A DNA stretch of 58,788 nucleotides, counting the filler, from Sluysia triapertura (Eukaryota), in NCBI GenBank assembly GCA_046118255.1. It is 4 parts of 4 records of this genome, joined end to end, with 100 filler letters (N's around TTAATTAATTAA, not from the genome) between each part and the next. Parts side by side here need not be neighbours in the genome. Positions count along the whole stretch, not along the records: positions 45,789 to 58,788 come from JBJNIA010065850.1; 3 more parts are not named here. One strand, given 5' to 3'. The translations under genes were made by a program, and so were the position numbers. The notes below the pieces were generated by a model. It searched no databases and had not been told where the DNA came from. It saw only the letters and a program-made list of their open reading frames with translations. Numbering within the stretch: position 1 is the first letter of the stretch; every line of letters begins with the position of its first letter. Below, one piece after another: positions 1-58,788 of this stretch.

Positions 1-14762: not shown

Positions 14763-17063
14763 TATCTTTTCATTAAGCTTTTCTAAAATGACTGGGCGCA
14801 GGTTTCGTGCTTTAAGTGTGCTCTTATTTTTAAAACTAATTACTCTACTTTAGTACTTAAGGCACTTTGATTGATGTTTAGGATTATATTCAATGTAATT
14901 ATTACAAAAAATACAAAATAAGCCAAGAATTACTATATTTCCCTAAACATTTTAATAAAAAGTGTTTATAATAATCATTTTTAGATCATCAAGCACAGAG
15001 AAATTAGTGATTTATGAATAAAACACTTATTATTGTGCAAATAATTTATTGAAATATACAATTTACAAACCACAGATGCTATAAGACATTCACCAGATGT
15101 AACTTCGACATTTACTTGATCGTGAAAGCGATATCGTAGCTTGAATTTTTTCATAAAAACTGTTGCCATAAAGATTAAATGTAGTCACTGATAAGTGTTT
15201 TACATTTTGTAAATGCGAGGAAGATTTTATGATAAATCTTTTCATCTTGATTAATCAATTCTGTTGAACTAACCCTTTTATTATGTATTAAACAATTATT
15301 TGAATTTATAACCGACAAAATATTATTCACAAAACTTGATCTTAACGTCTGACAAGTACTTGTCCTTATCCTATGAGTGGTAAAACTAAAATTTGATTTG
15401 TTTTTATTTTATGAACATTTTTGAACAATTCAACGGTGTAATGAAATAAATTATTGCTTCTGTGCTATTAACAATAATATTTGACATCGAAATAACAAAT
15501 TGTGAACTCTACGCAACACAATCACAAATGCAGTCACCACAAATCAACATTTCTTATAAATAAAATGCTAAACAAGTTACTCAATTCATTCAAAACGTAA
15601 ACACATTCATAATGTATAATTATCATAAGTTATGTTTATTGTTATCATAATTTCTATCACAATAATAATTTTGATAATAATTTTCATATCATCATATCAA
15701 CATCACATTAAACTGCATAATAATTCTGTAATCATTCTAATTTTATAATCGTTATCATTATAACTTTTAATGTTTTCTCCGCTCAATCTCTTCCTGTTTG
15801 TTTTTATGTCTGTGTTTATGTTTATGTTTACACATGTTTATCGTTTCTCACATCTTAATCACTATTATTATCCTGTTCTTATAGTTTTATTACTACGTAG
15901 TTTTCATTATCGCATTAGCAACTTAATACAATTATCTATTCATCGGCAATTTTGTGCAATAATTAATTCTCGAAATAAATATCAAGGTGATAAAAAAACG
16001 TGTCATAATACCAGTAAATTTACAATTATAATTCAAGTGCGCGGTGAAGAAGTTACTTGGAAAGATAATGCTTTTACCATTACAGAAACTGAGGAAATAA
16101 CATGCAAAATTGATATGACGATATCTATACTTCACGTTATTTTTGCACAACAAACCTATTAGTTCACCTAAATATAAAGCTGAAACTAGCAGCGAAAATG
16201 TAAATACTTATGTTTCATGTTCATATCAAAAAATGTATACAACACCAGTTTTGCTACTTGTTAATGAAAAACAAATTTTAAATTGGGATTTAATCAATCC
16301 TCCTTAGAAACCCAATACCACATTGAAAGTTTTATAATCGATTGTTTCGGAAATAAATGAAATCATTATACCTTTTCTGTGAACTTCTTTCCGAACAATT
16401 AAAATATAAACGAGAAAGAGAAAGCGAATTCAATTAATATCTATAATGAATATATTTTTACCAAAACAATATAGTGATCCTGAATGATAAAAATAATTCT
16501 GTTTTGTCAGCAAGAGTACCAAGTAGCGATTATTCTAGAGGTAATACAACAGCCGTAATAAGACTAAATTCATACCAAGGATAGTCACAAACAAATAAGA
16601 ATAAATCATCAAAGCGCAACCTTAAGATAATAATAATTCAAGAACATCGACGTCGTGTATTAAAAGAAGATATAGTGATATTTCTTCTGATATCAGTAAA
16701 ACGGAAACATCAAAAGATGCTATAAATTTGTCAATAGAAAAAAACCTAGTCTACAGTAATCCTAGCTCTCTTCAAAAATAAACTTCTGATTCATCACTGC
16801 GTAACGATAAAATCTGTGCAGAATACAGTAAAGACCATGTCCTGAAATAACTTAATAAACATGAAAATACAAAAACTAATCAAAATACATAAAGCAGACA
16901 ATATAAAGGCTCATAAAGCATCGGAGGAAACGGCTATGAGTAAAACAAATCAATCTAGTACTAATAGAGTTATTTTTTTGTACAGCTCAGTTAATGAACC
17001 AATATTCTTCTAGTATTTCTTCTATATACTTCTTCTAATTCTTCTAAAATATAAATTAAGCAA

Positions 17064-17065
<2 letters not shown>

Positions 17066-17114
<49 letters not shown>
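17066..17114. repeat. (AAT)n microsatellite
   Basis: Direct reading. Confidence 0.95.
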
Positions 17115-17115
<1 letters not shown>

Positions 17116-18960
17116 TAATATTAATAAAAATTCATAGCAATAAATTAGTCAATAGTCCAAATATTTGTGTATATGCTTAAAAATTCTATTTATGTAAATG
17201 CTTAAAACGTCAAGTTCAATAACCTTTGAATTGGTATCTTCATGAGCATCAATTTAATATATACTTTACTTATATTTAAACATCGGAATATTTAACTTTA
17301 ATTTTAAATTATAAAAACTAATTAATATAACTAATTTTTACGTTACGTATGTTGACGTGCTTCGTAACCCTTAATCATAAGAATACTAATAACACTCGCC
17401 ATTGTATACCAATAGTACACTATACTAATTCTAATATTAATTTGTCCATGAGTAAACATTTTTCATTAAGCTATCAAATTAATTTAATTAATTAACAAAT
17501 GTACTATAGTATTTTAACAAATAAAACCTTAGAAATGGTTATATCTTCGTATCCTTCGTTTTGATTCAAATATTTTATACGCTTATTTTGTTATTACAAT
17601 TCATCATAATTCCTCAATGATGTTTATTTTATTCTATTATCATGAGTCATATCCCTTATATTTCTCCTTGTCCCTAGCTAATCCCAACATATACATAAAC
17701 GCAATATCTTCTAATATAAATTAAAATTAAAATTATAGAAAATAAATATAATTGTGCATTTTTATTAAATTATTTCGTTAAAATGTTTAATATTTATGTT
17801 AAACATTAATTTTTTATCAATATTAAAAGGCATACAGTAAAATGAAACTACTAAATCATTCACAAGTCAAAACAACTTGTAAGAAACTATTAGAATGTTT
17901 TGATAGTGGCGCATTACTTGACTGATTGACAACACTATTATTATAAAATAAGTTATTGAAATATCATCTAGTAGTATAATGTAATACAGATCTGCAATCA
18001 ATCTAATGGCATCATAAACAAAAGCTTAAAATAGTTCCTCAGACTTTCTTCTAGTACAATTGTAAGAATTTTCTTTGAACATTACAATCTATAAATTCAT
18101 AAATAATGAATATAAAGCCACAATTACAATGAGTTCTTAAGACTATTAGTTGAATCAGTATTAGTTTTACTGGAATTTATTGAATCTTTATTTTCCCCAT
18201 CCTGTTTTCTTAATTAGCAAAATCATCATCGACGTCATATTTTGGCGTTAAATGATCATCAAAAGATTCTGAAGTTTCAGTATTATTTTCATGAGATCCA
18301 CTACTTCAACACTAATCTTCTAATGTGGTTAGAACTTTTACATTGTCGCGTTCCTCTTCTGATTTTGTTAATAAAACCAAATGTTTTACTACTGTTGCAT
18401 ATGTTCTATCACAACCATTCGATTCCTGCCACTTTCTGAAAGAAACTGATGCATCTACGTAAGCTGCTGAATTGCTGTTAGATTCATTTAGCATTTATAT
18501 TACACTGAACAGTTTTATACTAAATATTATTACACTGATCAGATATTACACTGAATAATTCTAACATTTGGAGTTTGATTCCATCTTTCTGAAGACAATT
18601 CCTTATTGTATGGATTGTGGTGGCCCAACTCATTATCCTAAATTTCGTTATTCATAATACATCAACATAAACAACTGCTCAACCATATAAAATTTAAATC
18701 ACTTAGTACATTAAAATTCACTAAACTCATATTAAAAAATAAAAATTCTAGTGTTTTTCTTAACTTAAATCTATACACTGCAAATTATCTGAGAAGTCTG
18801 TCCGCCTAATATATACGCTTTACATCACTATTGGAGACCTACTATTAGGTTTTCTTAAATATATTAACTAACTGTTTACTTCGAATTAACTTTTAATTAC
18901 TTCGTACCACAACCATTTACTAGGCGTTGTTCAAATAAAGCTTTATATTTTACAAATTGC

Positions 18961-19101
18961 GCAACCGGTATTAAGGTGTTGCTTTGAAAATATATTAGTA
19001 TTTTAGGAAATTACGCAACCCGTATTAAGGTGTTGCTTTTTAAAAACTCTTCGATGAATTTATATATTACAGAACCAGTATTAAGGTGTTGCTTTTGAAA
19101 A
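18961..19101. repeat. Three spaced direct repeats, core GTATTAAGGTGTTGCTTT
   Basis: Cores at 18968, 19022 and 19078 (spacing 54 and 56 nt) with variable AT-rich spacers. Confidence 0.9.
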
Positions 19102-19165
19102 TGAATTTTAGATTAATAAAGAAAAATTACTCAGACGACGTAAAATATATTACAATGGCGTTAAG

Positions 19166-19240
19166 CTCCTGACACCATTTTGTAGAGTTGGTTTCTTGAC
19201 ACCATTTTGTAGTGTTGTACTCATGATACCAATTTGGAGT
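19166..19240 (-). repeat. 27-nt-period triplication of an LTR-end/PBS unit
   Basis: CTCCTGACACCA (19166-77), TTCTTGACACCA (19193-204) and CTCATGATACCA (19220-31), each followed by (T/A)TTTG. Confidence 0.85.
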
Positions 19241-20563
19241 ATTACTATTATTGTAAAAGGTCTTAGATGGATAAATAATTAGGTATAAATGTAATGATTT
19301 AACTACTTTTAGTCTTTTGTCATTTAATATTAATATTAGCTCAGAGTTTAAACATATATATGTCGAAAATTTCGTTTGCTAGAAAGTTGAGGGCAAAATA
19401 ATTTTTAAAAGATACAATTCTTTTAAATTTAGTAATATTGATAAAAAAGAAAGTATTCATAAAACACGAATAATTTATTAATTTGTTTATGAAAGTTAGA
19501 TAAATACGAAGCTGAATCTTTATATTCGAAATTTTTGTACTGCATCCTCCGGAATAACATTGAAATCCAAACTGGAATCTAATCTGAAATAAGACACGAA
19601 ATTAAAAAATATATAAATCAAAGGAATAAAACTTAACTGTTATTTTTTGGGAATATCGAAGAAATTCTAGTTTCGACGTGATTTGGTTCTTACAAACAGT
19701 TTCCAAATTAAAATTTTCCGAAAGGGAATTAGATGATAAGCAAGCTGTCTCCGGTTTTGAATCGACATTCATATGGGGTTTGATGATGTTGTAGAAGTTG
19801 ATTTTGAATAGTATTTTGAATGATGTTTTGAAATTAAATTTTTAAACTGAATATTTGTTTTTAATGTATAAGCTGGATTTGAGGGCGTTTTATTAATTTT
19901 ATCGCGAAAGATAATGTTAAACGATAGCTTAAGAATTGAGAATGCATATGACGATTTTAACGGACAATTATTTGATCTAAAGTTTAGTATTTGGTCGTTC
20001 GGTACTTTTTTGCTTTATTAAATTTAACTGTCATGACACTTTTTATCTTATGAATTTTATAGTAATATTTAGAGTTAATGAAATAGTAATAAATATTGAA
20101 TCGATATTTTAAGTTAATCTTTATAATATACTTCATCTTTATAATCTTAGTAGAAATTTGAACATAAAACTGAAAGATTAAAATCGAGGTTTTAATATAA
20201 AAATTTATTGTTGAACAAACAAAATTTTCAACACAACGTTTTATTTCACAAATTTTAAAAAATTGGGAATTAACAACGACTACATCATAACGATCTTTGT
20301 ATCCAATTTGCCAACATTTCATCATCCAGCAATTCCTATGATCAACTAAAAAGTAGTTATATAAACAAATAAATTTGAAACTAACAAACTCGAAGTTATA
20401 TAGAAATGTATAAAAATTTACCGTGATCTCATTTACATCCTTGAGTAATGCTAAGACATAATGCGACTTAAATTCTGGTTGATTACATTAATGTAGTGGT
20501 TATCATGTTCGACTCCAACTAACTTGCGAACATCCGTCGGCATATTTACCACTTTATCAATTA

Positions 20564-20663
20564 NNNNNNNNNNNNNNNNNNNNNNNNNNNNNNNNNNNNN
20601 NNNNNNNTTAATTAATTAANNNNNNNNNNNNNNNNNNNNNNNNNNNNNNNNNNNNNNNNNNNN
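20564..20663. other. Artificial contig linker 44N-TTAATTAATTAA-44N
   Basis: Exactly 100 nt with a six-frame stop spacer; identical structure at 34720 and 45689. Confidence 0.98.
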
Positions 20664-21646
20664 AAAACCGAAAGCCGGACATTTCATTGTAAATTTATCT
20701 AAATTGAATTTAGACAACAATAATGTAACATTTATTGTGTTATTGAAAGAAAAAGAAAGTATTTATTTTCAAACGGGTCTTAATATTGAAGATGTCGACA
20801 CAGTTTATGTATATAACTCAAACAAAATTTATAATGAATTGTCCAGAGTTCGACAAACGAATACCATCTTCTTTAGCCAAATATTTTATCCGTCGTTGAT
20901 CAACTTGTTCTTATTATTATGCTTGTTATATAAATTAATATATTGTGTTGATTATGTTTTCGTAAAGTTTATATTAGTTGTTAATTCGGGTATTAAGCCC
21001 TTTTTGTTAATGTTTAACCTTATTAATTATTTTCATTTAAACGTTTCTAATGTTTTTAAAAGAAAAAAATATCAAGTTATTAATAGTAAAGTAAAGTATA
21101 TGAAATCACCCACCGCTCTTCATAAGTAATAGTTTATTCGTGTTTTATTTATTAAATAGTATTGTTAATTTATTATAAAAAAAATATGAGGTATCTGATA
21201 CTTTTGAAACAGGGTATATTTATGCTGCGTAAATAAGCCAAAATTATGCTCATAAATAACTTAATTTAGAGGTATGAGATCGGCAAATAAGTGTAAATTT
21301 TCTAGGATGAAAATCAATGGAATCTTACACATGTTAATAATTCACTTAAAAAATGCTTGTAAGCAGGATAGTTCGAAGAAAATATTTAAATTTTATTGAA
21401 ATGTAAGATTCTGAGAATAGAAAATATCTAAAAATTGAGTTATAAATTATTAAATAAGTACATTAAGCAGTCGCGTACCAAGGTGGTGTCCTTACCACCC
21501 CCCTTTGTTCTACCATTGACATTAAGTATTATTTTATAAAAGAACTTAAACTAAATTTATAAAATGATATAGACAGTTACTAAAGGTGGTTTAGATGTTA
21601 GTATGGATAATAAACATTTTATAAAAATTATAAATATCAAACTAAC

Positions 21647-21879
21647 TAATCCCCAAATGTTTTAAATACTTCAGAAATATATTCTTTCGTGGCTAATTCA
21701 AGTTTCTTTTTTGAATTTTCCGTCAATTTGAAAATTCTTATTGTATCGTTTGTTGAATAACGCTTGAATCCTTTTCTATGATTAACCAAAGTATAATTTT
21801 CTCTAACCAAGTGGCATTTTGATTCAGGAACTTCAATTAAAAGTTCAGAAGATGTAGCAGGAGTTATTAGAGACACTTC
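21647..21879 (-). CDS. MSH6: MSH6-like exon G (lever/clamp region)
   Basis: EVSLITPATSSELLIEVPESK...YTLVNHRKGFKRYSTNDT...; AG/GT flanks, phase 0 to 2. Confidence 0.85.
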
Positions 21880-22470
21880 CTACAAATAAAAAGAAATTGA
21901 AAAGAAAATATGTATGCAATTTTCTTTACCATATTTTAAATTAATATTTCGTAATGATATTTAACAAATCTCAAATCGTTGTTTCCTACTAAAACAGGTA
22001 CTAAAATAATGGATCTATAATTATATAATTTAATTAATTTTGTTTTATTTTTTGCAGATGTATTGGTTATAAAACAAACCACTGTCCTTTAAATTTTATT
22101 AAAACTAAATTTATAAGTAAATTAAACGCGTTAACTCGCTAAAAAAATAGTTTCGAATTCTTGAAAATGCATGCGTTTTGCCTTAATATTAAATAAAATG
22201 ACCTGTGGCAGCCTAAATATTTTTCAGTGACCTCGACATCAAGGTAAAGAGGAAATAATTCTAGTTAGAATTACTGAAAATGTACAACCTATGCATTTGT
22301 AAAATTAAAAAGCTCCTATAATTTTGGAATTTTCATTCCCAAGAAATTGAAAACATTAATATTTTCTGTTATTATTACAATATATAACGTGGACAAAATT
22401 CATCATCGTCATCATCATCATTATTATTATTATTATCATTATTATTATTATTTAACCAAAAAATACTTAC

Positions 22471-22530
22471 ATCACTTTGGAAGAAGCTTTTCTGAATTTC
22501 TAAGTATCTTTGTTTTTCTCTTTCCATAAG
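22471..22530 (-). CDS. MSH6: MSH6-like exon F
   Basis: LMEREKQRYLEIQKSFFQSD; 60 nt, phase 0/0; preceded by a 34-nt GT-AG intron. Confidence 0.8.
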
Positions 22531-22564
22531 CTAAAATATAATAATAGAATAATAGATTAAATAC

Positions 22565-22660
22565 CTTCACTGTAGCTAAAGCTTCATCATAACAATTGTC
22601 AACTTTTTCAATTGGAATGATATTATTTTCTTTTCTGGCAATATCAAAATCGAATAATTT
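22565..22660 (-). CDS. MSH6: MSH6-like exon E
   Basis: KLFDFDIARKENNIIPIEKVDNCYDEALATVK (compare the MSH6 pattern FD...A...G.I.P..G.D..YD.A); 96 nt, phase 0/0. Confidence 0.88.
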
Positions 22661-23253
22661 CTGAAATACAATTTAAGTATATATGAATTATTTTTGAAGT
22701 ATAAACCAAAAACATATAATTTATTAATTATTTTGCAAAACAAAAATTATTCTACAAATTTATGAAATCAATAAATTGACTGTCACTTCAAAATCAATTC
22801 GAAGAGAAAAAATCAAATGTTACTAATATGCAAAAAAAATTTGTTATACTTATTTACAGTAAAGAGGATTTTTATTTATAGATTAAAATAAAATTGAAAT
22901 TGATAATGGAATTTTAAATAAGCATTTGATCAATTAAATGACTAAGTTAATACAAGCAGTGCATAAAATTTAGACTGCATTGACAACACATTTACAAACA
23001 GTAAAGAAAGACTGAATATCATCTGACTTTTTTCATCTATCGTGAAAAATCTTCAATATTCGTTCCTTCTACTTCTATAGATTTGGCCACTTTTGTTTGC
23101 AGAATTGAAATAGTACCACGTGATATCAATCTTCATTTGTCGTGTGGCAGTCAAAAAGTGAAAAAAATAAATCTAAAAACACTTTATACCATATTTTCTT
23201 GCAAAGTTTCACGAAAGTTTTTCAATAAAAACTATAGGATATCATTTTAATAT

Positions 23254-23293
<40 letters not shown>

Positions 23294-23879
23294 TTAATTA
23301 TTTAATAAAATCATTTATTTATTATCTAATTCATTATCAGCATAATCTATTAAAATCTAACCGAAAATTCTGTTAGTTCGTCATATAAATTCTTGAAAGG
23401 GTGAAATATGCACACAAAATTACTGACTAATTATCGACAAATTTAAGAAATAATTTTCTTCCAAAATAATATTACTGAACTCTTATAAAAGCCCACTAAA
23501 CCATGATTCTTAAATAAGCGTATTATAATGTTATGTACATAATCAAATTCAACCTATTACCTAATTAGAACCCAAATACTCTAAAACTTCTAATAATTTC
23601 TCATAGGTATTTATTTTTTTCACGTATAATTTAGACGCCTGGTTAATTATTGGAAGGTATTTTTATTCATTGTTTTCAGATCGTGCAAACTCTGATAACT
23701 CTTGTTCCGACATTAATTCAATAAATTGATAATTTTTTCAAGAAATAACAACTCACATACATACTCTTAGTGGAACCAAAGGTACTTAGATGGGTGATTA
23801 TTTTACTTTATTATTTTATTAAAAATAAGGATTGAGGAATTATTGGAAATTCTAGATTAATTAAAGTAAATGAAACTAC

Positions 23880-24117
23880 TTTTAATGTATTTATAGTTTT
23901 TTCCAACTTCGGATAAATGATGTGAAATCTAGCAGATACTGATTTGTAGTCTATACAAGTGATGATCTCATTGTAGATTTTAAAACCAGTTTCAAATCCA
24001 TCAATTGCAGCCATGAAATCAACAATTTGACGTTTTTTATAAATACCAGAATCGTACATAATTGCTCGAGAATTTGGATGGTCTTCTAATGACAAACTTA
24101 CAGAAAGTGAATGTATT
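23880..24117 (-). CDS. MSH6: MSH6-like exon D
   Basis: IHSL...DHPNSRAIMYDSGIYKKRQIVDFMAAIDGF matches the MSH6-specific HPDSRAIMYE..YSKKKI.DF motif; phase 2 to 0. Confidence 0.92.
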
Positions 24118-24714
24118 CTAAATGCAACAATTACAAATATTCTGATCAAGTAAAATAATGTAATAATATAAGTTAATAATACTAAATTTAGACAAAATAT
24201 TCATGTTAAAAAGAAACTAGCGTGTTTTGAGTTCTACAACATACACAAACACTTAATGTATAAAAGCAATGAAAATGTTTAATGATAACAATATTATGAT
24301 CATTTACAGTAATTAAAATAAGCTCTTAAAATAATCTGTGTCATAAACTTGAATTTATAAAATATATAAAATGTACCTTATTTAATACGGGTTTTAAAAC
24401 ATCATTCTATGAAAATAAATGATAGTTTTACTTCTAAGTACAAAATACTTTACTTCTAATGCAAAGTACAAATCATAAAATAGTGATTAATTACGGGATA
24501 TTTTCACTTAAATATGGAATGATTTGATGTATTAAATAAAGCTTCTTCTTGCTTAAAAAGTACTTAATAAAATTGCATAAATAAAGCGAAATTTTAGTTA
24601 CACTAGATATAGGAGAAACTTCGGGCAGGTTAATCTAAGTGAATCTAAGCGATAATAATGAAGCGCTTTAAAAAATTTAGATTTAAAATAGTACATCCAT
24701 TTTTCTATATATTA

Positions 24715-24715
<1 letters not shown>

Positions 24716-24758
<43 letters not shown>
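24716..24758. repeat. (AAT)n microsatellite
   Basis: Direct reading. Confidence 0.95.
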
Positions 24759-24761
<3 letters not shown>

Positions 24762-25333
24762 CTAATTTTATACATAGTTGGTAAAATACAGATTTGCTGA
24801 GATTACTGCTTTCTCTAGATGTTAGTTTCTGTAGTTAAAGAACACATGCTTATTATGAATTTCAATTGTCTTGTAATGATGTTTAACTGCAGCTTTTAAA
24901 TTGGAAACATCCTTGTGTTGATCATAAAATAAAAGAACTTTTATATATACGTTGACGCATACTTAACATAGAACTATTGATATTTCATTAATAAAAGAAT
25001 TAGTATTTGTAAATCTATCTTATGACTTAGCGGCTTTTCAATAGAAACCTCTTATTTGTTAATCGCAGCTGCAATAAAACGACTTTTACAAGATTTGTCA
25101 ATGTCACACAAAATAAACTAATATGATGGCGATGATATTCCGTACAGCAAAAGTGATCATTAACCTTTCTGATTAATAATATGAAAAATGACAAATTTTT
25201 TATATTAAAATGATAATTTTAGATGCAATTCTATTTCTTTCCGAAGTAGTTTTAAATCAATTTCTAAAATTATGAAATTTATATAATTTTTCATTAAATT
25301 TTTGATTATATCGATTTTATAAAGGGCCCAGGT

Positions 25334-25492
25334 NNNNNNNNNNNNNNNNNNNNNNNNNNNNNNNNNNNNNNNNNNNNNNNNNNNNNNNNNNNNNNNNNNN
25401 NNNNNNNNNNNNNNNNNNNNNNNNNNNNNNNNNNNNNNNNNNNNNNNNNNNNNNNNNNNNNNNNNNNNNNNNNNNNNNNNNNNNNNNNNNNN
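25334..25492. other. Scaffold gap (N run)
   Basis: N run. Confidence 0.99.
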
Positions 25493-26863
25493 TAATATTA
25501 TGTATATGATTAACTTCTCCTAACTTCTTATCTTCTTAAAGAATCGCTTGAAATTCATTGCCTTGAATATTACTAGCTCTTTGTTTTAGAATGTGCCCTA
25601 AATTTATTTAGTAAAAGTTATATGAAATATTATATGTTTGACTTAAAATGATCTTTGTATAATATGCTTGACTGACTTGAAATTAACGAGTAACTCGATG
25701 GATTAAATAGTTTATTAAGGTTTGAATGTAAAAAGGAGCATTCTAGGATTTAAAAAATAAACGCAGTCCCAAGATGAGTCCGGTGAATCAAATTGTAATT
25801 TAAAGAGACTAAGATTATTATATAATTTAGGTTAAGAGGTGATTGTGTCATACACTGCAACTGTGTTTGAAATATAGTAAACATAATGTGAAATGAAATT
25901 CAAAGATATATACAAGAATGCAAAAAATGCAGTGTTTTTAATTAGTTTAAAATTTTATTAGGAATAAACCTGTACATTGTGTAGTGGACCACAACAAATT
26001 TAGTTAATGGTTATATTATAGAATGATATTAAAATAAAACTCGCAATAATTCAAAACAAAGGTTTTAAAATCCAAAAATGGGAATTTAGTCGACACCAAA
26101 AATAGTTCAATAAGAATGTGGAATGGTATTTATCTCATCCAATTAGCTAGAATGAAAAGCTACATATTTAACATAAATACCAAAAAAAATGATAAACTAA
26201 AACTAACTTGGCGAATGATAATGTATAACAATATTGTGTAGCCAGAAACTACTTTATATTTGTGGTATTGATTTGGTCATTGTAAAATATCTGTATATAT
26301 ATGTCCATACTCAAAGAATTCTTCATCATTTCTTTGATTGTTACTAATCTTGTAATAAGATTTACTATTTATAAGGATTGCAGTAAGGTTACTATCTTAG
26401 TAATTCAAATGTATACCGTGATATCTTAAAAGAATTGCACTGCGATTATTGTATTTGATATTAAAACAAAGTTATGGAATGATTGGTATTGAACGTTGTT
26501 AAGTACTTAGTGATGTGAAATGGTAAGTTTCGATATTTAATTGTGAAAATATTTTTGTATTAAATCATATTTTACTATGCTATTGTTTGAATTAAAATTG
26601 TGATAGTTTGTGTGATAAGCAAAAGGTTGTACGAAATGCGATGGGTTTGAAGTTGAATGTAATATTTTGTATAATAAGAGCTATTAAAAGTATAAATTAA
26701 TAATCGAGTTTAAAGTGAAACTAAAATGTATAGTAATTTTATTAATGATCAAAGTAATAATTTAGGCTGTTTACTTTATCCTAAGTTCTGATTTTGCTGA
26801 TTTTGTTTACTGGTTTTGACTATTTGATTGTTTATGAATGTTTTTATGTAGTGAGCCACCACA
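25493..26863 (-). mobile_element. LTR fragments related to the Gypsy LTRs, inside an MSH6 intron
   Basis: Minus strand begins TGTGGTGGCTCACTACA (26863), with a second start TGTTGTGGTCCACTACA (25996). Same C/A skew as the Gypsy LTRs. AAAACAATCAAATAGTCAAAACCAG resembles AAAACATCAAATAGACAAACCAG at ~57488. Confidence 0.55.
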
Positions 26864-26890
26864 ATTTATATATATTTAAAAATTAATAAC

Positions 26891-27053
26891 TTCGATAATA
26901 GTTTTTCCAAATCCGGAATACTTCTCATCATCTGCTTAATATTTCCCAGTTTTGAATCTGCTTCCATAAGAGCTTCTATCATTTTCTGCCGTTTTATTAT
27001 ATCTTTTGGATCGCATAAAGGATTAGTAACCCATTGAATTAAACAACGACGAC
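26891..27053 (-). CDS. MSH6: MSH6-like exon C (core domain III)
   Basis: GRRCLIQWVTNPLCDPKDIIKRQKMIEAL...IPDLEKLLSK; phase 1 to 2. Confidence 0.92.
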
Positions 27054-27059
27054 CTGTGC

Positions 27060-27090
<31 letters not shown>

Positions 27091-27747
27091 TGTAACAAAA
27101 ATATTTTTACATTTATTATTTTAATCAAATTTTAAATATCTTGTATTTATTACTCTTCTTATTTTATTGTTGTAATACAATTACTTGAATTGTCATAAAA
27201 ATCGTTACCATTTAACTTTCAAATAGACTTTTAACTTTGGTTAATTAGAGCGGTTTATTAATTAGTCTTACTACCAAAGAAGTTCGAAAGTAGTATAGAA
27301 AAATAATTCAACTCTCAACTCTCAACTCCCTATACTCAAAGATGAATTAAACTCTTAACACACGAAGTAAAAAAATAAAATTTTAATTCATCACAATTAA
27401 TACATTAATTATTTATCACAAGTATAGAACAAATTGTGTAGCACAAGTCGAAAATTCCACTTTATAAAATATATGTTACAGTCAATAAATTCTTCAATTC
27501 TATTATACAATATTTTTATGAATGAGACAATTTCTTTCTGTAGACGCAATCTTATAAATTATTTTAATTAAGTGTGACAACTTTTACTCCGTACTTTCAT
27601 TCTATTCTTCCTTTTATTTACTTCTTAAATTAATTGCATATATCATACTTTTCTTTCTTAATATCAAAACTTTTAAGATGTTTCTTTTGAGGCTACTTCA
27701 ATTACTGAAATAAGTGCATTTTATTTTGAGTTATAAAATTATTTCGC

Positions 27748-27748
<1 letters not shown>

Positions 27749-27810
<62 letters not shown>
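27749..27810. repeat. (AAT)n microsatellite
   Basis: Direct reading. Confidence 0.95.
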
Positions 27811-28470
27811 CACAATTATATTTTTCCAACTGTAAATTTTACTTCCGCAATGCATGATAAAATCAACTAAACGCATAAAACTTAATCAATAGAACAATTC
27901 AAAATAGTTGTATAATTAGAAATAAAGTGAAAATACCTTGTTAAATAAATTAATTCTACACTGCGAAATTTAATTTCAAACTGGAGTAAACATTAGTAAC
28001 ATTAGACTGCAAAAATATTAATGACAACTGTCAGATCTGACTCTAAAGTAATTATCTTCAATGTCGTTATTTTATTATAATATAGATGTTAGGAAAAACA
28101 CATAAGTTGCTTTTTAATAAAATTTAGTTAACGAATATATACATCAAGACAATCATCGTAATATCATATCACCTTAAGTTTTATCAGTTTTAAATTAAAA
28201 TTTTTGCACAACAATCCAGAATGACTCAATAAATTTACCATTAATTCCGTAATATACATATGAATTAAGCTAGTTTATATTTTTAATCTGATAAATGATT
28301 TAAACATCCAGTTACATATTCTGAATTAATTTATCAATAATTTACATATCATTTGTTATGCAATAAATTTAAAATAAAGTCTACTCGAAATTCCATATCT
28401 ACTCTAAAATGAAACTTCGAAAAATTAAATACTGATTCGATTGATCAATATACCATAAAATACAACCAAC

Positions 28471-28576
28471 CAAAAGGAGTTAAAGTAAAATCCAAACGTT
28501 CTAACAAAGTGCCTTCAGTTCCACCAGCGACATTCTGTAAAATTTCCAAATTTTTCAAACTAATACTATCTAATAC
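28471..28576 (-). CDS. MSH6: MSH6-like exon B
   Basis: [36 protein letters not shown] (MutS LD..TL.NLEI...GTLL..LD...TPFG motif); 106 nt, phase 0 to 1. Not in the ORF track. Confidence 0.93.
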
Positions 28577-30701
28577 CTAAAATTAATATTATTTTAGTTA
28601 CTTTTAACAATCAAAAAATAAAATACAAATGAAAATTCAAAATTAAATGAAAACAAAATTTATTATCAATGATTCAAAAAATTTTACAGAAAATATTTTA
28701 AGCTGTTTTTGTTACTCGAGCATAATATTTTGAAAAATTACTTTTTTCGTATAAAAAATGATTCTATAATTTAATTTTAGTTCATTATTTATTATTTTTC
28801 AATGATTGGAATCGTTTTTTTTGAAACTACTTAAATTCTAAGTAATTTAATTTATTTTATTTAAATTAATTAAATTAATCATGTGAACTTTTGTTAATAT
28901 ATTTATGTAAATTTAAGATTGAAAATTTATTGTGGGTTTCACTCTTATAATTATTTTTGTTCATCATTCAAATTAAACTACTGTGTGTTCATAGGGTGTC
29001 AGAAATTGTGACACCTTAAAAGTTACATTACTTTATGAACACCTTGTTTAGAGTCTGTAGTTCATTATTGAAAATAATTAACTGAAAATAATTTTGATTG
29101 GTTGGAAAAAATAAATAATGAATATTGTTAATGCTTAAGAAATAAGCAATTTACAAATATTTATTTTCATCACGTGTTTGTAGTATTGTGCTTTGTAAAA
29201 TATTTTAATTATTATAAAGCACAAAATCAGATTTTCCATATATTATTCTGCAAAATATCTAATTTATACATAAATATTAGATACGTAATTATTGATTTTC
29301 AATTAGAGTTATCAATGAAAAGTATTGATAAAGTATATTTTGAATACGATAAGACTTATTTATTTGTGCATAGTGTATCACATATCAATTGCAATATAAT
29401 ACTAAATTAATTAAAAGAAGCAGACAGTAATGTACTACTAATAATAATAAATAAATAAATAATATCCAGATGGTAAAACTAAAAGTAAATAATAAATTTT
29501 TCATAATACAAATGATATGTCAAAGTTATATATAGTTTAATAAATAGCTGTATGTAGGAGTAGAATTATATTGAAATTGCATGTAAAAATTAATATATTG
29601 TTAATAGTAATATAAAATTGTCCATTAAAATAGAATAGGAAGTGATTAACTATGGAAGAGTTATTATAGAATTAGATTATTGGTTAATAAAATTAGCAGA
29701 AGAAAGTGCTATATAAGGTGCTTTTCATTATACAATTTCAACAGTGAATTGACTTGTAAATATTTTTGAATAACGCTGCTAATAATATTTTTTGGATAAT
29801 ATCAATTTACTGAAGATTCCGATTGAAGTATAATGGTAATTAGTGAAATATTCTATTTAATCTAAAATTACACTTAAAATTTAAATTGCGAGTGGTTTGT
29901 TTTATCTGTTGTCTTAATTGTAGCTTGGTTATTTTATTCTGATTTGTCTTTTCAGACTAAAGGAGAATTTAAGTTAAAACATTAGATTTAAAAAATTAAA
30001 ATAAGCCACTTTATGTCTTACATGAGTAGAACGCTCATGTCCAGATATAACTAATAAATAAATTACGACACTCTCACATAAGAGTTACTAGACTGAAGAG
30101 ATTTTGCCTAACGAATTTTAGTACATAAATACTAAATAGAAGTTGAAATAAACTTTTTACTGTCTATAAACACGACAGAAATAAGATAATACCACTACAG
30201 TATAAGAATAACAATTTAAGAAACGTTTTCATACTTTCTTTCAATATACCTTCTAAAACCCAAACGGGCATCAGGAAAATAATCATAATAATGAACTTTT
30301 TAAAATTTCATAAAGAATATTAATTTTTTGTGAAATTATTGATTAAGTTGCATTAACGGTTAAAATGAAAGCATAAATGTAGTATCAAGAAAATAGAATA
30401 AAGATATTATGAGGATATTTTTATGTTAACAAAAGTTTCTTTTTTCTAAACTTATATAATTTATCTTTTTCTTTTTCTTAGTTAAAATTAGAACTATGTA
30501 CGACTCCTTCCAGTTTTATATTTATCATGATATACTTTTAATGTTCTTTGATATTTATATTGGTAAAGTCTTTATGTTTGCAATTCTGACTTCACAACTA
30601 CAGACGAAATCCGTACACAATATCCTAAATATTTTGAATCAAAAACAAATGAAGATTGGATTAAATAAATAATTGTCTAAAAAAATTAAAACAAAATTTA
30701 C

Positions 30702-31115
30702 CATTGTTTTTTGAATTGCATAATACGGTGTAGTATATTCGATCATATCTATTATTGGAATAATGTCAAATTCACCAAACGATACTAAATGTTGATCAAT
30801 CAAACAACGAGACAAATAAAAAATTAATGCACCATAACAAGACACACAATTTTCATATTCCCCAAGAACTTCTTTTGGTGAATTAGAAGCATCTTTAATA
30901 ACAATGCTATCTAACTTTAGTGGTATACCGCTTTCCTCACTTAATTTCGATTCAGGCGTGTCATTAAAATAATCACCTTCCAAAAGAAGATTTAATGTTT
31001 TCTCTGCTGTATAAAATTCAGTACCAGGATTAAGATATTCTTTAGAAACAGATGCTGTCACAGTATCTAAGACAAATTTTGTAACCGGTGTTAAATTGTT
31101 TTTTTCAATAAGAAT
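30702..31115 (-). CDS. MSH6: MSH6-like exon A (connector domain II)
   Basis: ILIEKNNLT...LNPGTEFYTAEKTL.LL.EGDYF...SCYGALIFYLSRCLIDQHLVSFGEF...KTM; 414 nt, phase 0/0. Confidence 0.92.
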
Positions 31116-31339
31116 CTAAATTAAATAAATGAAATTAAATTAAATTATTAAATAAATTAAATAAGGATAAAAAATACAATTAAATAATTTCTTGTTAATT
31201 CAGATGAAAGAATATTGCTTAACATGAGTTTGTAAAATAAACCAAATATTTACACAATTAAAAGTTGAAAGTAGACAGGATTAGAAATAAATAAATAAAT
31301 AATCTTTTGAGAAGCTTTCTTGCCTGTCACTACTAATGA

Positions 31340-31510
31340 TCGACACTTTTATGTCTGAGACTCTTAGCTCTTGAAAAGGCTGCATAAAGTTGACCACGAG
31401 TAAAAACTGCTGCCATTATATTGATGCCAACTTTATCCACTTCTTATTATATAGATTATTTGCAATTTTTTGAAAAATGGATAGCCAATGCTGCACCGGA
31501 TTCTTAATGA
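31340..31510 (-). mobile_element. Helitron/Pif1 helicase C-terminal fragment
   Basis: Minus strand reads DKVGINIMAAVFTRGQLYAAFSRAKS, matching the VF.HGQLYVA.SR motif VI. Confidence 0.75.
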
Positions 31511-32627
31511 GTCCACAGTCCAAATACAATAAGGAGTAAACACACATGTTTACTCCTTATTATGTAAAAAAACATTTATAAAAATTAAAATTTATTTAGT
31601 GGGAATTTTTTGTTTATCGCTTCCTAAGAAAAAGTTTAAAATTAACACCACCAACATTTTTGTCACGCGAAAAATTTATGTTTTTGATTGAATGGTTGCC
31701 TAAACAAGAGATAAAACATCTTAGTAAAAAGTAAAATATTATTTTACAAAATAATTAATCTGTTTATTTTATTAGAGATGCCTTTTTAATAAGATAAACA
31801 ATATGGACTAAAAATAGTTTTCGTAATTATATCGTAACAAAATTATAACATAATTAAAATTAATCGGGCTGGACATATCCATAAGTCACACATGAAACAC
31901 TACATAATTGACAGAACGTTAAAATAAATGTAGTGCACAGAAACGGGCTGGAGTTATTGATACGTGTCCTTTAAAAATACGGCGAACCAGCTATGCGTTA
32001 TGTAGTTAAAAGATTGAGTTCCCAGTTAACAGGTGAAAAATATCTTTAAAATTTCAAAAAAACCGTACAGCCTCATTTTTCTGTAAAGCAAAATATATAA
32101 GCGACCTATCCTTGGTTCAGTATCCTTTTCAAATATTTTGAATACATGTTTATTAATTTTGAATTAAAATTAATTTCTAAAGAATTATTTTATTTTAATT
32201 ATTATTTAATTTTCTTAATTTCTGATATGTCTTAATAGTTTTCCAGTTGCACTCATGGAAAAAACATATGGTAAGAATTATCTCATTCTGTGAGAGTATA
32301 GACACAGTAAGTCTACTTTTGAAAAAAGGGTTCAATTCGGCTTTTAAAATGAAAATTCCCAACAAATGCGATTTAAATCTAATTTCTTAGCACATTAAAT
32401 GTGATACGATTTCTCAATTATTTAACAACACAATTATTTGATTCACAATAAATTCAGAGTTAATTATTGAGACAATAGCATTATTGTAATCATGATTATT
32501 TTATTCAAAGTTAATTTTTTAGTTTTATGAGAAAAACTTTTTAATAAGTCAGATTCAAGACGTGATCAGTAAAATTTCATGAAACTTTAAATTAAAATAC
32601 ATTAAAAAACAAATATTGATATACTAA

Positions 32628-33662
32628 ATGTCTTACGAGAGGTATAAAGATTTAAACAGTCTTAACGATGATTATGATTATGAAGTGTATTATTACGATG
32701 ATAATCATCATCAAACCCATACGTACCCAGAGTCTTATAAGTGTGATCATGTATCAAGTGATATTAAATTGAGAAAGAATCATTGTGATCAATTAGAAAG
32801 AATGCGAAGAGCTGGTATTAAAAGTAGTTATACAGAGTTACATAAGTATATTCAATCCTTGATTGATAATGAGACATTCCCTTCAGTAATGTTACTAAAA
32901 GTTGTTGAATTTCATGAGTTAACTAAAAGAAATAAAAATGTTACTCTAGAAAATAAATACCGTACAATGAAGCAACAACTACAATATCCTTTATGTCAAC
33001 GTAATACTGATAATAGCATCCCAACGTCCTTACCTGATATTTTTAGTTCAAATATTGTTCACAGTGTCGTTCTAAACGCAGCACGAACTAATCATTCAAT
33101 CTCAAATGTAATTCAAACGCCTAATATTTTGATTGGACCAATTAGTAATAATCAAATTTTTTCGTCTACTCATACTCATTCAAGATCATTTAATGTGACA
33201 AGTGATAATGGAAAATTTCATGTTGATAAATCACGTTTTATCAAATTCGCATTATGTCTCTATGAAACCTCAATTACAGGCCAATACGTCAAGAATGGAA
33301 AATCATGTCATTATGCACACGGATTATATGAATTGGTATCAATTCCTAGAGTCAATGCAATTAGTCTTCCGTACTCACAAATTGAAGGATACGAATTTAA
33401 GGTAACAACACAGAAGTACTGTCACAGTAAAAACTTTTATAAAGTAGTTTTTAATATTATTAAACATTTATTACTTTTTGTTCGAGATTTTTATAATTTT
33501 GTTATTCTTTTTAGAAAAATCAATGGTAATACAGTAATAGCATATTCAAGTGCGAATAAACATTCTTGGCCATCAACTTTTCATGTTATTAAGCAAATTT
33601 TTAATATTAGACTTTTTGGTTACATTAATAAACAATTTAGACGTTATTTTTGTTTAGTGTGA
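32628..33662 (+). CDS. Max/Mlx-like bHLH-zipper protein with a degenerate TIS11-type CCCH zinc finger
   Basis: 344-aa uninterrupted ORF. [40 protein letters not shown] parallels Max [49 protein letters not shown]...[14 protein letters not shown] parallels TIS11 SRYKTELC...YGAKCQFAHGLGEL. A possible intron lies at 33402-33514. Confidence 0.7.
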   Translation: [344 protein letters not shown]

Positions 33663-33865
33663 AATAAATTAAATAAATTAATTATTTTAATAATAATAAT
33701 AATTAAAGTTTTAAAATATAAAATTAATCATAATACCTCAAATAAACGGTATCAAGGTAATATAAATCTACATAAATGTTTTTTGGGTAACATACACCTA
33801 AAATTACTGTAAAGGTTAACGAAAGACTTTTCATTTATGTTTGATAGTTAGGTGAAAGTATAGAT

Positions 33866-34069
33866 CAAGAGTGGCCAACAAATCAACCGCCTGTGATATC
33901 TTGTCTTTATGTGTTAAAACTTGCATCTGAACATAACAAGCAAACATAACAGCATAAACAAAGTACGTATTTTATACTTCCATCTACACATTTCGATTAT
34001 GCTTATGACATGTCGATCGCATCGCATTTTTAAAGACAAGTGGATCTTATGTACACTATTGCCCTCCTG
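33866..34069. mobile_element. Possible old hAT-type MITE
   Basis: Ends CAAGAGTGGCCAAC ... ATTGCCCTCCTG resemble Charlie-type TIRs; the 8-bp flanks match at only 5/8. Confidence 0.3.
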
Positions 34070-34547
34070 ATAAATATGATTTAATAATTGTTCATTTGTA
34101 TAAATGCTTTAAATTCGTAAAACTGGATCATCTCAATATTTTTATTCAAAATAAACAATATTGCCAATGACAGTGCAAATACTTTACATCGTTTAAATAC
34201 TCATCCTTGCTTTTAGAAGCGAAAATATTTTCAGACATTGTTTACCTTATAGTCACTATCTAAGATCCTATTCTTTAAAAAAATGAGCTACTGATTAAAG
34301 AAGTAATAAACCAAAGAGTAAGATCTGGACTTAACATTTGATGTCTAATTAAACCAAATCTATCAAGGTCTAAGAATTCACTAACCGAAGTAAAACCGTA
34401 TTTTTGTTAACTTAATCTGGATAGAAATCAATAATAATAACCTCAACTTTTTTATCCTATTACAAAATAGACCATCAAGAATTAATTAGAACTTAACTAA
34501 TTTGTGGTTAATGAAAATTTGTGATAAAAACTAATTATTTTTAATTT

Positions 34548-34571
34548 GTTCAAATCCCACTTCTGACACCA
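34548..34571 (-). promoter_or_regulatory. tRNA-Leu primer-binding site (24 nt) between two ~50-nt direct repeats
   Basis: Plus strand GTTCAAATCCCACTTCTGACACCA equals the T-loop, 3' end and CCA of eukaryotic tRNA-Leu(CAA/CAG). The minus strand reads CCCCAAAT-TGGTGTCAGAAGTGGGAT, like the junction at 51050-51073. Confidence 0.8.
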
Positions 34572-34719
34572 ATTTGGGGTTGATGAAAATTTATTGTGAA
34601 AACTAATTATTCTTAAATTTACAACAAAATTACTTCCATTAGTGATAATCTTTATATGACTTAACTTATATATTAAAATATTTTTTAATATTGAAAATAG
34701 TAATTTACATTTAAATAAA

Positions 34720-34819
34720 NNNNNNNNNNNNNNNNNNNNNNNNNNNNNNNNNNNNNNNNNNNNTTAATTAATTAANNNNNNNNNNNNNNNNNNNNNNNNN
34801 NNNNNNNNNNNNNNNNNNN
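34720..34819. other. Artificial contig linker
   Basis: 44N-TTAATTAATTAA-44N. Confidence 0.98.
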
Positions 34820-35947
34820 CAATAGGGGTAATTATCATAAATATTTGTAAAGTTAATAATTATTTATAAAAATGACTATTTGATTCGTAAAAATGTATTT
34901 TTATCCATTATATTTTAAATTTAAATATGGGTGACGTAAAATATGGGTTCGACAATAATTATTATTATTTCAGTCATTATTATTATAACCATTATCACTA
35001 GTGTCATTAATTTTCAATACTGTTATTCCGTCATCTTTATTTGAGTCTCACCTGTCACCAGTTGACAGTATTTAATTGAATTCAATAAAAATAATTTTGC
35101 AACTGTTAACTGCCTGTGTTCCAATCCGAGATACTAGTGCTTTTCGTTGTTGTTGTGTGACTGGACACCCAATCATTGTTAATTTTTTTGTACAGACTAA
35201 TTAGTAGTCACAATAAACCAATAATGTTGAAGTTATAATAATAAGTGTGCCATTATTATTTTTAAGTAGCGTAGTTATAAATTAGTGTCGGAAAATTGAT
35301 ATATTTATCATTATACAGTCCAGAAGCATTAAATAGAATTATAAGCATGAAAAATTATCCAGATCGAAAATTTCAGACAAATATCAATTAAAATTTTTCT
35401 TAATCGTCTCAAGCAAGATTTAACGACTAATCACTTATTTTAATTTTGAAAATGAATTCGATATAATGTACATGTACGTATAAAAATTCTCTCTCGACGA
35501 AAACCTGTGAAGCTTATTCAACTAATAAATTAATTTTAAACGTGCAAGAAGTTTCTCATTTTAATTCTAAATCGATGTCTCCTTTTTGGACATTTCCTAA
35601 ATACAAAAATATGAGTATATCTAATGATTAAATTTATGATGATAATATTGATTTTTCGCCCGATTTAATGAAGGTTAAACTTAAATAATTAAAACTCTTT
35701 TGATCTTAGGCCATTTTGCGTCACTTTATTTCGTTTACATACTGTACAATTGTGAAATTTATTAATTGAGTTAATATTTAATTAATAATTTACGTTACTA
35801 TTAATAAAATGATCAAGACTTCTTTTTATGCGCTTTTTTGTTACTACTATGTTAGCATTTAAAATTAAAATAAAAATTAAAATCAATATAAATATAAAAA
35901 ATATATTTATAAGTATTAAAAAATATCAAATATTTTATTACAATAAA

Positions 35948-36139
35948 CTATAAAAGTTGTTCTTCTACATTAAAATCAATAACAGCTTCACATGATCTCC
36001 AACTATTTGATACACCTTTGCAAACAATTTTATTTCTTTGATCATTTGATTTTGTATTACTTATTTCTACTTTATTCATCAATTCAATTGACGTTTGAGC
36101 AAAACTGTTTTTTAAATGATTATTATTATCACTATTGCC

Positions 36140-36184
<45 letters not shown>

Positions 36185-36945
36185 TGTGTAATATTTAAAA
36201 TTATTACTACAACTACTTCTACTACTACTATTACTGTCAAGATTATTTTTATAAGTTTTGGTTATTTTATTAAGAATATTGATTTTATTTTCGAGTATTA
36301 GTGATGTTGGTGAAGGTAATGATTTTTGGCATTTATGATGATGGTGATGGTTATTGTTATTATTAGTACTTTGTTGACATTGTATTGGATGATAGTGATG
36401 AAAAATATCAATATTTGATTGACTTTTTAGTAATTTATACATTTGATTATTAACAGGCTTTTTAATAATATATTTTGATTTCCATTTTGGAATAGTATTC
36501 ATGTTATTATTTTGATGATTATTAATTAATGACGTTGTAGTGATTGTTTGATCAGGATTTGCATTATTTGTTGACTCAATATTGGCTGCATTACTAAAAT
36601 TCAAACAAGATAATGATAAATGTAACAATGATGATGGATCGTCTTCGATTTCTGTTTTATCGTGATTTAGTAATAAATCATTTGTGTTATAGCGGGAATT
36701 TGTTAAACAACATGAATTCCTATTTGCTGATCTTAAATTATTTCGATAATTTCTGTTACGATTATAACCAAAATTTTTCGGTGGATTTTGATGTGCTAAA
36801 CAATAAACAGTTTGGGATCTTGCAGAATAACGAGTTACTAAGGAAACAGTTAGAACGATTATTAAAATACTGACAACTATAACGATGCAAAATATTATCC
36901 AAAATGTATCATATTCTGGTATCGGATCTTGGTTTTTGCGAGTTC
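35948..36945 (-). CDS. Terminal exon of a single-pass type I membrane protein with an Asn/His/Ser-rich cytoplasmic tail
   Basis: Acceptor TTTCAG at 36946. Frame open for 998 nt: TRKNQDPIPEYDTFWIIFCIVIVVSILIIVLTVSLVTRYSAR (TM helix) ... poly-N ... DFNVEEQLL*. This extends the listed ORF upstream. Confidence 0.8.
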
Positions 36946-37299
36946 CTGAAATAATTATTTAATTTATACATAATATTTTAGTAATAAATAGTTTAGTATT
37001 ATGAAAAGGTTCGTGCAGTACAACGGAAGTTTTGTATCTTAAAATTATAAAATACTTTTAGTACCTATTTGTTATATAAGCATTTCTAGATCTTGGATCC
37101 ATTTCATTATTTATTTCTTTGAAGAAATAAAAGTCACTGGAGGTAACATTAAAGATGATTCAAAATATGATTTTGTGCATTTTTTAAATTTTGTTTTGTA
37201 ACGAATAACGAATAATGAAATTTCATATTTAAAATAATATCTAAATAATTTTAAAATCATTATTATAACAATTATTAAGATCATTATTAAGAACAATCA

Positions 37300-37720
37300 A
37301 TTTTAAATTGAAATTGTATAAATAATCGTTTTAAAACGTGATTATATAAAGGCAACATGAAATTAAAACTTAGAAACATTTAACCTTACTGTCATAATCA
37401 ATAAAATCATTTTAAAATAAGAGTTAATAAAATAATATGAAATCAAATTTTAAGAACATAACATTCCATCAAAATCATTTTAAAATATGATTTAAAATAT
37501 TCTGTAATAAAACAAAATCATGTTAAATTAAGATTGCATAAAAATAATATGAAATTAAAATTTTAAAACATTATGATTGATCAAAATTATTTTAAAATTA
37601 AATTCTGAGCATAATATGAAAACATTATATTTAAAATTGACAATATAAAATTAAAATCATTTTAATTTTCACTATAATAATAATAAAATAAAATCATTTT
37701 AAAATAAGAATTAGAAATTA
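37300..37720. repeat. Degenerate minisatellite with AAAATCATTTTAAAAT core
   Basis: Core or close variants recur at ~37403, 37470, 37582, 37653 and 37690, among others. Confidence 0.7.
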
Positions 37721-37909
37721 AAAAAATGTAAACAAACAAAAAACAAAATTTTCATATCATATTATTATTATTAGTTTTATTACTTTGATGAATTTTAAAT
37801 GATTAATTAATTTGTTATTATTATATAAACGACTAGCATTATAATCTTTATTACTGACTATTAATACAGACGATTATTATTATTGAATGCAGTATAATTT
37901 ATGTAGTCA

Positions 37910-38620
37910 TAAATTAACTTATCTCGATTTCAAGAATCGTAAGATTTTTCGTTGTTTGATAGTAATTTTTATAGAATCTATGACTATCTGCATTAATATG
38001 GTATGGTACAATGGTTTTCTTGTTACTTAACTTACAACAGAATGAAAAGCTAAACAGAGTCAGGCTATAGCTAACGTCATATATCGTGAAGAAGGAGTCC
38101 CTGTAACTATACTCAAGTAAATGCAAATTAAGAGAAATTTGTACTAATGAGGGTCTTATCAGTCTAATCTCAACAATAATAATAATTAAATCGAATTATA
38201 AAACAGTCAAAAAGGAGAACATCGTTATGTTAAAATTAAAATCCTTATGGATCTTTAATTTTTTTTAATAATTAATTTTAAATTAAAAATATTACCCTCA
38301 CAACATCGAGGTTAAAAAGATATTAATTGCAAAATAATTTAAGTCAAGTTTAGTGTTTTTATTTCCTCTACAAAAATAAAAAACAACTTAGGGATAAGAT
38401 GGAACAAATTGACGGTGAATTGATCAGCTTGAGATATTAGTCAACAATCGAAAAAGTAATTATATTTTAATAATTCAAAATGACGCCCAAAATTAGATTG
38501 AGATTGTGTTATATTTTTAACTTGTTAAAGTATGGCTTTCTTTATGACTAACTGCAACTATTTTATAAGTCAACAACCAATCATAAGCGAGTGGAATTCT
38601 AGAATGTTCTAGAAATAAAT
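37910..38620 (-). mobile_element. Dispersed repeat (solo-LTR-like family), inverted copy
   Basis: Reverse complement contains TTCTAGAACATTCTAGAA and AACCTCGATGTTGTGAGGGGTAAT, matching the motifs at 40565 and 42985. Confidence 0.5.
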
Positions 38621-39058
38621 ACTCAAAAGTGATAAATATCAATCTTTAAGTCTCTGAAATACAAACAACTGTCTTTTTTAAAAATAATGTACAATTTTTC
38701 ACAATTTTTTGCAGCTAAAACAATATATAAACGATACCTCTCTTATTTTCAATGTGCATTCAGTATTAAATGTTACATTTTGAAGTAGACACATATATAA
38801 TAATGTTTTATTATCTAAATTTTTAGTTATAGTTATTAATTATATTTAGTATTATCTTGATGTGACAAATCATTTGTTTAATTCCATTCACCTTAATTTT
38901 TGAATCTATATAGTATTTGATATTCCATCTTTGTTAAAGTGAAAATTCTAAGAAATTAGAATGTTTTAAAATATATTCTCAGACTTTGTTTAAATATTCA
39001 ATAATTTTTTATTTTCTTAAGTATTAATAAAAATACGTTTTAATCAAAAACTAATTAC

Positions 39059-39099
39059 CTGCTTTACAACCAAATATTCTTATAGATTGTTCACCAAAT
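39059..39099 (-). CDS. 41-nt exon FGEQSIRIFGCKA(G), probably upstream exon of the membrane-protein gene
   Basis: Flanked by ACAG| and |GTAAT; ends in phase 1, compatible with the 36945 exon. Confidence 0.55.
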
Positions 39100-40246
39100 C
39101 TGTAATAATTAAATTTAATTTTAATAAGTACAATTATTAAAATATAAAGAAAATTAATTATTTTAACAATTGCAAAAAAAGTAATTTAAATTCAGTTTTC
39201 ATTAGAGAAATTAAATTTTTATTTTTTAAATTTTATGAATGTTTATTATTGATAATTTCTGCAATAAAATCACAGTATTAAAAATATTAAGTTCCATGTA
39301 CAATTTTAATCTTATAAAAGATTGGAAATCACATTTAACAGTTATTGATAATTATTTAAATCTTTTATTTACCTTTCCAATGACAAAAACAAACTATTAT
39401 TCGTCTGCATAAATTCAGAGAATTTTACGTTGAAAAAACAATGCTTAAACGATGAATAAACAAAAAGAATGTCTAATGAAAATTATACGAGTCATCTCCT
39501 GAAACTCTACATTGTGATAATTTCGTGTGTCAACAGAACGAGCATTAAAGGAATTGAAATATTGATTGGAACTAGTAAAAGTATTATTGAACAAATTTTA
39601 AAAAATAATTAAATACTAAAGTCCTTATTATCAATTCGAATGTTAATTGAGTTTGATACGATACATGTTAGGTTCGTATTTCGCAGTACGTGTAACAAAT
39701 AAGCATTAATAATGATAATGTAATAATATACGGAATTATAACAATAATTTAATTGGGACAAAATAAAATAAAACGTTAACATCAAAAAAGCAAAAAATGT
39801 GTTTTATTTTGCGATGTGATTGATAAATATAATTTTAGTTGCAAGACTTAACGAAATTTTTTAATTTTTTCAGTTTTGATAACAATGTTAGTTTTGATTA
39901 TAAATTTTAAATCCATTTTTAATACAATCAGTATTCTTTAATTCAAAGGCTTTATTTATTTTTACTTTTTGAATTTGAAGTCATTTGTTTTTTTAAATAA
40001 TATAACGTTTTTAAGATTGACTAAAAATCCACTTAAAATATGAAATTTTTTTGGTTAATTTAAAATATATACTTTTATAGGCACAATTTAATATTCAACG
40101 TATGTAAAAGTTATTTATTGTTTTATTTAGCTGATTATATTACAAGCTGTTTATTGAGTTTTCCTTTACTACTGCATTGTTCATAATTGTTCTAAAAATA
40201 CCCAGTTATATTTAAATTTATTTGTTTTGAATAATTATTGTTAGTT

Positions 40247-40954
40247 TGTCATCGTACAAAATAATGTCAATTTTCGAAAAAAAGGAAGCAATTTTTTTTA
40301 AAAATAACATTCTCTAATTAGAAATCGAAAGTTCTAGAACATTAATTTTGATTGGCTGATGGCTAGTATAGTGTAAATCACAATTTATGCATAATTTATC
40401 AAGACAAAGACATAAATTACAAGTTGAAGGTATCATTTTTCTATATATTTACAGTGACAATTATTTTAGTTTAATTTTTAATTATTTTCCGTCCTTAACT
40501 ACAATCATTTTAAGTGGGATAATTTGATCTTCTCGTCTTCGAATCTAATTTATATATTTTTTTAGTTCCCGATTTAATGAGGAGTAAAATCTAATTTAAA
40601 ATATTTAGTTGTATAATTAAAGGCTCAATGAGCTTTAATTCTAACTTTTAATTATACAGTTTTATTCTGTTTTCAATCTTTTTCTTATAATTATTAACGT
40701 TTTAGTTCAATTTTTGTAAAAATAAAAGTTGGTGTTATTAATATAATTTTTATAACTATACCGAAAAAGTGAAAGATAATTAATTGAATTTAAAATCCTT
40801 TGAATAAAGTAAACACAATTAAGGTTAAAATGTAAAAGTTTATCATTCGTTTAAGAAAAATGTCAGTTATTGTTACAACGCCCACTCTGTGTTGTACGTC
40901 TTTTATTGTAATTTATTTTGCTTTAAGTTAAGAGTTAAGAAAACCACAACAACA
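40247..40954 (+). mobile_element. Dispersed repeat (solo-LTR-like), copy 2
   Basis: Shares ordered motifs with 42649-43344: GTTCTAGAA, CCCGAT..TGAGG.GTAAAAT, GCTCA..GAGCTTTAAT, AACGCCC and the terminal GTTAAG.GTTA..AAAACCACA. Left boundary approximate. Confidence 0.65.
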
Positions 40955-42648
40955 TTTGAACTCGATAATTCGACAGAGAATTAATACTTATTAACAATAA
41001 TTTAAAAAATTGAAGGGTCTCGTATATTTTTAAAAATAAAAAACAATTAGTTATAATATTAAATTAAATAAGAAATTATATTAGTAGAAGGAGTATTATA
41101 TTACCTGAAAACCACTTATAAAATGATTGAGTGAACGTTTTGTTTCAACTCTTATTCTTTTTTCGAGAAAACTGTAATTGTACGACAATGATTATAGTTC
41201 TGGGAGGATATATTTTGTTTGTTTGAAAAAAATATGCAGTCAGTATCCTTTCATACAGCGCCTTATAATCTTCAACTATAAATTCGTTGTATAATCCTTT
41301 ATTTACTTTCAACTTTATTGACAAACAATTCAGTTCAAAATGTGAATTTTTAGAATCGTGTGTCCTCTATTAAAAATTCTATCAGAGCTAAGTAAATTAT
41401 TTGTATTTGCATTAATTTTGTAAATATAGATTAATCATAAATTAAGAAAATAAAATTCTTAATATAGAAATTACTATTTTCATTATATTTTATAACTAGA
41501 TTATTCTAGCATGAAAAATGTGAAAATATTAAGAATATTTTGAGCCTTAAATTAACTGAATCAACAACTTAAAGGTATAAAACATACAATCTCTCGTTGA
41601 AGAATTTTTATATCGAATAATTTTCTTCGTAAATAATACCGAGTGTATTAGTGTATTTTTAGACCTTATTTTATCGTTTATACTAATAAGATCGTAATTA
41701 GTCAATCCAAATTACACAGTTATTATGTTTTTATTATTATTACTTAATAATTTTGAACATTAAATATATAATTTGGATTAACTGATATATTATAATTGAA
41801 AATGATAAGTCACTTACTCGTGATCTATTCATTTTGTTAGTTAACTATTTTCGATAAACAATCTGGCATAATCTATCTTTATACGTGATTTAGTGGAACA
41901 TTGTCAGTGTTATTACAGTACAGATAATCATATTAATTAATGTTAGAATTAAAATTGTATCAATATTATTTATTATATCATATTTATTATATCATAAATA
42001 TACGTGACATTTAAATTCTATTTTAAGTTCATTGATAATTCATTTTAAAGAATGCTTTACTTTTATAATTCAAAAATTACCATTTCTTCCTAAAGCATTT
42101 ATCAAAAGAAGTTACTACGTAAAAGATTGAGAAGAAATTATCTAAGTTTCTTACAACTATCAGGATCTACTACAACCTAAGTAATGTCACGATTTCAATA
42201 TTGTTGAAATTTTAAAAATATAAATCCATTAATTGCAGATTAACTGATCATATCTCGAATAATACAGTTGGAGTTAAATCTAACTAATCTTTTGGGAAAT
42301 TCGTGAATTATAAACATTTGGAACTTACGTATCTGAGTTTGCGGCGCTTTTTTTCCATTTGTTGACAATAATAAATCGTAAGTTAGTAATTATTAAGTTA
42401 TTCCCTTATATTGTATAAGGATCAAACTACACGTAAAATCACAGTAATTTGTTTTGTCTATAGTAATTTTAATTTAAAATCAATTCAATTAAGTGTTAAA
42501 CCATAATTTTAATATTATATTATTATGCGTACTAATGTTGGAAATAGGTTGTATTTTGTTTGTTTTGTAAAGTTTTATAATATATTTATATTTATATTTA
42601 TTTATATTTACTTTGTGTAATTGAAAGGTAAGAAAAGTATTTGATACG

Positions 42649-43344
42649 TGTAATAAGGTTAACGTCTATTGGATTGTCATCACAACCCTAAAAATAATTC
42701 AAAAGTGTCATAATGAAACTATTTAAAACCATCGAAAAATTAATCAAAATCACATAAAACGTTTTAAAACCATTTATTAATATTTAAAATTACTTTAAAA
42801 ATAATTATTTTCCAAAAAAGAAAATTAGCTTCTGAAAATAGAATAGAAACTTCTAGAATGTTCTAGAATATTCTCTGAACAACATCAATTTTTGGTAATT
42901 TATATATTTTTTAAGGGTAATTTTAACTTTCGAAGTTAAAATCATAAAATACAAGTAAATTTCATATTAATTTATAACGTTTTTAAGTCCCCGATATATT
43001 GAGGGGTAAAATTTACACAAATTATGTTATCATTAGATTAAACGCTCACGGAGCTTTAATCATTAAACTAATTATTTTTGTTCTCTCGTTCTTTAGTTAT
43101 TTAAGATTTTTGTGTTTTTTGAATAAAAGAATTAATACTTTCGTATTACTTAATTATTAAATTAATACTATTGAGCGATTATAAGGCTCTCTACCATTAA
43201 TTTGTTAGATAAAGACATTACTTTTTGGGTGATTTTTTAAGCTATTAGTCACAGAAACGCCCTCTTTACGACATAAGACGTTGACTGTAATCGAACTCTG
43301 TTCAAAAATATTTTGCCGTAGGTTAAGTGTTAGTAAAAACCACA
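42649..43344 (+). mobile_element. Dispersed repeat (solo-LTR-like), copy 3
   Basis: TGT...ACCACA termini, ~700 bp, same motifs as copy 2; no TSD seen. Confidence 0.65.
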
Positions 43345-43451
43345 GCTCCTCAGATAAATTACTTAAGAACTAATTAAGATAATTAAGAACTACAATGTAT
43401 CTATTGTTAAATCAGAAGAATTCACAAGAATTATTAGCCATTCGATATTAA

Positions 43452-43834
43452 CCCTTAATCGTAGACCCGTAGAAATTTAAAAAATCATGTGACATCGTCT
43501 TCTATTAAGATTTAAATCGTCGATAACAGGTTGACCTGAATTTAAACTATATTTGCTACAAGGTTTACAATGTTTACATAAAATTCCAATACAAGATATA
43601 AGAAATACTTTGGACTTTCAATACGACTTTTGGTCAGTGAAGATATTTGAACTAAATGTGCTCTAAATAAGCAAAGGAACATGTTTACATAATTTCAGAT
43701 TTTTAGAAAATATGGTTTTTGAAAAAATGCCTTGGGGCACATATGTCTCTGCAGTGGTTTAGTTATGGGATAAATATATCCTAGAATTTTTGAACATTCT
43801 CCGGGACTTATACATCCCTGCAGTATTGAAAGGG
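43452..43834. mobile_element. Short non-autonomous piggyBac-type element (383 bp)
   Basis: TTAA|CCCTT ... AAGGG|TTAA termini. Subterminal repeats GGGGCACATATGTCTCTGCAGT and GGGACTTATACATCCCTGCAGT. Confidence 0.6.
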
Positions 43835-45645
43835 TTAAGAAAATTAACGGAATTCGGCATAAATTTATGAAATAAAAAATTTATGAATTTAACTTATATA
43901 AATATACAATCTGAAAAACTACTGAAGTATCACAAGACTCGTTTTGATATTCAATCATTGTAATAAATATTTATTAGTTAAAAATTATTATTATTTCATA
44001 ACTGACTATTATAATGTAGCATTATTAGATTAATTAGTTTTTCTTAATTTTCATTTTAAACACAATTTTCAAAATTATAAGAAATTGTAAAATTTGTACC
44101 AGACAAAAAAAGGTAATAATTATTTTTAGGTTTTTAATTGTAAATAGCATTTTAAGAAAAGTAAAACAAAATGTATCGCAATCAACTTTGTATATTTGGC
44201 TTATTTGACGAAACAAAGCTTCACTTTGTATGCTTCATTTCATTAATTTCATTTTATGAGCTTCATTGAAATATACTAACTAATTAAAATGATGATAAAA
44301 TATTTAATTTTCATCAACAACAGTTATAATAACAAACATAATTTACGAAATTAGAGTTAAATTTAGTCTTTTGATTCTTTAATTTCGAAATAAGAAGCGA
44401 TAAGATGCTGAATTTTAGGATGCTGTTGAAATTAAACATAATCCTTATGGTCATTTATATTAGTACTTTCATACCAATCATAAATTAATATTAATAATTA
44501 CAATACTAAAATTATTTTATTATTTTTAAATTTTTAATTATTTTTATACTTTTAATTGTTCGGTTTACAATCGACGAACAATTATAACAATAGAAGTATT
44601 ATAAATAATTTTAAACAAAAGGTAATACCACAAATTAATGACCTCTGTGAACTCAATAATTATAGATAAATTAAAATACAATAATAAAATATAAAGATAA
44701 TTAAGATGAAATTTAACTTACAGACCTTATAATAATAATAATGATAATAATAATAAATATAATAATAATAAATAATATATAATAATAATAATAAATAATA
44801 TAATAATAACAATAAACAGAATTATCTGCGGACAATTAATTGAAAAATAATTGAATTTTAAGTGTTTGTCCAATGAAATTCGAATTAGCTACATTAGCTG
44901 CCACTTCACAATTCACTGGAGCAACGTAATTAAAAAACATTAGTTATAATTTAATTCACATTTGATTGGTTCAACTTTATTAAGTGTTTTGTGATGAATA
45001 CTTTTCTTGAAATTAGTTGAAAAAGATTGTTACAATTAGGATTCAGTTATTTTTTTGGCAAAGTTTATAAAAATTAAATTATGAATTTAAAATGAAATCG
45101 TCTGACTTGAGATTGATAATTGTTTCCTAAATTATTACATTAAACGTTTATGTACTGATAATATTTAAATGTCACCTTTGTATGAGAACTTATTTGCATC
45201 TGTGCACTACTATTGATCAAGGGATTTCAAAAAATGCGTCAAATTCAGTTGAACTTTGTGTTGCAACATTATCCAATTTCTGATTAAATGGGGTAAGTAT
45301 TTAATCATCCTGCTTTAAAAATAGTATAGATTTATACAAAGAAAATGATGATTTACAAAAGGATATATCAGTAAGTGAAGCTAAGCACTAAATTGTCTTA
45401 TGTTATACATTTAACAATCTACATGTGCAGTCGAAGAAGAGTAGATTTATCAGGATCAGATTTCTCTCGAGTATCGTGAGCTTCCTTACAAACTTCAAAG
45501 AAAAATGTAACTTAGCTTAATATTCCAACTCGAATTGAAAGAGGTACTCGTTAACAAAATAATACTTATTTTGTAGCTAATCTTGTCGTGCAGTCGTCAT
45601 CAACACTATCTTCATTGTTAAATAATTCTGAAAATATGAAGTGGT

Positions 45646-45683
<38 letters not shown>

Positions 45684-45688
45684 ACCAC

Positions 45689-45788
45689 NNNNNNNNNNNN
45701 NNNNNNNNNNNNNNNNNNNNNNNNNNNNNNNNTTAATTAATTAANNNNNNNNNNNNNNNNNNNNNNNNNNNNNNNNNNNNNNNNNNNN
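45689..45788. other. Artificial contig linker
   Basis: 44N-TTAATTAATTAA-44N. Confidence 0.98.
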
Positions 45789-46196
45789 TTCAACAAAATA
45801 ATTGTTATTCAAGAAATGTTTTATAACTTATTGGTACGTGATGGAGATGAACCATTTCATATTACTCGAAATCCCAATAGGATACCAAGGTTAAATAATT
45901 TAGATGAAACCAAAAATTAAGGAAAATTACTAACTATGTTGAATCAAAATAAATGCAATTTTGATAATCTTAAAGTTAATGTGGACGATGTATATCAGAT
46001 TATTTTATCTAAGAAATAGAGACTTATCAAAGACGAATAATGGTAACAAGGAATTACACATTAATAGGATCAACTTGTTTCACGACCTTTTGACTAATAT
46101 TAGTATTTATTCTAGTGTAGAATTACTTAGTTGTTCTGTTAGTTATGAATTTATTTATATAATTATTTTTTAGTTGAATCAATTTTAGATTGGAAA

Positions 46197-47387
46197 ATGG
46201 AACGCTGGGCGGTCAGATTAGAAAACTTTTACATTATTTGTGTTTTTAATAAAAATCTTGTAAATATAAGTTTAATGTATTTTAACATTCTTTATTCAAT
46301 TAAACCTTATATAAATATAATATTATCAATAAACAACTCTTATATTAAACCAGATAATGAAATTATAAAAAAACAAGTATATTGTGATCATGGAGTTAAA
46401 AGAATTAACAATTACGAATCATTATATTAGTGATAGTACAAATTACTGTCACTTTAATAAAGAATTTAAGATAATCCCAGGGAATGTATTGAGTAAGGAG
46501 AACAACATTAAAATATTAAATCTTAAACTACGCTATTATAAATCCAATTCATCTAATATACTTTCATTTTCACATTCAGCTTCCAATACTCTTTACTCTA
46601 TTGAATTTGACAATACGCCCTCAACTTCACCTTACATCACAATCATAACCATATATCTTAACCTTCCTTGTGTAAAGATTAAATATAAACCTTCGATTAT
46701 AAAATCAATTAATAAATCAAATTATATAATATATTCGTTCATAAATCAGTACTACAAAATTTACACTATAAAATGTGCAAATTTATAAAACCGAATATCT
46801 CGAATTTCGTAATTATGATACGGAAGTTAGAGTCAAAGTATTACAAAATGTGTCTAAAACCACCTCGACTTAACTTTAGTTCTTGGAACGTACAGGAATA
46901 TTAAATTAATAATTTGGTAAACCCTATTGCTATATTCACTGATTTTTTGGCTAACGAGAAGCGGCATATTCTTGTCAGAATATATGTAGCACCAGAAAAA
47001 TTAGAACAATTACATTTTGCATTAAAAGGAACGCGGAAATACCTATCATTATCGGAAATACTGAAAACTATCCAGCTCTATTAATACTAATTTTAGCTGC
47101 AAAATTATTTATCATTGCTCTATCAATAGTTATACTAGTAATAATTATGTTTGTGTCGAACAGATGTAGATATCCGGGCTTGCCTCCAAATAATGACAAT
47201 GTTGGTCGGTATACTATTCCACATAGAAATATTTTTGAGCCACTACCAGGATTTCCACCTCATGTTTATGAATACGTAACAGGTAACTATTTACAATTAA
47301 TGTATGGCAGTTGGCAAATGATAAGCTCACAGTCAGTCATGATAGAATGTTTATATATGACGCGTATAGTTACGTACATACAAAATC

Positions 47388-47392
<5 letters not shown>
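46197..47392 (+). pseudogene. Broken coding-like region for a putative membrane-anchored protein
   Basis: Successive overlapping + strand ORFs. A hydrophobic stretch ALLILILAAKLFIIALSIVILVIIMFV lies in frame just upstream of the Pro-rich ORF 47147-47392. No family recognised. Confidence 0.35.

Positions 47393-47440
<48 letters not shown>
47387..47440. repeat. (AAT)n microsatellite
   Basis: Direct reading. Confidence 0.95.
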
Positions 47441-48229
47441 GATTACATTTAAATCACTTCAGAAAACCATATATGCAAAAGTAAAAAAAGAGTTGTTTGA
47501 CTAATTTGTGTAGACACGGATTGAATGTTAGTTAATATGCAAGATATCGGGTGATGATTTGCAATGGTCTTGTAGAAAATCAATTATTTAATATTACTCT
47601 GGAGTTAGAAATCGAATATGAACCAAATCAAAATTCGAAAATTATATCAATACACAATTATAGGATTATAACAAAACATAATATTTTAACTATAAAATTT
47701 CCAATGTTATTATATAGGGAAAGAAACAATTTCGTAAGAATAACAAACCCTTTAACGGAAAATGCTATATTAATTGGTTGCGAAATAAATAAAAAGAACC
47801 CACTCAAGAAAGATTTCGATGAACTATTTGACAAAGAACATCTCTATGCGCTAATACTTCCTAAAACTAGTATTCATCTATTTTTGCACCAGAACGTAAT
47901 CTAATATGTATTGAAGTATGGTGTGGCAAGGCCTTTTTAGATTTAAATATTAGAAATTAATTATAAATTTTCAACTTTTTTTATTTTAAAATTTATATTA
48001 AAAAAGTAAAAAACTGCCCTAATATAAAAAACAATTAAAATTTAACTTTAAAACAATTAACACAATATTAAACTTCTTAATTAATGAACTAGGCTTAAGG
48101 CCTTTTAAAGATAACAATTTTAACAAAATATCAACAAGGTTTACAAGTTTATTAACAAAACAATAAAATGTTGTAAAAACATATAATCATACTTATGATA
48201 ATTGCAAAAAGTTGGTGGCGGGTATAAGT

Positions 48230-51057
48230 TGTAGTGGACAACCTTTATAACTGTTAAATTTTAAAAGAAAAAATTAATTAAACCTTCAACACTTTGATAT
48301 TCACACACTTACTTCCTACACACTTACAAAACAGTTCATTTGCCTAAACTAAGCCAGATTCACAATCTCATAATATACAAACCACAGTTACATCTAATAC
48401 CATCAACTTACACCAACAGATCTATCACAAACATGTAACTCGACATTCATAACAACCAATTAATATCCACATTTGAAATTATCTACTTTACACCTTCGAA
48501 TCAATTACAACACCTTAAGTTCAACACTTGTCATTGTATGGTCACCAACAACACAATACAATACCATTCTAAAACATCAAATAAACAAATCACATAAAAC
48601 ATTGCACATTAAAATTTCAAATATACCAAGAGTTGTATTATAATTTACCTTTTCACATTTACCAAACTACTCTCTTCTAAATAGGCCTTTTATTCACGAT
48701 CTTCCAATATTCAAATGTCGTTCTCAATCATGAATTTAAATCACCATCTAAGAACTCATTCTAACATTCTCCATTTCATTCCACGACATAAATCATCTAT
48801 CTTATCTTGAAACGTTAACCACACATATAAATTCATTTAAAGCAATCTCTACTCAAAAATTTTAATTTCAAACACATTTTAAATTTATTGCAATATGTCA
48901 AGAAACCTAGAAGAATTAAAGGAAGATCGTGTGCAGTTTTAAAGAATTCAGCAATTTATGTCAATTAATAACCATAATAACCATTTTTTGTCGCCGTTGT
49001 TACAGAATCCAATTCAACTATTTTTTCAGATCTAGAATATGTTAAGAATTCAATGAAAGCGACAGAAAGATTGTGTTAAGAAAAAGACAAGAAATTTATG
49101 CAATTTTTAATATTTTCGCAGTAAAATAATATTAATAATAATAACATTGTTGCTATTATTGTTGTTATAAAATTTTATTAATTTAATTAATTTACTATAA
49201 AATAACAAAAATTGTTTCCACCATCACCATTGTTGACATTATTCATTACTGTCAACAGATTTATGTCAACACTGATGATGGCTAATCATTCATTCATATT
49301 ACTGGCCATCCAACCAGAATTAAATTTATTATATTTAGTTAAACAATTCTGGTTGGATGACCAATCACTGGTCATCATCTGAAAAAATGAATTAAAAAAT
49401 GAAAATATAAATTTTTGAACTAGATAGCAAAACAAAAATAAATTATTATTGTCTCTTGTTGTTATGTTATAGATATAGTTGCTCAAATTTCAAATGATAC
49501 ATAGCTATTACACTTACCTGAACGTATAGTTTATAATATGAAATTAAACCGTATACAAGAACAAAATGTTAATGCAGACTTTCATAAGCAAATCGAATGC
49601 AAAAACTCGGTTCAATTAATTTTAAATACCACTCAAGATGTTTATTCTGGTAAAATTAATGACAATCTCTCTTCAGTTGTTACCAATAAAAAGTATTAAA
49701 GCATTATTTTTCATGCTCAATTATCAAGAATGTTATAAAGTTTATAAATGTATTAATTCTAATTTAATATCTATTTTGGGCGTATATTCGTTTATGTATT
49801 CTAATAATGAATAAGTTGATTCACTTGATAATTATGAGTCTATTATGATGCTGTCTCCTATTTCTGATCTAGATGACTTAGAAAAATTGAAAATAAATTC
49901 TAGTATAATTATTGATTGTAGAGTTCATTCAGCGGTGATTCAAAATTTAGAACGTCACAATTTTATAAATACAATGGAACCTGTTTCTCTAAATCAATGT
50001 CTCGTAAAGTCTAGTTACTGTAATCGATCTAGTATTACGGATTCGAAATCGTACCCATTGAGTTACATTAGCAAATTAATGTATAATCTGGCTGAAAGAT
50101 TTAGTAAATGTATTTCGTTTAAGGTCAATGAACAATTTCTTTTATTTGTTCAGTTAGTTTTGCATCCATGTACTGATGTTTTCAAATCATCTTATAATCA
50201 TGAAACATGTTGTCATGTTCCAACTAACTTAGTTAGTTCAGACACCAAAACGAAAGTTGAAGATTGTCAAACTATTTCAAAGTAGTGATAATTGTTGTAG
50301 CTATGAACCTGCATGTTTCGGTAACGAATTTTTAAAATTGCATTGTTTTGATTATTAGAAAGTAAATTCATTAACTAGAGTTTTACATGCAACGTGTGCA
50401 ACACCAGTAATTACGTATATTTTCCTTCTTCAAAAATGTATTCAGTTATTCAAAAGTCTGTGCAATATTCATCATATAAAAAGACTTTCATCTATATATT
50501 TAGTAATCAATAATTTTGAAATTTTGTTACAATTGGATCATCTCTATGCTCAGAATTATCGTAATAAACCAAATGATATTAAAAAAATAAGACTAATGCT
50601 AAAGTTATGCGTTCATCTCTACAATCTCTACAATCTATTGGATAAACATAATGAATTCAAGGGTCATAAACGAGAAATTAAAAACTTAAATTTTTGTCTT
50701 ATTCAATTATTTTATAAGTTATACATACATTTTTCTTCAGATGATCCTTTTGAAGTGCAGCGGATTGGGATACATTAGGATACGGTATCAAAATTAATAG
50801 TTTTTGTCTCTACGTTAAATAAAAGTTTCGTATTTACTTATACGTTGTTTATTCTTTTATATAATTTGTTTAAAATTAAGTTATGTGGTATTAATAATAT
50901 AAGTAAAGATTGTATGAAATTTATCTTAAATTCTAAAAGAAGTTTTTACCAATTAAGAATAAGTTCAATAACGTATACACAAACATACTTATATCTACCG
51001 AAGAATAATTTTATAAATTTAAATTCAATTTATTTTAATTATAATAAAACCCCACCA
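48230..51057 (+). repeat. Putative 5' LTR (~2.8 kb)
   Basis: Starts TGTAGTGGACAAC and ends CCCCACCA 3 nt before the PBS. Shares TTCGAATCAATTACAACAC, AAATATACCAAGAGTTGTAT and CAACACTGATGATGGCTA collinearly with the 3' LTR up to ~49370. Homology beyond that point is not demonstrable. Confidence 0.7.
49845..50285 (+). CDS. Unknown 146-aa Cys/Ser-rich ORF inside the putative 5' LTR (part of a broken coding tract 49538-50778)
   Basis: ORF track, with flanking same-strand ORFs at 49538-49699 and 50524-50778. Confidence 0.45.
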   Translation: MMLSPISDLDDLEKLKINSSIIIDCRVHSAVIQNLERHNFINTMEPVSLNQCLVKSSYCNRSSITDSKSYPLSYISKLMYNLAERFSKCISFKVNEQFLLFVQLVLHPCTDVFKSSYNHETCCHVPTNLVSSDTKTKVEDCQTISK

Positions 51058-51060
51058 AAT

Positions 51061-51073
51061 TGGTGTCAGGAGT
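51061..51073 (+). promoter_or_regulatory. Primer-binding site, tRNA-Leu
   Basis: TGGTGTCAGGAGT is complementary to the ACTCCTGACACCA 3' end of eukaryotic tRNA-Leu(CAG). Confidence 0.85.
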
Positions 51074-51500
51074 TTAAGAGAACCTTGCTGTATCCTATGT
51101 AAGTCATGAAGCCAAGCCTTATTATTTATATATTTAAATGCATAAATTCTTTATGTAGCAAATGTGATCTTATCGTAGAGAGATATGCACATAAATATAA
51201 TTTTTATAATAAAAGTCTTAACAACAGCAATACACATATCTTTCGCGATAACTTTATAGACAAATCATATGTAATAATATAATTATACCTAAGATTGCTA
51301 CTAAAATCATTTTGTATGTAATGAATTCTTTAAAAATTGTAATACTATTATACCAACATCTATAGTTATAAATTCTTCCAATAATAATAACAATTATAAT
51401 AGTTACCAACAAAATACATTCACCAAGTCCATTAAATTTTTTAAATATTAAATATTTTTTAACATAATTCCAAGTCATTTAAAAAATCAAAAGAACAAAC

Positions 51501-53028
51501 ATGTTACTTTTCAATTACAAAACAACTCTTTTCATGTTACACCCTCACGTAATTCAATACGCACTAAGCATAAATAAAAGAAAACTAAATCTAAGAAAAC
51601 AGGAAAAACTTATACACTTAAACAGTGTTATCAAACCATCTGTAAACACAACATCTAACAAAAATGGTAATATCAGTCTACACAACAATATCATCACTCA
51701 ACCACTAAACAAAACATTTCCACCTTCACTATTCGAAACATATATTAAACATTCAGCGCAAGAGATTTCATACAATAACATTAAACCTCCACTAAAACAA
51801 CGAAACAACAAGAAAAACAATACACGGGCACAAAACTCCGATTTTAAACAATTAAAAGATACCACAATACAACTTCTGCTACCCAACACAAACAATGAAC
51901 AACTTCACGAAACACAAAACTATGCTATCAACTCTTCCAATAACATTGAACGTCCACAATATTTTTCAAATAGCGAAAATAACAACATGCCTCCACATAA
52001 TAATAATTCAGAATAATTAAAACAAAACACAACACAATTTTTACCACATAAAACGAACAATAAATCATCTTACAAACATCAAACTCAAAACAACTTCATC
52101 AACTCACCTCATAATCACAATCAGTACAAAACTCCATTGAAGCAACAAATATTCATACGTATAATAATGAAACCAAACAACTAACAAACCATACAACATC
52201 AACCTTATTTCTCAAAATAAACAATAAATCTTCTCACGACAGTAAAACACAAAAATCTTTTAAACCATACACCATACCTTTTGTCTGGACAACATGACTC
52301 ATAAAATTAATAAAATTTTAAGTTATAGGTTTTCTACTACCCCAACCACACCTCTGATTTACACTAAAAACGCAGTCCTAGACAAAAATAACAAAACAAA
52401 AAGGGGTAATCAACCACAAACTACTCTACATTATAAATCACAATTCACCTGGGCTCCTAATACGTATAAAATAAAGGATAAAAAATCCTTCGCTCAAGTC
52501 TGTAAACAAGGTCCCCAAATTTAATGTGCCATTATGGCCAATACAAATCAAAGGATCATTGAATCCGATTTAAAAAAGCAATTCCAAACAAATTAACACG
52601 TTCAAGGATGTATCGAAGCAATCATCCAAAAATGCAAATCTTAAAATCAATATACAAGACCAAAAGACCAGTAAGTCTAATTTCAAACAAGTCAATACTT
52701 CTAAGAATACACTCAATCAAACGTTAAAACATAAACAACAAAATCGTTGAACGAAATCAAAAACAATTCAATACTCAAAACAAAGAACAAAAAAATTATT
52801 CTAATAATCAGACAATTCAAGTCAAAAAATCAAACAAAACAAAACGTATTATTTCAAACGAAACCATAGATCAGAACAATCATATCAAAACAATAACAAG
52901 CCGCTCAATTCTCAAACAGAAACAAATTTTTACCAGGAACAATAATCGACTCAAACACGCCATTTGAGCGACACGTGTGCACTAACATCAACGCAGCCAC
53001 CAATTCGAAAACCCGAAATAACAAAACA
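51501..53028 (+). pseudogene. Long N/Q/K/T-rich leader ORF (fragmented) upstream of gag
   Basis: ORFs 51501-52016 and 52294-52524 plus intervening frames share a low-complexity composition and strand skew. Confidence 0.5.
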
Positions 53029-53214
53029 ATAAATATAATAATAAAATGCATAGCGTGCAATATAAATTCGCGCCTTAAAATCAAAACTCCCACCCTATTA
53101 CATAGGTTAAGTAAACACCCTCAGGCATGGTTTACTTATCAGGCTCAACCGTTATGTGATTACGAAATTCCACACGGAGCAATTATATCAGTTAATCACC
53201 AACTACCTGGCGGC
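53029..53214 (+). CDS. Ubiquitin-like domain ending in LPGG, in frame with the start of gag
   Basis: INIIIKCI...WFTYQAQPLCDYEIPHGAIISVNHQLPGG versus ubiquitin MQIFVKTL...[29 protein letters not shown]. Confidence 0.65.
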
Positions 53215-54080
53215 ACTGAACATGATCAATTAACAAATATCAGTACTCCTTCGTCATCTCAATTTTTCTTGGTCGATACTGGTTCTCCAAGCACATGGTT
53301 TTGGTTGCTGAAGCCATGTTCAAAACTAGTGCGATTAAACATCAAACTAAAAAGTTTAATCGCACATTAGCAATGTTGCCGCAGGAACTATTAGATAAGA
53401 TTAGCCCAAAAATTCAAGCGTGTATTGCTTCAAAATCTCCGTATGACGAACTCATGCAAATAGTCGTACACAATACCGCCCAAATTCGGAAAAAGTCTTT
53501 CAAAACTACTTTAAGGTACAAACATTATGTACCATTTCACCTTCCGAATTTTTGGCATAAATAAAAACGGACTTAGCACCCTTCGGTTGTGACATCGACG
53601 AAAATCGTGATGTTTTAAAAAGATTATTCCTCGATACTATGCCTCTTACAGTTCAAGGCATACTCGTAGGAATTCAAAATACTAAAATCGACGAACTGGC
53701 TAAGATCGCCGATAACATTATTGCTGTATGGAACAAGGACCATCAACAACCTCTGTACGCAATGAACGATTCTTCTTCAAACAGCCAGAAATACATAACA
53801 ACAACAATAACCAACAACGAAGCACAGAACCTTCTGTTACAAGTCTAAAATCTCACGAAGCAGGTCGCAGACCTTACAAAAATTTTATTCTCAAAATCAA
53901 GAGAGAACTCACCAACAAGAAGAACAAGTTCTCCCACATTCTCAACGGGTTCATCCAACTCAAATAAATCTATTAAAAATAAAACACCCTTTAACGGAAT
54001 CTGCTACTATAATAACAGATTCCAACAACAGGTTAAATCTTGCTTACTAGGATGTAGATTTCCAAACAAATCTACAAATC
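53215..54080 (+). pseudogene. gag: gag (capsid and nucleocapsid), frameshifted
   Basis: PSTWF/LVAEAMF...TKKF...LPQE...PYDEL, then LFL..MP..VQ.IL...IDELAKIADNI, and the knuckle GICYYNNRF....KSC..GC (~53996). These resemble CsRn1-lineage gag. Confidence 0.8.
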
Positions 54081-54269
54081 TACAAATCTAACAATCAAAA
54101 ACTTGTGCGTATACCATGCAAATTTTCAAAAAAGCTCCAAAAGATGCATGGATACTGCATCCACTTTAAACACAATTTAAAGTCCCCATCAAAAAACTGA
54201 AATTGCTAGACCGAAACACTTGGCAATTAATGGTATTTTCACTGTGCCGATCACTTTCACTGATTTCAA

Positions 54270-56910
54270 ATACTCCAAATTGGATTATCTAATTGACCTC
54301 AACGCTTTATCAGAAACACACCGCAGACATGTTCCTTTCTTACAGCAGCTAACGGAACAGCTATTGCCTGCTATGGCTCGAGACAATTACAATTCAAATT
54401 GTCACACTTCAATAAAATCTTCGAATGGACTTTTCTAATTACTGCAGTTCAACAACCGATAACAGGAGCCGATTTTCTAACCCATTACAACCTCCTAGTC
54501 GATTTCCACAACAAAACTTTAACACAGTCCTTCTAACACCTAAAAAATATAAAAATTAAATTAGAGGATCTCAACAGTAACAATATAGATCAATATTTAC
54601 AACAAATTCACCCCAAATTACTACTCGAACAATTCAATCCAGAATATGTTCCTAAATTCGAACACTTTATAAAAACTATACCTATACCACCATGCAGACA
54701 AAGACGACGAGAACTAGCTCAGAAAATACGTTCTCAGGCAGAGACAGAATTCCTTGAAATGGAAAGACAAGGAATAGTGCGACGCTCTTCTTCCTCATGG
54801 GCCTCACCTCTGCAAATCGTCAAAGAGAAAGATGGAACGTGGTGACTACAGAATGCTTAGTAAAGTCACTCTTCCAGACGCATATCCTATGCCACTCATA
54901 ACAGACATCTTTCATAGATTCACTGGTTGTACAATATTCTCATCAATAGACCTTGCAAAATCATACCATCAAATCCCAGTACATACTGAGGATATACCAA
55001 AAACAGCCGTAACAACTCCTTTCGGTCTGTTTGAGTATTTACGCATGCCTTTCGGTCTAAGAAATGCAGCACAAACTTTCCAGCGTCACATTGAGAAAGT
55101 TCTTCAAGGCTTAACTTTCACCACAGCCTACATTGATGATATCATAATTTCAAACGACACCAAACACATCTGGAACAAGTATTCCAACGACTATCCGACA
55201 ATAATTTATTAATTAAAATTAACAAATGTCAATTTTTCAAGAATAAAATAACTTTTCTAGGCCACAATATATCTGTTGACGGGATAGAACCACTGGAAAC
55301 CCGTACAACAGCAATAAGAGACTTTCCACAATCCAAAACAGTTACACAGATGAAAAGTTTCTTGGGCCTAGTTAATTATTGTCGACGCTTTATCCCGAAA
55401 CTATCAGAAATAATAGCACCGTTAACAATTCTATCATCGGGAAAGAAAAATCAGCAAATCAATTGGAATACTAAATCTCTGGAATCCTTCGAACAAACAA
55501 AACAAGAAATTATGAAGATGGAAAGTTTAGCATTTCCACAACAACATTTAACGTTCACCTTAACAAGTGACGCTTCAAATACAGCAATAGGTGCGATACT
55601 AACACAAAATCAACAAGAAACAACTCCCGTAAACTTTCTGCACAACAAACTAGATATTCGCATTGACCATGAATTACTAGCAATCTATCTTTCCGTTAAA
55701 CATTTTGAGTATCTGTTACTCCCAGCGCAATTTACGCTCAGAACAGACACCAAACCGTTGTTGCACATCTTTACAATTAAAAAACCCACTCCAAGACAAC
55801 AACGACACATCAGCTACTTGTCCCAATTCAACTTTAACATAGAATTCATCCCGGGACAAGAAAATGTGGTCGCCGATTTTCCAGTCGAGTTCCGGTCAAT
55901 ATTCACTCTCGAGGAGTTACAAAACAATCCACGATCTAGTCTAGAAATTTCCAAATTTTCAACAAAATCATCATTACAAAATGGAATTTTCTTTGACTAT
56001 CAATTATCTGGTACTTCTCGACCTGTGCTAGGACAAACGCTCCGGATCAAAGCTGTCGAACATATTCACAATATGACACATGCCGGAGCTAAGGCCACTT
56101 ATGAATAACTACACTCAAAAGTAGTATGGCCTTCAATGCGCCAAGACATCAAACACTGGTGTAAAGCCTGTTTGACTTGTCAATTGGTGAAAATACAAAA
56201 AAACATAAAATCTCACACGCCAACTCTTCGATACCATACAAATGGATATAGTCGGACCACTACCACAATCTCGTGGTTACATTTACATTTTAACTATATT
56301 GGACCGACACAGCAGATGGCCAATCAGATCATTTACAACAGACACCATATCCAGAATCTTAATAACAAACTGGATTTCACGTTTCGTTGTACCCAAAAGA
56401 ATTATCACTGATCAAGGAGCTCAGTTCGAATCTAGCCTCTTCAACAATTTACTCAAACAACTTGGCAGCGCTAGACTACGAACAATCTAATGGTATGATA
56501 GAGAGATTTCATAGAACTCTAAAAAACTTCTTGCGCGCATTATCAATAAATCATGATTGGATCGGTGCCTTACCCCTAATTCTATTAGGCTGGCGCAATA
56601 TCCCTCATTCTTCAACATGATATTCACCAGCTCAAATTGTATTAAGAACCAACACCAGATTACCCTTTGAATTATTCGAAAATGATAATCCTACAGAAAA
56701 AAATATATTAACCTCCTTTGCGGCAATATTTTAATGACCTAAACAAATCAACACGTCACAATGAGGTTCCTCACATTTTTATACCAAAAAACATCTTAGA
56801 CAGCAAATTCGTGTGGCTCAAAACAGAAAATCCAAAATCTCTTCAACCAAGATACACCGGTCCCTACAAAGTCACTCAGTTTAATCAAAACCTGCAACAA
56901 TGCTAGTTGA
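54270..56910 (+). pseudogene. pol: pol (protease, RT, RNase H, integrase), frameshifted
   Basis: PR: YLID.., GADFL.HYNLLVD. RT: SSSWASPL.IVK, DAYPMP, IDLAKSYHQIP, MPFGLRNAAQTFQR, YIDD. RH: SDASNTAIGAIL, ELLAIY, TD.KPL. IN: H...H..C..C, DIVGPLP, TDQGAQFES, SNGMIERFHRTLK. Confidence 0.96.
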
Positions 56911-57037
56911 AGAATATTCTCATAATTCAACAACAAGAAAATCAGTAACGTTTAACAAAACCGCTACCTTTCTAAACGAATCCAAATGAAGGTACCAGAT
57001 TCATTTTAGAAATAAACACATATCGCTTCGCGTCTTC

Positions 57038-57049
57038 AGAGGGGGCTGA
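57038..57049 (+). promoter_or_regulatory. Polypurine tract
   Basis: AGAGGGGGCTGA immediately before the TG of the 3' LTR. Confidence 0.85.
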
Positions 57050-58788
57050 TGTAGTGGCCAACTTTCATAACCACTAAAAATTTATTAAAAATCAAATTAT
57101 TTTCACAATTTCACAACAGCTAAATCACAATCATATTCAACACTACCAATTTACATTAACTAATTCACCAGAAATATTACTCGACATTCACAATAATCAA
57201 ACAACAAACTCATTCGAAATAAACCATCTAATACTTTCAAACCCTTCATTTTACACTACGCTTTGGAAATCAACATTTAATAATCGATAACATTCATTTA
57301 ATAGTTTATTTGCTTTAACCAAATTACAATCATAATCACATAACACATAACACATAATTACATCTAATTCCATTCTACAACACTAATAAATCTACACGAA
57401 ACATATAAAACACCTACTTCACAACTTCGAATCAATTACAACACTTCAAACTTACTACTAATCCATGCATAATCACCAAAATTATCAAAAACATCAAATA
57501 GACAAACCAGACAAAACATAGTATAATAACATCTTAAATATACCAAGAGTTGTATCATAATTTTTCTTCTTGATTCATTAAATTACAACCTTCTCAATAA
57601 GCCTTTTACCCACGATATTTCAATACGTAAGTCTTGTTTTCAAATACAAACCCTAATTAAATTCGAAAAGCTCATATTAACATTCTTTATTTCAATTCAA
57701 GACTCAAATCATTATTATATCTTCAAAAAGGTTAATTATACTTAACAATTCTTTCAAAACAATTATTATTCAGAAATTTAGTTTCAAATACACTTTAATT
57801 TAATTCAACACATTAAAATCCTTCAAGAAGTTTAGGAAAATCTAATACAGTTTTAAAGAATTCAATGAAATAGCAACGATGTTATCGTTGCAGTTCCATT
57901 CAGTTTTGTCAACTTTTATATTTTATTTAACTTTTTATATGTAAGAACCAAGAATGAGAAGATCGTGTACATTTTGTTTTAAAAAAAGAGAAAGGAAAGT
58001 TTATGTATTAATTCGTTTTTTTTCTTTAGTAATAATAACAATAACAATACTGTCGTTGTTATTATTATTCCCATTAATTAATTAATTATTATTATTAAAA
58101 TTTTAATGCATCTTATAAAGTAGTCACCACCATCACCAATGTTGACGTTATAATCATGACCATCAGTATCTTGACAACACTGATGATGGCTATCCTTACC
58201 TAATTTTGTTCTCCACAATTTAATCACCAATTTTTACATGTCACCCAATCAGAGCTGATATTGTTAAATGTTCTGTCCTGAAGCTCTGATTGGGTGACCA
58301 ATCAGCCATTATCGTACAAATACAATTTTATAATTTTTAATTAAAAAGTACAAAAGAGGAAAACAACACAAGAAGTAACGGTAACAAATTTTCAAAAAGA
58401 TACCAAAATTTACGAAACGACAGAATAAAAAATTTGGAGTATATACTATCGAAAACTCAAATCCTCTCGATCGCGGCACTAAATTAGATTAGTATTATAA
58501 CATGCTTTTGAAAGGGAAATTCGTTTTAAGTGAAATTTTTAAAGCCTATAATGATATATTATCATTCATTGATATGTCCAATGATGTTAAACCACACATT
58601 CATAACTTCCACCAAGAAATCGAATCTGATGAAACAAATCATATGGGAGAATTAAGAAGAATGATTAAAACCATTGATGATCCTAACCACTTATTATATC
58701 TTATTAATCTTACTTTAGATCCAGCTTTTAGTTATAGTTTTAATTCAACATGGTATTATCTTATGATAATTAAAGATGATTATGTTGT
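57050..58788 (+). repeat. 3' LTR (end not seen within the window)
   Basis: Starts TGTAGTGGCCAAC after the PPT; collinear with the 5' LTR to ~58305. Confidence 0.8.
58502..58788 (+). CDS. Unknown ORF, open to the window end, downstream of the 3' LTR hairpins
   Basis: ATG at 58502: MLLKGKFVLSEIFKAYNDILSFIDMSNDVKPHIHNFHQEIESDETNHMGELRRMIKTIDDPNH..., 95 codons without a stop. Not in the ORF track because it is unterminated. Confidence 0.5.
   Translation, partial: MLLKGKFVLSEIFKAYNDILSFIDMSNDVKPHIHNFHQEIESDETNHMGELRRMIKTIDDPNHLLYLINLTLDPAFSYSFNSTWYYLMIIKDDYV

Follow-up and report, generated by a model that had tools for sequence, protein, structure and literature searches.

Does a long terminal repeat (LTR) of a Ty3/Gypsy element carry a protein gene between its front, the presumed promoter region, and the primer-binding site (PBS)? 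LTRs are usually regarded as regulatory ends that encode no protein, and the programs that detect them expect pairs that are short and alike. The question is raised by positions 48230-51073 of a stretch of 58,788 nucleotides from Sluysia triapertura (GCA_046118255.1; four records joined end to end with filler), hereafter the window. A first, sequence-only reading of this stretch had proposed that a giant LTR embeds a gene there, possibly as exchangeable cargo. All coordinates are counted from the first letter of the window, and all features described below lie on the plus strand, except for two hairpins to which no strand was assigned. The window is eukaryotic, positions 30642-31115 matching MSH6 (E 1e-13). 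It is AT-rich, mostly with 17-33% GC outside the element.

The element is a decayed Ty3/Gypsy copy whose repeat fronts begin at 48230 and 57050. Its interior, of about 6 kb, contains a broken gag (DUF7041) and pol at 53226-57000 (Pfam PF23055, PF00078, PF17919/PF17917 and PF00665). The Pfam matches over 53226-56487 follow the Ty3/Gypsy order after gag, RT - RNase H - integrase. As in other Ty3/Gypsy elements, a polypurine tract, AGAGGGGG (57038-57045), stands directly 5′ of the 3′ repeat, which opens with TG at 57050. The closest pol relatives are 45-46% identical and 16 of 17 are unnamed; the clade may be CsRn1-like. Upstream of gag, an N/Q/K-rich leader at 51103-53225 is coding-like and may be an extra ORF or an extended N-terminus of gag. 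Indeed, 51075-53200 shows 12 breaks as compared to 21.6±2.9 in null sequences, none of 300 being as low. The 177-codon frame of the leader, 51483-52016, gave no match in a Pfam scan.

We examined how far the two repeats correspond. Both open with TGTAGTGG, at 48230 and at 57050, and positions 48289-49436 can be aligned with 57258-58367. Over 1.1-1.3 kb, identity between the fronts is about 70%; blastn aligned one block of 470 nt at 70.9% and another of 224 nt at 69.2%. LTR homology starting at 48230, as first proposed, is thus borne out, with fronts that can be aligned up to 49436 and 58367, respectively. The 5′ front (48230-49436) is conserved, non-coding and A/C-rich, and presumably contains U3 and the promoter. 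The 3′ front (57050-58367), a variant distinct from the first, contains an internal duplication and has both hairpins as well. An ORF within the fronts, sense or antisense, was ruled out, neither front being coding-like on either strand.

Hairpin 1 (49221-49281; z -4.1, 0 of 200 shuffles) has arms conserved between the repeats, with 14 of 15 pairs identical in both and one pair broken in one repeat. Hairpin 2 (49307-49359; z -5.7 and -7.0 in the two repeats) is a perfect 15-bp stem beside a word that we take to be CCAAT-like. Between the repeats, 4 of its 15 pairs are changed on both sides and none is broken; the covariation control, with two sequences only, is reached by 30 of 500 shuffles. 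Such paired changes could also arise by arm-to-arm correction of a palindrome. Comparison of the hairpins with miRNAs and other RNA families in Rfam gave six sub-threshold matches only, and a metagenome search for the hairpin pattern was empty. Behind the hairpins, the DNA of the two repeats shows no alignment above chance (129 of 200 shuffles score as high). A short motif is nevertheless common to both repeats, at 49526-49540, where it ends in the ATG of the gene described below, and at 58489-58504. Its 10 matches out of 12, with one gap allowed, are reached by 1 of 929 other ATGs in the window. The repeats thus differ by 4 compensatory pairs and have no homology past the hairpins, yet share the motif up to both ATGs, a combination that speaks for two subfamilies.

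Behind the 5′ front, the tract from 49538 is a real protein gene. This cargo gene, of about 520 codons, extends over 49538-51102. As already noticed from the sequence, 49538-50778 is a broken coding tract on the strand of the element: it contains 5 breaks as compared to 16.6±2.4 in composition-matched Markov nulls, none of 300 being as low, and the minus strand of the same tract is not coding-like. Elsewhere in the window, 5 of 192 background windows have as few breaks, four of them over two long host ORFs. In this copy the reading frame shifts twice, near 49696 and again at a point between 50233 and 50285, and is interrupted by three stops, at 49812-49814, 50356-50358 and 50776-50778. The stretch that follows had been described as an AT-rich, UTR-like tail. 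However, 50779-51060 has no stop in the frame used by 50359-50778 (1 of 300 nulls), and this final frame passes the presumed LTR end and the PBS before it stops at 51100-51102, so that the UTR interpretation is probably wrong. The base composition of the cargo is 35/14/14/37. Its skew is neutral, unlike that of the A/C-rich front and interior.

Is the gene a feature of the family? Contigs from one public run, possibly the source of the window itself, represent other copies, not an independent sample. Over 49400-51400, 693 contigs covered 30 of 30 bins, and 525 of the 693 were under 95% alike. Among the 40 best-supported of 267 variable places, 30 lie in the gene, the 2 before the ATG and the 8 after the stop having been dropped. 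Differing letters were observed inside all three cargo stops, in 23, 19 and 9 contigs. The chance of finding variable places in all three stops is 30 in 200,000 for the 30 listed in-gene places, and 0.043 if all 267 variable places are counted. The cargo is multi-copy, and the stops seen here are absent from most other contigs. The sequence-only reading had named family copies without an ORF at this position as evidence against itself; this is not what we find, most other contigs differing inside each of the three stops. The 30 in-gene places are spread flatly across codon positions (12/8/10), as expected for decay of the window's copy, and therefore do not demonstrate purifying selection. The contigs show a cluster of loose ends, together with a one-base gap, where the first frame change lies; for the second, no matching row appears among the 12 listed of 27 indels. 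One contig of another copy, differing at 36 letters and by 13 gaps, bridges 49290-49584. A private insertion in this copy, a possibility that had been considered, is therefore not borne out, since this contig links hairpin 2 to the start codon of the cargo. Another contig connects 49614 with 50744, and a further, divergent one covers 51055-51286, each linkage (front to cargo, within the cargo, across the PBS) being given by a single contig.

Contig depth was also compared along the element. Summed depth reaches 16,000-22,000 over the 5′ front (48135-48988) and 13,000-18,500 over the 3′ front, as compared to 500-1150 over the first cargo and 203 in the bin of the second. The fronts are thus about 20-fold deeper than the first cargo, which is a rough hint and no copy number. 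This contrast agrees with a front that is common to the family and followed by several genes, each specific to a subfamily.

The 3′ repeat indeed has an ORF at the equivalent position. This second cargo ORF (58502-58788) is visible over 95 codons before it is cut by the window end, and its open frame is matched by 1 of 300 nulls. Its base composition is 37/13/13/37. When the two cargo ORFs were compared in three pieces, 396, 1577 and 1654 of 2000 shuffles scored as high. Together with the chance-level alignment of the DNA behind the hairpins, this agrees with the earlier view that the two ORFs are not clearly homologous; the resemblance of FHKQIEC to FHQEIES, which that view had called weak, is likewise at chance level by shuffles. 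The second ORF gave only weak matches to ferritin-like EncB (E 0.023 and 1.4), and a word-index homolog search restricted to longer lengths gave nothing usable. The idea, formed by eye, that it is a helicase N-terminus was unsupported in profile and shuffle tests.

The LTRs of a single insertion differ by neutral decay only. By a hand estimate from the 3 stops, given that 290 of the 4806 single changes create one, decay of the window's copy is about 3%, and about 9% at most. The two repeats show about 70% identity, large indels, compensatory changes and unrelated second halves. A decay of about 3% cannot give repeats that are about 30% apart with unrelated second halves; therefore, the locus is likely a chimera, and the assumption that the two repeats are the LTR pair of one element is probably wrong. 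We think it likely that the repeats represent two subfamilies joined by recombination, nesting or misassembly, with one shared front and at least two different genes behind it. The different ORFs behind a shared front fit the suggestion of exchangeable cargo, but separate divergence of two subfamilies could give the same picture.

Where, then, does the 5′ LTR end? A PBS-like TGGTGTCAGGAG begins at 51061, the PBS-like motif TGGTGTCAGGAGT occupying 51061-51073; the primer is presumably tRNA-Leu. The PBS-like words TGGTG and TGGC[AG][CG] are absent between 48230 and 51060 and occur elsewhere only at 48213-48216, before the repeat. A PBS located 2.8 kb from the LTR start, as had been claimed, is therefore confirmed as far as these words go. 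The presumed LTR 3′ end, at 51050-51059, had been described as an approximate inverse of the LTR start; such an inverse is present, but it is weak, with 5-6 of 8 letters by inspection. Reverse transcription copies the RNA between the transcription start and the PBS into both LTRs. Because the only PBS-like site follows the cargo, the cargo is probably part of the LTR, which would then measure about 2.8 kb and end near 51060. Depth across 51060 shows no step, with a mean of 547 in the last five bins wholly in the cargo as compared to 512 in the two bins that open the leader; further 5′, the first half of the cargo is about twice as deep as the leader. Two LTRs and solo copies should give a depth step, and the flat depth therefore counts against an LTR end at 51060. 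Among the 6 listed of 195 rows of loose contig ends, outside 51012-51046, none falls at 51060. Hence, the proposal of a gene embedded in the LTR holds insofar as a multi-copy gene lies between the hairpin front and the PBS, but the LTR end near 51060 comes without a depth step. The gene is probably LTR-embedded; its function is speculative. For the transcription start, a position behind the hairpins, near 49430-49500, which would place the gene in R/U5, has in our view an even chance. R/U5 is favoured over U3 because the cargo frame stops only past the PBS (40 nt).

Other arrangements have to be weighed against this one. The cargo might lie in the LTR and nonetheless belong to U3, like sag of MMTV. 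Genomic RNA would then start near the LTR end, and expression of the cargo would depend on a promoter further upstream or on a message spliced from the 3′ LTR. In favour of U3, R/U5 is usually short. TATA-like words at 50858 and 51012 and AATAAA at 50818 and 51043 point the same way, such words being common in DNA as AT-rich as this. MMTV itself, in the excerpt cited here, has U3-encoded ORFs with their own U3 promoter (PMC9412291). However, the cargo frame is open past the LTR end, so that a message ending in R would have no stop unless an earlier stop of the family was lost in this copy; a U3 location is improbable. A different limit is obtained if the true LTR is the front of about 1.2 kb only. 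The cargo, PBS and leader would then form an internal or foreign module, either an Ogre-like 5′ extra ORF or the LTR end of another element, joined in an ancestor and then amplified. Near 49436, neither repeat has a PBS-like word or an inverse of the LTR start, although this is where repeat homology ceases and where depth falls to 60 (49400-49466, an edge bin). The neutral skew of the cargo, as compared to the A/C-rich front and interior, would also be accounted for by a short LTR, as would a cargo depth like that of the leader, without a step at 51060. Against this stand the 3′ repeat, which also continues into an ORF with the same motif before its ATG, and the contig from another copy that bridges front and cargo. 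Moreover, if the cargo block were the end of another LTR, the gene would still be LTR-borne. We consider a short LTR quite improbable.

The two cargo ORFs could also be members of one fast-evolving accessory family, or parts of one helicase-derived gene, in which case no exchange has occurred. They have in common position, strand, base composition and the motif before the ATG, and only 95 codons of the second ORF can be compared. However, neither protein nor DNA similarity rises above shuffles while the non-coding fronts stay 70% alike, and the second ORF matches neither P0021, the protein relative discussed below, nor the HrpA/B sub-profiles; a common origin of the two ORFs seems distinctly improbable. 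Finally, a one-off insertion of a host pseudogene, or open frames due to chance, could be imagined from a single-locus view and from the near absence of database relatives. This is largely refuted, and very unlikely indeed, given a coding signal reached by 0 of 300 nulls, many copies, stops missing from most other contigs and the hairpin link found in another copy. Overall, the best explanation is a decayed Gypsy copy with a multi-copy gene of about 520 codons, probably embedded in the LTR, probably transcribed from the front as the first ORF of the element RNA and possibly derived from a DEAH RNA helicase that has lost catalysis; we hold it, taken as a whole, with somewhat more belief than doubt.

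To which proteins is the cargo related? Searches with the cargo against Pfam, PHROGs, NCBIfam, ESM Atlas and PDB sequences gave nothing usable, nor did a word-index homolog search with its middle piece, restricted to near lengths. Large protein collections were searched with cargo pieces that lie before the C-terminal one, P0019. An exhaustive search of 1.84 billion proteins returned two matches, P0020 and P0021. P0020, the one with the better E-value, was rejected as a tandem-repeat artefact. P0021 consists of 347 aa encoded on one short metagenomic contig and matches the middle of the cargo across one stop (E 3.7e-4, 35% over 80 aa; 0 of 2000 shuffles). By sequence comparison, it appears to be the only credible relative of the cargo. 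The three PDB matches of P0021 are weak, the top one being the unrelated MgrA (E 0.02) and the next two DHX35 (E 0.41) and a second RNA helicase (E 1.0). When compared with a HrpA/HrpB-type profile, made of 12 bacterial sequences, P0021 aligned colinearly over 238 columns (probability 23%, E 9e-4; 0 of 60 shuffles). Two sub-profiles, one for the RecA1 end and one for RecA2, were each matched as well when used alone (0 of 1000 shuffles in either case). In P0021, the DEAH and motif VI positions are degenerate and the catalytic motifs are lost. The part of P0021 matched by the cargo middle is that aligned with what we take to be RecA2 motifs IV-VI.

Comparisons made with the cargo itself were negative. 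The cargo alone gave no match to DEAH profiles, and a cargo-plus-P0021 profile reached only a probability of 1% (E 0.057) with HrpA/HrpB and found no helicase in a PDB search. For the N- and C-terminal pieces, comparison with P0021 and with HrpA/B gave no match. A RecA1 domain with Walker A and DExH was not detected in the cargo, no piece has a Pfam match, and only 53 codons precede the piece aligned with RecA2. An arginine-rich motif VI is absent from both the cargo and P0021, the HrpA motif facing unlike residues. For a C-terminal winged-helix/HA2 region, 306 and 341 of 1000 shuffles scored as high with the 12-sequence bacterial profile. The C-terminal piece had been thought by eye to be an HA2 region, an idea left unsupported, with no score above shuffles. 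AlphaFold models built from single sequences were of low quality, with a mean pLDDT of 33.9 and 44.6. A fold search with the better model yielded no viral match at E ≤ 0.001 and otherwise generic four-helix bundles. Locus searches for relatives of pol or cargo in viral and metagenome contigs were empty. The likeness of the cargo middle to DEAH/RHA helicases (HrpA, HrpB, DHX35) thus runs through P0021. By these two steps, we lean towards an origin of the middle of the cargo protein in a DEAH helicase, namely in its RecA2 region. As to its role, a non-catalytic accessory that binds RNA or cofactors, as an RNA chaperone or a rival of host silencing helicases, is speculative and doubtful.

Several known systems resemble this locus in part. 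In the cited excerpt on MMTV, an ORF lies inside the U3 of the LTR with the promoter upstream in the same repeat (PMC9412291). Similarly, a protein ORF is found here between the LTR front and the PBS of the element, with the promoter presumed in front. Unlike MMTV, a vertebrate betaretrovirus with a U3 ORF, the present element is a Gypsy element; its ORF has about 520 codons, extends up to or beyond the presumed LTR end and is not the same in different LTR variants. Plant aORFs (PMC7264820) and bdelloid ORF3s (PMC5408684) are described, in the parts cited, as family-specific captured extra genes swapped among lineages, the rotifer ORF3 types being DEDDy, GDSL and env-like (PMC5408684). Those genes are internal, mostly between pol and the 3′ LTR, whereas the cargo lies between the LTR front and the PBS. 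According to the excerpt on Ogre and Burro (PMC6431247), Ogre LTRs measure 1.9-6.5 kb, both have extra ORFs of unknown function, and Burro captures host-like domains. This extra coding sequence is again internal, in contrast with the interval from front to PBS occupied here. The interior of Burro, up to 25 kb with a polyprotein containing BIR, MATH and ankyrin domains, also differs from that of our element, in whose frames the Pfam scan found none of these domains. In the Cassandra, Helenus and Ajax TRIMs, as excerpted, gene-derived sequence inside the LTR is spread with each copy (PMC10886601). However, TRIMs are short and non-autonomous and carry 5S- or tRNA-derived Pol III promoters, whereas a protein gene is present here together with gag and pol; ARAGORN found no tRNA gene within the element. 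In the tapeworm Saci2 families, according to the passage cited, LTRs measure 251-521 bp and accumulate differences faster than the interior (PMC12471100). An exact-phrase search of the open-access literature, a scope outside which Repbase-type catalogues fall, listed no paper that, in its title or the opening of its abstract, reports a protein gene inside an invertebrate Gypsy LTR.

How such an element might work can be sketched. The front would promote transcription from just behind the hairpins, and the cargo would be the first ORF of the element RNA. Translation of gag-pol would rely on splicing or internal initiation, and reverse transcription would copy the cargo gene into both LTRs. A helicase fragment devoid of the ATP-binding half might act without catalysis, serving as a chaperone or decoy by its binding of RNA or of the cofactors of helicases. 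Extended to the family, this sketch would describe a high-copy Gypsy family that uses its LTR as a gene cassette, with a shared promoter front that bears the two hairpins and, in a giant R/U5, captured genes specific to each subfamily; one would be a fragment of a dead DEAH helicase, and another might be ferritin-like. Since U3 and R/U5 come from opposite RNA ends, strand transfer between relatives packaged together would swap cargo. Insertions and solo LTRs would then spread an expression unit, possibly an anti-silencing decoy. We regard this extended picture as tentative and rather unlikely in its entirety.

If the LTR is short, the finding reduces to a chimeric element with an additional ORF of the ordinary kind. 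With the gene in R/U5, reverse transcription would have to begin with a product of about 1.6 kb, and gag-pol would have to be translated behind a long upstream ORF, both of which are unusual. A dead helicase fragment would be a plausible, if speculative, counter of the retrotransposon to RNA silencing. An ORF within an LTR is itself already known from MMTV; the locus probably represents a previously undescribed form of accessory-gene capture. A 1.5-kb protein gene carried in the LTR and differing by subfamily would open a new way for genes to be captured and spread, in which the gene is doubled with each insertion and survives in solo LTRs after loss of the interior.

A second coding-like, multi-copy tract lies on the plus strand immediately upstream of the 5′ repeat of the decayed Ty3/Gypsy copy, at 45790-48229. 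Over 46000-48200 (+), 13 breaks, that is, interruptions needed to read the tract as coding, were counted as compared to 31.6 ± 3.1 expected from Markov nulls. The summed depth of the tract, which is contig coverage from one sequencing run and not a copy number, ranged from 500 to 10,400. Searches of Pfam and PHROG with 45790-48229 returned no matches; a hydrophobic segment is located within 46955-47389. The tract is closed by the G-rich sequence TGGTGGCGGG (48213-48222), immediately 5′ of the LTR start at 48230, and this sequence is possibly an eroded PPT or PBS. The tract possibly represents the internal region of another element that lies upstream and has the 48230 repeat in common; alternatively, it may be the repeat that received the insertion of the present element.

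Downstream of the PBS, a 2.1 kb leader rich in N, Q and K extends to the DUF7041 gag domain (51103-53225, +) and is also coding-like, with 12 breaks as compared to 21.6 ± 2.9 expected. It would correspond either to a gag N-terminus of great length or to an additional ORF.

Within the 3′ LTR front, the stretches 57102-57220 and 57300-57394 each align to overlapping portions of 48330-48479 in the 5′ front, indicating that the 3′ LTR variant carries an internal duplication. Both fronts contain two neighbouring hairpins of pre-miRNA size (49221-49359 in the 5′ front, 58130-58295 in the 3′ front). Arm sequence is conserved in the first hairpin, and compensatory changes are observed in the second. 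These paired hairpins could be small-RNA precursors or promoter palindromes.

Host genes are represented in the window by an MSH6 exon (30639-31115, −) and by a 344-codon frame (32628-33662, +) with an Unkempt-like CCCH zinc finger scoring slightly under the Pfam cut-off.

As for the cargoes, the metagenomic protein P0021, the only credible relative of the first, resembles a DEAH helicase in which both motif II and motif VI are degenerate, and looks like an unnamed pseudo-helicase. The second cargo ORF (58502-58788, +) contains the acidic-His motif DETNH and weakly matches the ferritin-like EncB (E 0.023, NCBIfam; E 1.4, PDB).

What the first reader, a model, noticed from the sequence alone, without database searches (positions are those of the whole stretch)
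49307..49359. LTR hairpin conserved by compensatory substitutions between the two LTRs
Seen in the 5' LTR: CATCCAACCAGAATT (49307-21) / AATTCTGGTTGGATG (49345-59), a perfect 15-bp stem with a 23-nt loop. Seen in the 3' LTR: GTCACCCAATCAGAGCT (58240-56) / AGCTCTGATTGGGTGAC (58282-98), a perfect 17-bp stem with a 25-nt loop. The arms differ at 4 of 15 aligned positions, every change is mirrored in the partner arm, and the loops are unrelated. Both are followed by CCAATCA. Inference: this is a selected structure (TAR-like RNA, pre-miRNA-sized hairpin or symmetric CCAAT-type DNA site), or arm-to-arm conversion.
Basis: partly seen in the sequence, partly recalled or inferred. Interest (0 to 1): 0.7.

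Follow-up and report, generated by a model that had tools for sequence, protein, structure and literature searches.

The report
Conserved twin hairpins in retrotransposon ends
Both end repeats of a decayed Ty3/gypsy jumping gene carry two neighbouring hairpins whose arms stay paired while their loops change freely, which likely reflects selection on an RNA structure, possibly a microRNA-like precursor read from the opposite strand, though no RNA evidence was available.

Summary
In detail: perfect 15- and 17-bp stems with 4 of 4 differences mirrored (1 in 1,365 by position). The hairpin is the second of two (a third, AT-rich one lies upstream) about 1.1-1.3 kb into the LTR-type repeats of a decayed gypsy element with gag, pol, a purine tract and a primer-site match. 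The repeats are only 66% identical with unrelated tails, so they are probably two subfamilies, not one aged pair. In one public run, 374 family contigs vary at 2 of 45 arm positions but 17 of 24 loop positions, so neutral arm conversion is not enough. A symmetric CCAAT site is disfavoured: only the box at the right edge is a true NF-Y match. Wobbles lean to the antisense strand (6 to 1, not significant). Best guess: an antisense small-RNA precursor pair (0.38); a DNA promoter palindrome (0.3) and a sense-RNA signal (0.25) stay open. The scan noted similar hairpin-CCAAT-cargo modules elsewhere in this genome; this window ties one to a gypsy LTR.

The parts
48230..51059 (+). 5' LTR-type repeat (start sharp; end inferred from the primer-site match), about 2.83 kb
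   Evidence: Same 8-base TG start as 57050; similarity to the 3' repeat from about 48330 to 49370; ends in a CA-type terminus just before the primer-site match
49128..49160 (.). AT-rich inverted repeat (hairpin 0), weak in this copy
   Evidence: z -1.9 (+) and -3.0 (-)
49218..49284 (-).
   Evidence: 40 of 44 arm bases identical to the 3' copy; z -4.1 (+), -4.9 (-)
49299..49367 (-). Hairpin 2, 69 nt; core perfect stem 49307-49321 / 49345-49359 (the finding)
   Evidence: family variation
49359..49367 (+). CCAAT box matching the NF-Y logo RRCCAATSR, at the right edge of hairpin 2
   Evidence: sequence; logo from PMC11802806; invariant in both LTRs
49406..49412 (+). TATA-like word 45 nt after the CCAAT box (not conserved in register in the 3' repeat)
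49815..51099 (+). Broken orphan reading frame(s) in the LTR tail (156, 139 and 107 codons)
   Evidence: no Pfam, homolog or Atlas hit
51043..51048 (+). AATAAA just before the inferred LTR end
51061..51073 (+). Primer-binding-site-like match (tRNA-Leu assignment is recalled, not from a call)
   Evidence: longer versions on the minus strand near 34555-34575 and 19165-19230
53226..53845 (+). gag-like fragments
   Evidence: Pfam DUF7041 E 1.7e-6
54297..56617 (+). pol fragments in several frames: reverse transcriptase, RNase H, integrase, in gypsy order
   Evidence: Pfam RVT_1 E 1.8e-17, RT_RNaseH E 3.8e-17, rve E 7.5e-11
57038..57045 (+). Polypurine tract before the 3' repeat
57050..58788 (+). 3' LTR-type repeat, runs off the window
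58030..58067 (.). Hairpin 0, perfect 12-bp AT-rich stem
   Evidence: z -7.2 on +, -4.8 on -
58127..58192 (-). Hairpin 1, 66 nt
   Evidence: z -1.4 (+), -2.6 (-)
58234..58304 (-). Hairpin 2, 71 nt; core perfect stem 58240-58256 / 58282-58298; CCAAT box 58296-58304
58493..58786 (+). Open frame in the 3' LTR tail, unrelated to the 5' tail, cut by the window end
   Evidence: no tblastx or blastn match to the 5' tail

Best explanation
The hairpin is one of two conserved 66-71 nt inverted repeats inside the LTR-type ends of a Ty3/gypsy retrotransposon, likely kept by selection for RNA base-pairing and most likely read from the antisense strand as a pair of microRNA-like small-RNA precursors. Shown: paired arms of about 22 bases, mirrored changes, free loops of similar length, conservation across many family contigs, position next to a CCAAT box. 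Inferred: RNA rather than DNA; antisense strand; Dicer-type cutting; the arm that is 5' on the antisense strand being the product (it starts with U in both hairpins and its four differences between the LTRs fall at positions 11, 16, 21, 22, outside the seed). Such RNAs would be fully complementary to the element's own sense RNA and could limit it, or could act on host mRNAs. The CCAAT box at the edge likely also works as DNA, driving the frame in the LTR tail.
For: 4 of 4 mirrored transitions. Family contigs: variants of 4% or more at 1 of 22 left-arm, 17 of 24 loop and 1 of 23 right-arm positions (Fisher p 7.5e-9, positions not independent); both arm variants keep a pair on the minus strand. 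Second hairpin: 40 of 44 arm bases identical against 66% background. Non-Watson-Crick transition pairs: 6 positions are C-A on the plus strand (G-U on minus), 4 of them in both LTRs, against 1 G-T. Two-hairpin segment folds at z -9.1 and -6.0 on minus against -6.6 and -5.4 on plus. Conserved blocks end sharply: last 10 of 10 bases identical, next 6 of 15, in both hairpins. Sizes fit 55-70 nt pre-miRNAs, and longer loops occur in invertebrates (PMC12553114 passages). Precedents in other LTRs: foamy virus LTR miRNA cluster, whose hairpins also lack a canonical base stem (PMC3993851); Sirevirus LTR palindromes as small-RNA hotspots (PMC4728375).
Against: No RNA data at all. The strand bias is not significant: the plus strand is G-poor and C/A-rich, which alone gives 6 or more of 7 with p 0.13-0.55, and the minus strand folds better along most of the LTR. 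Hairpin 0 does not prefer the minus strand. The invariant end of hairpin 2 is exactly the NF-Y logo, which explains that edge without RNA. No 30-35 bp continuous stem: basal helices are predicted only across bulges and differ between the copies. No B-box consensus or consistent T-run at the hairpins, spacer 14 vs 41 nt, so not the foamy-virus Pol III dumbbell. No conserved antisense promoter is visible: the sequence upstream on that strand differs between the LTRs. No Rfam family reaches its cut-off (best 30.8 bits against 71.8). Hairpin 1 shows no two-sided change and 3 inner pairs are broken in the 3' copy. Only two full copies could be aligned; laying contigs favours copies with conserved arms and may put left arms on the right arm.
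Confidence: 0.38

Rival explanations
1. The arms are paired protein-binding sites of the LTR promoter, acting as double-stranded DNA beside the NF-Y box, and the mirroring comes from occasional arm-to-arm copying during reverse transcription, fixed by selection (or from a subfamily-specific, element-encoded binder).
For: Perfect NF-Y match at the edge in both LTRs; TATA-like word 45 nt and 31 nt downstream and a reading frame starting 180-200 nt downstream; CCAAT usually lies at -60/-100, which would put the hairpins upstream of the sense start; LTR similarity ends right after the box; Sirevirus palindromes lie in the cis-regulatory region; a decayed look-alike at 35110-35180 keeps the CCAAT but barely folds.
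Against: Arm-internal words are CCAAC in the 5' LTR and in 93% or more of laid depth, so they are not NF-Y sites; no DECA-CCAAT composite at either module (definition); host factors shared by both subfamilies would not force mirrored changes; frequent copying would erase the four shared asymmetries; C-A mismatches and 23-25 nt loops suit a cruciform poorly (own knowledge).
Confidence: 0.3
2. The hairpins are structural signals in the element's own long RNA (3' end of the sense genomic RNA, or a short leader or antisense RNA) bound by Gag, reverse transcriptase or a host protein for packaging, export, strand transfer or recombination, and are not cut into small RNAs.
For: All evidence for pairing; the core stems are perfect on the plus strand too (z -5.8, -6.3); stem-loops are a known cause of conservation in LTRs (PMC3601003, PMC2664473 passages); the switch from shared to unrelated sequence sits at the hairpin's edge.
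Against: Protein-bound hairpins such as TAR usually conserve the loop or bulge (own knowledge), whereas here the loops are free and the arm letters fixed; hairpin 1 of the 3' LTR is not above background on the plus strand (z -1.4; 0.0 in context); known LTR stem-loops map to R/U5 just after the start site, not upstream of CCAAT.
Confidence: 0.25
3. Unselected palindrome kept perfect by template switching between arms.
For: Explains mirrored changes of any kind without function; only two full copies were aligned.
Against: Does not explain arm letters being nearly invariant across family contigs while loops and flanks vary, hairpin 1 arms at 91% against 66% background, or asymmetries kept in both LTRs.
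Confidence: 0.05

Closest known systems
[quoted passage not shown]
   Same: Several palindromes in the regulatory part of an LTR, able to form hairpins, structure kept among families, proposed source of miRNA-like small RNAs
   Different: Plant Ty1/copia, not animal gypsy; there the palindrome letters differ among family members, here the arms are nearly invariant within the family and change in mirror between subfamilies
Foamy virus LTR miRNA cassettes, BFV and SFV (PMC3993851, PMC7693620; passages read)
   Same: Two closely spaced hairpins of pre-miRNA size in a long LTR; hairpins without a canonical base stem
   Different: Those are Pol III units with A/B boxes and a U-run terminator, shown by sequencing; here no such signals are conserved, the spacer varies 14-41 nt and nothing is shown to be expressed
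R-region stem-loops of retroviral LTRs such as HIV TAR (PMC2664473, PMC3601003; passages read)
   Same: Stem conservation inside an LTR
   Different: Those lie just after the start site with a conserved crown; here loops are free and the hairpins lie upstream of the CCAAT box
LTRs holding reading frames (HML-type ERV LTRs, PMC2664473 passages) and gypsy elements with extra ORFs (bdelloid ORF3, PMC5408684; planarian Burro, PMC6431247; passages read)
   Same: Long LTR or extra coding cargo in an LTR element
   Different: Here the frame appears to sit inside the LTR tail and differs between the two repeats; bdelloid ORF3 lies after pol and Burro cargo is in the internal region
DECA-CCAAT composite (bioRxiv 10.64898/2026.02.16.706105; passages read)
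   Same: A conserved block directly upstream of a CCAAT box
   Different: The GAnnGAC core at 9-13 bp is absent at both modules

Membership tests
Ty3/gypsy LTR retrotransposon | gag then pol with RT, RNase H, integrase in that order | tested here: met
   Pfam DUF7041, RVT_1, RT_RNaseH, rve in order, in broken frames
Ty3/gypsy LTR retrotransposon | Direct terminal repeats starting TG, purine tract before the 3' repeat, primer site after the 5' repeat | tested here: met
   the tRNA identity of the primer site is recalled
Ty3/gypsy LTR retrotransposon | Two LTRs of equal extent, near-identical at insertion, with target-site duplication | tested here: inconclusive
   66% identical heads, unrelated tails; 3' repeat runs off the window so its end and a duplication cannot be seen
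CsRn1 clade of gypsy elements | Placement in an RT tree with named members | not tested
   Recalled from the gag domain and LTR start only; best RT-RNase H relatives are 47% identical and unnamed
Canonical animal microRNA | Precursor of about 55-70 nt with arms of about 22 nt | tested here: met
   66-71 nt, 20-22 pairs; range
Canonical animal microRNA | 30-35 bp stem including an approximately 10-bp basal stem | tested here: not met
   Only bulged, non-conserved basal helices predicted; criterion
Canonical animal microRNA | Discrete mature and star reads with 2-nt overhangs | not testable with these tools
   No RNA holder listed
Known Rfam RNA family | Score at the gathering cut-off | tested here: not met
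   6 weak miRNA-model hits, best 30.8 bits against 71.8
Foamy virus / BLV Pol III miRNA cassette | A and B boxes and a T-run terminator at the 3' base of the hairpin unit | tested here: not met
   No full B-box match near either module; a T-run follows hairpin 1 on the minus strand in the 5' copy only. Box patterns were recalled consensus, and viral boxes can be non-canonical
Symmetric NF-Y (CCAAT) site | CCAAT with RRCCAATSR context in both arms | tested here: not met
   5' LTR arms read CCAAC; only the edge box fits the logo
DECA-CCAAT composite | GAnnGAC 11 bp upstream of CCAAT | tested here: not met
   1 match in the whole window, inside integrase, none at the modules
TAR-like leader hairpin | Located just after the transcription start, with a conserved loop | tested here: inconclusive
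   Loop is not conserved; start site not mapped

The most novel reading that the evidence does not exclude
An animal gypsy retrotransposon lineage encodes its own selected cluster of microRNA-like RNAs on the antisense strand of its LTR, with the seed of one doubling as the promoter's CCAAT box, and the same LTR carries an exchangeable cargo gene behind that promoter, so that solo LTRs spread promoter, small-RNA cluster and gene together.
Probability: 0.25. Interest if true: 0.85.

Novelty: new variant of a known kind. Interest (0 to 1): 0.55.

Why it matters
LTR-encoded microRNAs are established for foamy viruses, and LTR palindromes as small-RNA sources for plant Sireviruses; my ten literature searches (open-access full text only) returned no description of selected, covarying hairpin pairs in an animal gypsy LTR. 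If they yield small RNAs, a retrotransposon would be regulating itself or its host with purpose-built RNAs. Whatever the hairpins do, this window places the hairpin-CCAAT-cargo layout that recurs in this genome's notes inside a gypsy LTR, between a purine tract and a primer site, which offers a mover and a far end for that module.

Tried and rejected
No whole genome is held, so no many-copy alignment was possible. No RNA holder listed. A two-arm pattern found nothing in viral contigs; an 18-base motif found 20 metagenome loci, none with similarity beyond the motif, i.e. chance. The RT query found no confirmed locus in viral contigs (10 candidates, 0 confirmed). A profile from the two LTR copies found no significant third copy in the window; the look-alike at 35157-35188 scored E 0.88 and folds weakly (z +0.3 to -2.0), so it was not used for covariation. 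My first structure string for hairpin 1 was out of register and was replaced; with two sequences the shuffle control is weak (37 of 500 reach the observed value). Cargo frames: no Pfam hit at cut-off, no homolog among 184 candidates, no Atlas hit. Host identification failed (no hit; only shows a MutS-like exon); 'flatworm' comes from other agents' notes and is untested here. Hammerhead ribozyme (a CTGATGA word lies in hairpin 1): no Rfam hit. A recalled resemblance of the start of the hairpin 2 antisense arm to miR-219 was not supported by Rfam. Seed-match counts in the window (5 plus, 3 minus for hairpin 2; 3 and 1 for hairpin 1, self-matches included) show nothing. Post-insertion decay as the source of LTR divergence was rejected: a 322-codon open pol frame would rarely survive that much neutral change (inference), and the conservation is block-like.

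Full report
Observation. Both stems are in the sequence as described. Over 15 aligned pairs the copies differ at the same four pair positions in both arms, all transitions. The chance of that placement is 1/1365, and the window is expected to hold 0.08 perfect stems of this length. Both fold with z between -4.6 and -6.3 on either strand. The CCAATCA word is in the same register in both copies, one base after the 5' core stem and overlapping the last base of the 3' core stem.

Setting. The window is AT-rich eukaryotic DNA with scaffold gaps; no genome is held. Between the two copies lie broken gag (DUF7041) and pol frames with RT, RNase H and integrase in gypsy order. Both repeats start with the same eight bases at 48230 and 57050; a purine tract precedes the second; a primer-site-like match lies at 51061, just after an AATAAA and a CA-type end. 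Related primer-site matches occur twice more in the window, one directly after a terminus that mirrors the LTR start. I therefore read the 5' LTR as about 2.83 kb (inferred). The repeats are 66% identical over 1,098 columns and lose similarity right after the CCAAT box; the tails hold unrelated reading frames with no database match. Contigs of run X1 cover both tails many times over, so the tails are repeated DNA and not unique flank. With a 322-codon pol frame still open, the divergence is better read as two subfamilies brought together than as decay of one identical pair (inference). The mirrored changes thus record subfamily evolution.

More than one hairpin. Just upstream lies a second hairpin (49218-49284; 58127-58192) with 40 of 44 arm bases identical between the LTRs and unrelated loops, and further upstream an AT-rich one. 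A wobble-tolerant scan of the whole window kept 8 rows with GC-containing arms, 6 of them these four hairpins. On the minus strand hairpin 2 has 20 pairs: 13 invariant, 1 one-sided, 4 two-sided, 2 broken in the 3' copy; hairpin 1 has 22: 17 invariant, none two-sided, 5 not paired in one or both copies.

Family evidence. One run, of unrecorded kind and possibly the window's own source, holds 47% of the sampled words. On 49270-49400, 374 contigs were laid at 80% likeness. Summed depth is about 9,000 on the left arm, 20,000 on the right arm and CCAAT box, 1,500-2,900 in mid-loop and 100-400 at the ends, against 10-20 for single long contigs; depth is not a copy number, but many copies are implied. 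Variants of 4% or more fall on 1 of 22 left-arm, 17 of 24 loop and 1 of 23 right-arm positions; a one-base deletion at 49306 (5%) was not counted. Both arm variants (49302, 49352) keep a pair on the minus strand; the one at 49352 is the letter of the 3' LTR, and its mirror was not listed, but arms may be cross-laid, so linkage cannot be read. Laying favours copies with conserved arms. Even so, fixed arm letters with free loops need selection; copying between arms preserves symmetry, not sequence, and would erase the four C-A positions both LTRs share.

Which molecule and strand. Six homologous positions are C-A on the plus strand (G-U on the minus) and one is G-T, and the two-hairpin segment folds better on the minus strand after shuffling controls (z -9.1 and -6.0 against -6.6 and -5.4). 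But the plus strand is G-poor: composition alone gives this split with p 0.13-0.55, the minus strand folds better along most of the LTR, and hairpin 0 shows no such preference. This is a hint only. On the minus strand both 5' arms begin with U at the sharp edge of conservation, and the hairpin 2 differences fall at positions 11, 16, 21 and 22, the places where microRNA family members tend to differ (own knowledge). Against that, the invariant edge of hairpin 2 is exactly the NF-Y logo RRCCAATSR (PMC11802806 passages), followed by TATA-like words and a reading frame, so that edge has a sufficient DNA explanation. The arm-internal words are not CCAAT in the 5' LTR and there is no DECA-CCAAT composite, so the arms themselves are not NF-Y sites.

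Mechanism. I commit to a pair of antisense small-RNA precursors beside, and overlapping, a working CCAAT box (0.38). It fails two membership tests: no continuous 30-35 bp stem for a canonical microRNA and no Pol III boxes or terminator for a foamy-virus-type cassette; SFV hairpins are processed without a canonical base, so 'works like' survives. A DNA promoter palindrome (0.3) and an uncut structural RNA signal (0.25) remain close rivals; neutral conversion is unlikely (0.05). Together the RNA readings carry about 0.63.

Known versus new. Closest are the Sirevirus LTR palindromes (PMC4728375: abstract, passages, section 16) and foamy virus LTR microRNAs (PMC3993851, PMC7693620: passages). Stem-loops and reading frames inside LTRs are known (PMC3601003, PMC2664473: passages), as is extra cargo in gypsy elements (PMC5408684, PMC6431247: passages). 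PMC7793273 (passages) gave the TALE-CCAAT lead; PMC12553114 (passages) the precursor sizes. Ten searches showed no report of this arrangement in an animal gypsy LTR; subscription papers and repeat databases were not searchable, and no supplements were read. Rfam gave no family at cut-off.

Earlier notes. Other agents reported hairpin-CCAAT-cargo modules on other pieces of this genome, with readings split between antisense RNA and promoter; a sequence look-up found no look-alike of this stretch, so I cannot show they are the same family. They are leads, not support. What this window adds is the link of such a layout to gag-pol, a purine tract and a primer site.

Verdict. Real and selected; new variant of a known kind; interest 0.55, limited by two alignable copies and no RNA data.

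Noticed in passing
window 49400-51059 and 58310-58788: The LTR tails hold unrelated orphan reading frames directly behind the shared hairpin-CCAAT block: apparently a cargo gene inside the LTR that differs between subfamilies.
   Followed up: partly
window 35030-35200: Decayed look-alike of the hairpin plus CCAAT layout (CCAAT at 35121 and 35169); profile E 0.88, weak folding.
   Followed up: partly
window 19160-19240 (minus): Three tandem primer-site-like matches, two directly after LTR-type CA ends; another LTR-type start at 20492.
   Followed up: no
window 34555-34600 (minus): Long primer-site-like match with an LTR-type end resembling the one at 51050, next to a scaffold gap.
   Followed up: partly
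window 19786-20487 (minus) and 46122-46732 (plus): Two related orphan coding stretches (tblastx E 3.5e-5); the 47000-48200 region upstream of the 5' LTR is also repeated in run X1.
   Followed up: partly
window 32628-33662: 344-codon frame with weak Unkempt-like CCCH finger (E 5.9e-7, below cut-off) and faint HLH match.
   Followed up: no
window 30639-31115 (minus): MutS-like host exon.
   Followed up: partly
window 48330-48960 and 57150-57870: LTR head is non-coding, only 5-7% G on the plus strand, and the most deeply covered LTR part in run X1.
   Followed up: no
window 31528-31561: Perfect 15-bp stem with a 4-nt loop, unrelated to the LTR hairpins.
   Followed up: no
window 16-87: tRNA-like call with an undefined anticodon.
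   Followed up: no
window 18949-19100: Three tandem 54-56 nt repeats.
   Followed up: no

Follow-up and report, generated by a model that had tools for sequence, protein, structure and literature searches.

A Gly-Gly-ended ubiquitin-like domain precedes Gag in a lineage of Ty3/Gypsy retrotransposons

A decayed element in Sluysia triapertura

The window, the whole 58,788-nt stretch of Sluysia triapertura DNA analysed here (four parts of assembly GCA_046118255.1 joined end to end), contains a decayed Ty3/Gypsy element extending from about 52900 to 58318 (Table 1). Behind gag, the order protease, reverse transcriptase, RNase H and integrase is the one that defines Ty3/Gypsy elements (Metaviridae), and the pieces of pol align to a related protein, P0001, at 38–72% identity per piece (tblastn). 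The catalytic motif of the protease is not recognisable in this decayed pol; a candidate aspartic-protease site, FFLVDTGS (weak TAXi_N match, E = 0.15), was rejected, as it aligns with the capsid motif of the lineage. Both gag and pol are frameshifted and contain stops, so this copy cannot make the leader–domain–Gag fusion described below; it is a dead member of the lineage.

Table 1. Features of the window, with the evidence for each
Feature	Position	Strand	Evidence
MSH6 exon, host gene	30642–31115	−	
CCCH zinc-finger ORF, host gene	32628–33662	+	
Diverged LTR-like copy, upstream	48230–49382	+	~71% identical to 3′ LTR
Stop-poor frames 49815–50285, 50359–51279 and 51483–52181	49815–52181	+	between upstream LTR-like copy and domain
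Stop-free stretch before domain, same frame, no ATG	52897–53028	+	multi-copy in public run
Ubiquitin-like domain, decayed, Gly-Gly end	53029–53214	+	profile score against shuffles; relatives' alignment; alignment-guided AlphaFold and Foldseek
16-residue spacer after Gly-Gly, begins TEHDQ	53215–53262	+	relatives' spacers 12–49 residues
Gag capsid N-terminal motif, long 13-residue type, FFLVDTGSPSTWF	53263–53301	+	invariant W in relatives' alignment
Rest of gag: DUF7041 region, then two Cys/His knuckle-like blocks; several frames, stops	53304–54153	+	Pfam DUF7041 E = 1.7e-6; tblastn of P0042, P0043, P0044; tree placement
Broken pol: protease region, reverse transcriptase, RNase H, integrase	54285–56885	+	Pfam RVT_1, RT_RNaseH, rve; tblastn of P0001
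Polypurine tract	57038–57045	+	sequence; before 3′ LTR
3′ LTR, TGTA...TACA ends, right end set by eye	57050–58318	+	sequence
ORF with weak PSME4 HEAT match, just past 3′ LTR	58493–58786	+	

No target-site duplication was found, and the flanks of the 3′ LTR and of its upstream counterpart differ; at ~71% identity and with no such duplication, the upstream copy may be a separate insertion. Both carry a short inverted repeat at their ends (58288–58303, TGATTGG...CCAATCA, in the 3′ LTR; 49349–49367 in the upstream copy). A primer-binding-site scan with a single tRNA-Trp motif, which we presume to be the primer-site sequence, gave three matches against 0.82 expected, none of them suitably placed. 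The stop-poor region between the upstream copy and the domain includes 307 codons with two stops, equalled in 0 of 2,000 shuffles. Its frames have no Pfam match and could derive from a captured leader now decayed or from host exons unrelated to the element; its composition turns to the A/C skew of the element near 51480. DNA outside the element is AT-rich, mostly 17–33% GC, and small dispersed or tandem repeat families occur at 18949–19100, 31008–31110 and 37324–37705.

The ubiquitin-like segment (INIIIKC...NHQLPGG) is 62 residues long, with its glycine codons at 53209–53214. Segment, spacer and capsid motif follow one another in a plus-strand frame that is stop-free from 52897 to 53370; the coding frame of gag breaks at ~53300, directly past the capsid motif. 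Compared with the family, the domain has a gap of ~6 residues before its CDY stretch, which contributes to its short length. An earlier note on this DNA had placed the start of the open reading frame at 52975, which did not hold: the codon there is GTG, and the frame lacks an ATG ahead of the domain. The stop-free stretch before the domain is likely the end of a leader, and the mature window Gag is predicted to begin at 53215, with Thr as its first residue.

In one public run, 1,250 contigs align to 52400–54000, mostly 80–95% alike, so the family of the window element has many copies, which include the 600 bases before the domain. Of 346 letter differences for this run, the best 40 were available. 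In length, its contigs differ from the window copy at 53082 and 53095, in the first half of the domain, and at 53298, at the frame break.

Relatives of the element and identity of the domain

On its own, the window segment is unrecognisable. It has no match in Pfam, in the Atlas or in a word-index search of longer proteins, and against PDB sequences it has no ubiquitin match and one unrelated match at E = 1.5. Its single-sequence structure model reaches a pLDDT of 48.8, and fold searches with it returned weak OB-like rows only. The assignment of the segment as ubiquitin-like therefore needs relatives.

The window's reverse transcriptase–RNase H frame gave 41 matches, including P0001 and P0002 at 45–46% identity, and a metagenome scan with these two gave 45 loci, three of them close; IMG/VR held no relative of the window Gag piece and one distant pol locus. 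In L003, one frame encodes the C-terminal half of a ubiquitin-like domain, Gly-Gly, a Met and a full Gag (Pfam ubiquitin, E = 7e-5). The N-terminal half-domain is absent in frame, where the upstream DNA is AT-rich and closed, and BLASTP of the window junction against the L003 junction gave no alignment. The sequences of L001 and L002 begin too late to cover the domain region. The L003 Gag led to P0043, which has 497 open codons encoding a 116-residue leader, a full domain that aligns to ubiquitin through Gly-Gly, and Gag. It occurs in eight records at 99–100% identity; an Atlas search with its residues 105–300 returned no usable match.

Some features of these loci lie apart from the domain. 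A 10-base stretch resembling the same presumed tRNA-Trp primer site follows TACA at L003 162–171, where the half-domain begins; if this site is real, the first half-domain was formerly in the LTR or has been lost. L004 98–1027 is an unrelated retroelement locus with an ORF before pol that carries WASPPC and FFIENP motifs, which we liken, from general knowledge, to those of a cytosine methyltransferase.

We surveyed Gag relatives with a seven-sequence profile, including two window pieces, run on 1.84 billion representatives, and examined the best 150; because this profile held half of the domain, retrieval favours proteins that have it. Capsid motif types, assigned by regular expression, divide these 150 into 42 with the long motif of the window type, 73 with the standard short motif and 35 with neither. 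Gly-Gly stands 12–49 residues ahead of the motif in 37 of the 42 long-motif Gags. The gene calls of the other five start at a Met 19–33 residues before the motif, too late to tell, and one of them is the L003 call, whose DNA has Gly-Gly right before that Met. Domain and Gly-Gly also occur in 3 of the 73 short-motif Gags, and an aliphatic-x-Gly-Gly sequence is found in none of 38 plain Gags having at least 33 upstream residues.

Positions of Gly-Gly were picked by hand, and the second Gly-Gly was taken for P0077, P0100 and P0139. The invariance of Gly-Gly, on which the earlier note had made its claim depend, extends to the window, L003 and all 40 listed relatives; since those 40 are defined by carrying it, the 37 of 42 long-motif Gags are a less circular measure. 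In 7 of 40 the gene call begins within the domain, and most relatives are single metagenome contigs. Leader, domain, Gly-Gly and Gag form one open frame in P0043, in L003 (half-domain) and in 39 more proteins. The leader–domain–Gag precursor that the note had proposed is supported by the relatives; the frameshifted window copy is unable to make it. A Gly-Gly-ended ubiquitin-like unit before the capsid protein is lineage-wide, in at least 40 Gypsy families.

Several lines of evidence bear on the nature of the domain. First, a domain-only profile of 36 relatives, from which the window, P0043, P0074, P0161 and P0099 were left out, places the window frame at the top of the 1,179 stop-free segments in the window (E = 1.6e-4). 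Its 18.6 bits compare with a maximum of 8.0 for 5,000 full shuffles and of 11.0 for 5,000 others in which the final Gly-Gly was kept, so that none of 10,000 shuffles attains this score; across 46 loci, the same profile picks L003 alone. These results confirm the note's central claim of a ubiquitin-like segment with Gly-Gly in frame before the gag motif, the likeness to ubiquitin coming through the relatives' profile and not from the segment alone.

Second, a 28-row profile that excludes the two near-canonical members matches single ubiquitin chains in the PDB at E values of about 1e-8 to 1e-10. Pfam ubiquitin is found at E ≤ 0.01 in 12 of 39 relatives scanned, 5 of which exceed the curated cut-off.

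Third, where the single-sequence model was useless, an AlphaFold model guided by the 28-row alignment has strands and helix in β-grasp order with pLDDT 76–88 over residues 31–80. Foldseek places ISG15, SUMO and ubiquitin at the head of its matches to this model (probability about 1.0; best E = 0.004, none ≤ 0.001). The window segment is accordingly modelled with a β-grasp fold, the model being driven by the family alignment.

The domains are highly diverged, with a median pairwise identity of 20%, an invariant Gly-Gly and core positions that remain hydrophobic. Numbering ubiquitin positions from P0074, and relying on general knowledge for the roles of positions 42, 44 and 70 in ubiquitin, we find Thr or Ser in 24 of 37 at the Ile44 position and never Ile (Thr in the window), an aromatic residue in 26 of 37 at the Arg42 position, and mostly polar residues at position 70. 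The window domain, 23–26% identical to the two near-canonical relatives, is not ubiquitin proper, having neither its near-invariant sequence nor the Ile44 patch; only P0074 and P0161 come near ubiquitin (Pfam, 80–82 bits). The best PDB match of L003 is a 130-residue chain annotated 'ubiquitin-like domain-containing protein' (E = 0.068), which we take to be FUBI-eS30. This is only a hint of a FUBI origin, and the family profile lists ubiquitin first.

The Gly-Gly junction and its upstream leaders

At the fourth position from its end, the tail of the domain has Leu or Ile in 38 of 40, and at the fifth Arg or Lys in 32 of 40. One variable residue separates the Leu or Ile from Gly-Gly; it is Arg in only 13 of 40, and in the window copy it is Pro. 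What follows Gly-Gly is restricted, in counts uncorrected for kinship: Pro in 0 of 40 against a spacer background of 11% (p about 0.01), one of Ser, Met, Ala, Gly, Thr or Val in 33 of 40 against 34%, and a primary destabilising residue in 1 of 40 against 21%. Ubiquitin proteases cut poorly before Pro, and the small residues listed stabilise a new N-terminus. A tail resembling a ubiquitin-protease site and a restricted next residue are marks expected for protease cleavage after Gly-Gly.

We therefore consider it probable, on these sequence grounds, that a host protease of the deubiquitinase type cuts after Gly-Gly and frees Gag with a defined, stable N-terminus. Elements of the lineage would encode leader, domain, Gly-Gly and Gag in one frame; a host deubiquitinase or related protease would cut after Gly-Gly, probably during or soon after translation, and Gag would be released ahead of assembly, at a stage at which the element's own protease is still inactive. 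The domain would then be a cleavable spacer, letting translation start far upstream and cross a swappable leader with capsid assembly unspoiled. The pattern of conservation points to selection on the fold, the tail and the next residue. Counting against cleavage, the surfaces contacted by host proteases have drifted, with an aromatic residue at the Arg42 position in most relatives and a variable residue before Gly-Gly.

In the usual view, translation of LTR retrotransposon Gag begins at its own AUG, and the element's protease alone processes the product. That the element's aspartic protease cuts at the Gly-Gly junction seems to us highly improbable: these elements do encode a protease region, but retroviral-type proteases work once assembly has taken place and prefer a cut flanked by hydrophobic residues, and a folded ubiquitin-like domain with its tail motif would be left unexplained.

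The start codon bears on another reading, in which a single old capture of ubiquitin or FUBI mRNA left the domain as a neutral relic, Gag is made from an internal AUG, and the long leaders arise by chance read-through or as assembly chimeras. A Met lies exactly after Gly-Gly in 6 of 40 relatives and somewhere in the spacer in 16 of 40, L003 lacks the N-terminal half-domain in frame, and the relatives being mostly single metagenome contigs also suits this reading. However, 24 of 40 have no Met between Gly-Gly and the capsid motif and hence cannot start Gag at an internal AUG there, frames of 400–1,300 codons remain open, Gly-Gly and the hydrophobic core are retained in lineages with Gags about 40–90% identical, and two leader mosaics recur in a second record (P0206, P0208). 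We regard a relic as improbable. P0044 begins at a Met, and the corresponding residue in its sister P0069 is the Ser that follows Gly-Gly; together with the cases of Met after Gly-Gly, this suggests that the domain was fused at the old start of Gag.

Upstream of the domain, the open frame has a median length of 120 residues and reaches 876, with at least 100 residues in 21 of 40. Among the 26 leaders longer than 40 residues, one pair only is similar. P0062 and P0063, for example, have Gags 92% and domains 82% identical and unrelated leaders, although clustering at 50% identity favours pairs that differ in their leaders, and leaders are shared within 90% clusters. Fragments of host genes occur in 6 of the 21 long leaders: histone H2A, 5′-nucleotidase, Rrp44 plus CNOT1, SCC3-like HEAT, RING and Hsp90. 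Some of these mosaics may be assembly chimeras; the two that recur in a second record possibly come from the same organism. A hydrophobic 19-residue stretch is present in 9 of the 21 long leaders (P0062, P0063, P0065, P0066, P0074, P0075, P0094, P0098 and P0161), against 4.9 expected from shuffles, and may reflect read-through of U-rich DNA or a membrane anchor.

The domain might stay on Gag as a binding or trafficking module, for the proteasome, ESCRT or as a folding aid, with Gly-Gly as a flexible hinge; uncleaved ubiquitin-like domains are common among host proteins, and the fold is retained here. Yet such a module gives no reason for an invariant Gly-Gly, for the avoidance of Pro or for a stabilising next residue, its receptor-binding patch is lost, and leaders of up to 876 residues would remain on the capsid, which makes it a rather unlikely reading. 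Slightly better placed, and still unlikely, is one in which the cut occurs and the released leader–domain–Gly-Gly is a counter-defence modifier, conjugated to host proteins or soaking up activating enzymes or deubiquitinases. Cleavage would leave a free Gly-Gly end, Arg is present at ubiquitin position 72 in 27 of 40, and the leaders include fragments of chromatin and RNA-decay proteins (H2A, CNOT1, Rrp44, SCC3-like). Activating enzymes require conserved surfaces, however, whereas those of the domain drift to ~20% identity with the Arg42 and Ile44 positions lost, and the leaders have no common content.

Origins of the domain and comparison with known systems

We built an IQ-TREE phylogeny of Gag from 79 rows (40 with the domain, 5 Met-start calls, 33 of 70 plain short-motif Gags and one window frame), as a quick run with SH-aLRT support and a midpoint root. 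Window Gag groups with five domain-bearing Gags in a 99% set, and short-motif and long-motif Gags split at 99%. The three standard Gags that bear the domain cluster together at 100% within the short-motif group, and this nesting suggests two origins of the domain, a tentative conclusion because plain gene calls could hide an upstream domain. The ubiquitins of P0074 and P0161 are 61% identical to each other and 21–35% identical to the domains of six sisters, while the corresponding Gags are 52–67% identical. The simplest reading is that a freshly captured ubiquitin would have replaced the domain in these two; a near-canonical ubiquitin inside a clade of diverged domains suggests that any Gly-Gly-ended ubiquitin fold suffices.

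The lineage shares its Gag family, pol domain order, polypurine tract and LTR with other DUF7041 (PF23055) Ty3/Gypsy elements, which we take to be the CsRN1/Kabuki-like group. It differs from standard DUF7041 elements in its longer capsid motif, its two Cys/His blocks and its leader–domain–Gly-Gly front; 70 of the 73 standard short-motif Gags have no such domain in the called proteins. The two Cys/His blocks are seen in the Gags of P0043, L001, L003 and the window (53500–54153), and a single one in the standard DUF7041 Gags P0046 and P0047. P0090, of 1,865 residues, combines two DUF7041 Gags, RNase H, a PNMA-like Gag and reverse transcriptase, and likely represents nested or chimeric elements.

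Several known systems resemble parts of this arrangement. In cytopathic BVDV, host ubiquitin hydrolases cut between ubiquitin and NS3 and yield the authentic NS3 N-terminus (PMC8310069). Pestivirus inserts such as BVDV Osloss and CP Rit likewise place a captured ubiquitin or ubiquitin-like unit in frame before a viral protein for host hydrolases to cut, were acquired independently and can have extra host fragments upstream (S27a in CP Rit); they are sporadic, recent and near-identical to the host sequence, and belong to an RNA virus (PMC8310069, PMC13517609). By contrast, the Gypsy unit is fixed across a deep lineage, stands at ~20% identity and precedes a capsid protein. FUBI-eS30 is also a linear fusion cut at a diglycine, its processing requires the diglycine and USP36, and FUBI has diverged yet is still processed (PMC8354635). 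In the ubiquitin– and FUBI–ribosomal fusions, which are encoded by host genes, the domain forms the extreme N-terminus (PMC8354635), whereas the Gypsy domain lies inside a mobile-element protein, with a variable leader ahead of it.

Mosaic leaders are in keeping with LTR-mediated mRNA capture by template switching, which likewise produces host-mRNA chimeras in LTR elements, frequently with the reading frame kept (Tan et al. 2016, PMC5131818). The retrocopies in that study are flanked by discontinuous elements (PMC5131818); in the Gypsy leaders, captured host sequence reads in frame through a predicted cleavage unit and on into a complete Gag. OTU or Ulp1 protease domains link Ginger, Helitron and other transposons to the ubiquitin system as well; those elements encode the protease (PMC2836005), whereas the Gypsy lineage would carry the substrate.

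Within the literature that we covered, with Repbase and most subscription journals outside it, we found no description of a ubiquitin-like domain fused to retrotransposon Gag. The lineage-wide Gag architecture is apparently undescribed; neither the element class nor the processing trick is new in itself. To our knowledge, a first cut by host ubiquitin machinery is otherwise known solely from sporadic pestivirus mutants and ribosomal fusions, and here a deep lineage appears to pass the first cut of its Gag to that machinery. More speculatively, and with considerable doubt, the lineage may be a natural ubiquitin-fusion cassette: a host-cleaved spacer with a slot in which swapped host mRNA fragments (histone, RNA-decay, cohesin and chaperone pieces, as in the leaders) would be made as separate proteins, possibly silencing decoys, with at least two Gypsy origins and refreshment by new host ubiquitin. 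For annotation, Gag calls that start at a Met after Gly-Gly conceal the domain. For the biology of ubiquitin proteases, the lineage offers ~40 naturally diverged putative substrates with which to probe minimal deubiquitinase needs, and for the elements themselves the arrangement would be a route to carry and express captured host sequence with autonomy retained.
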